Assembly (NCBI GenBank): GCA_023265015.1
Contig: JAHFUO010000001.1
Location: 7,091 to 48,371 of the forward strand
DNA: 41,281 nt
From: Acidobacteriota bacterium
Lineage (GTDB): Bacteria > Acidobacteriota > Vicinamibacteria > Vicinamibacterales > UBA2999
Direction of reading: 5' to 3'
This document shows positions 1-41,281 of the stretch, piece by piece; within the stretch, counting starts at the first letter, position 1; each line of letters opens with the position of its first letter. The notes under the pieces were generated by a model. That model ran no database searches, was not told where the DNA came from, and saw nothing but the letters and a program-made list of their open reading frames with translations. A program made the translations under genes and the position numbers.

Positions 1-895
1 AGGCCGCCAGGGCGTCGTCCCAGCGCCCTGCGGGCAGATAAATGACGCCCAGATTGACGTAACTCTCCGCGTTGGACGGATTGACGCGGATCGCCTGCCT
101 GAACAGGTCGATCGCCGCCTCGTACCGGCCCTGCTGATACCGGGTTACGCCAAGATTGTTCAACGCCTTCTCGTACTTCGGATCGAGCTTCAGGGCCGCG
201 TCGAACGCCTCCACCGCCTCGTCGACACGGCCGCTCTGCCTGAGGGCGATGCCGAGGTTGTTGAACAGTCCAGGATTCCGAGGATCTGCTTCAATTCCCC
301 TACGGTATTGTTCGATCGCCCGTGCCAGATCGCCGCGCTGCTGATCGCCGAGTCCGGCGGCCATCGCTTCGGCCCCCTGCTTGGTTCGGTCAACGTGCAC
401 TTCCACCGCCGGCGCCGCAGCAGGCGAAGGGGGCGCGACCACACTGGGTTGCGCAGCAGCCGGCGGAGACAGGGAAGGAACAGGAGTCGCCGGGGCCCGC
501 CCTCCAATTCTCCGCGGCACTCCCGCCCGGCTGGATCGTGGATTCGCCGTTCCCCTCGCGCCTGCCGCGGTTTCGCTCGCCGGCCCACCTGTTGCCTCAG
601 GCGGATTCGATGGCGTTGGCGTGCTGGTGGGCGGTAGTGTCTCGACCACCAGCAACGGCGGCGCCAGTGCGGGCGTCCTCGGATTCTCACGAACGAGGCG
701 TCCGCTGATCAGCCATGCCCCGACTCCGGCAACGGCCGCCACAGCGATCAACCCACCGATGACGCGCCAGATGCGTCCAGAATGATCCCTGGATGCTGCG
801 AGCCCGGGAAGTGGACTCCGGCTTGCCGACAACGGAGGCAGCCGTCGTGCGGCGCCTTCCTGGGCCCGCTTGAGCGCATCGACGATCAGGCTCAC
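1..895 (-). CDS. TPR-repeat membrane-anchored protein, MshN-like (3' end runs off the window)
   Basis: Not in the ORF track, so translated by hand. GTG at 895 overlaps the upstream stop (GTGA). Reads MSLIVDALKRAQEG..., then a TM segment (VIGGLIAVAAVAGVGAWLI), a Pro/Ala-rich linker and TPRs (LFNNLGIALRQSGRVDEAVEAFDAALKLDP; ALNNLGVTRYQQGRYEAAIDLFRQAIRVNP). Open to position 1. Confidence 0.85.
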   Translation of the reverse strand, partial: MSLIVDALKRAQEGAARRLPPLSASRSPLPGLAASRDHSGRIWRVIGGLIAVAAVAGVGAWLISGRLVRENPRTPALAPPLLVVETLPPTSTPTPSNPPEATGGPASETAAGARGTANPRSSRAGVPRRIGGRAPATPVPSLSPPAAAQPSVVAPPSPAAAPAVEVHVDRTKQGAEAMAAGLGDQQRGDLARAIEQYRRGIEADPRNPGLFNNLGIALRQSGRVDEAVEAFDAALKLDPKYEKALNNLGVTRYQQGRYEAAIDLFRQAIRVNPSNAESYVNLGVIYLPAGRWDDALAA

Positions 896-2142
896 GGGAC
901 GGACCCGTTGTCGTCGCGTGTCCGGACGATCCTGGCGTCGGCGAACCCCTCTTGGCTCGCCAACCCATCGCGCACCTGTTGCGCCTGGGCCATGTCAGCG
1001 AAATGGCCGACGAGTACGCTGTACGCCTCAGTGGTCCCCTGTTCCGAGTTGCGTGCGACAACCGTGCTGAATCCACGGCCGGCAAGACGGCTTTCCACTT
1101 CTCGCGCCGCCGGTTCGGTCGGGAAGTTGCCGACGAGGACGGCAAACCGAGACCCCGCCGCAGGAGTCGTCGGGGAAGCCGCAGACACCGCCGGCACCGC
1201 GGAGCGGCCGACGGGCGGGACGAGCGCGCGATCCTTCGTGACGATCCAGGCGGCCGCCGCCCCCGTGAGCAGCGCACATACCAGGACAACGAAAAGAGCA
1301 CGCCGAGCGAAAAATCCCCTCGTCCGGTGACCCGCCCCATCATCGACGAGGCTCCGGATCCCCGCTTGCGCCCGGCGCCCCGTGATCTCGCGCGATTGAT
1401 CGGTGTAGCCTTGAAGGAGCGCACGGTCCGCAGCAAGGTTGACGAGACGCGGAATACCTTGTGAGTGGCGGTAGATTGCGCGCAGGGCGCCGGACGAGAA
1501 CGAGACTCCGGTGGCGCCACCGGCCACCATCAGCCGGTGATACACGTACTGGCACGTCTCCTGGAACGACAGCGGCGTGAGCCGGTAGCGAACGGAGACC
1601 CGCTGGTTCAACTGCTTGAGCTCCGGCGACGCGAGATGCTTGAGCAGATCGAGCTGACCGACGAGGATAATCTGAATCAACTTGTCGCGCTCGGTTTCCA
1701 GGTTCGAGAGGAGCCGAATCTGTTCGAGGAGTACGTGCGACAGGTTTTGCGCCTCATCGACGATCAGCACGGCCCGCCGGCCAGCCGTAACGGTTCGGAT
1801 CAGGAATTCATTGAGCTCGGCGATGAGCTCGTTCTTCGTGTGTCCGGCAGCGCTCAAACCAAAATCGCGAAGAATCGTCCGAAGCAACTCGTCTTCCGAC
1901 AGGATCGGGTTCAGGACGACCGCTGTAGTCATCCCCTCATCGACTTGCAGGAGAATCGCGCGGCAGAGCGTCGTCTTGCCGGTGCCGACGTCGCCGGTGA
2001 TGACGATGAACCCCTCGCGCTCGCGGATTCCGTACAACAGGTGATCGAGCGCCTCGCGATGTACACGGCTCGGGTAGAAATATCTCGGGTCCGGCGTCAG
2101 TGCGAATGGTTTCTCTTTGAAACCGAAGAAGGTCTCGTACAT
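892..2142 (-). CDS. ExeA/GspA/MshM-family AAA ATPase with TM helix and C-terminal SPOR domain
   Basis: MYETFFGFKEKPFALTPDP N-terminus, Walker A GDVGTGKTT, Walker B LIVDEAQNL, IILVGQ, GIPRLVN, TM segment, then SPOR-like FAVLVGNF...YSVLVGHFAD. Confidence 0.92.
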   Translation of the reverse strand: MYETFFGFKEKPFALTPDPRYFYPSRVHREALDHLLYGIREREGFIVITGDVGTGKTTLCRAILLQVDEGMTTAVVLNPILSEDELLRTILRDFGLSAAGHTKNELIAELNEFLIRTVTAGRRAVLIVDEAQNLSHVLLEQIRLLSNLETERDKLIQIILVGQLDLLKHLASPELKQLNQRVSVRYRLTPLSFQETCQYVYHRLMVAGGATGVSFSSGALRAIYRHSQGIPRLVNLAADRALLQGYTDQSREITGRRAQAGIRSLVDDGAGHRTRGFFARRALFVVLVCALLTGAAAAWIVTKDRALVPPVGRSAVPAVSAASPTTPAAGSRFAVLVGNFPTEPAAREVESRLAGRGFSTVVARNSEQGTTEAYSVLVGHFADMAQAQQVRDGLASQEGFADARIVRTRDDNGSVP

Positions 2143-2157
2143 CCCAGTTCCGCGCCT

Positions 2158-3729
2158 TCAGCGGTTGTCACTCGTCTGACGGAGCATGTCCAGCTCTCGG
2201 GGCGTCAACTCCGAGTCACCACGCCCGACGAGCACCGTCGGCGTCAGGAGGATCACCAGCTCGACCTTCGAGTCGCTGTCGTCATCAGTCCTGAAAGCCC
2301 GGCCGACCACCGGGGCCCGCTGGAGTCCCGGTACACCCGATCGATTGCGCGAGGATCGCTGCTGCATCAGGCCGCCGATGACGACCGTCTGTCCGTCACG
2401 GACGCGAACGACGGTATCGGTGGCGCGGACCGCCAGAATCGGAACGACGTCCCCGGTGGCAGACCTTGCCTCGCCGAGTCGCTCTGAAATGCTGGGCCTG
2501 ATGTTCATCGTGATGGCGTCGGCCCCGATCTGGGGGGTCACGTCCAGCACAAGGCCCTCGGTCATCGTGTTCGGCGTGACCGTTTGCGTCACCACCCCCG
2601 TCAATGGTTCGCGCTGCGTTGTCTGCGAAAAGAACACATCTTCGGTCGCGACCTTGATGACGGCCTTCTGGTTGTTGAGTGTCGAGATCTTCGGGCTGGA
2701 AAGGATCGAAACCGTGCCCTGCTGCTCGAGGGCCGCGAGGAGGGCCTGAAGACCGCTCTGCGCCGCCACGCCGATTTGGAAGGCCGATCCCGTGGGCGCA
2801 CCAGTCTGGGCAGCGATGGCGCCGCCGGTCAGTGTCCCCGCTATGGCACCCAGGAGCGGGAGGTCGAGTCGATACGGGATCAGGCTCCAGTTGATTCCCG
2901 CGCGGAAGTTCTTCGAGAGAGTGACTTCGACGATCTTCGCCTCGATCATGACCTGGCGCTGCACGGCACCCTGCGCAAGATCGATGTATCGTGCGACCTG
3001 CATGATGTTGGGAGGATAGTCCGTCACGGCCACCAACCCAGCGGTCTGACTGATCACGATCTTGCCCTCCATCGACAGAAACGTCGTCAGTGTCCGCTGC
3101 AGCTCGCCCCAGAAATCGATGTTGTCGCTGGACCCGACCGAACTGGTCGATCCCCCGGCTGCGCCGCGATTCGCGACCGAATTCGCGGCCGTGCCGCCCA
3201 ACAGCGTGCCCCCAACTCCGGTCGCTCCTCCGCCGGTCGAGCCCGCTGTTGCGGAGAGCGAACTTGCGCCGGTCCGCGTGGACGCGATGTAATTCACCGC
3301 AAAGATACGCGTGGTCAGTTGCGGCTTCGACGCGCGGATCACGTTACCTTCGCGCTGGTACACAAGTCCGATCGGCGTCAGCATCGCGTCGAGCATCTCG
3401 TCCAGCGTCACTTGCTTCAGATCCACCGTGATGGCGCCATCGACGCCCGGCGCCAGAACGAAGCTGATGTCGGTGGATTGGCCCAGCGTACGCAGCACGT
3501 CACGGATACTCTGATTCTGCACGGCGATCGAGTAGAGTTGCCGCGGTGCCGCGGGGACCTGCTGCTGCTCGATCTGCACAGCGGGGAGCTCAGGCAAGGA
3601 TTGGACGGACGCCGGCGCGGGCCGCGGCGCCGGCGCGGACGCCACGCGTGTCGCGCCGCCCCGCGAGGCGCACCCGGTCCCGAGCGCCACTATCGTCCAG
3701 AGCCACACAAGACTCGCGTACGCTTTCAT
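2158..3729 (-). CDS. mshL: Secretin, MshL-type (lipoprotein signal)
   Basis: Lipobox-like LGTGC, STN-like domain, FAVNYI followed by a Ser/Thr/Gly-rich insert typical of MshL, QVMIEAKIVEV, LSSPKISTLNNQKAVIKV, GQTVVIGGL, KVELVILLTP. Confidence 0.88.
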   Translation of the reverse strand: MKAYASLVWLWTIVALGTGCASRGGATRVASAPAPRPAPASVQSLPELPAVQIEQQQVPAAPRQLYSIAVQNQSIRDVLRTLGQSTDISFVLAPGVDGAITVDLKQVTLDEMLDAMLTPIGLVYQREGNVIRASKPQLTTRIFAVNYIASTRTGASSLSATAGSTGGGATGVGGTLLGGTAANSVANRGAAGGSTSSVGSSDNIDFWGELQRTLTTFLSMEGKIVISQTAGLVAVTDYPPNIMQVARYIDLAQGAVQRQVMIEAKIVEVTLSKNFRAGINWSLIPYRLDLPLLGAIAGTLTGGAIAAQTGAPTGSAFQIGVAAQSGLQALLAALEQQGTVSILSSPKISTLNNQKAVIKVATEDVFFSQTTQREPLTGVVTQTVTPNTMTEGLVLDVTPQIGADAITMNIRPSISERLGEARSATGDVVPILAVRATDTVVRVRDGQTVVIGGLMQQRSSRNRSGVPGLQRAPVVGRAFRTDDDSDSKVELVILLTPTVLVGRGDSELTPRELDMLRQTSDNR

Positions 3730-4283
3730 CGGGTCCTTTCGGGTTGTATTTGGGGGCCGCTCGAGCCGCTTGTCGCCAGCACGGCGCCTGTCGCCAGCTC
3801 CAGCCGGCGCCTCGCGCCGCTATGCTCGAGCACAACCTCATTACGGCGAATCTCGATGACGCGCTCGTCACCGAGCATGTCTCCGACTTTGACGATTTGA
3901 TCTCCAATCAACGCCCTGCCTTGCGACCCTGTCAGCAACACCAGCTTGACGGTGTACTCCGGCGGCGCAGGACGGCTGGCGGGAGCCACAGTTTGCCGCT
4001 TCGCGACAGGCGGCCGGCTCATCTCGGCAATTTCGGCCATTGTGAAAAACGGGTCGCGCGGTGCGCCGGCGAGCCGTCCTCTCCAGGCTGTCCACTCTTG
4101 CTCGGAGAGCGGAGGCGCCGCGGGAGCCGCCGCCTCAGCCGCTTGAGCATTTCCCTGGCCGACATTGACGGGCGCGCGCGTCGCGGCCGACTTCACCGGC
4201 GCGCCTGCGGGCCAGAGGCCGTAGATCGTCGTGAGCGTGCTGCCGGCCAGCATGGCCCAGAGCATGGCACGGCGGCGATCCAT
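3726..4283 (-). CDS. Pilus assembly protein, MshK/PilP-like
   Basis: N-terminal hydrophobic segment, RDPF motif, and a beta-rich C-terminus RALIGDQIVKVGDMLGDERVIEIRRNEVVL. Lies directly upstream of the secretin. ATG 4283 chosen over the ORF-track GTG 4298. Confidence 0.7.
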   Translation of the reverse strand: MDRRRAMLWAMLAGSTLTTIYGLWPAGAPVKSAATRAPVNVGQGNAQAAEAAAPAAPPLSEQEWTAWRGRLAGAPRDPFFTMAEIAEMSRPPVAKRQTVAPASRPAPPEYTVKLVLLTGSQGRALIGDQIVKVGDMLGDERVIEIRRNEVVLEHSGARRRLELATGAVLATSGSSGPQIQPERTR

Positions 4284-4285
4284 CT

Positions 4286-4870
4286 TCACTTCGTCCACCT
4301 GAGCGACATCAGCTGGATGTCGCTCTCCAGAGAATCGCCGACGCGGCTGGCGTCGAGTGACCGCACGGCGAGATACGGGTTGTTGTGGCCAACGCGGTCG
4401 AGAAAGTCGATCAGATCCCGGTAACCGTGGCGCGCGGTTAGTCTGATGATTCCCGGATTGACGGTCGTATTCGCCGGCATCGCAAACGGCAGTGTGACGA
4501 CCTGCTCCGTGTTGCCGGCTGCAGATGGCTGCGCGCCGCCAGGGCCCTGCAGCTGGAGACCCGTGACGCTGAGCCCCGTCGCGCGCGCCAGTCGCGCCAT
4601 CTGCACAAGGAGTCGAAGCTGATCGTCAGGCGCGACGAACCGCTCGCGCACGTGCGTTTCGATCTCCTGCCATGACGCACGTTCCGCGTCGCTGATCGGA
4701 GGAGCGGGCACGGCCGTTGCCAGTCGTGAAGCCGCGTCGAGCTGAGACTCGAGCTCAGCGATCGCGCGGCGCTTCGACGCCACCAGTCCCTCGTACCCTC
4801 CGACCGCGATCACGAGGACGACGGCAACAGCCACGAGCGCCGCGGTCGTCACTGGAAGCGGCCTGATCAT
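4286..4870 (-). CDS. PilO/MshJ/GspM-like inner-membrane assembly protein
   Basis: Single N-terminal TM, coiled coil, LARATGLSVTGL and GYRDLIDFLDRV (PilO-like 'G.Y..L..FL'), and operon position. Confidence 0.7.
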   Translation of the reverse strand: MIRPLPVTTAALVAVAVVLVIAVGGYEGLVASKRRAIAELESQLDAASRLATAVPAPPISDAERASWQEIETHVRERFVAPDDQLRLLVQMARLARATGLSVTGLQLQGPGGAQPSAAGNTEQVVTLPFAMPANTTVNPGIIRLTARHGYRDLIDFLDRVGHNNPYLAVRSLDASRVGDSLESDIQLMSLRWTK

Positions 4871-6438
4871 GAAAGTCTCCGCAGCTTCGCGACCACGACA
4901 AACATGAGCGGGCGGGCGGTCTTCCCGTTCGTCGCCGACGCGCTCGCCGCATCCGCGCCGGTACCGTCGGTAGCCGAACGCTCCGCCTCTTTGGTGGACG
5001 CTGGCGCGTCTTCGCGCAACGTCGCCTGGATCTCCACCGAATGGAACAGCGGCGAGCTGCGAAGGTCGTAATAGAACTCGTTGAGAGACTGCTGCGCCTC
5101 GGTGAAATCGTCCTGGTCCACGCGACCGCTCAGGCTGAATACGTATCCCTGACCATCGAGCGACATCACGAGCTCGTCGAGGCGGAGGTCAGCAGGTGCC
5201 AGGCGCGCGAACTCCCGCAGTGCGTCTGCCGGCGGGAGCAGATGCAGAGGATCGCCGGTGAGCAGACGCGCGAACTCCCGCATGTGTTGCCGTTCGGCCT
5301 CGGCGCGCACGGCTGTATCCACACGCGCTTGAGCCGCCTGACGGGCCGCCAGCGAGCGCGAGAGGCGTCCGCGAAGATCCCGCTCGCGCTGCGTCAACCA
5401 CACGGCACTCGACCCGAGCAGCAGCGCCAGCACCACGCCGGCGGCCACCGCCGCGGAGATGATCTGACGGGAGCGCCGTTGCACGACGAGCGCGTGCGGG
5501 AGAAGGTTCGGCGCCTCGCCGGCGCTGAGCACGGCCGCACCGTAGGCCAGCGTGAACACCCCGGCCGCCATGTCGCCCGCGGCATCCGCAGGCAGTTGCG
5601 GCGCCAGCAACGCGTTCAAGTTCGTCATCATCAGACGCAGGCGTTCGGCCAGCTCGCCGCCGGCGAACAGGCGGCGAGCGCCCGCCGCGCCAGCGACGGA
5701 CACCATCACGTGCTCGACGCGTTCGCCCTTCGAGACGACCGCGTGGCGGCGGATAGAACGTTCGATTTCCACCGGGATCCAGTCGAACGGGTCGAGGTCA
5801 GCCGCCGGAGGTTCGATGACGCGAGCAAACTTCAACACGCCGTCGGAGACCACGACGATGGTCAACGTCGAAACGCTCCAATGCACGAGCGCGGTGGGCC
5901 GATCCAGTGGCGTTGGCGTGAGCCCACGGGCGGCAGCGATGAGCGCGAGCGGACCCGTGGTCACGACTCGTGGCACGATGCGTTCGCGCACGAAGGGCTC
6001 GAGCGCTTGCTGAAGTCGACTCGGCGAAGCCGTGACGACGAGCACTTCGTCCTGTGGCAGCCCGTCCACGGCGATCCGGCGTGCGGAGTGCCAGGCAACG
6101 GTCTTCGTTTCATCTCCGTCGCGCGAGGTCTCACGCCGCACGACCTCCGACCGCTCCGCCGCCGTCATTGGCGGCAGCAGGAGCGTCCGAGGGACATGAT
6201 CGGGCTCGCAGAGCACGAGGTGAACCGGGGTACCGCCAGTGCGTCCCTCGCCGAGCAACGCGCGGATCGGCGGACGGGAAGAGGCCGGCGTCGTGACACT
6301 GAATGTCCGTGCGCTGGAAATCCGTCCGCCGCGCACAGTCACCGCGATCAGCCTCTCGGAAGCGGCCTCGACGCCGAGACACCGCCTCCATACCGGGCCC
6401 GGCAGGCGGGAGCCGCCGATGTCCGGCGCGGCCTTCAC
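4867..6438 (-). CDS. PilM-PilN fusion (MshI/GspL-like)
   Basis: Actin-like PilM features (LGVEAAS, ALVHWSVSTLTIVVVSDGVLKFARVI), then NLLP + TM + coiled coil + PilN-like PADLRLDEL...LSGRV...LRSSPLFHSVEI. Probable start is GTG 6438, just after the ATPase stop; the ORF track extends it to 6555. Confidence 0.7.
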   Translation of the reverse strand: MKAAPDIGGSRLPGPVWRRCLGVEAASERLIAVTVRGGRISSARTFSVTTPASSRPPIRALLGEGRTGGTPVHLVLCEPDHVPRTLLLPPMTAAERSEVVRRETSRDGDETKTVAWHSARRIAVDGLPQDEVLVVTASPSRLQQALEPFVRERIVPRVVTTGPLALIAAARGLTPTPLDRPTALVHWSVSTLTIVVVSDGVLKFARVIEPPAADLDPFDWIPVEIERSIRRHAVVSKGERVEHVMVSVAGAAGARRLFAGGELAERLRLMMTNLNALLAPQLPADAAGDMAAGVFTLAYGAAVLSAGEAPNLLPHALVVQRRSRQIISAAVAAGVVLALLLGSSAVWLTQRERDLRGRLSRSLAARQAAQARVDTAVRAEAERQHMREFARLLTGDPLHLLPPADALREFARLAPADLRLDELVMSLDGQGYVFSLSGRVDQDDFTEAQQSLNEFYYDLRSSPLFHSVEIQATLREDAPASTKEAERSATDGTGADAASASATNGKTARPLMFVVVAKLRRLS

Positions 6439-6442
6439 GCGC

Positions 6443-8140
6443 TCACTCGGTGAAGACGGCACGCACGACCTCGTCCACACTCGTGATACCGGCCTCGACC
6501 TTCGCGAGCGCATGATCCAGCATCGGCACCATCGCGTGTTTCTCGATGGCCGCACGCTTCACTGTCTCGGGATTCGAAGCCGCGGCGGTTGCCTGACGCA
6601 GCAACTCTTGCGAGACGAGCTCGAACACGCCGAGTCTTCCTCGGTATCCCGTCCCGTTGCACGACGCGCAACCCTTCCCGATAAAGGTCGCCGACACGCG
6701 ACTCGCCATCTCACCGAGGCGGCCGACGCCGGCCTGCTCGGGCGTGACGCGCGCCTTGCAGTGTGGACAGATCACGCGCACGAGTCGCTGGGCCAGCACG
6801 CCAACGAGCGAAGACGAGATCAGATACGCCGGCACGCCCATATCCAACAACCTCGGGATGGCGCCCAGCGCGTCGTTGGTATGCAGCGTGGAGAACACGA
6901 GGTGGCCGGTCATTGCCGAGCGAATCGCAATCTCGGCCGTCTCGACATCACGCATCTCGCCGACCAGGATGACGTCAGGGTCCTGACGCAGCAGCGCCCG
7001 GAGTCCGACCACGAACGTCAGGCCCGATCGAGGGTTGATCTGCGTCTGCCGGACTCCAGGAAGTTCGTATTCGACCGGATCTTCGAGCGTGACGATATTC
7101 CTCTCGACGGAGTTGATCTCGGCGAGCGCCGAATAGAGCGTCGTCGTCTTGCCGGAGCCAGTCGGCCCCGTGACCAGGAACAAGCCGTGGGGACGCGTGA
7201 TACAGCGCCGAAACGCGACCAGTTCCGCCGCCGACATTCCCAGGGTGTCAAGGCCGAAGCTGCGAGTCTTGTCGAGCACACGGATGGCGACGTTCTCGCC
7301 ATGGATGGTTGGAAAGACGGACACTCGAAGATCGAGGCGCCTGTCGTCGATCTGGTGCAGGATGCGCCCATCCTGCGGAAGCCGGTTCTCGGCGATGTTC
7401 AGGTTGGCCAGGATCTTGATCCGCGTGAGTACCGAGGAGAACATCGCTCGGGACAGCGTGGGGCCTGATCGAAGCAGGCCGTCGTGGCGGAAGCGCGTGA
7501 CGATCTTCGTTTCGGCCGGCTCGATATGAATGTCGCTCGCGCCCTCCTGGATGGCCTTTCGCAGGAGCTGTTCGACAATGAGCGTCGCAGACCGGTCCTC
7601 GACCTGTGAGTCGGGCCTGGCACTTCGTTCGGCCTCAGAAGGTCCTGAGCCAGCCACCGACCTTTCGATTATCTTGCCGAAGATTCGGTCGAGCTCTTTG
7701 AAGATCTGGTCTTCGGCCGCGGCGACGAGGGTCACGAACAGATTCGAGAGGCGGCGAAGTTCGTCGACGCCCGCAAGATTCCCGATATCAGACGTCGCCG
7801 CAGTGAGGGTGTGGCCCTCGCGCTTGAGTGGAAGCACCCGGTACATCCGAAGCAGCGACTCGGGGAAGCTACGCACCAGGTCGGTGTCGAGCGACATGGA
7901 CTCGAGGTTGATGACCTCGACCCCGGCCTGCCGGGCCAGGGCCCAGAGGATCTGATCGGCGGTGGCCGAACCAAGTCTGACGAGCGCCTGGCCGAGCAGC
8001 TCCTTTCGCGCCTTTGCTTCGCGCAAGGCTTGGTCGAGCTGTTCGCGCGTGATGACGCCGTCACTCAGCAGGCTCTCGCCCAAGAGCCGGCCAACGCTGA
8101 CAGCAAGCCGCTGGTTACTGCCTTGCTCCTGTGTGGTCAC
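6443..8140 (-). CDS. GspE/PilB/MshE-family assembly ATPase
   Basis: ASDIHIEP, RLPQDG, Walker A GPTGSGKTT, TLEDPVEY, LRQDPDVILVGEMRD, TGHLVFSTLH, CPHC...CASC zinc motif, N-terminal MshEN-like repeats. Confidence 0.95.
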   Translation of the reverse strand: MTTQEQGSNQRLAVSVGRLLGESLLSDGVITREQLDQALREAKARKELLGQALVRLGSATADQILWALARQAGVEVINLESMSLDTDLVRSFPESLLRMYRVLPLKREGHTLTAATSDIGNLAGVDELRRLSNLFVTLVAAAEDQIFKELDRIFGKIIERSVAGSGPSEAERSARPDSQVEDRSATLIVEQLLRKAIQEGASDIHIEPAETKIVTRFRHDGLLRSGPTLSRAMFSSVLTRIKILANLNIAENRLPQDGRILHQIDDRRLDLRVSVFPTIHGENVAIRVLDKTRSFGLDTLGMSAAELVAFRRCITRPHGLFLVTGPTGSGKTTTLYSALAEINSVERNIVTLEDPVEYELPGVRQTQINPRSGLTFVVGLRALLRQDPDVILVGEMRDVETAEIAIRSAMTGHLVFSTLHTNDALGAIPRLLDMGVPAYLISSSLVGVLAQRLVRVICPHCKARVTPEQAGVGRLGEMASRVSATFIGKGCASCNGTGYRGRLGVFELVSQELLRQATAAASNPETVKRAAIEKHAMVPMLDHALAKVEAGITSVDEVVRAVFTE

Positions 8141-8345
8141 AGTGTTTTCAGATTAGGATGGCCTTGCCCATCGCCATACCTTATCGTCGTTCTTGAAGTT
8201 ACACTTTAATGCTCACCATTGCACACAGCGATTGGCACACACTTCTCCATTCCGTCGACACCGTCAGATTGATTACAGAACCGTAATGAGCGTACGTGTG
8301 TGAACCCTGATGGCGCATCATGCCGGGTCGCGGGAGAATGGTGGG

Positions 8346-9197
8346 ATGTCCACGGCTTCCCTGGATCGCCGCAGGTTTCTGAGCTTGCTCGCGCTCGGAG
8401 CATTCGGCGTGGCGACCGGCCGTGTCGCTGCTCGACAACTGAATCGGATAGGGCTTCAGATGAGGAGCGTGGCCGAGGCCATCGCGGACGATCTGCCGGG
8501 TACGCTCGAGAGGATCGCCTCGATTGGATATAGGGAAGTCGAGTTCTGGACCCCGGAGGGCCTCAGCTTCGACGCGCTCGACGTGCGGCGCGTGCTCGAG
8601 CGGCTGTCACTTGCAGCGCCATCGCGCCACGTCCCAATGCCGGATCTGTTCACCAACTGGCGCGTGGTCCTCACGCAGTGCCGGGCGCTCGGTACTCGCC
8701 ATGTCGTCTGCGACGAGATTCCAGAGCAGGAACGGGCGACTCTTGACGGTTACGCGCGTGTCGCCGATCTACTGAACGCAGCAGGCAAGATCACCGAGTG
8801 GGCGGGAATTCAACTCGCGTTGCACGCGCACGAAGACGATTTCCGGCCGCGCGAAGGCATCGTGCCTTTTGATTATCTGATGAGCCACACCGACCCAGCG
8901 CTCGTGAAGTTCCAGATGGACCTGTCCGTGATGATCAGGGTCAATCGCGATCCCCTCGAAGATTTTGCCCGGTATCCGGGCCGGTTCGTCAGCGTGCATC
9001 TCCACGGTGTCGGCAGTGCGCCGGAACGGCGGCCAGTGGGTCTCGGAGAGGGCCAGATAAACTTCGCCGCCATTATCTCCAGCGCTGAACGAGCGGGCGT
9101 CCAGAACTATTTCATCGAGGACGACCGGCCGGATTCCCCGTGGGATCACGCCACGGCAAATTTCGCGTATCTGTCACATCTCGACATCAAAGAGTAA
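8346..9197 (+). CDS. Tat-exported sugar phosphate isomerase/epimerase-family (xylose isomerase-like TIM barrel) protein
   Basis: Twin-arginine signal DRRRFLSLLALGA, IGLQ, IGYREVEF, GIQLALHAH, VKFQMD, GEGQINF, YFIEDD. ATG 8346 chosen. Confidence 0.85.
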   Translation: MSTASLDRRRFLSLLALGAFGVATGRVAARQLNRIGLQMRSVAEAIADDLPGTLERIASIGYREVEFWTPEGLSFDALDVRRVLERLSLAAPSRHVPMPDLFTNWRVVLTQCRALGTRHVVCDEIPEQERATLDGYARVADLLNAAGKITEWAGIQLALHAHEDDFRPREGIVPFDYLMSHTDPALVKFQMDLSVMIRVNRDPLEDFARYPGRFVSVHLHGVGSAPERRPVGLGEGQINFAAIISSAERAGVQNYFIEDDRPDSPWDHATANFAYLSHLDIKE

Positions 9198-9214
9198 CGA
9201 GCCGCGCACCATCC

Positions 9215-10114
9215 TTACGATCGCGGCGCGCGTCGGAGGCGGCTGAACCACGTCCGCCCCTCCACCGGGCGCTTCGCCTGTCCCGTCCCTAGAGTGAGGA
9301 CGTCCGCGACTGCCCGCGCCAGATCTGCATCGATGCGCATCGTCTGGGCCACGTATCCGGCAACGAGCGCGCGGTGGCAGATCATGTTGATCAACCGTGG
9401 GATGCCGCCTGAATACTCGTGCACGAGCTGCAGCGCCGAGGGCGTGAACGTGACGACGGGTGCGCCGCCTGCCACGGTTAGGCGATGCGCGACGTACGCG
9501 GCGGTCTCGTCTGCCGTCAGCGGCGTCAACTGGCAGCGGATCGAAAATCGCCCATCGAGCAAGAGATGCTGCGGTGTGCGCAGCAAAGCCAGCAGGTCGA
9601 GCTGACCGACGAGCACGATCTGGAGCAGCGTCACCTTGTCGGCCGCGAGGTTGGACAGCGCACGAATCTGCTCGAGAGTCGGGACAGGCTGAGCCTGAGC
9701 CTCGTCGACAATCAGCAACGCGGTGGCCCCAAGGGAGACGAGTGATTCCAAGAAATTGGACAGCGTCTCGATCAGAGCCTGGCGGCTCGGACCAGCGGCG
9801 CCAAGCCGCTCGTCGATGCGCGAAACGACGCCGAAGTCGCGCAGGATGTTTCCGAGCAGATCCTCCTCGGAGACAAACGGGTTCTGCAGCAGCGCGGTAA
9901 ACGTCTTCCTGTCGGCCTGATCGAGCAGCGCGCGGCACAGCGTCGTCTTCCCGGTGCCCACGTCGCCGGTCACGACGGCAAATCCCTCGCGTCGTGCAAT
10001 GGCCTCGCGCAGCAGCGTCACCGCGTTGGTGTGTGATTGGCTCTCGTAGAGGTACTTCGGATCCGCCGTCAGCCGGAACGGCTTCTCAGCGAAGTGGTAA
10101 TACTGCTCATACAT
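9215..10114 (-). CDS. Second ExeA/GspA-family AAA ATPase (ATPase domain only)
   Basis: MYEQYYHFAEKPFRLTADP, GDVGTGKTTLCR, LIVDEAQ, IVLVGQ, GGIPRLIN. No TM or SPOR domain. Confidence 0.92.
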   Translation of the reverse strand: MYEQYYHFAEKPFRLTADPKYLYESQSHTNAVTLLREAIARREGFAVVTGDVGTGKTTLCRALLDQADRKTFTALLQNPFVSEEDLLGNILRDFGVVSRIDERLGAAGPSRQALIETLSNFLESLVSLGATALLIVDEAQAQPVPTLEQIRALSNLAADKVTLLQIVLVGQLDLLALLRTPQHLLLDGRFSIRCQLTPLTADETAAYVAHRLTVAGGAPVVTFTPSALQLVHEYSGGIPRLINMICHRALVAGYVAQTMRIDADLARAVADVLTLGTGQAKRPVEGRTWFSRLRRAPRS

Positions 10115-10117
10115 CAG

Positions 10118-10213
10118 CGACCGAGCCCCGCTACGTAGGATGACAACGACCCGCCACGCGCTGTGGTGGCAGGGAGTAGACCAGAAGGACCTATCCTACG
10201 GGGCTTGGAGTCG
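10118..10213 (-). other. Long imperfect inverted repeat / stem-loop in the leader of the ExeA-type ATPase gene
   Basis: Minus-strand CGACTCCAAGCCCCGTAGGAT (10213-10193) pairs with ATCCTACGTAGCGGGGCTCGGTCG (10141-10118). There is also an inner GCCAC...GTGGC hairpin. Confidence 0.5.
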
Positions 10214-10224
10214 GGCGCGGCAAA

Positions 10225-11664
10225 TTATTGCGGCGATCTCTCCTCGCGAGCGCGATGAGCAGACACCCCACTCGGCCGGTGATTCCTGTCGACAACACGC
10301 GGTGGCGAGTCGTCTGATTTCTGTGCTGGGGATATCGCAATTGCAGCGAGCGTGGCGAACAGCAGCGCGTTCGCTGGCATGTGCAGGCTGAATTCCACTG
10401 TCTCCTGGATCCCGATCGCGACGAGTCCCACGGCAGCGCCGGCTCGCACCCAGTAGTCGTAGCTGTCGTCGCGTGCCGCGTTCAGGCTCCGGCGAATGGA
10501 GCTGGCCAGCAGCACCACAACGATGGCGGCAGGAATAGCCACCAACAATCCCCCTTCGGCCAGGAGCTGGAGATAGTCATTGTGGGCGTGGGTCATCCAG
10601 AACTCGAGCACATGCTTCTGATAGAAAAGCATCGCATCGGGATAGGTATTGAGACCGGTCCCGGTAATCGGGAAGTCCTGCACGACTTGCCAGCCATCGT
10701 GCCATGCGGCCACGCGACCCACGAGATCCGAGGTGTCAGCAAACCACTGCAGCAGCCGATCGACACCGCGCCAGCTCAGACTTGCGAGCAACAGTGCGCC
10801 GAGGGCGCTCACAACAATGGCTCGCCTTGCCAAGCCGATATGGCCTCTCCGAGCCATAAGCCACACAAAGCACCCCACGGCGCATGTGAAGCTCACAATA
10901 CCCGATCGCGACATCGTCCAGACCAGCGCAATCGCCATCACGATGATGCTGACGGCAATGAGGATCAATCGATTGGCCTCGGAGGTGGAGAGCCAGACAA
11001 TTCTGTTCCGCACGCCCGGCTTCACCGCCTTGAGCGCAACCTCGCTTCGCGCGCACAAGACCCCGATTGCCAGACACGTCGTCATCAGCATCCAGCCCGC
11101 GAAGTGATTGCGGTCGACGAACGGACCGAAACCGTTGCCGTTCGTCCCTTCCTCCGACCGCCAGAACCCGAACACGAGGCCGTTATTGTGCTCCCGGCCA
11201 AAGATGCCGACGAGGGCCAGCGGCACCGCGAACAGCATGAGGTGTCGCGGGAGCGCGCGCAGATCGCGTCGCGACAGAAAGCTTGGGAGCCCGATCAGGT
11301 ACAGCCCGAGCGTGGCCAATCCCAGCAGGGCAAGGCCGGTGGCGGCGGGATTGATTGAGAGTGGGTGAAGCGCAGTGCTGAGGGCGAACGTCAGACTGTA
11401 GCGAGATAGAAGAGCGGCCGCATGCGGACTGAGGAAATCAAGGGTGGTGCGAGGGACAGGTACCAGTTGTCCCCCGATCGCCAAGGCCACGAGCAATAGT
11501 CCGGCCGAGATGGTGCGAGCTTCACACGGAATCCCACGTTGGCGGACCAAGCCAGCCAGACCGATGGACGCTGCGACGACGAAAAGCGGAAGGTAGCCCC
11601 AGGGATAGACGGCGCCGAATGCCAGCGTCCCACAAACAATGAGGAGCGAAACGAGGACACTCAC
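10225..11664 (-). CDS. O-antigen ligase (Wzy_C)-family polytopic membrane protein
   Basis: Many TM segments, GPFVDRNHFAG, TMSRSG, R...W...PITGTGLNTY, HAHNDYLQLLAEGG. Confidence 0.88.
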   Translation of the reverse strand: MSVLVSLLIVCGTLAFGAVYPWGYLPLFVVAASIGLAGLVRQRGIPCEARTISAGLLLVALAIGGQLVPVPRTTLDFLSPHAAALLSRYSLTFALSTALHPLSINPAATGLALLGLATLGLYLIGLPSFLSRRDLRALPRHLMLFAVPLALVGIFGREHNNGLVFGFWRSEEGTNGNGFGPFVDRNHFAGWMLMTTCLAIGVLCARSEVALKAVKPGVRNRIVWLSTSEANRLILIAVSIIVMAIALVWTMSRSGIVSFTCAVGCFVWLMARRGHIGLARRAIVVSALGALLLASLSWRGVDRLLQWFADTSDLVGRVAAWHDGWQVVQDFPITGTGLNTYPDAMLFYQKHVLEFWMTHAHNDYLQLLAEGGLLVAIPAAIVVVLLASSIRRSLNAARDDSYDYWVRAGAAVGLVAIGIQETVEFSLHMPANALLFATLAAIAISPAQKSDDSPPRVVDRNHRPSGVSAHRAREERSPQ

Positions 11665-12381
11665 TCAGAGTGCGAACCCTGCCTGCGTGGCATCGCTGTA
11701 GAACATCTGTACCGTGTCGAGCGAGTAGTCCTCGAGATCGCGCCCCACCAGAGACAGCTTCTCGAGGATGTCGGTGGTGACCGTGATGATGTGGCAGCCG
11801 ATGGCATCGGCCTGGAAAATATTGAGTAACTCGCGCGGGCTCGCCCAGATCAGCTCGGCTTGCGGCGCGCGGGCGAGCCGCCGAACGGCCTCGGCCATCA
11901 ACGGCACAGGGTCAACGCCTGTGTCAGCGACACGGCCGGCGAATACGGACACGCATGCCGGCGCTCCTGAGCCCACGGCTTCGGCAACAGCAGTCACCTG
12001 ATCGAGAGTCATCAGGGCCGTCACGTTGACTCTCACGCCGTCGTTCGAGAGGCGGCGGACCAGCTCGTAGGACGGCTCGCGTCTGGTGTTGGTCACCGGT
12101 ACCTTGACGTATACGTTCTCGCCCCACCGTGCAATCTCGCGGGCCTGGCGCTCCATCTCCTCGAACTCGTCCGAGAAGACCTCGAACGAAATTGGCCTGT
12201 CGGGAATGGCCTCGAGGACCTGCTGGGCAAACGCGCGGTAATCGCTGACCCCCGCCTTTCGTATCAGCGTCGGGTTGGTGGTGAACCCTTTGATGTACGG
12301 CTTGCGGTACAACTCGAGCATGCTCGGCAGGTCAGCGCCGTCGGCGAAGATCTGGACAGCGAGTTGCTCAACGGGTGTCAC
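11665..12381 (-). CDS. tal: Transaldolase (small type)
   Basis: IFADGAD, GFTTNPT, ISFEV (acid/base Glu), VYVKVP (Schiff-base Lys), VNVT, SVFAGR (Phe), WASPRE. The Glu/Phe pattern fits transaldolase rather than fructose-6-phosphate aldolase. Confidence 0.93.
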   Translation of the reverse strand: MTPVEQLAVQIFADGADLPSMLELYRKPYIKGFTTNPTLIRKAGVSDYRAFAQQVLEAIPDRPISFEVFSDEFEEMERQAREIARWGENVYVKVPVTNTRREPSYELVRRLSNDGVRVNVTALMTLDQVTAVAEAVGSGAPACVSVFAGRVADTGVDPVPLMAEAVRRLARAPQAELIWASPRELLNIFQADAIGCHIITVTTDILEKLSLVGRDLEDYSLDTVQMFYSDATQAGFAL

Positions 12382-12607
12382 GAACCCTCGCTTCGTGAAC
12401 GGGAGAGAATCCAGTCGACTGCCTCGGGCAGCGAGTGAACGATGACGTCCGGGTGTTCGGGGCGTCGTTCCTGACAGCCCCAGTCGATGAAGATCGTCGT
12501 GCAGCCGGCGCGGCGGCCGGCCTCCTGCCGTCGCGAACGACGGGCCGGTTGATCACACCGTCCCGGTCGAGGAAGACGGCGCGACGACCGCCGACATCGA
12601 TTCCCAT
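12378..12607 (-). pseudogene. gmhB: GmhB-type HAD-IIIA sugar-bisphosphate phosphatase, internally deleted and frameshifted
   Basis: From ATG 12607: MGIDVGGRRAVFLDRDGVINRPVVRDG (HAD motif I). This is joined at about 12524/12525, in another frame, to EAGRRAGCTTIFIDW...PDVIVHSLPEAVDWIL (GmhB C-terminus). Only 230 nt remain. Confidence 0.85.
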
Positions 12608-13185
12608 TTTGTCTGCGCCGCCTTGAGCGCGGGGTGCGAGACCAGGAGATGCCACACGACAGCCTGAAACGCTTCCGCGTGCGGCGTGACGTTCTCCGGG
12701 TTGACCGTCGGCACAATCACACACGCGTCAGCGACCTGCGCCGTATAGCCTCCGTCGCGTCCGACCACCCCGACGATCTGCGCGCCGAGCTGTCGGCCGT
12801 ACTCCAGCGCGCGCACCAGGTTCGGGCTGACGTTGTGCTCGAGGCTGCCGCCCCCGACCGAGAACACGAACAACATGTCCTTCGCCTGCAGGCGGCTACT
12901 CTTGAGCCAGGCCGCGAAGACGTGCTCCCATCCCTCATCGTTGGTGCGCGCCGTCAGCTCGGAGACGTTGTCCACCGGCGTGTAGGCCTCGATGCCGGCG
13001 ATCTTCCTGAAATCGTTGACAGCATGTGAGCAATTCGCAGCGCTGCCGCCCATGCCGAGGAAAAAGAGGCGGCCGCCGCGCGCACGCAGGTCGACGAGCA
13101 ACGTGACGATCTTCTCGATCGCGGCCGTGTCGAGGCCGGCGATCACACGGGCCGCTTCGTCAAGATGCTGTTTGGCGTAGCTCAT
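12553..13185 (-). CDS. SIS-domain sugar-phosphate isomerase (GmhA-related)
   Basis: LFFLGMGGSAANCSHAVNDF, ELTARTNDEG, FSVGGGS, SPNLVRAL, GRDGG. ATG 13185 overlaps the upstream stop (ATGA). Confidence 0.88.
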   Translation of the reverse strand: MSYAKQHLDEAARVIAGLDTAAIEKIVTLLVDLRARGGRLFFLGMGGSAANCSHAVNDFRKIAGIEAYTPVDNVSELTARTNDEGWEHVFAAWLKSSRLQAKDMLFVFSVGGGSLEHNVSPNLVRALEYGRQLGAQIVGVVGRDGGYTAQVADACVIVPTVNPENVTPHAEAFQAVVWHLLVSHPALKAAQTKWESMSAVVAPSSSTGTV

Positions 13186-13895
13186 CGAGTGGCGATTCCC
13201 TTCGCAGCAAGGTACGCCCGTGTCTCTTCGAGCCCCTCTGGCGAACCGATCTCGTAGAAACGGTCCGGCACCTCGAAACCGACGAGATCGTCCGCTTCGA
13301 GCAGATCCTGGTAGATCGCGACGAGGTCGAACGCTTCGTCGTTGCCACGGCCGGCGCACGCCGACTTTCGGAAGGCGCCGAGGCCGGAGTCGATGTGACG
13401 CATTTCCGGCGTGCGGTGTTGCTTGTCATAGCGGATGATGCGGCCATCGGCATACAGCACGTTGCTGCGGTCCAGGCGATTCTCGTTGGGGTAGACGGTC
13501 ATCAGGCCGCTCTTGTCGCTCGCGAGGAACGTCCGTTCGATCGCGGCGTAGTCGCACTCCAGGTACGAATCGCCGTAGAGCACGAAGAACGGATCGCCGA
13601 GCTCGGGCAGCGCCCTGCGAATCGCCCCGCCTGTGCCCAGGGCTCGTGGGCCGTCAAACACATAGCGCACGTGCACGTCCCATCGGCCGCCGTCGCCCAG
13701 GGAGTCGGCGATCATTTCACCGAGGTGACCGAGCAGGAACGTGATGTCGGTGAGCCCGTGGCGGCGCAATAGCTCGATCTGGTGGACGGCAAACGGTTCG
13801 CCGGCAACTTCCACGAGCGATTTGGGAATTCCTTCCGTCACCGGCCGCAACCGCGTGGCCAGGCCACCGGCCAGGACGACAACCGGCAGGCTCAT
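13182..13895 (-). CDS. Sugar-1-phosphate nucleotidyltransferase (HddC-like)
   Basis: VVLAGGLATRLRP, IPKSLVEVAGEPF, LGTGGAI, VLYGDSY, FYEIGSPEGL. ATG 13895 (ATGA overlap). Confidence 0.92.
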   Translation of the reverse strand: MSLPVVVLAGGLATRLRPVTEGIPKSLVEVAGEPFAVHQIELLRRHGLTDITFLLGHLGEMIADSLGDGGRWDVHVRYVFDGPRALGTGGAIRRALPELGDPFFVLYGDSYLECDYAAIERTFLASDKSGLMTVYPNENRLDRSNVLYADGRIIRYDKQHRTPEMRHIDSGLGAFRKSACAGRGNDEAFDLVAIYQDLLEADDLVGFEVPDRFYEIGSPEGLEETRAYLAAKGIATR

Positions 13896-14872
13896 CCGAA
13901 CAGGACCTTCGTTCCCTCGAAGTCGAAGCGGAAGCGCACTTCCTCGAGTCCCGCCTTCGCCATCGCGGTGCGGAGCCGTTTGTGATCCTCGGAATAGAGA
14001 AGGAGGAACCCGCCCCCGCCAGCGCCTACCAGCTTTCCGCCGACGGCGCCATTCTTCCGGGCGAGCTCGTACCACTCATCGATTTGCGGGTTGCTCATGC
14101 CGTTCGATCGGCGCTTCTTGTGTTCCCAATGCTCGTGCATCAGCTCACCGAATAGCGCGGTCTTGCCGCCCTCGAGCGTCTGCATACTCCGCACACCAAT
14201 CTCCTTCACGTAGTGAAGGTTCTCGAGCATCTTCGTGTCGGACTGCTCAGTGCGCTGCTTCTGGTCTGAGAGAATCACGCCGGCGCTGCGCGAGAATCCC
14301 GTGAAGAACAGAAGCAGGTTGTCCTCGAGCTCGAAGAGGGCGTGCATGCTTGCCTTCAGCGGACGCGCATCCACGCTGCCATCCGGGTTGAAGGTGAAGC
14401 AGGTGACTCCGCCGTACGCCGCCGCATACTGATCTTGTTTGCCGATCGGCTCGCCAAGGCGATTGATCTCAATCTCGCACGCCAGTTCGGCCAGCTCATT
14501 CGGATGAAGCAACCGGCGCCGGTGCGCGTAGAGTGCCTTCAGCAGCGCGGTGGAGAAACTGCCGGACGAGCCAAGGCCGGTCCCGGCTGGAATATCGGCC
14601 AGCGTCGTGATTTCCACCTGTGGCGTCTGGAACCCGAGCATCTGGATCGCTTCGCGGATGATCGGGTGCTGGACTTCGTCGACCTTCTCAACATGTTCCA
14701 GCTTCGAGTACTTCAGATAGATGCCCTCTGTGAAGGGCCGCATCACCGTCACGTAGACATACTTATCAATGGCTGCCGTAATCAGGAAGCCGCCATGTTG
14801 CCGATAGTAAGACGGGAGGTCGGTTCCGCCGCCGCCCAGGGTGATTCGCAGGGGGCTGCGCGTGATGATCAT
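13892..14872 (-). CDS. GHMP-family sugar kinase (HddA-like)
   Basis: PLRITLGGGGTDLP, DIPAGTGLGSSG, IGKQDQY, GGKLVGAGGGGF. ATG 14872 (ATGA overlap). Confidence 0.93.
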   Translation of the reverse strand: MIITRSPLRITLGGGGTDLPSYYRQHGGFLITAAIDKYVYVTVMRPFTEGIYLKYSKLEHVEKVDEVQHPIIREAIQMLGFQTPQVEITTLADIPAGTGLGSSGSFSTALLKALYAHRRRLLHPNELAELACEIEINRLGEPIGKQDQYAAAYGGVTCFTFNPDGSVDARPLKASMHALFELEDNLLLFFTGFSRSAGVILSDQKQRTEQSDTKMLENLHYVKEIGVRSMQTLEGGKTALFGELMHEHWEHKKRRSNGMSNPQIDEWYELARKNGAVGGKLVGAGGGGFLLLYSEDHKRLRTAMAKAGLEEVRFRFDFEGTKVLFG

Positions 14873-15846
14873 CGCTGGCGATACACTTCCTCGACGATGG
14901 CAAGCGCGGCCCTCGCGTCGGCGAGACCGGCCGACGGTGCGCGGTCGAGCCGAATGTCCTCGAGGAACTCCGCGAACTCGAGCGCCCACGACTGGTCGCC
15001 GCCGGGATACTCCCAGCTCGTCGTCTCGGGCCGTCCCATCTCGGGCAACATCTTGTAGAACGTCAATCGTTCGACGCCGTAGCTGCCGCCCAGCCCTTCG
15101 ACGTGAAGTTTGGCGTCCTTCCCGTAGATCTCGAGGGAGAACAGGTTCTTCCACTCCGTGCAGCTGACGTGGAGGAACGCCGCCTGGTCAAGCGGCGTCC
15201 GCAGGAGGAGGAACGCGTTATCGTCCACCGGCATCTGCCAAAAGTAGGTGTGGGCAAACCCCTCGACCATCGTGAAGTCGCCGAGAAACCAGCGCGAGAG
15301 ATCAATCAGGTGCACACCTTGATCGATGAGCTCTCCGCCGCCGGAGAGCGCAGGATTGGCGCGCCATTCCTTGTCGTAGCCGATGCGCCCGCCGTGTCCG
15401 TAGCGCCCGCGGACGAACATCATCTCGCCGAGCGCGCCCGCCCCGAACAGCTCCCGTGCCTTCCGCAGCGCGGGATGATAGCGATGGTTGAAGCCGACAC
15501 GGACGAACCGGCGGTGCCGTCGCGCGGCCTCAATCACGGAATCAATCTCGACGACGGTCCGGGCCGCTGGCTTCTCGACAAGCACATGTTTCCCGGCCGC
15601 GACCGCGGCGCAGGAGATCTCCGCGAGCTTCTCGTTGGTCGTCGAAACGACGACGATGTCGACGTCGCTGCGGTCGATGACGGCACGCCAGTCGTCGCTC
15701 GGAACCGCGCCTGGAGCTGTACGGGCGAGCGCTTCCGCTCGCTCTTGCTTCACGTCGGCGCACGCGGTCAGTCGCGCGCCGGCCAGAGCCTCGGCCCGTT
15801 TGTGGCCATTCCGCCCGCATCCGATGATTGCGACACCAACACTCAT
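14869..15846 (-). CDS. Gfo/Idh/MocA-family oxidoreductase
   Basis: IIGCGRNG, GKHVLVEKP, VGFNHRY, SGGGELIDQGVHLIDL. Confidence 0.92.
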   Translation of the reverse strand: MSVGVAIIGCGRNGHKRAEALAGARLTACADVKQERAEALARTAPGAVPSDDWRAVIDRSDVDIVVVSTTNEKLAEISCAAVAAGKHVLVEKPAARTVVEIDSVIEAARRHRRFVRVGFNHRYHPALRKARELFGAGALGEMMFVRGRYGHGGRIGYDKEWRANPALSGGGELIDQGVHLIDLSRWFLGDFTMVEGFAHTYFWQMPVDDNAFLLLRTPLDQAAFLHVSCTEWKNLFSLEIYGKDAKLHVEGLGGSYGVERLTFYKMLPEMGRPETTSWEYPGGDQSWALEFAEFLEDIRLDRAPSAGLADARAALAIVEEVYRQR

Positions 15847-16709
15847 CGCGCTCCCCAGTCGAACCCGCGCTCCTTCGGCAGGATCCGACGTAGTGTGTAA
15901 ATGTCGGTCTTACGCAACTCATCGAGGTGTTTGCCGAACGTCTCCCACGGGTCCCACAAAGCGCTAATCAACTTCCCGGTTATGCCATCACTCTCAGAAG
16001 AAGCGAGAAATGCGCAGAGCGCGGCCGCACGCTCCGCCACTTCTGTCCCCTGGTGTCTGACCCCCAACGCGTCGTCGTATTCCTTTCGCCCGGTACGCTC
16101 AGCACCAGCCGCCAAGATGGCATCAGTCATCGCACTGTTCATCGGCCCTGGCGCAACGCAATTGACATCGATGCCTAGGGGCCGCACCTCGTCCGCCAGC
16201 GTTTCACAGAACTTGACCATAGCGGCCTTTGCCGCGCCATATGCCGTAAACCTGGGACGCGGACGGCCGGCACCGCCGCCCGAGATGCTGATGATCTTGC
16301 CTCCGCCACTCGTGGCGATCAGCGGTACGCAGGAGCGGCAGAGGTTGACAACCGACAGGAGATTGACCCGAAACGCACATTCCCACTCAGCCCAATCGTT
16401 CTCCCAGACCGGTCCGATTGGCCCCTGCAGCGCGGCGTTGTTGACCAGGACCGACACCCCGCCGAGGAGCCGGTGCGCCTGCTCGATGATCCTGTTGGGG
16501 GTCTCCTCATCGCCAAGGTCGCACGTCATAGCGTGTACCCGCTGATCGGGACGCACCCCCAACTCGCCAATCACCTGCTTGAGCTTGGCCTCGGACCGCG
16601 CCACCAGCAGCAGATCCGCGCCTTGTGCCCAGAACGTCCGCGCGACAGTGGCTCCGAGGCCGCGCGACGCGCCGGTGATGATGCAGCGCCGGCCCGCCAA
16701 CTTGGTCAC
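15843..16709 (-). CDS. Short-chain dehydrogenase/reductase
   Basis: ITGASRGLG, LVNNAA, YGAAK (YxxxK), VNCVAPG. GTG 16709 overlaps the upstream stop. Confidence 0.92.
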   Translation of the reverse strand: MTKLAGRRCIITGASRGLGATVARTFWAQGADLLLVARSEAKLKQVIGELGVRPDQRVHAMTCDLGDEETPNRIIEQAHRLLGGVSVLVNNAALQGPIGPVWENDWAEWECAFRVNLLSVVNLCRSCVPLIATSGGGKIISISGGGAGRPRPRFTAYGAAKAAMVKFCETLADEVRPLGIDVNCVAPGPMNSAMTDAILAAGAERTGRKEYDDALGVRHQGTEVAERAAALCAFLASSESDGITGKLISALWDPWETFGKHLDELRKTDIYTLRRILPKERGFDWGAR

Positions 16710-17680
16710 GCACGTTCCTCCAACAGCCACGGATTCGCTTGCAGGTAGTCGAGCGTCCTGATGATGCCTTCGCGAATCGACAGCTTCGGTTTCCAGCCGA
16801 GCGATCGAATCTTGGCAGTGTCGAGGAAGATGAAGGGGCTGTCGCCGATCCATCCACGCTCGCCGCCTGTGTAGGTTCGCAGTGGGTCGAGGCCGAGGTG
16901 GCCAGCGATCCAGCCGATCGAGTCGTTCACGTGACAGTACTCTTCGGTGCCGAGATTGAAGATGTTCACCTTGTCCTGCGCCTTTTCGATGGCGGTGAGC
17001 ATGGCGTCGATGCAGTCTTGAACGTAGAGGTACGATTTGCGCTGGCGGCCGTTGCCAAGTACGCGGAGCTCACACTGGTTCGCTCGCAAGCTCTGATAGA
17101 AGTCGAAAACGTGGCCGTGCGAGTACCTCTCGCCGAGGATCGACACGAATCGAAAAATGTAGCCCTGGAATCCGAACCCCTCACAGTAGGCTTGAATCAA
17201 CCCCTCACAGGCAAGCTTCGACGCACCGTAGAGTGAGGTCTGCACCGGGAACGGTGCGGCCTCTGGCGTGGGGAACACGTCCGGCTCACCGTAAATCGAT
17301 CCCGTCGAGGAGAAGGCGATCCGCCGAATGCCGCTGGCGCGCATGGCCTCGAGCACGTTGAACGTGGCGATCGTGTTTTGCTCGAGGTCTCGTCGCGGAT
17401 GCTTGGTTCCGAAACGGACGTCGGCACTGGCTGCCAGGTGGAACACGAAGTCGCAGCCCTTCATCGCCGTCGTCATCAGCGGCAGTTCGAGAACGTCGCC
17501 GCGAATAAGGCGGAACGACGGCGAGGGCGATGCAACAGTAAGAAACCGCTCCTGGCCGGTCGAGAAGTTGTCGTAGCCGACGACCTGGTGGCCGCCCGCA
17601 AGGAGGCGGTCCGCCAAGTTGCTGCCAATGAAGCCGCCTGCACCCGTAATGAAACACGCGCCCGCTTCCATTTGCTTCAC
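16706..17680 (-). CDS. NAD-dependent nucleotide-sugar epimerase/dehydratase
   Basis: ITGAGGFIGS, VFHLAA, FSSTGSIYG, YGASK. Start is GTG 17680 or ATG 17671. Confidence 0.92.
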   Translation of the reverse strand: MKQMEAGACFITGAGGFIGSNLADRLLAGGHQVVGYDNFSTGQERFLTVASPSPSFRLIRGDVLELPLMTTAMKGCDFVFHLAASADVRFGTKHPRRDLEQNTIATFNVLEAMRASGIRRIAFSSTGSIYGEPDVFPTPEAAPFPVQTSLYGASKLACEGLIQAYCEGFGFQGYIFRFVSILGERYSHGHVFDFYQSLRANQCELRVLGNGRQRKSYLYVQDCIDAMLTAIEKAQDKVNIFNLGTEEYCHVNDSIGWIAGHLGLDPLRTYTGGERGWIGDSPFIFLDTAKIRSLGWKPKLSIREGIIRTLDYLQANPWLLEERA

Positions 17681-17751
17681 GAACCAGTCGTACGTCTGGG
17701 TGATTCCATCCCGCCGGTCAGCGTGATGATGTGGCGGCCGATGTAGTCGGC
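17681..17751 (-). pseudogene. Mosaic relic: transaldolase fragment plus an epimerase-like C-terminal fragment
   Basis: 17716-17751 encodes ADYIGRHIITLT and matches tal 11776-11811 (ADAIGCHIITVT) at 30/36 nt. 17713-17681 encodes RDGITQTYDWF, which resembles the last helix of extended-SDR epimerases. Confidence 0.55.
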
Positions 17752-17782
17752 ATCGAGATCACGGCCGCCGTGGCAGGTCCAG

Positions 17783-19102
17783 TCATGCCGCTGCGTGTGA
17801 CGCAGGTCCACGTCGAAGGTCGGCCAGGCGTTCGAGAATGAACGACTCGTGGGCCGCGAGGATCTTCCGTTGGTCGAAGTGCTTCTCGGCGTACGCACGA
17901 TTGCGCTGACCCATCGCAGCCAGCCTGTCAGATTCGGCACGCATCAGCGCCTCGACACCTCGGACGAGGGCGACAGGATCTTCCGGAGCCACCAGCATCC
18001 CACCATCAGCCTCCCGGAGAATCTCGGCGCCCTGGCTCGACGGGCTGACCGCAGCGAGCACCGGACGCCCTGCGGCCATGTAGGTCAGGAGTTTCGACGG
18101 TACGACCGTGTCCTTGACCGTCGAGAGCTGATTCAACAGCAAGACGTCCGCCGCGGCGAACACCTGGGCAAGGCTCTCTTCCGGCTGAAATGCCAGCAGT
18201 CGCACGGTGTCACCAAGGTCGTGCTGTTTTACGAGCCGACCGAGCCCGACGCGCGTCTCACCGTCGCCTACCAGGACCCACGCGATGGGTCGTGAGTCGC
18301 TCCGGCAGGTGCGGAGTCGAAGGGCGGCCTCCACGACATGCGTCAGTCCCTGTTTCAGACCCATGCTGCCCGCAAAGAGGACGACGAATGCGTCGGCTGG
18401 AATGCCGAGTCGCTGTCGGTATTCCGGCCGGAAAGGGAGCGGCCTGATCTGATCAAGATCGATAGGGCTTCGGATGAGGCGAATCCGCTCGGTCGGGTAC
18501 CCTCGCGCGATCAGCGCCTCGGCAAAGCTGCGGCACAGTACGCTGGCACCCGCGGCGGGCAGATAGGCTGCGAACTCAAATCGCTCGAGCGCCCGCTGTA
18601 CACAACCAGCGCGAACAATCCCGACGTCGGCTGCCGCCTGCGCAGCCAGATCGTTGACGTTGACGAAATACGGCGCGCCGCAAAGCTTGGCGATGCCGCG
18701 TGCCAGCATGGCGATGGCTGGTTGCGCGCCGATATAGAGCACTGCGTCCGGCCGTGTTCTCCGCTTCAACAGCTCGAACAACACGCTTGTGGCGGCGACC
18801 GCACAGAAACTGCATTCCATCAACAGGCGCTGCCATGCGGCTCCGGGCCGCCTCGGAATGAAATGGGTGACACGCTTCAGCAGTACACCGCCCTGGACAC
18901 TCTCGCTGCAGAAGTGACCTCGGTACTCCGCCCATCGCTTCCATCGCGGGGCGAATGGGAATCCAGTGATGACGGTGACGTCATGGCCACGTGTGGCGAG
19001 GTACTCGGCCAGAACCGTCGCGTGTGGTGCGAATCCCGTCGGTTCTGGGGTGTAGTTCAGCGTGAGAATCCAGACGCTGAAGGCAGAATTCAAAGCGCGC
19101 AT
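17783..19102 (-). CDS. GT4 glycosyltransferase, WcaI-like
   Basis: LNYTPEPTG, GHDVTVITGFP..P.W, FAGSMGLKQGL, VPSKLLTYMAAGRPV. Confidence 0.9.
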   Translation of the reverse strand: MRALNSAFSVWILTLNYTPEPTGFAPHATVLAEYLATRGHDVTVITGFPFAPRWKRWAEYRGHFCSESVQGGVLLKRVTHFIPRRPGAAWQRLLMECSFCAVAATSVLFELLKRRTRPDAVLYIGAQPAIAMLARGIAKLCGAPYFVNVNDLAAQAAADVGIVRAGCVQRALERFEFAAYLPAAGASVLCRSFAEALIARGYPTERIRLIRSPIDLDQIRPLPFRPEYRQRLGIPADAFVVLFAGSMGLKQGLTHVVEAALRLRTCRSDSRPIAWVLVGDGETRVGLGRLVKQHDLGDTVRLLAFQPEESLAQVFAAADVLLLNQLSTVKDTVVPSKLLTYMAAGRPVLAAVSPSSQGAEILREADGGMLVAPEDPVALVRGVEALMRAESDRLAAMGQRNRAYAEKHFDQRKILAAHESFILERLADLRRGPASHAAA

Positions 19103-19869
19103 TATTGTGTGGCCAGAAACGCGTAGTTGTGATTATCAAGAAACTGCGCAGACGACTCACCGGGCTCAGGATTTATCGGAACGGCCTCGCCCGAGTATCC
19201 GGCCTTGATGAGTATTTCCAGGAGAGGAGAGCGGTCGACCCCGCCATGCAGCTCGAGCACCAGAGCAGGTCGGTGCAGGCGAAGCATTTCACGCATCCCA
19301 TCGAGTACGTCTAGCTCCATCCCTTGGACATCTATTTTTACGCCATGGACCACTGCGTTACCTGCATTCAACCGCGGCCACAGCCAGTCAAAGCGTGCGA
19401 TGTGGATCGATTCCCACCGAGCTTGGTGTCGCTGACCCGTCAGGGTCATGTCAGCCATCCCGCGCGTGACGGGCAGCCGAGTGACCTCGAGCGATTCCGG
19501 CGATCCCAATCCGATCGGAACGACGGTGATCCAATCGAGCTGATTTATGTGCATCGTCTGTGCAATACACCCGGCGCTGCTTAAGACTGGCTCAAAGGTA
19601 AACACTCGTCCCGCGGGCCCGACGAGTTCAGCGAGCGCCAGAGCCGTGTACCCGTAATGTCCGCCGACATCGAGCCATGTCTCTCCGCGGCGCGCGTGAG
19701 CAGCGAACCAGTGCAGTAATGGACGTTCGGTTCGGCCGGTAATCGCGGCGGGATAGTCGTGCCACGAGGTCACGATTCGTCGCCCCCGGAGCGGACCGGC
19801 AAGAATCCGCCGCGGCGCGAGTCCGCTGGGCAAGGCGCGTCGCAGCAGGTCCTTTACCCAGGTGGTCAC
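19102..19869 (-). CDS. FkbM-family methyltransferase
   Basis: LDVGGHYGY, VGPAGRVFTFEP, VKIDVQGMELDVLDG. GTG 19869 (GTGA overlap). Confidence 0.9.
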   Translation of the reverse strand: MTTWVKDLLRRALPSGLAPRRILAGPLRGRRIVTSWHDYPAAITGRTERPLLHWFAAHARRGETWLDVGGHYGYTALALAELVGPAGRVFTFEPVLSSAGCIAQTMHINQLDWITVVPIGLGSPESLEVTRLPVTRGMADMTLTGQRHQARWESIHIARFDWLWPRLNAGNAVVHGVKIDVQGMELDVLDGMREMLRLHRPALVLELHGGVDRSPLLEILIKAGYSGEAVPINPEPGESSAQFLDNHNYAFLATQ

Positions 19870-20798
19870 GGCGTCGGCGCGGCGGCGGACCCGCGAGAAA
19901 TCGTCGCGGTACTCGTCTGTCGTAGTAGGTCGATCAGGGTGATCTGACCCACGTCGATTTCGTGGCGAAGTTCGCCGATCTTGATGTCGACCAGCAGTCG
20001 AAACCAGAACGCCTGGAGGAAGTGGTAGACAAATCCGTTCCACCCGTCCAGGAAACCGAGTCTGAACACGTACCGGTAAATGAAGAACAGCATGGGCCGG
20101 ATATAAAGCGGCATCCGGTACCACCAGTTCTTGAACCAGATCATCCGTTCATCTGGACTGCCGATCGGGCTCGGCCTGAGGTGCGACGACCAACACAGTG
20201 CCCCTTCGGCCCGCAGGACCTCTTCCAGTGCCATGCGGTGAGCAAACCTCTGGTGTTTATCGATCCAGAAGTCGATCTGGAATTCTTTCTGATTGCTTTC
20301 GATCATCTGGCCCGACAGGCGACCGATCCTTCCGTCGACGATCAATCGAAAGTCGACGAGCTCTGAATCATCCACGCGAACGCGGCTACGTCGCACTAAG
20401 TGGAGATAAAACGCTTTCAGCCCCCTCACCCGCCGATTTCGAAAATAGTGAACATGTCGACTGTAATACCCGTGAAAACAACCCGCGTCATTCGCGAGTG
20501 TCGCCGCTATCTGAGTTTTCAGCTCCGTGGACACGATGTTGTCGGCATCGAGCACAAGCAACCAATCATGTCGCCACGCGACCTCGCCCATACCCCATTG
20601 CAACTGCGTGCGATGATCGACGTACGGGCGAAATACGGTCCTGACGCCGTATTCCGCGCAAATCGCCAGCGTGCGGTCGGTGCTTCCGCTGTCAACGACA
20701 ACGATGTCATGGGCCCAGCCTGCGACGCTATCGAGACATCGAGCGATGTTCAGCTCTTCGTTGAAAGTCAGAATCAGAATGGACACAGGAGCGCTCAA
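19866..20798 (-). CDS. GT2 glycosyltransferase (WaaE/KdtX-like)
   Basis: VSILILTFNEE, VVVDSGSTD, LVLDAD, YVFRLGFLDG. Probable TTG start at 20798 overlapping the upstream stop. Confidence 0.9.
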   Translation of the reverse strand: MSAPVSILILTFNEELNIARCLDSVAGWAHDIVVVDSGSTDRTLAICAEYGVRTVFRPYVDHRTQLQWGMGEVAWRHDWLLVLDADNIVSTELKTQIAATLANDAGCFHGYYSRHVHYFRNRRVRGLKAFYLHLVRRSRVRVDDSELVDFRLIVDGRIGRLSGQMIESNQKEFQIDFWIDKHQRFAHRMALEEVLRAEGALCWSSHLRPSPIGSPDERMIWFKNWWYRMPLYIRPMLFFIYRYVFRLGFLDGWNGFVYHFLQAFWFRLLVDIKIGELRHEIDVGQITLIDLLRQTSTATISRGSAAAPTP

Positions 20799-21940
20799 TG
20801 GACGAGACTCCGATAAAACGTGGTCAACCTCGCGATACTCGCCGGCCATGCAAAAGATGTTGCAACGAGTTGCTTTGCCCGTGACGCCCGTCGGCATGCT
20901 GATTGACTATCCTCTATCGAACAGGCGATCGCCTCAGCCACGGCTACCGGGTTGGCCAACGTGACTAGCCCGGCGTCGTTCGCCAGGATCTCGTCGCAGA
21001 TGTTGACGTGTTCCGACAAGATGACCGGCACTCCGGCGGCCATCGCCTCGACAAGGGCAAAGCCAAAGTTTTCGGTGTACGAAGGGAGCACGAATACCGA
21101 CGCCGACGAAAACGCCGCCAGCTTCATGGCACCATGAACCATTCCCGTCAGTGTCACGTCACGCTCAAGACCGGCGTCCGCGATCAGTTGGCGGACGACC
21201 TTTCCGTAACCCGGTGCTTCTGGTCCTGCGAGAACGAGGTGTAGTCCGCCGACACGCTTCCGCGCGAGGTCAAACGCACGGAGCAGCACGTCGATGCCCT
21301 TCTTCGGATGGAGCCGGCTCAGGAAAAGAACCACGCGCACGTCTGTGCCGATGTCGAACGCTGCCCTGAACAGGTCGCCTGGCGGCATTGCGGAGAACGG
21401 AGCTGTATCGATGCCCGGAGAGAGAACGACGCCCGGCGCCTTGATTCGCATCGGCTCGTGCGCGAGCGTCATTTCCGCTTTCGTCGTGTAGTGAATCGCG
21501 GCGGCACCGTCGAGAGCGCGGCGCTCCAGCATTTCGTGGTACAGCCACTTTTGCACGCGGTGACGTTTTCTCAGCCACGGGTCGAAGGATCCGTGCGGCC
21601 GGATCACATAAGGAACCGACGCCTTCCGAGCCGCGTTCGCGGCCGCGAGCGTATGGTGGAGGAAGACGCTGTGGATGTGAACGACATCGTAGTTTCGCGA
21701 CGCCTCAGAAAGAGCCGCAGCCATCTGGGGCGACCATGCCCAGCGACGCCACGTTGTTTTGAAGATCCGCAGATCGACACCCGGAATGTCGTGCGGAGTG
21801 CGGTCCGGCTCGCCGTGGTCTCCGGCGAAGAGAGATACGTCGTGGCCATCGGCCGCCAGATATCGGCAGGTCTCGGAGGCAACAAGCGAAGGGCCGCCAT
21901 TTTCCGGCAGGAGATTCGCGATCACGTGGAGAATTCGCAC
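20795..21940 (-). CDS. GT4 glycosyltransferase
   Basis: MRILHVI..L....GGP, FLSRLHPKKG, VFVLPSYTENFGFALVEAMAAGVPV. Confidence 0.93.
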   Translation of the reverse strand: MRILHVIANLLPENGGPSLVASETCRYLAADGHDVSLFAGDHGEPDRTPHDIPGVDLRIFKTTWRRWAWSPQMAAALSEASRNYDVVHIHSVFLHHTLAAANAARKASVPYVIRPHGSFDPWLRKRHRVQKWLYHEMLERRALDGAAAIHYTTKAEMTLAHEPMRIKAPGVVLSPGIDTAPFSAMPPGDLFRAAFDIGTDVRVVLFLSRLHPKKGIDVLLRAFDLARKRVGGLHLVLAGPEAPGYGKVVRQLIADAGLERDVTLTGMVHGAMKLAAFSSASVFVLPSYTENFGFALVEAMAAGVPVILSEHVNICDEILANDAGLVTLANPVAVAEAIACSIEDSQSACRRASRAKQLVATSFAWPASIARLTTFYRSLVH

Positions 21941-21949
21941 TGTGCGATT

Positions 21950-22786
21950 TCAGGCGGGAAGGGTCCGAGCGTCGGGCCTGGCCACTCCAGACGCCGTCCT
22001 GCTTCCTTGCGGGCGGCGGAGCCATTCCATTTCGTACGACTCGTCTGCCAGAAATCGAACGATGTCCTGCGTCGACGTGCCATAGCATTCGTATAACGGA
22101 TCGGACATCGCGTTGAACATCAGGAGCGGGCGCCAGCGTCGTAAGGAACCGACGGCACCGCGCAAAACAAGCAGATCCGCGCCCTGTGCATCGATCTTGA
22201 TGAGGTCCAGGCGCGGCCATCTTCCGGACAGGTCGTCCAGCGAGACGACCGGGCATTCCGCCGGAACGGTCGCCGGGTCCAGGGCTGTATTCACAAGGGA
22301 TCCTCGCGACGAATTTGGACCTTCGAAGTTGAAGAACTGACCGGTCCGTGACTGGTCGGCGACCGCGGCACGGTAGGGTGTGACGTGCGCCAGATGATTC
22401 AACGCCATGTTCCGAACGAGCTTCGCGTATTCCACCGGCGACGGCTCGAACGCGTGGACGGTTCCTTCGGGGCCGACAGCATCCGCCATTGCGATCGAGA
22501 AATCGCCGATGCCGGCGCCAATGTCGACGGCAACACCGCGTTCTGGTAGCGAGCGTCTCACAAGTGACAGACTTGCCGGGTTATAGGCGCCATAGAAGAA
22601 TAGATACCATCCGATATAGGTGGAGGTGTCCACTTCAAGCGAGTGACTGCCCAGGAACCTGATTGACACCACTGACCCTCGCGCGCGAGGGCCTGCGTAG
22701 GGAAACAGCTTCCTCAACACCCAGCCCGTGCCTCGATGCGGAAAACGCGTCGAATATTGTCGAGCGACGCGCGCCAGCCCGGTCAT
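21950..22786 (-). CDS. FkbM-family methyltransferase
   Basis: VDIGAGIG, VGPEGTVHAFEP, LDLIKIDAQGADLLVLRG. ATG 22786 preferred over TTG 22801. Confidence 0.88.
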   Translation of the reverse strand: MTGLARVARQYSTRFPHRGTGWVLRKLFPYAGPRARGSVVSIRFLGSHSLEVDTSTYIGWYLFFYGAYNPASLSLVRRSLPERGVAVDIGAGIGDFSIAMADAVGPEGTVHAFEPSPVEYAKLVRNMALNHLAHVTPYRAAVADQSRTGQFFNFEGPNSSRGSLVNTALDPATVPAECPVVSLDDLSGRWPRLDLIKIDAQGADLLVLRGAVGSLRRWRPLLMFNAMSDPLYECYGTSTQDIVRFLADESYEMEWLRRPQGSRTASGVARPDARTLPA

Positions 22787-22790
22787 GAGA

Positions 22791-22853
22791 TCATCCGCCA
22801 ACCATCTGTTCGTACGCTTTCAGCGTATTCGCAGCGCAAGCGTCCCACGTGAG
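22791..22853 (-). pseudogene. C-terminal relic of a deleted GT4 glycosyltransferase
   Basis: Intergenic DNA reads LTWDACAANTLKAYEQMVGG*, the typical GT4 terminal helix (compare FAWPASIARLTTFYRSL in the neighbouring GT4). Its TGA lies 4 nt before the FkbM ATG. Confidence 0.6.
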
Positions 22854-22866
22854 TGTGCTGTCGCGT

Positions 22867-24000
22867 TCAGGCGCGCGGCCTCTGAGTCGAGAGTATCTGC
22901 CGGAGCGCATCTGTAAAGACCGTGAACGCAAACGTCTGCTCGACATGGCGTCGGGCGGCTCCCTTCATCGCCCTCCGCATGAGGGGCGCTTCAGCAAGCC
23001 GCTCGACGGCGTCGGCAATATCCTCCGGGTCTTCCGGGCGCACGAGAAATCCAGTCTCGCCGTCGACGATCGACTCAGCAGAGCCATCGCACCTGCTCGT
23101 AATCGCGGGTTTCCCGGATGCCTGCGCTTCCAGCACGACCAGCGGAATGCCTTCGCCCTGTGGCAACGCGCCGAGCGTGAACGCGCTGACGAGCACGAAC
23201 ACATCGCATCCGCGATACGTGGCCGGCAGGTCGGCTTCGGGAACCCTGCCAAGGAACGTCACCCGCTCTTTCACTCGCAACGTCGTCGCCAGCCGCTCGA
23301 GTCTTCCCCGATCCGGACCATCGCCGCCGATCGTGTATGTGACCGACACACCACGGTCGGCGAGAAGCGACATCGCCGTCAACACCGCGGCATGTCCTTT
23401 CGAACGTCCAGGCAGCAGGCGGGACACGGTCAGCAGGCGCAGAGGTCGCGACGGGGGTTCTTCCACGGCATCGTCGTGGTCAGGCGTGAATCTCGTTGTA
23501 TCGACGCAGTCGCGCAGCAAGTCCACGCGTCCGGCGAGCTCCGGGTACGCCTGCTGAAGGTATTGCCTCGTGAACTCGCAGTCCGACACGACCCGGTCTG
23601 CACGTCGCAGCGCCAGGCGACGGCCCAGCGGCAACGCGTTCCACACTTCAATTGCGTAAACATTGACCCAGTACCGTGCCCCCGGGAAAGCTCCCAACAG
23701 GCGCGCCAACGGGGCGAGGTTAACGTGGTCGCAGATAATTAGGTCGGGACGCCACCGCAGCGCGTGCCACATCGTTTCGATCGAAAAGATCGCGCGCGCA
23801 ATCCACCCCCGCCCGCGGCCGATTACGGCAAGCGGCACCGGATCGTCGAATCCATGAGCGACCCGTTGTCCGAACGAGCAGACCCGCACGCCCCCCGGGC
23901 AGATCGCATTCAAGGCTCTGATTTCATACCGGCTGTAACGTTGAATCCCGCCGTGAGCGAATAGATCAATCGAAAGGTACAGGACGCGCGAGGGGATCAT
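22867..24000 (-). CDS. GT4 glycosyltransferase
   Basis: HGGIQRY, LLTVSRL...KGH, GEGIPLVVLEAQASGKP, IVDGETG. Confidence 0.92.
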   Translation of the reverse strand: MIPSRVLYLSIDLFAHGGIQRYSRYEIRALNAICPGGVRVCSFGQRVAHGFDDPVPLAVIGRGRGWIARAIFSIETMWHALRWRPDLIICDHVNLAPLARLLGAFPGARYWVNVYAIEVWNALPLGRRLALRRADRVVSDCEFTRQYLQQAYPELAGRVDLLRDCVDTTRFTPDHDDAVEEPPSRPLRLLTVSRLLPGRSKGHAAVLTAMSLLADRGVSVTYTIGGDGPDRGRLERLATTLRVKERVTFLGRVPEADLPATYRGCDVFVLVSAFTLGALPQGEGIPLVVLEAQASGKPAITSRCDGSAESIVDGETGFLVRPEDPEDIADAVERLAEAPLMRRAMKGAARRHVEQTFAFTVFTDALRQILSTQRPRA

Positions 24001-24002
24001 CG

Positions 24003-25112
24003 TCAGACAGCCGCAATGTCCTGAAGGGCCGAGATCACGAAGACCTGATCATCATGCGAGAGTTTCACCGCGCTCGGCAGACTGAGCGTCGTCGCGGCGA
24101 TCTCTTCCGTAACGGCAAGCCGAAGGCCGGAGGCGTACGGGGGCATGACGTGAATGGGATAGAAGCCGGGTCGCGTCTCGATACCGCGAACACCGAGCGC
24201 CTCCATCAGCGCGTCCCTGGTCAGTGGAAATTCCGGGCCGATCTTTACTGTGGACATCCACCATGAACTCACGACGCCGGGTGCTTCGTGCTGCAACGTC
24301 AGACCCGGGATTCGACCAATGGCGTCGCGGTACCTATTGGCAATCTCGCGCTTCCGCTGCAAGAACTCCCCGAGGCGCAAGCACTGTGCGAATCCCAATG
24401 CGGCTTGGAGGTTGGTCATCCGATAATTGAAGCCGACTTCAGGATGCCAGTACCGACGGTCCCGACTCATACCGTGATGGCACAGGAATCGCGCGCGGTC
24501 CGCCAGATGCTCGTCATCGCTGATGAGCATGCCGCCCTCGCCGGTAGTCAGAATCTTGTTACCGGAGAAACTGAGGGCGCCGACGGCGCCCAATCTGCCG
24601 ACTTTTCTGCCGCGGTACAGCGCGCCTAGCGCCTGCGCCGCATCCTCAACAATTGCGATGCCGCTGCCCGCCACCAAGGCGAGCTCGTCCATCGGTGCCG
24701 GATGGCCGTACAGGTGAACCGGGATGATGGCCTTCGTTCTGCCCGTGACCCGTTTTCCAACGTCCTGAGGATCGAGACACCACGAAAGGGGATCGCAGTC
24801 CGCGAACACAGGAGTTGCGCCGACGTATCGGACGACGTTCGCGGTGGCGACGAAGCTCAGGCTTGGCACAATCACCTCGTCGCCCGGGCCGATCCCGATG
24901 GCCGCCAATGCCAGGTGCACGGCCGCCGTCCCGTTGCAGGTCGCGAGCGCGTGCCGCCCACCGGTCACGGCCCCGATCTGTTCTTCAAAACGCGAAACGA
25001 AGGGGCCGCGCGAGGAGACCCATCCGGATCGAATTGCCTCCAGAACGTATTGCTCCTCCGTTTCGCCAATTGACGGCTCGGCTACCGGAATCTGCAGCGG
25101 ACCTACCCTCAC
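24003..25112 (-). CDS. DegT/DnrJ/EryC1/StrS sugar aminotransferase (perosamine synthetase-like)
   Basis: SGWVSSRG, NGTAAVHLAL, IIPVHLYG, VEDAAQA, SFSGNKILTTGEGGM (PLP Lys), GFNYRMTNLQAALG. Confidence 0.93.
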   Translation of the reverse strand: MRVGPLQIPVAEPSIGETEEQYVLEAIRSGWVSSRGPFVSRFEEQIGAVTGGRHALATCNGTAAVHLALAAIGIGPGDEVIVPSLSFVATANVVRYVGATPVFADCDPLSWCLDPQDVGKRVTGRTKAIIPVHLYGHPAPMDELALVAGSGIAIVEDAAQALGALYRGRKVGRLGAVGALSFSGNKILTTGEGGMLISDDEHLADRARFLCHHGMSRDRRYWHPEVGFNYRMTNLQAALGFAQCLRLGEFLQRKREIANRYRDAIGRIPGLTLQHEAPGVVSSWWMSTVKIGPEFPLTRDALMEALGVRGIETRPGFYPIHVMPPYASGLRLAVTEEIAATTLSLPSAVKLSHDDQVFVISALQDIAAV

Positions 25113-25127
25113 AACTTCCTCACTTCG

Positions 25128-25727
25128 TTACATTGGACGGGTGCGTCTCGTGGGTCTGATCGCATGCACCTCGTAGCTACTGGTCCACATCCAGTGAAGG
25201 GGCGGAAACCGCAGAATCCAGGGGTTCAGATGTACGAAGTTAAGCCTGGATGAGAGCGGTACGCCTCCCATTCGCCGGACGTTGATGACCGTAAAGCCAG
25301 AATCGGCAACGAGCTCACGGGCGGTCGCTTCCGTAAATCCCCGGACGTGTGTGTAGTCAGACCACGTCCGTCGCCCGAACTCGCAGATCACGGACACGAG
25401 CAGCGTTCCGCCGGGCTTGAGTACGCGGTGGACCTCCTGTAAAAGGACCCACGGCTGCCGTAGGTGCTCGAGCACGTCTTTTGCTATTACGGCATCGAAT
25501 TGGTCCGAATTGAATGGAAGTTGTTCCCCGGAATCAAGATCCCAGTGTCTCGCAATCGCAAACTGATTGGCTACCGTGACCGCCGTTTGGTCACAATCCA
25601 ATCCGTACACGCGCGACGGTCGAATAGAGAACCTCGCTATGTCGCCAGCCCCACAACCGAGATCCAATACGGTCTGGGCCGTTTCAGGTATGAACGACCA
25701 GTAATACGCAGCAACGACCTTATTCAT
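25128..25727 (-). CDS. Class I SAM-dependent methyltransferase
   Basis: VLDLGCGAG, LPF..DQFDAV, DVLEHL, RVLKPGG. Confidence 0.9.
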   Translation of the reverse strand: MNKVVAAYYWSFIPETAQTVLDLGCGAGDIARFSIRPSRVYGLDCDQTAVTVANQFAIARHWDLDSGEQLPFNSDQFDAVIAKDVLEHLRQPWVLLQEVHRVLKPGGTLLVSVICEFGRRTWSDYTHVRGFTEATARELVADSGFTVINVRRMGGVPLSSRLNFVHLNPWILRFPPLHWMWTSSYEVHAIRPTRRTRPM

Positions 25728-25736
25728 TGCGGTACA

Positions 25737-26807
25737 TCAAGTCTCGTTCGGAGCTGAATCGACAATACGACGGTACAACCGACTGTACGCGTCAGCAACG
25801 TTGGCCATTGAAAATTCCGCCGCGCGCACGAGACCATTCTGAGCGAGTCGATTGCGACGTGCGGGGTCGCGAATCAGCTCACAGATCGAATCGGCGAGCT
25901 GCTCGTCACGAACGATTAAGCCATACTCGCCGCCGCCGAGAACAAACTCCGCGCCCGCGTTTGACGTTGCAACGACCGCGGTTCCGCAACTCATAGCCTC
26001 GACATAAGGCACTCCGAAACCCTCATACGTACTCGGCAAACAGAACACCCATGCGCGTCCGTACAGGCTGACGAGCTCTGTTTCGCTGACATCGGTGAAC
26101 GACTGCATCTGTTTTCCGGAGATCTTCTTATTCGTCACCATCCACAGCTCCGCGTCCGGTACTGCTGGCAGGATCTGCTCCTCAAATATCTTATGGAGCA
26201 TCCATAGGCGTTTTCTGCCCTTGTACGTCGTTCCCACAGCGAGGATTGTCGGGTTCTGCGATTTCAGGTTCGCCGAGAGTGGCACGAACCGGTCTTGCGG
26301 AACACCGCATGGAATGATGTCGAGGGTTGGATATCGAGCTGTCGTGGCTGGACTGATGCCCACTGCATACCGCGACATCAACACGAACGCGCGCTCGAGC
26401 GGGATGTTCGCTGCCTGGTACGCAGCCCACGCCAGACGTCTAAATGAGTTGATCGATGTGCTACCCAACTCGTCGATGGCGGAGCCGTACACAGTAACAA
26501 GCATCCGACGGCGCTCCGCAAACGCGCCGAGACCTTCCCAGCCATGTGCGTGAAGGACATCGAACTCTTTCAACGGCAAGCCGCTGATTCTGGCAGCGAA
26601 TTCCAGATGGGCGATGATAGGTGTTTTGTCGAGTCGTCTGGTTCGTATCGGGATCGGCCGCCATTCGTATTGTCTTTCGCGTTGCTCTTGGTCCTCAGGG
26701 GCGACAACAGTTACTTTGTGCCCCCGCCGGCTCAGCTCGTTCGAAAGCCAGTGAACCTGTCGCCCAGCCCCCCCCCGCAGGAGCGAGGTGAGCATTGCGA
26801 TATGCAC
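25737..26807 (-). CDS. GT4 glycosyltransferase
   Basis: GGAG...L...GHKVTVV, VFCLPSTYEGFGVPYVEAMSCG. Confidence 0.92.
   Translation of the reverse strand: MHIAMLTSLLRGGAGRQVHWLSNELSRRGHKVTVVAPEDQEQRERQYEWRPIPIRTRRLDKTPIIAHLEFAARISGLPLKEFDVLHAHGWEGLGAFAERRRMLVTVYGSAIDELGSTSINSFRRLAWAAYQAANIPLERAFVLMSRYAVGISPATTARYPTLDIIPCGVPQDRFVPLSANLKSQNPTILAVGTTYKGRKRLWMLHKIFEEQILPAVPDAELWMVTNKKISGKQMQSFTDVSETELVSLYGRAWVFCLPSTYEGFGVPYVEAMSCGTAVVATSNAGAEFVLGGGEYGLIVRDEQLADSICELIRDPARRNRLAQNGLVRAAEFSMANVADAYSRLYRRIVDSAPNET
26768..26776 (-). repeat. G9 homopolymer near the 5' end of the GT4 gene
   Basis: Nine consecutive C on the plus strand. The coding strand reads CGG GGG GGG GCT (codons 11-14). Confidence 0.8.
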
Positions 26808-26814
26808 TCCCTGA

Positions 26815-28260
26815 CTAATACCTTCCGGTGATGCGGGTTGAACCCGCGAAACGCCCGCTCGAATAATTACTCACTCCGGTCGGAATGATCGTTGCTGTCG
26901 TGCTCGCGTCCCGCGTCTCAATCCTCGAAGTGCTTGCGACCACGCCCGCGTAAAACCAGAACATGACGTTAACCGGGTCATAGTCGATGAAGGCACCTTT
27001 CCAGAAAAAAAGAACCTCCACGACGAGAAAGGCAACTATTGCGGCACTAAAACTCCGCACGAGTGGATCTCGTATGCGTCCGTGTTGGCGCAGGCCGCTC
27101 ATGATGGTGGTCGCGAACACCAAGACCGTCGCGACGAACCCACCCGCGCCCAGCTCGGCCCAGGCTTTTCCGTAGAAGTTCTCGAACCCGAGGAGCGACA
27201 CCGCCCGCCCGCCAACGATTTCTGCGTACCGCGCCGGACCTGTGCTGAGCCCGGTTCCTAAACCAAGGGTCGTGAGATCCATCGCCGATCGAAACTCGTC
27301 CAGCTGAACGCGCACCACGTAGTCCGATGCAAGCTCCGACACCGTGCGCTGCAAGTCCGCAAACGACGTGTCGAGAAGCGTGACAACAACAAAAACAGCC
27401 ACGGCACAGATCGCCGATAGCGCCGGCAACACGAATTTCCCGCGCCCTTCCAGGATCACTGCAATGAGCAGCAGCCCTGGCACGACCACAAACGCTGCGC
27501 GAACTCCCGATCCGAAGGCGGCGGCGAGTAATGCCAGCATCGCAATGAGACCTATCCCCCGCCAGACCGCGCGCGCGGATTGTCGCCACACGAGATAGGC
27601 GAGCGGAAGGACAGATAGAATGTAAGACACTTGCTGCGTCACAAACGCAAAACTGCCGGGCATTCGCGCCAAAGGCACACCTGATCCCAGATCCGTCGCA
27701 AAGAATCCTTGCGTTGCCGCAGGTGCCGCACCGGCGTACAGCCGGTACGCCGCCTCTGGTCCCGACTGGTAGTAGACGAGCAACTGGACGATGCCAAAAA
27801 CCGCTGGAAGAAGTGACGAAACGACTATCGCGCGGCTAAACCGTTGAACGTCGGCGGAGGTTCCGAAGAACTCTCGGCCCACGAAATAGAACGGCCAGTA
27901 AAATAACCATACTTTCAAACCAATGAAGGTTACCCAAATCGATTTCACTCCCGGGTTGAAAGCTTGCGCGACAACAATCGTCGCCAAGAGCGCCATGGGC
28001 GCGACGGCCGCGATCAACCCAGGCGATCGGTGAAGTCCTCGGTGCTTGGTAATCCACACTCCGAATGCAACGTAAGTAGGTATAACGAAGATAAAGTCCT
28101 TCAGTAACAGCAACACCGGAGGTGCTGGGTAAAGCATGTTCGTGAGCAAACCGCCCACAGGCAGGTAAAGGAGCAGTCCGTACACGCCACGACGCCAGTT
28201 TCGGAAAATCAACACTGATGCAATCAGCGATGAGCCAAGCAACAGAGCAACCGGCAGCAT
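26815..28260 (-). CDS. Probable Wzy polysaccharide polymerase
   Basis: About 11-12 hydrophobic segments, R..G.F, SGVRAA, LGLGTG, EN.Y.K..AELG. Adjacent to the flippase. Confidence 0.7.
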   Translation of the reverse strand: MLPVALLLGSSLIASVLIFRNWRRGVYGLLLYLPVGGLLTNMLYPAPPVLLLLKDFIFVIPTYVAFGVWITKHRGLHRSPGLIAAVAPMALLATIVVAQAFNPGVKSIWVTFIGLKVWLFYWPFYFVGREFFGTSADVQRFSRAIVVSSLLPAVFGIVQLLVYYQSGPEAAYRLYAGAAPAATQGFFATDLGSGVPLARMPGSFAFVTQQVSYILSVLPLAYLVWRQSARAVWRGIGLIAMLALLAAAFGSGVRAAFVVVPGLLLIAVILEGRGKFVLPALSAICAVAVFVVVTLLDTSFADLQRTVSELASDYVVRVQLDEFRSAMDLTTLGLGTGLSTGPARYAEIVGGRAVSLLGFENFYGKAWAELGAGGFVATVLVFATTIMSGLRQHGRIRDPLVRSFSAAIVAFLVVEVLFFWKGAFIDYDPVNVMFWFYAGVVASTSRIETRDASTTATIIPTGVSNYSSGRFAGSTRITGRY

Positions 28261-28273
28261 CTGAGTTGACGTC

Positions 28274-29647
28274 TTATAGAGGTGAGCGTGAGTGAGTAAG
28301 TTGCCAGGCTAGATAGCAGCAGACCGCAGCGTATGCGGCCAAAGACGCAGCGGCGGCGCCAATCGGTCCGGCCGACGGTAGCAAGACGACGAGCGCAACC
28401 CCCGTGATCAGCAAACCGAACCCTTCGCCGCGGCTCGCCGCGATTGGTCGACCGAGCGCCTTCAGCGAGCTCCCTAGCACGACGTTTGCGCCCAGCGGCA
28501 CCGACGCGATTGCCAAAATGCGCGCCGGCCATACTGCTGGCATGAACGTGGGTCCAAAAAACACAGAAACCAAAACAGGGGCCAGAAACCACACGGTCAC
28601 GCAACCAAAAAGAGCGCCCCACAGCGTTAACCGAAGGTAGCGTTTAACTAACTCGTGCTTGTCGCCTTCGGCAGGCGTCGATGCCACGTGCGCCAGGACC
28701 GACTGTGCAACAGTCGAGGTGAGTACAGTTCCGCACGAACTGACAGTGACCGCCGCCGCATATAGACCCAGCGCGGTCGGGGGAAGCCAGAGTGACATCA
28801 ACATCTGGTCCAAGCGGAGGTTGAACATACCAGCGAGCGATCCCATATGGGATCTGAGTCCGAAACTCGCCAGGCCATGCATCATATATGGATCGGGACC
28901 GCCGCGAAGGAGATCGCGATTGAAGGAGTACACGGCAGCGATCGCAAGGACGATAACATTACCGACCAAGGACCCCATCACACATACGTAGACTGATCCG
29001 CCAAACGCAGCAATCAGGACTATCGTGGCGACGAGAGTGGCGATATGAACTGATGCTCTCGCGATGTGATACTCGCAAATATTGAGAGAACCGGCGAGTC
29101 CACTCGTCAGACAAAGCGTTATCAAGTTGAGTGGAATGTAGGTCAAATATAAGCGTGCCGCACTGATCTCCTGTGTACTCAACTGTGTCAACACGAGCGG
29201 TAGTGCAAAATACCCGATTGGAACCGCCACGGCGGACAGAGCGGCGGCCAGCCACATTCCTGAAGCCAGTACCATCTGGCGACGGGCCGTGTAGTACGCG
29301 ATGGCATCTCCCAACCCTATCGTCGCCAGGAAAGCGATAACCGATGGCCATAAAAGAACTGCGGTCAGCGCTCCTTTACCAGCTGGCTGCAGGACGCGTG
29401 AAGTAATTACACCAGTCGCTGCCGTTGAGAGCTGGATTGCTGCTGCGGCGATAATCCCGGCGCCAAGCCAATGAAATATTCTGTCCTGCAACTGCAGGCG
29501 TGCCGTCATCGTCGCGCGTTGTATCCGCGCGCGTAGCGAGTTGTTCGTGCGTGGCAACGCCGCCGATTGTCTTGACAGGACGTCCTCTTGGGCCACTGTC
29601 AGAGGAGATCGAGGTCGAGAAGCCGAATTTACGGTCACCCCCTGCAT
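28274..29647 (-). CDS. wzx: Wzx flippase
   Basis: SRVLQPAGKG, RLDQMLMS.WL...ALGLYAAA, FFGPTFMPA, GPIGAAAAS. The start may be ATG 29509. Confidence 0.87.
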   Translation of the reverse strand: MQGVTVNSASRPRSPLTVAQEDVLSRQSAALPRTNNSLRARIQRATMTARLQLQDRIFHWLGAGIIAAAAIQLSTAATGVITSRVLQPAGKGALTAVLLWPSVIAFLATIGLGDAIAYYTARRQMVLASGMWLAAALSAVAVPIGYFALPLVLTQLSTQEISAARLYLTYIPLNLITLCLTSGLAGSLNICEYHIARASVHIATLVATIVLIAAFGGSVYVCVMGSLVGNVIVLAIAAVYSFNRDLLRGGPDPYMMHGLASFGLRSHMGSLAGMFNLRLDQMLMSLWLPPTALGLYAAAVTVSSCGTVLTSTVAQSVLAHVASTPAEGDKHELVKRYLRLTLWGALFGCVTVWFLAPVLVSVFFGPTFMPAVWPARILAIASVPLGANVVLGSSLKALGRPIAASRGEGFGLLITGVALVVLLPSAGPIGAAAASLAAYAAVCCYLAWQLTHSRSPL

Positions 29648-31243
29648 CTACGATCCGGTTCCACCGAGCACGGCGAACACGGTGCGAACGAGAATTCGGC
29701 AATCCAGCCATAGACTCCATTTGTCGATGTATTCGAGGTCGAGCAGGACCCATTCATCAAAGCTGCTTATCCGGTTACGGCCAGTGGCCTGCCAGATGCA
29801 TGTGATCCCGGGCTGAACGCACAGCTTCCTCTTGTGCCACAACTCGTACCGCTCCAGCTCGTCTGGCCCGGCCGGCCGTGGACCGACGAGGCTCATATCT
29901 CCCTTGAGGACGCTCCAGAGCTGCGGCAATTCGTTCAGGCTGTACTTTCGCAAAATTCGCCCAAGAGGCGTCACTCGCGGGTCGTCCTTGATCTTGAAGA
30001 CCGGCCCCGTCATTTCATTCTGATCCATCAGTGCTTTCTTTCGCTCGTCCGCATCCGCGACCATCGTTGTGAACTTATAGCCGGTGAACGGCCGGCCCTT
30101 CAGACCGATCACGCGCCACGGGTAGAACACCGGCAGATCCGGTGTAGTCACCTTGATCGCAATCGCGATAAGCACGAAGAGTGGTGCGAGCAATACGAGC
30201 AGGGCGGGGGCAATCACAACATCGATTATGCGTTTCAAGAACAACGCATCGCTGTCGAGATGCGGCGGCGCAAGCACGATCTCGGGCAGACGAAGCGGCT
30301 CCGATCGAAACATCAGCTTGAGATCGCGTACATTGCCGACCAAGAGCGCTTCCGGAACGATCCGCAGGAGTACTCGAAAGTAGTCACACTCTTCGATGAC
30401 CTGACGCAGCCAGTTGTGCTCGCCCGAGGACTGGACGGCGATAACCTCATGGATCGGGTAGTTGATGAGGAGCCCGCCGAGGTCTTTCGAGCCTCCGAGT
30501 AGGCTGAGATCCACGTCACCCAGATCTTCTGCCGTACGGACGGCGAGCCATCCGGCCAGTTGATAATGACTCTTCGGAACGTTCTGGCGGAAATGTTGCG
30601 TCATCCATCGAATGGCCGACGACCTCCCCACTAAGAGCACGTTCTTCGCGTATACGCCTGACGCCAAGCGTCTCTTCTGGTAAAGCCGGAGCGCGGACCG
30701 ATATGTTACGAGGCCGAGAGCACCAAGGAAACCGAACGTGAAGATGAACACACGGCTGGAGCTGGAGATCTTCAGCGCGAAGAACGTTAACGTTAGAAAA
30801 CTCAACGCGACAAGGGGCGAGAACACGCTGCTGAGCACCAGCCGTGAACGGCTTTGATGGACGACCTGTCTGTAGCCGCCGAACAGCTCCATGAAAAGGA
30901 CCGCGAGAGGCGCTGTCACGATAAGAACCCAAACCATCGACAGCGCGGAGGGGAACTGATCAAAACTCGGGCTGCCGGGCAGCGACAGCCACTTCGGCAG
31001 TGACAACCGGAATGGGCCAGAGGGAAGCAGCAGCCACTGAACCCACGGTGCGATCAACCCCGTCATGAGGAATGCGAGGCCGAGCGTGCCGATGTCCGCA
31101 AGGGCGAGAAATGTCGGCGGTATTGTTTCGTCGTTGCCGGCGGCTCTCGTCATGGCTACATCGGCCGGGGTGGTACGCGGCACGGCCGTTGCCGAGGGCC
31201 AGCCGGCGGTGGTGGATTCTGATGTTGAGGAGGCGGGGATCAT
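29648..31243 (-). CDS. Priming polyprenyl-phosphate glycosylphosphotransferase (WcaJ/CpsE-like)
   Basis: N-terminal TMs, CoA-binding-like domain, KRIIDV, KFTTM, DDPRVTPLGRILRKYSLNELPQLWSVLKGDMSLVGPRP, PGITC.WQ, LDLEYI. Confidence 0.95.
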   Translation of the reverse strand: MIPASSTSESTTAGWPSATAVPRTTPADVAMTRAAGNDETIPPTFLALADIGTLGLAFLMTGLIAPWVQWLLLPSGPFRLSLPKWLSLPGSPSFDQFPSALSMVWVLIVTAPLAVLFMELFGGYRQVVHQSRSRLVLSSVFSPLVALSFLTLTFFALKISSSSRVFIFTFGFLGALGLVTYRSALRLYQKRRLASGVYAKNVLLVGRSSAIRWMTQHFRQNVPKSHYQLAGWLAVRTAEDLGDVDLSLLGGSKDLGGLLINYPIHEVIAVQSSGEHNWLRQVIEECDYFRVLLRIVPEALLVGNVRDLKLMFRSEPLRLPEIVLAPPHLDSDALFLKRIIDVVIAPALLVLLAPLFVLIAIAIKVTTPDLPVFYPWRVIGLKGRPFTGYKFTTMVADADERKKALMDQNEMTGPVFKIKDDPRVTPLGRILRKYSLNELPQLWSVLKGDMSLVGPRPAGPDELERYELWHKRKLCVQPGITCIWQATGRNRISSFDEWVLLDLEYIDKWSLWLDCRILVRTVFAVLGGTGS

Positions 31244-31273
31244 CGGGAGATCACGGCACCCGCGCCACGGGTG

Positions 31274-33556
31274 TCAGGCGTGAGCGTCTTTCTGGTAGTG
31301 ATCGCTGTATTCGCGACGGTAGTACTGCGAGTAGTAGTACGAATTGTGCTGGAGGTCCACGCGGTTCAGCACGCCGCCGATGAATTTCGCTCTGGCATGC
31401 TCGAGTTGCTCGAGCGCGCGCTGCCCGGCGTGGCGGCTCGTCATCTCGGCGCCGACGACGAACAGCACGCCGGTGGTCAGGTGCGCCAGCACTGACGAGT
31501 CGGTCGCCGCCATCACCGGCGGCGTGTCGAGCAGCACCCAGTCGAAGCGCTGCGAGAGCGACGCCATGAACTCCTCGAACTGCTTGGACCCCAGAAGCTC
31601 CGCCGGGTTGGGAGGATGCAGGCCGGCCGGCATAATCCACAGCCCCGGCACCGTCGTCGTGTGGACTGCCTCGGATGCCTTCGCGTTGCCGACGAGGAGG
31701 TTCGACAGCCCCGGCTCCTGCGGACTGCCAAACACACTGTGCACGCGCGGCTTGCGCATGTCGGCGTCGATGAGCAGCACCCGCTGCCCTGACTGCGCGA
31801 GCGCGACGGCGAGATTGGTGGACACGATGGTCTTGCCTTCACTCGGACCGGTGCTGGTCACGACGATGCTCCGGCTGCCTTCGTCAGCTGAGGAGAAGAG
31901 CACGTTGGTCCGGATGGCGCGGAAGCTTTCGGAGAAGTCCGCCGGCACGCCGTTGTTGATGAGCGGGTTCTCGATCCCTTTGTCGAAGAGCGCCGGCACC
32001 ATGCCGAGAAACGGCAGGCCAAGGTGCTGCTTGATTTCGTCCGGGCTCTTGATCCGGCTGTCCAGGTACTCGAAGAAGAACGCAAGGCCGATGGCCAGTG
32101 TGGCGCCGCCGAACAGTGCGAGCAGGAGGTTGTTCGTGGTGTTTGGCGTGGTAGGACGCCGAGGCGTTTCGGCGGCATCCACCACGCGAATGTTGCTCGT
32201 CTTGAGCTCGCCAGAGATGCCGGTTTCCTTTGTCCGCTGCATCAGGCTCTCAAAGATCTGCCGGTTGCTGGCCGCGTCGCGCGCGAGGACGCCGTACTTG
32301 ATCCCCTTGCGGTTCAGGGCCAGCGCGTCCTGTTTCTGCCGGTCAAGCGCCGTCGTCAGACTTCGCTCCTGCGAAAGCGTCTGCTGGTAGTCGTTCCCCA
32401 TCGCCTGCACGACCTTGGCAATTTCCCCTTGGATCCTCGCCTCGGCCGTCTGGATGCCCAGACCGATCTTCACCATGTCGGGATGGTTCGGGCCGAGCTT
32501 GTCCGAGAGCTGCGCCTGCTGCCGCTGCAGGTCGGCCAGCGCGCTCTTCTGCTGCTGGATGAACGTGTTCGATAGAATCGCCGGAAAGGTGTCGAGCGCG
32601 GCGCGGTCGTTCTGCAGAGCGCGGATCTGCGTGTACGCCGCCTCCTTCTGGATCCGCTCGGTCTTCGCGCGCGTCACCGCCGCATTCAAGTCGGTCAGCT
32701 TCTGGACGACGATGTTCTGCTTGTCCTCGATGGCGACGGCGTCGGTTTGCTCGCGATAGCGCTGCAGTGCCTGCTCGCTCGCCTCCACCTGCTTGCGCTG
32801 CTCGGCCAGTTGCGTCCCCAGCCAGTCGGACGCTTCCTTGCTCGACAGGAACTTGAACTCCAGGTTCTGCTCGATGTATGAGCGGGCGAGGGTGTTGGCG
32901 ACGTTGGCGGAGAGCACCGCGTCGGGCGACTCGAACGTGACGTCCACGAGGCGACTGTTGCGGATTGGCGACACCGTCAGGTCGTTCAGGAAGCGATCGA
33001 TCGTTCTCGACTCGGTCTTCGTTTCGTCCACCACCGGCGGCTCGACGGGCCTGGCCGGCTGGAACCAGCCGGACACGAGCACCACCGGCGCGACGATCAT
33101 CTTGCGGACGGTGAGAGAGCCATCGTCTTTGGGATTGAACCACGGGTGATCCCACAGCTTCAGCGCTTCGATCGTGCGGCGGGCCAGCGCGCGGCTCTGC
33201 AGGATCTTGTACTGCGTCTGGTAGTAATCGTCGGCGATCTGGTTCTGCTCGAACGCTTCCTTGAAGGAGATGACGTTCGTGGCTTCTTTCTCGATCAGGA
33301 TCAGCACGCGCGCCTCGTACATCGGCGTCGCGGTGAACGTGTACACGGTGACGGACAGGACGACGATCAGGAAGGCTGTTATCGCCGTCCATCGGCGCCT
33401 GTACAGCACCTTGACGTAGTCGAGGAGGTGCACCTCGGTGTCGCCGAGAACGTTCGAGCCGTAGCCATAGCCGTAGCCTGGCGTCACCCGCCCCGCCGGC
33501 GCGATACGAACCGGTTCCGTCGAAGCTCCGGTTTTCCGCCGGACCTGTTTGGACAT
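31274..33556 (-). CDS. wzc: Polysaccharide co-polymerase / tyrosine autokinase
   Basis: Two TMs flanking a coiled coil, ESFRAIRTN, Walker A TSTGPSEGKT, LIDADMRKP, LLDTPP, C-terminal Tyr cluster YYYSQYYRREYSDHY. Confidence 0.95.
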   Translation of the reverse strand: MSKQVRRKTGASTEPVRIAPAGRVTPGYGYGYGSNVLGDTEVHLLDYVKVLYRRRWTAITAFLIVVLSVTVYTFTATPMYEARVLILIEKEATNVISFKEAFEQNQIADDYYQTQYKILQSRALARRTIEALKLWDHPWFNPKDDGSLTVRKMIVAPVVLVSGWFQPARPVEPPVVDETKTESRTIDRFLNDLTVSPIRNSRLVDVTFESPDAVLSANVANTLARSYIEQNLEFKFLSSKEASDWLGTQLAEQRKQVEASEQALQRYREQTDAVAIEDKQNIVVQKLTDLNAAVTRAKTERIQKEAAYTQIRALQNDRAALDTFPAILSNTFIQQQKSALADLQRQQAQLSDKLGPNHPDMVKIGLGIQTAEARIQGEIAKVVQAMGNDYQQTLSQERSLTTALDRQKQDALALNRKGIKYGVLARDAASNRQIFESLMQRTKETGISGELKTSNIRVVDAAETPRRPTTPNTTNNLLLALFGGATLAIGLAFFFEYLDSRIKSPDEIKQHLGLPFLGMVPALFDKGIENPLINNGVPADFSESFRAIRTNVLFSSADEGSRSIVVTSTGPSEGKTIVSTNLAVALAQSGQRVLLIDADMRKPRVHSVFGSPQEPGLSNLLVGNAKASEAVHTTTVPGLWIMPAGLHPPNPAELLGSKQFEEFMASLSQRFDWVLLDTPPVMAATDSSVLAHLTTGVLFVVGAEMTSRHAGQRALEQLEHARAKFIGGVLNRVDLQHNSYYYSQYYRREYSDHYQKDAHA

Positions 33557-34425
33557 CAGAAGAACCTCTCGGCGACGATGATCGTGTCACCTGGCAATAC
33601 GACGTCAGTGAGTTTCGCCTTGATCTCTCGCTTCTCGCCACTCACCACACGAACAATTTTTATGCGGTTTGTCGATCCGCGGTCCGTGACCCCGCCCGCC
33701 AACGACAGTGCCTGGAGAACAGTCGTGTTCTTCTGTTGAAGCGCGTACGCACTCGGGTTCTTTACTTGACCGAACACATACACGCTCTCGGCACGGGGTA
33801 CAAAAATTGTGTCGCCGTCACGCAACACGGCATTTTGGGAAAATAGGCCGTTTTCCAGATCGCGGAGGTTGATCCGCGTGACATTGGCGGCGGTGTCTTG
33901 ATCGGGAAGGACCGGGCCACCAATATCCTGTCGTGAGGGGTGGACGACAACGGCTTCTCCACTCGCTGTTTGAAGAGTCGATCCCGCCCGCGCCAACATC
34001 TCGACAAGCGTCATGTCGCCAGAGAGCGCATAGGAACCCGGATTGCGCACTTCGCCGACAATAAAAACTTTCTGGCTTCGATATTGTTCGACCGAAACAG
34101 TGACCTGTGGATTGTTGAAGAAGCCTTTGTCTTTCAACTGCTTCTTCACCTCCGCCTCAACCTGGCGGAGAGTCATCCCACCGGCTTTGACACGTCCGAT
34201 CAGCGGGTATGTGAACGTGCCGTCGGCCTCGACCGTGAACTTGCCGGACAGATCCGCCTGGTCGTAGCTGGTGATCGTGAGAATGTCCTGGGCTCCGACG
34301 ACGTAATCGGTGGATGGAACGACAGGACCGTTGGATGGTGTTTGCGCGGACAGGTAGCCGACCGCCATGAGGCACAACGCCGACGCCATGATCAGAGTAG
34401 CCCCCAGGTGACCGCCCGAAGGCAT
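33556..34425 (-). CDS. wza: Polysaccharide export protein (OPX), short form
   Basis: Poly_export DYVVGAQD...DGTFTYPLIGRVKAGG, two SLBB repeats (GEVRNPG, GQVKNP), ends PGDTIIVAERFF. Probable ATG 34425. Confidence 0.9.
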   Translation of the reverse strand: MPSGGHLGATLIMASALCLMAVGYLSAQTPSNGPVVPSTDYVVGAQDILTITSYDQADLSGKFTVEADGTFTYPLIGRVKAGGMTLRQVEAEVKKQLKDKGFFNNPQVTVSVEQYRSQKVFIVGEVRNPGSYALSGDMTLVEMLARAGSTLQTASGEAVVVHPSRQDIGGPVLPDQDTAANVTRINLRDLENGLFSQNAVLRDGDTIFVPRAESVYVFGQVKNPSAYALQQKNTTVLQALSLAGGVTDRGSTNRIKIVRVVSGEKREIKAKLTDVVLPGDTIIVAERFF

Positions 34426-34453
34426 AGACGATCGTCGCTGCAAATGTCCGTCC

Positions 34454-35704
34454 CTATTGTGCATACGTGACCGATGCCCCGACCCTGTAGGCTGCGTAGT
34501 CCCGGCGCTGGACGGGGGAACCGCGCCGGTACTTGTCCACGTTGAAACCAACCCGCACCGTCGGATTCAGGTGATAGCCAATGCCGACGCCGAACTGATC
34601 GATCTTGTCGGTGCGGCCCACTGTAGCCGTCGTCAAGCCCACGCGCGTGCGGTACGCGAGGTTCTGCCGGCCGACACGGGCCTGCGCGTCCCAGCTGTTG
34701 GCGACACGCTGGGTGACCGTGCCGATCACGCCTGTCTGCACGTAGTACGGATAGTCACGCTCGTATGAATAGTTCGTGTCGCGTTCGGTCTGCACGGACA
34801 GGCGCGCCACACCACGAACCACATAGCCGAGGTCCGCACGTACGACCGCGCCCTTGAATGATTCGGACCCGCCGCCCACCACGTCGAACCTGCGGAAGCC
34901 CACGCGTGCGCTGCCATCGATGAGCGCGCGTGTCTTCAGGTCGAACCCGACCGTCCCGCGCATGCTGTCGGTGTCACGCTCGGGCGAGAAATCGAAGCGG
35001 TCACGCGCCGCGCTGGTCTCGACGACGAACGTCGTGAGAACCGTCAGGTCCTGCCGGTACGACAACGTTGCCGAGTCGCCCCTGCGATCGAGGTACTGCT
35101 TCAGGCTGTTGCCGAAGAAGACCGCGTCGCCATTCCAGGACGTTTCGTTACGATGCAAACCGAAACCGACGCTGGTCTTGTCCCCGACACGGTAGTCGAG
35201 GCCGAAACCGACATCGTTCACGTTCCTTCGCGTCCGCAGGTCGATCTCGTAGCCTGCGCGTTGCCGCCCACTGTAGCTGCCGCCTTCTGCCCACGGAGTC
35301 AGACGATTGAGCGGCACCTCGAGTCGGGCGCCGAAGCCGCCGTCGACCGACCGCTCGCTCGAATACTTCTGGAAGTACACGAGGTCGTTGCGGCCGCGGA
35401 CGGCCAGCCGCGCGCGGCCCGCGCGCACCCACGCGTCGAGTGCAGGCGACAGCGTGCCCGTGAAGTCCGGCTTCGGGTCGACGACGGTGTTGAATACATT
35501 GCTGTCGACGCCGATGTTGCTGAGCGCCACCGTCGGGTTCACCGACAGACCGCGCACTCGGATTCGCGGGCGCGACTGATCGTCTTCCGGCGGCGGTGGC
35601 GCGACCTGCGCGCGCGCGCGCGCCGGAACGAGACACATAGACATTACGACCAGAGCGCCGATGCGCCGCGCGTTTGGAACGTTCAGGATATTGGCCTCGG
35701 ACAC
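34454..35704 (-). CDS. Outer-membrane beta-barrel protein (EPS-associated)
   Basis: Signal peptide, VNPTVAL..GVDSNVF, alternating amphipathic strands, terminal strand YRVGASVTYAQ. Directly upstream of wza. Confidence 0.82.
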   Translation of the reverse strand: MSEANILNVPNARRIGALVVMSMCLVPARARAQVAPPPPEDDQSRPRIRVRGLSVNPTVALSNIGVDSNVFNTVVDPKPDFTGTLSPALDAWVRAGRARLAVRGRNDLVYFQKYSSERSVDGGFGARLEVPLNRLTPWAEGGSYSGRQRAGYEIDLRTRRNVNDVGFGLDYRVGDKTSVGFGLHRNETSWNGDAVFFGNSLKQYLDRRGDSATLSYRQDLTVLTTFVVETSAARDRFDFSPERDTDSMRGTVGFDLKTRALIDGSARVGFRRFDVVGGGSESFKGAVVRADLGYVVRGVARLSVQTERDTNYSYERDYPYYVQTGVIGTVTQRVANSWDAQARVGRQNLAYRTRVGLTTATVGRTDKIDQFGVGIGYHLNPTVRVGFNVDKYRRGSPVQRRDYAAYRVGASVTYAQ

Positions 35705-35709
35705 GGAGG

Positions 35710-35786
35710 AGAAAGAAATTCAGGGCCGATGGAGCGTTCGGCCCCCCTGCAAGCGATCCGTCGGGCCGACATGAAGTCGGCCCCAC
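35710..35786 (-). terminator. Two related GC hairpins (REP-like); the downstream one is followed by a U-rich tract
   Basis: GGGCCGAC-ATGAA-GTCGGCCC (35763-35783) and GGGCCGA-N8-TCGGCCC (35723-35744). The minus strand continues TGAATTTCTTTCT. Confidence 0.55.
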
Positions 35787-35795
35787 GAAAACTTC

Positions 35796-36419
35796 TTACC
35801 GACTCGGGCTGGCGGGACCGTTGTTCGCAATAATCGCCGCGGCGCCAACAGCTGCACTCGCCGCGACGATGCCGTCAACAATGGCCGCGGTGCTGACGCC
35901 CGCAACCGCCGCACCTGCCGCCGCGCCTGCTGCAGCCGCACCTGCCGCCGCACCGCCTGCCGCAGCCGCGCCTCCCGCAGCCGCCGCACCGGCGCCAGCA
36001 GCAGCAGCGGCCGCACCCGCGGCAGCTCCCGCTGCGCCCGCGAGCGCTGCTGCAGACACGCTCGCGCTCACGGTAGCAGCCATCGCCCCCGCGACGAGCG
36101 TTACCGTTGTCGTGCTCAGAACCGCGCCTGTTGCGCTCACAACATTCACGCTGTATGTGCCCGCTGCAAGACCGCCGAACCTGAACGTGCCGGTTGCCGT
36201 CGTCATGGCGCTGCCGACGATCTGGCCCGCCGCAGTGACGACGTTCACCATCACGCCTGCGAGGGGACCGGCGGGACCGCTGGCCGTGCCGGTGATGACG
36301 CCAATCAACTGCTGCGCCTGCGCATGCAACTGCGCCTGCAACTGCGCCTGCGCCCGCAGCGGCGCGAACTGCGAGAATGCGAAGGCGAGAAGGACGGCAC
36401 CGGTCAGAATTCGTTTCAT
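35796..36419 (-). CDS. Exported protein: carboxypeptidase-regulatory-like beta-sandwich, Ala/Gly-rich stalk and hydrophobic tail
   Basis: Sec signal MKRILTGAVLLAFAFSQFAPLRA, GVITGT...PLAGVMVNV...TTATGTFRFGGLAAGTYSVNV, a 53-aa Ala/Gly tract, and C-terminus ...GAAAIIANNGPASPSR. Confidence 0.82.
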   Translation of the reverse strand: MKRILTGAVLLAFAFSQFAPLRAQAQLQAQLHAQAQQLIGVITGTASGPAGPLAGVMVNVVTAAGQIVGSAMTTATGTFRFGGLAAGTYSVNVVSATGAVLSTTTVTLVAGAMAATVSASVSAAALAGAAGAAAGAAAAAAGAGAAAAGGAAAAGGAAAGAAAAGAAAGAAVAGVSTAAIVDGIVAASAAVGAAAIIANNGPASPSR

Positions 36420-36472
36420 ACGCTTCTACTATCGGCCCGTTCGCCGAGATTCCGTATCCGGCTTGCAACACG

Positions 36473-37513
36473 TCATGAAAGGGACTTGCCGCTGACGACC
36501 CGGCGCTTCACCGAGAGCTGGCGGACCTTACGGTAGAGGTTGGTCCGCTGGATTCCCAGCGCCTTTGCCGCTTCCGCCATCCGGCCGTGATGCTGCTCGA
36601 GCACCGCGGCGACGTATTCGCGCTCGAACTGCTCGCGCGCCTCCTTCAACGAGCCGCCATAGACAAAGGCGGTGCTGCCGCCATCCAGCCGGATGTTCCG
36701 CAGCACGTCGCCCTGGCGAATCACGGCGCCGGGCACCTTCAGCACCAGTACCTGCAGCAAGCCTTTCAACTCCTGAAGGTTACCCTGCCACGGCAATGCG
36801 GTCAGGAGCTGGATGGCCTGCCTCGATGCCGTTTTCGCGGGCAGATTGAGAGACGCGCAGATGTCGACGAGCAGGTACGCGACAAGCGACGGGATATCCT
36901 CGCGCCGGTCACGCAAGCGCGGCATCATGATCGTGGTCTGTTCCAGACGCGTGCGCAGCAGGGGTACCAGCTGGTGGTCATCCCCGCTCGCGGCGTCCAT
37001 CGTCGCGATCGGCCGGAGATTGACGGCTTCGAACCTCTCCGTTCCGTCCTTCTTCTGAACCAAGACCTCGCCGTCACGCAGTACCCGCGCGAGCCGGATC
37101 TGCAGGCGCCCCGGAAGCTCCGGCACGTGGTTGAGAACCAGGGTGCCGCCAAACGCGTTGTGCAGCACGCTTCCTTCCGTGATGTGATCGAGGCCGTGCA
37201 GCGACGATGGCTGTGCGTCGCATCCGAATAGTTGCCGCTCGATTCCATTCGGCGAGGTGCAGTCGACCTCGATAAAGGGGCGGCCGTTCGAACGGACCGG
37301 CTCCATCGATTCCCGGAGGAGCTGCTCGACCGAGCCGCCGTAGGAGCCGTCGTTTGCAAGGTGAATGGCGCGCGCGAATTGCGCGCGGCCGGTCCCCGGA
37401 TCGCCGCACAAAAGCACGCCGCCATCCATGGTCAGCGCTCGTCGAAGATCGCGAGCCGCGGACATCATCGCCGGAGAGCGGATCAGGCCGCGGGCGGCTA
37501 GGACTGGTGTCAT
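36473..37513 (-). CDS. Atypical sigma54-interaction-domain regulator with Fis-type HTH, no receiver domain
   Basis: VLLCGDPGTGR..ARAIH, PFIEVDC, GGTLVL, MPRLRDRREDIP.L, WQGNLQEL, HTH AAKALGIQRTNLYRK. Confidence 0.88.
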   Translation of the reverse strand: MTPVLAARGLIRSPAMMSAARDLRRALTMDGGVLLCGDPGTGRAQFARAIHLANDGSYGGSVEQLLRESMEPVRSNGRPFIEVDCTSPNGIERQLFGCDAQPSSLHGLDHITEGSVLHNAFGGTLVLNHVPELPGRLQIRLARVLRDGEVLVQKKDGTERFEAVNLRPIATMDAASGDDHQLVPLLRTRLEQTTIMMPRLRDRREDIPSLVAYLLVDICASLNLPAKTASRQAIQLLTALPWQGNLQELKGLLQVLVLKVPGAVIRQGDVLRNIRLDGGSTAFVYGGSLKEAREQFEREYVAAVLEQHHGRMAEAAKALGIQRTNLYRKVRQLSVKRRVVSGKSLS

Positions 37514-38205
37514 GGCTTTCGGGATCGCGGGCGGGCGGCGGCCACGCGCGTCAGCGGCGGAACCGGGCGCACTTGCCAGCGGCTGGTACCATCGGGATCG
37601 GCCTCAACGCGCGCAATGGATCCGTTTGGTCCGTAGACGAAACGGCGCTCGGGCCGTCCGGATCCACTGTCGTCGAACGCGGTCGCCGTGATCGCGTAGG
37701 CAGGTTCACCTGGCGGGTGGTCGGGACGCGCGGTGTATTCGTCCCATTTGTCCGGGCGGCCGTCGCCGTTGGCGTCGTCCTGGCTCCGGACCAGCACATT
37801 CTTTTCGTAGAACTCGGTCCGATCGAAACGGCTGTCCCGCTTCGTTGAGATTTCAATACGCTGGAGCTCGCCGCCCGCGGTATAGAACGCCTGGGAGTCC
37901 ATCACGCCGTCGTTTTGGCTGGCGAGCCCGACCTTATCCAGCTTGCCGTCCGGCCGGTAGAAGTCCCACCGTTCGACCTTCCCGTTTTCATCGAGATCCA
38001 GCTCAATCCGGACGATGCGGGTCCCGTCCATGTAGCTGACGGTGTCGTTCTTGCCGTTCTTGTTGGCGTCGAAGACGATTTCCCTGAGCCGTCCGGTGGT
38101 CTCGTCGTACTCGGCGCGCGGCTGCTCGCCGGCAGGTTTGCTCGAGCACGCCGACAGGATCGCAATCGGCGCTAAAACCCGGGAAATAAGGAGCTTGCGG
38201 AGCAC
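37510..38205 (-). CDS. Lipoprotein with repeated Dx(D/N)xDG-type motifs
   Basis: Lipobox ILSAC after a short signal (GTG 38205; the ORF track starts at 38244). Repeats: DANKNGKND, DLDENGKVERW, DANGDGRPDKW, DDSGSGRPER. Confidence 0.78.
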   Translation of the reverse strand: MLRKLLISRVLAPIAILSACSSKPAGEQPRAEYDETTGRLREIVFDANKNGKNDTVSYMDGTRIVRIELDLDENGKVERWDFYRPDGKLDKVGLASQNDGVMDSQAFYTAGGELQRIEISTKRDSRFDRTEFYEKNVLVRSQDDANGDGRPDKWDEYTARPDHPPGEPAYAITATAFDDSGSGRPERRFVYGPNGSIARVEADPDGTSRWQVRPVPPLTRVAAARPRSRKP

Positions 38206-38370
38206 TATTGGCGGCAGGTGATAGAGCTTTGCCCTCTGACTCACACGCGGAAACGCGCGAAGAGGGCGAACCTGACAGCCCTACGGAGTATCGTCAGAAG
38301 GTGTCACGAACAATACTGATGGCATCAGACGGATACGGACACCGATCGTCGCGACGAGGACGAGAAGGGG

Positions 38371-39417
38371 TCAGGGGGAGGGGACCGAAAAGAAAAATTC
38401 CTCGATGATGTCGCGCAGCTCCTGGATGGTGGTAGTGCTGTTCACGCGGATGCGGAGGTGTGAGCCGCAGTCGAATCCCTTGGAATACCAGGTGCAAAGG
38501 GCGCGCACCTTGTTAATCACCCAGCGTTCGCGTCCCCGCGCTACGCGCTCGGAAGGGCTCAGGGCCCAGGGCTCAGGGCTCAGGAAGTGCCGGAAGCCGT
38601 CGGTCTCGTTCCCGCGCTCGTTCAGCAGCAGGTCGATGTAGTCCAGGAGGAACTGTCCGCGCTCGCTCATCGTCACCTCGCGGGGCGCGCGGCCGTTGGC
38701 GATGTCCATGGCCTGCGCGAGGATCCAGGGATTGCGCAGGACGCCCCGCCCGACGAGGACGCCGCCCACGTACTGCATCCGGTCGATGATTTGCTCTGGC
38801 TCGACGCAGTCGCCGCTACCGAGCACCGGGATGCTCAAGCTCTCCGCCACGCTCGCCACCAGATCCCAGTCCGCGGATCCGCTGTATGACTGCTCGGCGG
38901 TTCGTCCGTGAATCGTCACGGCGGATGCGCCGGCATCCTGCGCCATCCTGGCGAGGTCTGGCGCATTGCGCGACCGATCGTTCCAGCCGGCGCGCATCTT
39001 CACTGTCACCGGAATCCTCACGGCTTTCGCCATCGCGCTGATGACCGTCGCCGCGTGCTGCGGCTCCCGCATCAGGCTGCAGCCGGCATTGTGCTTGGCG
39101 ATCTTCGGCACGGGGCAGCCCATGTTCACGTCGACGATGTCGGCGCCCATGCCTTCGACAATCTGCGCGGCGGCCGCCATCTTCTCCGGATCGCCGCCGA
39201 AGATCTGAATCGAGACCGGCCGCTCTTCTTCCGTGTACTCCGCGTACTCCAGCGTGCGATCGATGCCGCGCACGAGGCCCTCGGACGAGACCATCTCCGT
39301 CACGACAAGGCCGCAGCCGCCGTGCCGCTTGACCAGCCGGCGGAACGCAGAGTCGGTCATGCCCGCCATGGGCGCGATGATGAAGGGTGAGGAGAGCTCG
39401 ACAGAGCCGATTCTCAT
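38371..39417 (-). CDS. dusB: tRNA-dihydrouridine synthase
   Basis: IAPMAGMTD..FR, TEMVS, QIFG, DVNMGCP, VTVKMRAGW, IHGRT..Q.YSG.ADW, VLVGRG..RNPW. Confidence 0.93.
   Translation of the reverse strand: MRIGSVELSSPFIIAPMAGMTDSAFRRLVKRHGGCGLVVTEMVSSEGLVRGIDRTLEYAEYTEEERPVSIQIFGGDPEKMAAAAQIVEGMGADIVDVNMGCPVPKIAKHNAGCSLMREPQHAATVISAMAKAVRIPVTVKMRAGWNDRSRNAPDLARMAQDAGASAVTIHGRTAEQSYSGSADWDLVASVAESLSIPVLGSGDCVEPEQIIDRMQYVGGVLVGRGVLRNPWILAQAMDIANGRAPREVTMSERGQFLLDYIDLLLNERGNETDGFRHFLSPEPWALSPSERVARGRERWVINKVRALCTWYSKGFDCGSHLRIRVNSTTTIQELRDIIEEFFFSVPSP
38554..38584. repeat. Tandem heptamer (AGGGCTC)x4 inside dusB
   Basis: AGGGCTC AGGGCCC AGGGCTC AGGGCTC AGG, encoding LSPEPWALSP in frame. Confidence 0.8.
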
Positions 39418-39423
39418 GAATAT

Positions 39424-39464
39424 AGGGGTCAGGTGTCAGGGGTCAGGGCTGTCTCAGGCATCAG
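39424..39464. repeat. 41-bp direct repeat, copy 1 (AGGGGTC heptamers + AGGGCTGTCTCAGG)
   Basis: 38/41 identical to 40139-40179 by hand alignment. Confidence 0.85.
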
Positions 39465-39510
39465 CGTAGCAGGCGTCAGAGCTACGCGGTTGCGAGCGTC
39501 GGCGAGGGGA

Positions 39511-39600
39511 GATGTCCCGCCTTCGCCAAAGGCTTCGGCGGGCCAAGCCGGAGCGGGCCTGCCGCGCCGTAGCGCGAAGCGCGAAGGCGGGAGCGACATC
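39511..39600. repeat. REP-like doublet: two inverted ~35-nt units
   Basis: TCCCGCCTTCGC (39515-39526) is the perfect reverse complement of 39581-39592. Both units read CCCGCCTTCGC-N5-7-GCT(T/A)CGGCG-N4-A(A/G)GCC. Confidence 0.75.
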
Positions 39601-39618
39601 GCACCGAGCCGGCGCGAG

Positions 39619-40104
39619 TCAGTAAGCTTTGACATCCGAGGCGTCGACCTCGACGCTCACCGCCTGGCCGATGAGATCGACCGACAGCACGAGCCGCGCG
39701 TGCGCGCCTTTGCGAATGAGGCGGCCAACCACCCCCTTCAGCGGGCCGTGCGTGACCTCCACCATCATCCCTTCGCGGATCATCGGGCACGGATCGTAGG
39801 CGAGCTCGCTCTCGATCAGGACGCGAATACCGTCGATTTCATGCTCGGGGATCGGCGCCGGCTCCCCCTCGAACGAGATGATGTTGACGACGCCGGCGCA
39901 TTTCAGGATGGGCAGACGCTCGCGGAGCGTGAACCGCGCGAAGCAGTAGCCGGGAAAGAGCGGCCAGTCGATCTTCTTTTTGCGATCCTTCCAGCGGCTC
40001 CATCGCGTGATCGTCGGCAGGAACGCTTCGATATGCTTTTGCTCGAGCTGCTCGCGGACGAGCTGCTCGTGCCGCGACCGGGTCCAGAGTGCGTACCAGC
40101 GCAC
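39619..40104 (-). CDS. UpxY/RfaH/LoaP-type specialised NusG paralog (transcription antiterminator)
   Basis: WYALWTRSRHE, EAFLP, RWKDRKKKIDWPLFPGYCF, KOW motif GMMVEVTHGPLKGVVG. The start may lie further upstream (see findings). Confidence 0.92.
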   Translation of the reverse strand: MRWYALWTRSRHEQLVREQLEQKHIEAFLPTITRWSRWKDRKKKIDWPLFPGYCFARFTLRERLPILKCAGVVNIISFEGEPAPIPEHEIDGIRVLIESELAYDPCPMIREGMMVEVTHGPLKGVVGRLIRKGAHARLVLSVDLIGQAVSVEVDASDVKAY

Positions 40105-40131
40105 ATCCGCGTCGGACGCGGGGACAACAAC

Positions 40132-40179
40132 AGGGGTCAGGGGTCGGGGGTCAGGGGTCAGGGCTGTCTCAGGAATCAG
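40132..40179. repeat. Direct repeat, copy 2, with four (A/G)GGGGTC heptamers
   Basis: AGGGGTC AGGGGTC GGGGGTC AGGGGTC AGGGCTGTCTCAGG AATCAG. Confidence 0.85.
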
Positions 40180-41261
40180 GCGGCAGGGGGCAGGGCCTGC
40201 GTTGACTCGAGTTCCTTCCGGCGCTGCTCGAGCGCCTGGTCGTACGCCTTCTTCAGCTCCTCGTTTCTCCAGGTGATGGTGGCCTGGCTGCGGAGCTTCT
40301 CGATGTACTTCTGCGTTTCGCCGCGGCGCTTCTGCTCCGCGATCTTCTCGCTGATATCGGAGCGGGCTTCCTCGAACGACTTGATCTTGGTCTCGGTGCG
40401 CGACTCGAGCCCGAGAATCTGGTAGCCGCGCTGCGTGCGAATCACCTCGGACACCTCGCCGACCTTGATCGCATCGAGCACCTTCAGAAGCGCCGGCGCC
40501 AGCTCATCGCTGTTGATCGGACCGATGAGGCCGCCGTTCGCCTTCGACGATGCGTCCGACACCTCACCCGCGATCCGCGCGAACGGCTCGCCGCCGAGCA
40601 ACTGGTGCCGTATGTCCTCCGCCTTCGCCTTCGCGGCGTCGTCCTGCGCCACGTTCACGCCCCGGTCGGTCGCAGGCACGGCAATCAGGATCTCCCGCAG
40701 CATGATGGCCGACGGCGTCGTGAACTCGGTCTTGTGCGCGTCGTAGTACGTCCGCGCCTCGTCTTCGGTCACGCTGATCTTCGCGAGCACCTCGTTCTGC
40801 TGGACGCGCGTCTCGAGCATGTTCTTCTCGAGCTGCCGCCGCAGGTCGGCCATCGTCATCCCTTCCTGCTTCAGCGCGTCCTGGAACGTCGTCTCGTCCT
40901 CAATGTGGTTGTCCTTCTTGATGCCCTCGAGGATGCTCTTGAACTGCTCGTCGCTCATGACGTAGCCCAGCTCGCGGCCGCGCTGGACGAGCAGCAGCTC
41001 GTCGACCGCGCTGAGGATCAATTGCGGCGTGCTCTCGGCAACCGCTTTCTGCAGCTCGGGACTGTCCGCCGTGGTGTTCTGCAGGTCCGGCTTCTGGCGG
41101 AGGAATTCCACCTGGAGCCGCTCGAAGTCGCCTTTCGTGATGATGTCGCCGTTCACCTTCACGAGCACCTGCTCGATGATCTCCGCGCGAAGCGGCGAGA
41201 CGGCCACGAGGGCGATGACAGCGACGAGCACGGCCGTAATGGGGGCGAATCTCTTCAACAT
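40176..41261 (-). CDS. SurA/PrsA-like parvulin peptidyl-prolyl isomerase
   Basis: Signal peptide, EIIEQVLVKVNGDIIT, LREILI, GEPFARIA.EVSD.SSKANGGLIG, GEVSEVIRTQRGYQI. Confidence 0.92.
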   Translation of the reverse strand: MLKRFAPITAVLVAVIALVAVSPLRAEIIEQVLVKVNGDIITKGDFERLQVEFLRQKPDLQNTTADSPELQKAVAESTPQLILSAVDELLLVQRGRELGYVMSDEQFKSILEGIKKDNHIEDETTFQDALKQEGMTMADLRRQLEKNMLETRVQQNEVLAKISVTEDEARTYYDAHKTEFTTPSAIMLREILIAVPATDRGVNVAQDDAAKAKAEDIRHQLLGGEPFARIAGEVSDASSKANGGLIGPINSDELAPALLKVLDAIKVGEVSEVIRTQRGYQILGLESRTETKIKSFEEARSDISEKIAEQKRRGETQKYIEKLRSQATITWRNEELKKAYDQALEQRRKELESTQALPPAA

Positions 41262-41281
41262 CAGCAATTCCTTGGAATTCA

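Follow-up and report, generated by a model that had tools for sequence, protein, structure and literature searches.

A transaldolase-containing nucleotide-sugar cassette in an exopolysaccharide locus of a groundwater acidobacterium, with a proposed role in higher-sugar synthesis

The 41,281-nucleotide stretch of DNA analysed here (the window) comes from a groundwater acidobacterium, and its minus strand carries, between positions 11665 and 17680, a run of eight genes for which we found no published description. Pfam and NCBIfam models place these genes in the eight families that a preliminary description had listed (epimerase, SDR, Gfo/Idh/MocA oxidoreductase, GHMP kinase, nucleotidyltransferase, SIS isomerase, HAD phosphatase and transaldolase), and the overlapping junctions of the coupled run proposed there are confirmed as well. 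The run lies within a probable Wzx/Wzy-type exopolysaccharide locus. From its sequence the cassette would be a transaldolase-primed NDP-higher-sugar pathway that feeds this exopolysaccharide, and we lean slightly towards an octose as the sugar made. The SIS-transaldolase pairing, the fusions of transaldolase with HAD or with SIS and the HAD deletion described below are new here. The genes concerned are as follows:

10225..11664, minus strand: Wzy_C / O-antigen-ligase-like membrane protein, directly downstream of the transaldolase gene (PF04932, 80.1 bits)
11665..12381, minus strand: dedicated transaldolase, 238 aa, TIGR02134 family, last of the run (PF00923, 149.4 bits)
12378..12607, minus strand: remnant of a GmhB-type HAD phosphatase (DNA and protein comparison with an intact orthologue)
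12553..13185, minus strand: divergent SIS ketose/aldose phosphate isomerase, 210 aa, GmhA-like subfamily
13182..13895, minus strand: sugar-1-phosphate nucleotidyltransferase, 237 aa (PF00483)
13892..14872, minus strand: GHMP sugar-phosphate kinase, HddA-like, 326 aa (PF00288 and PF08544; ATGA overlap)
14869..15846, minus strand: Gfo/Idh/MocA NAD(P) oxidoreductase (PF01408 and PF22725; ATGA overlap)
15843..16709, minus strand: classical short-chain dehydrogenase/reductase, 288 aa from the GTG at 16709 (PF00106, 159.5 bits)
16706..17680, minus strand: extended-SDR NDP-sugar epimerase, GalE-like, first of the run (PF01370, 162.9 bits)
17783..35704, minus strand: exopolysaccharide assembly/export genes, upstream of the cassette (Pfam and NCBIfam)
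24003..25112, minus strand: DegT/DnrJ/EryC1 sugar aminotransferase (PF01041, 389.1 bits)

Six of the junctions in the run are four-base start/stop overlaps. From the epimerase to the SIS gene these read, in order, GTGA, ATGA, ATGA, ATGA and ATGA, and the HAD/transaldolase junction is again GTGA. The start of the next gene abuts the transaldolase stop (TGAGTG), and the SIS and HAD reading frames overlap both in the window and in a relative with an intact HAD gene; translational coupling is therefore real. The SDR start used here is the one that overlaps the epimerase stop (GTGA), and alignment with its relatives begins only at about residue 50 of the maximal ORF. Five of the seven related loci fetched have the same eight genes with HAD intact. 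A wider survey covered the best 80 of 593 confirmed matches, from many phyla, ranked by their similarity to a single, arbitrarily chosen family member (P0165) and so not a random draw; the type with GHMP kinase, Gfo, SDR and epimerase occurs in 11 of these 80. Because of this recurrence among both related and surveyed loci, the arrangement is not a product of chance.

We infer the steps of the proposed pathway from enzyme family, synteny and co-occurrence. The dedicated transaldolase would transfer a three-carbon unit from fructose-6-P or sedoheptulose-7-P to an aldose phosphate, with ribose-5-P as the favoured acceptor and octulose-8-P as the product. The SIS isomerase would convert the ketose phosphate to an aldose phosphate, the GHMP kinase would phosphorylate C1, the GmhB-type HAD phosphatase would take off the terminal phosphate, and the nucleotidyltransferase would form the NDP-sugar. 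The Gfo/Idh/MocA, SDR and GalE-like enzymes would next alter the stereochemistry of the ring, the upstream DegT enzyme possibly adding an amino group, and the glycosyltransferases of the locus would consume the product. The epimerase has GalE-1 (3EHE, 276.5 bits) as its nearest solved structure and is 68–81% identical to its orthologues in five related cassettes. The structures nearest to the Gfo/Idh/MocA protein are a 'putative dehydrogenase' (6A3F, 97.3 bits), scyllo-inositol dehydrogenase, DgpA and a sugar 3-ketoreductase, and its top NCBIfam model, levoglucosan dehydrogenase, scores far under the cut-off. The DegT aminotransferase lies outside the run, about 6.3 kb upstream on the same strand, and is a possible partner of the cassette oxidoreductases, a link that we infer; 10 of the best 80 of 593 loci have a DegT homologue no more than 8 kb from the transaldolase.

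The cassette transaldolase scores above the TIGR02134 cut-off (344.7 versus 281.95 bits) and keeps all 25 invariant columns of alignment A1, including the VKVP lysine, FAGR and WASPRE, presumably the catalytic and phosphate-binding residues. The earlier suggestion that it is a dedicated enzyme and not the genome's only transaldolase proved right: a separate housekeeping transaldolase (TIGR00875, 290.8 bits versus a cut-off of 245.95) is found on contig C117, surrounded by carboxylase genes in a central-metabolism context, and is 28% identical to that of the cassette. A second, higher-scoring transaldolase is also present elsewhere in all five of the other genomes checked.

The family search returned 4716 representative proteins at E <= 0.001. 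Of the best 80 of 593 loci, 72 have a cassette-type SIS gene no more than 8 kb from the transaldolase; among those with at least 3 kb on both sides the figure is 56 of 58. In the same best 80 of 593, HAD is present in 67, GHMP kinase in 49 and an HldE-like enzyme in 10, and the GHMP kinase and HldE-like types of activation never occur together; the 13 loci without HAD within 8 kb make the phosphatase the most dispensable member. The reverse search, from SIS to transaldolase, drew on three genome samples with 52 different genomes that have the SIS subfamily: a transaldolase-family gene is within 2 kb of SIS in 44 and elsewhere in 6 more (50 of 52 in all, related genomes in these counts not being independent), and none was found in G482 or in G663 (88% completeness). 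The two genes also decay together, both being interrupted by stops or cut in G097, G413, G488 and G538, and in G417 the transaldolase alone is broken up by frame shifts. Among 13 long forms scanned, four are HAD-transaldolase fusions (P0122, P0126, P0136 and P0146) and one is a transaldolase-SIS fusion (P0128). Some of the co-occurrence of SIS and transaldolase could be due to operon linkage and to horizontal transfer of the genes as a block. The strict pairing provides a simple testable handle, in that a pair of enzymes tried with both candidate acceptors would tell a seven-carbon from an eight-carbon product.

The SIS protein had been noted to depart from the canonical GmhA motif, and the motif in question, GMGGSAANCSHAVNDF, is indeed present and marks a subfamily, being conserved across 72 sequences. 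The protein has six additional residues at the position of GmhA's STSGKS. It scores 52 bits against the GmhA equivalog model TIGR00441 (cut-off 209.45), and no gene in the whole genome reaches that cut-off, the best being at 53.9 bits.

In lincosamide biosynthesis the acceptor of the transaldolase LmbR is ribose-5-P, and LmbZ is a member of the Gfo/Idh/MocA family. According to excerpts of PMC4351081 and PMC12945683, the GDP-octose route of Streptomyces lincolnensis and S. caelestis runs from the LmbR/CcbR transaldolase through the LmbN isomerase and LmbP kinase to the LmbK phosphatase and LmbO guanylyltransferase, and then to LmbM, LmbL, LmbZ/CcbZ and LmbS. Within those excerpts (PMC4351081; PMC12945683 Table 1) it is the only characterised pathway with the five-family logic of the cassette, and the family-for-family match to LmbR/N/P/K/O/M/Z/S drawn in the preliminary description is borne out by the excerpted part of PMC4351081. 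Both systems hold transaldolase, SIS, GHMP kinase, HAD (broken in the window) and nucleotidyltransferase in one cluster, and both have an epimerase and a Gfo/Idh/MocA-type oxidoreductase, with a DegT aminotransferase further off in the window. On the other hand the window is a surface-polysaccharide locus and not an antibiotic cluster; the cassette's neighbours there are exopolysaccharide assembly and export genes, and the lincosamide hallmarks (amino-acid branch, condensation and mycothiol-related genes) were not found among them. In addition the window isomerase has no visible carrier-protein fusion, the place of LmbL in the Lmb cluster is taken here by a classical SDR, the aminotransferase lies apart and the phosphatase is deleted. 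The likeness to the Lmb proteins is one of enzyme families. No Streptomyces is among the matches listed in the genome-contig search (best 80 of 593), and P0165, considered as an Lmb/Ccb candidate, turned out to be an orphan.

A less probable but serious alternative is that the same module, in the same role, makes a heptose: the transaldolase would boost or channel sedoheptulose-7-P (from fructose-6-P and erythrose-4-P) to the GmhA-like isomerase, and an NDP-D-glycero-D-manno-heptose derivative would be remodelled by the three oxidoreductases. The cassette shares the isomerase/C1-kinase/terminal phosphatase/nucleotidyltransferase logic of the GDP-D-glycero-alpha-D-manno-heptose pathway (GmhA, HddA, GmhB and HddC, of capsule and S-layer clusters), whose enzymes are the nearest solved structures for the isomerase (GmhA, 46 bits) and the kinase (PDB 3K85, 172.7 bits; WcbL, 157 bits) and near-best for the nucleotidyltransferase (5XHW, 'putative 6-deoxy-D-mannoheptose pathway protein', 67 bits, after MurU 4Y7T, 77.4 bits). 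This closeness of the isomerase and kinase, and to a lesser degree of the nucleotidyltransferase, to heptose-pathway structures counts against an octose. The intact HAD orthologue passes HAD-IIIA domain models, finds its best matches in GmhB models and contains a CxH...CxC segment, which we take to be a mark of GmhB. Heptoses are common and widespread in bacterial glycans, and no plain aldo-octose from a bacterial surface glycan is known to us; TIGR02134 itself was defined on transaldolases thought to perform ordinary pentose-phosphate chemistry. However, sedoheptulose-7-P belongs to central metabolism, and a further transaldolase is already encoded in this genome; to our knowledge the characterised GDP-heptose clusters need none, whereas here one is coupled into the pathway. 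Its retention in 50 of the 52 SIS-subfamily genomes, sometimes fused to SIS, would be hard to explain if it were redundant. The window SIS also has a remodelled loop where GmhA has STSGKS, and the scores fall far short of the cut-offs of all four canonical equivalog models: beside the SIS score given above, the kinase reaches 164.3 bits against NF049969 (HddA, cut-off 600), the nucleotidyltransferase 55.9 against NF049965 (HddC, cut-off 300; the MurU model scores higher, 106.9 versus its cut-off of 250), and the intact HAD orthologue 72.8 against NF050049 (cut-off 250) and 123.6 against NF006506 (cut-off 178). The cassette enzymes are thus not canonical GmhA, HddA, HddC or GmhB by the curated NCBIfam models, as had been proposed, and we consider an eight-carbon product somewhat more likely than a seven-carbon one.

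The HAD gene, previously called broken, has suffered a frame-shifting deletion of about 331 bp relative to the intact 184-aa orthologue of relative G033 (L041:6348-6902). An N-terminal fragment (FLDRDGVIN) runs out of frame into a C-terminal one at a junction between 12524 and 12539, so that only residues 1–25 and 132–181 are left and the middle of the enzyme is gone; neither frame of the remnant has a Pfam or NCBIfam match. A second assembler gives the same deletion (a Logan contig of run X1, gapless over 11665-12999), and the deletion form is the dominant contig in that run, at depth 10.2. The phosphatase step is genetically dead in this strain, and with its loss the pathway may not run there. 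The strain would either use a paralogous phosphatase or be losing the pathway; the genome has three further GmhB-like HAD genes, on contigs C164 (48% identical to the intact orthologue), C110 and C157. It is possible, though we think it rather unlikely, that the cassette is a decaying relic in this strain, blocked by the phosphatase loss, with its other seven genes intact only because the deletion is recent. The extent of the deletion and its dominance in run X1 speak for such decay, as do the decayed SIS and/or transaldolase genes of the five genomes named above. Against it, the seven other genes are open with all the four-base overlaps kept, the additional GmhB-like genes are available, HAD is lacking near 13 of the best 80 of 593 loci, and E. 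coli gmhB mutants are leaky. Related strains in the same groundwater samples have the intact allele, and the deletion beside it is a small natural experiment on the dispensability of this step.

It is very improbable that the cassette transaldolase is a housekeeping pentose-phosphate enzyme lying beside sugar-activation genes by chance, although it passes the cut-off of a family named simply 'transaldolase', since it overlaps the upstream gene by four bases, recurs with SIS across many phyla, is found fused to HAD or SIS, is patchily spread (18 of the 151 genomes of the order) and coexists with the separate transaldolase in its central-metabolism context.

The broader form of our preferred octose reading, on which we are evenly divided, is that the cassette makes an NDP-aldo-octose for a cell-surface polymer, that octoses made by the transaldolase route are a widespread, overlooked class of surface sugar across many phyla and not a lincosamide curiosity, and that the sugar branch of lincomycin arose by recruitment of a primary cassette of this kind. 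The class would extend from Acidobacteriota, Actinomycetota, Chloroflexota and Planctomycetota as far as the Legionellales. Should the product be an octose, or some other sugar that does not derive from central sedoheptulose-7-P, thousands of database entries that now carry heptose-pathway or 'transaldolase' labels would be an unrecognised surface-sugar family; such cassettes would also be an evolutionary source for the lincomycin sugar pathway and would supply new enzymes for making rare NDP-sugars.

The surface-polysaccharide setting first suggested for the cassette is supported by its neighbours. The upstream region encodes four GT4 and one GT2 glycosyltransferases, two FkbM methyltransferases and a further methyltransferase, the DegT protein, a Wzy-like protein, a flippase, a priming phosphotransferase (TIGR03025, 329.5 bits), Wzc, Wza and an outer-membrane barrel. 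Among the exosortase-system markers of a PEP-CTERM-associated locus, the model for the XrtA-associated ATPase reaches 240.3 bits (cut-off 324.5) and that for EpsL 34 bits (cut-off 275), and no exosortase was found among the scanned ORFs.

The same genome has a second SIS-HAD-transaldolase module, on contig C164, which shares this core with the window (SIS 58% and transaldolase 65% identical; its HAD is the 48% paralogue mentioned above). Its activation enzyme is an HldE-like cytidylyltransferase-PfkB fusion in place of the window's GHMP kinase and nucleotidyltransferase, and its tailoring genes encode Gfo, a UDP-glucose-dehydrogenase-like enzyme, a methyltransferase, a split transketolase and four epimerase-family proteins. 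The C164 transaldolase falls in another clade than that of the window (SH-aLRT 99).

The genome that contains the window (on contig C65) comprises 3.18 Mb in 175 contigs and is 92% complete. The cassette occupies the minus strand at 11665-17680, and its eight genes are, in order from 17680 to 11665:

Genes of the cassette (all minus strand; 11665-17680)
GalE-like extended-SDR epimerase (first gene, from 17680)
Classical SDR
Gfo/Idh/MocA oxidoreductase
GHMP kinase
Nucleotidyltransferase
12553-13185, GmhA-like SIS isomerase
12378-12607, remnant of a GmhB-type HAD phosphatase
11665-12381, transaldolase

Six junctions are 4-base start/stop overlaps (GTGA, ATGA, ATGA, ATGA, ATGA and, between the HAD and transaldolase genes, GTGA). 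The SIS and HAD genes also overlap, likewise in a relative whose HAD gene is intact, and the start of a Wzy_C-type gene lies directly 3' of the transaldolase stop. The cassette is the distal portion of a long same-strand array that encodes Wza, Wzc, a priming phosphotransferase, a flippase, polymerase-like proteins, four GT4 and one GT2 proteins, two FkbM methyltransferases, another methyltransferase and a DegT aminotransferase. The preliminary description, which saw an eight-gene run inside a surface-polysaccharide locus, is thus correct in every point (families, junctions and neighbours).

The cassette resembles the GDP-heptose pathway, yet by the membership tests applied it falls outside it, as the following scores show.

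Scores against NCBI curated equivalog models, in bits (model cut-off in brackets)
SIS isomerase, GmhA model: 52 (209)
Kinase, HddA model: 164 (600)
Nucleotidyltransferase, HddC model: 56 (300)
Intact orthologous HAD, alpha-specific GmhB model: 73 (250)
Intact orthologous HAD, beta-specific GmhB model: 124 (178)

Across the whole genome no gene reaches the GmhA cut-off. Among solved structures, the SIS protein is nearest to GmhA (46 bits) and the kinase to 3K85 (173 bits) and WcbL (157 bits), while the nucleotidyltransferase matches MurU (77 bits) and 5XHW, deposited as a putative 6-deoxy-D-mannoheptose pathway protein (67 bits). Since the cut-offs are missed and the nearest structures are heptose enzymes, the cassette proteins are distant cousins of the heptose pathway and not members of it. 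In an alignment of the SIS protein with Burkholderia GmhA, the His of GGSAxxxxH is kept, the next Glu is replaced by Asp, and the STSGKS stretch gives way to a loop six residues longer, SVGGGSLEHNVS; we take this His/Glu pair and the STSGKS stretch to be the metal ligands and phosphate loop of GmhA. Seventy-two sequences from many phyla share the whole signature, including the motif pointed out in the preliminary description.

The nearest named homologues of the window transaldolase are in Vicinamibacterales MAGs (81% identity). The preliminary description was to be given up if this were the genome's only transaldolase, which it is not, since there are three transaldolase-family genes (in the window and on contigs C164 and C117) and the one on C117 is separate. 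The latter scores 290.8 bits against TIGR00875 (cut-off 245.95) and has acyl-CoA carboxylase genes, not glycan genes, as its neighbours. The window and C164 enzymes score 344.7 and 346.1 bits, respectively, against TIGR02134 (cut-off 281.95), and each is only 28% identical to the C117 enzyme. The window transaldolase is therefore dedicated and distinct from the C117 gene. The C164 gene belongs to another higher-sugar operon of this genome:

Second higher-sugar operon (contig C164, locus L009)
5783-17964, SIS, intact HAD, transaldolase, two epimerases, HldE-like fusion, Gfo/Idh/MocA, nucleotide-sugar dehydrogenase, epimerase, methyltransferase, split transketolase, epimerase

Its HldE-like enzyme has a reversed domain order (cytidylyltransferase, then PfkB kinase), and an ABC transporter is found nearby. 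The corresponding proteins of the two modules are 58-65% identical. In a tree of 82 transaldolases, all 11 HldE-linked sequences, that of C164 included, fall in one clade (SH-aLRT 99), and the window gene lies in another group of 36 rows, 23 of them GHMP-linked. With the pairs this divergent and the transaldolases in different clades, we reject a recent duplication as the origin of the two modules.

The lincosamide pathway offers a guide to the function of such a gene set. One paper (PMC4351081) lists four functions as confirmed, namely lmbR as transaldolase, lmbN as C8 isomerase, lmbK as C8 phosphatase and lmbO as C8 guanylyltransferase, and gives the C8 kinase lmbP as predicted; according to another (PMC12945683), GDP-octose is converted to GDP-lincosamide by LmbM, LmbL, CcbZ and CcbS. 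The Gfo/Idh/MocA protein and dehydrogenase of the C164 operon may parallel LmbZ and LmbL. The window cassette would operate in the manner of the lincosamide sugar branch, without belonging to that antibiotic system.

We lean towards an octose as the product of the cassette. The only studied pathway with its gene set yields GDP-octose, and a pathway based on sedoheptulose-7-P needs no transaldolase, of which the genome already has one; moreover, genomes hardly ever lose the dedicated transaldolase, and in some proteins it is joined to the enzymes that come next. These points tell against a heptose, which we consider possible but the less probable product, even though the nearest solved relatives of the cassette enzymes are heptose enzymes and no plain octose is known to us from the surface glycans of bacteria, which likewise counts for seven carbons. 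A product that is neither an octose nor a heptose seems improbable.

Whether the SIS subfamily ever occurs without a transaldolase of its own bears on the choice between eight and seven carbons, and this reverse question was put to three samples.

Transaldolase in genomes that carry the SIS subfamily (SIS genomes; transaldolase within 2 kb; elsewhere; none)
Order sample: 15; 13; 2 (G047, G062); 0
Actinobacterial class: 17; 15 (2 only as decayed genes); 1 (6.4 kb off); 1 (G482)
Phylum, genomes not yet counted: 20; 16 (4 only with the Pfam model); 3; 1 (G663, 88% complete)
All samples: 52; 44; 6; 2

In the class sample, centred on an 'Actinomycetes' locus, the genomes are small and nothing points to Streptomyces among them. 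In only two of the 52 genomes was no transaldolase found, but related genomes are not independent and part of the SIS-transaldolase pairing comes from operon linkage. Each of five genomes checked with the Pfam model has a higher-scoring transaldolase elsewhere. Several loci carry damaged genes:

Damaged SIS and transaldolase genes (genome:contig:coordinates)
G097:C2:177142-178884, SIS and transaldolase both with stops or cut
G413:C8:202426-204256, SIS and transaldolase both with stops or cut
G488:C7:262381-264058, SIS and transaldolase both with stops or cut
G538:C24:22718-24647, SIS and transaldolase both with stops or cut
G417:C13:12227-14094, transaldolase alone in frame-shifted pieces

We read these stops, cuts and frame shifts as decay, and some of them could be sequencing error in the assemblies.

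Judged from the protein families and two characterised pathways with the same logic, the most likely order of reactions is one in which the transaldolase would open the pathway and the SIS isomerase would act next, followed by a C1 kinase, a terminal phosphatase and the nucleotidyltransferase; after redox and epimerase tailoring the sugar would be built into the repeat unit, which would be exported by the Wzx/Wzy route. For the Gfo/Idh/MocA protein the top solved match, 6A3F, carries no more than the label of a putative dehydrogenase; among the solved structures with a name, the nearest include scyllo-inositol dehydrogenase, DgpA, a glucuronide 3-dehydrogenase and a sugar 3-ketoreductase, and the best NCBIfam match, far under the cut-off, is levoglucosan dehydrogenase. 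These relatives make it plausible that a ring carbon is oxidised and then either reduced by the SDR or aminated by the distant DegT protein. The cassette epimerase is GalE-like according to its nearest solved structure.

Within the order the cassette-type transaldolase is a patchy accessory gene: among 151 genomes sampled it is present at 57% identity or more in 18, and eight more have only 32-35% matches. Relatives in a set of 1.84 billion representative proteins number 4716 at E <= 0.001 and 729 at E <= 1e-30. Thirteen of the best 150 are long forms, namely four HAD-transaldolase fusions, one transaldolase-SIS fusion, one with a partial HAD piece, three with unrelated domains (two homing-endonuclease, one radical-SAM-like) and four with nothing else. 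In the two homing-endonuclease forms, P0180 and P0222, the gene calls join the transaldolase to GIY-YIG/NUMOD3 domains, which suggests phage-borne copies or merged gene calls.

A scan of 185,579 species genomes gave at least 598 matched stretches, of which the best 80 were examined; these are ranked by likeness to P0165 (a high-GC family member from the representative protein search that has no near kin) and so are not a random sample, and the scan query led only to metagenome-assembled genomes. The best 80 span Acidobacteriota, Actinomycetota, Chloroflexota, Verrucomicrobiota, Planctomycetota, Myxococcota, Pseudomonadota (including Legionellales and Methylococcales), Elusimicrobiota, Bacteroidota and others. 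In 72 of them (and in 56 of the 58 flanked by 3 kb or more on each side) a cassette-type SIS gene is found no more than 8 kb from the transaldolase; 67 have a HAD gene, 49 a GHMP kinase and 10 an HldE-like enzyme, the last two never together. The window's combination (GHMP, Gfo, SDR and epimerase) occurs in 11 of these 80 loci and the HldE, Gfo and dehydrogenase type in nine. In one relative (L043, G020:C10, 3321-7602) the cassette is split by about 4 kb between kinase and nucleotidyltransferase, with a duplicated C-terminal piece of the kinase. In the open-access literature searched we found no paper that places a transaldolase in a surface-glycan cassette of heptose or octose type; the related work there consisted of lincosamide papers only. 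New here are the reverse co-occurrence test, the fusion tally, the genome with two modules and a strain-level phosphatase deletion.

This deletion is seen by comparison with the closest cassette-bearing relative, G033 (locus L041), where the gene between SIS and transaldolase encodes an intact GmhB-type HAD of 184 aa. Residues 1-25 (FLDRDGVIN) and 132-181 are kept in the window, about 331 bp are gone, and the two surviving pieces are in different frames, with the junction between 12524 and 12539; the HAD gene is indeed broken, as first described. It is intact in all seven related loci fetched (153-185 bits), and at the same threshold the window gives no HAD match. The runs that contain the stretch are groundwater metagenomes from a single study. 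A Logan contig of one of them, X1 (an independent assembly, 2474 nt, depth 10.2), spans 11665-12999 without a gap, so the deletion is not one assembler's quirk, and an artefact is rejected on this ground, though X1 may be the window's own source sample. In X1 and X2, contigs of lower depth that are about 90% alike diverge from the window sequence at 12525-12526 and run on into sequence that, by translation, encodes the missing part of an intact HAD (stretches without read cover in runs X2-X4 were left out of the evidence). The same groundwater samples thus also hold related strains in which the gene is intact, and the phosphatase step is polymorphic in the population. The genome has three other GmhB-like genes, on C164, C110 and C157, whose products are 48%, 35% and 32% identical to the G033 orthologue, respectively.

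Upstream of the export genes, 36473-37513 encodes a sigma-54 activator-like protein with a weak AAA+ match (50.7 bits) and without a receiver domain, whose best NCBIfam matches are far under their cut-offs. No exosortase was seen among the window ORFs scanned. Downstream of the glycan genes (2-8140 and 9215-10114) lie genes for a TPR protein, an AAA_22/SPOR ATPase, a secretin, three ORFs without a family, an MshE-type T2SS/T4P ATPase and a second AAA_22 ATPase, the best match of which is the XrtA/PEP-CTERM-associated ATPase model (240 bits against a cut-off of 324.5).
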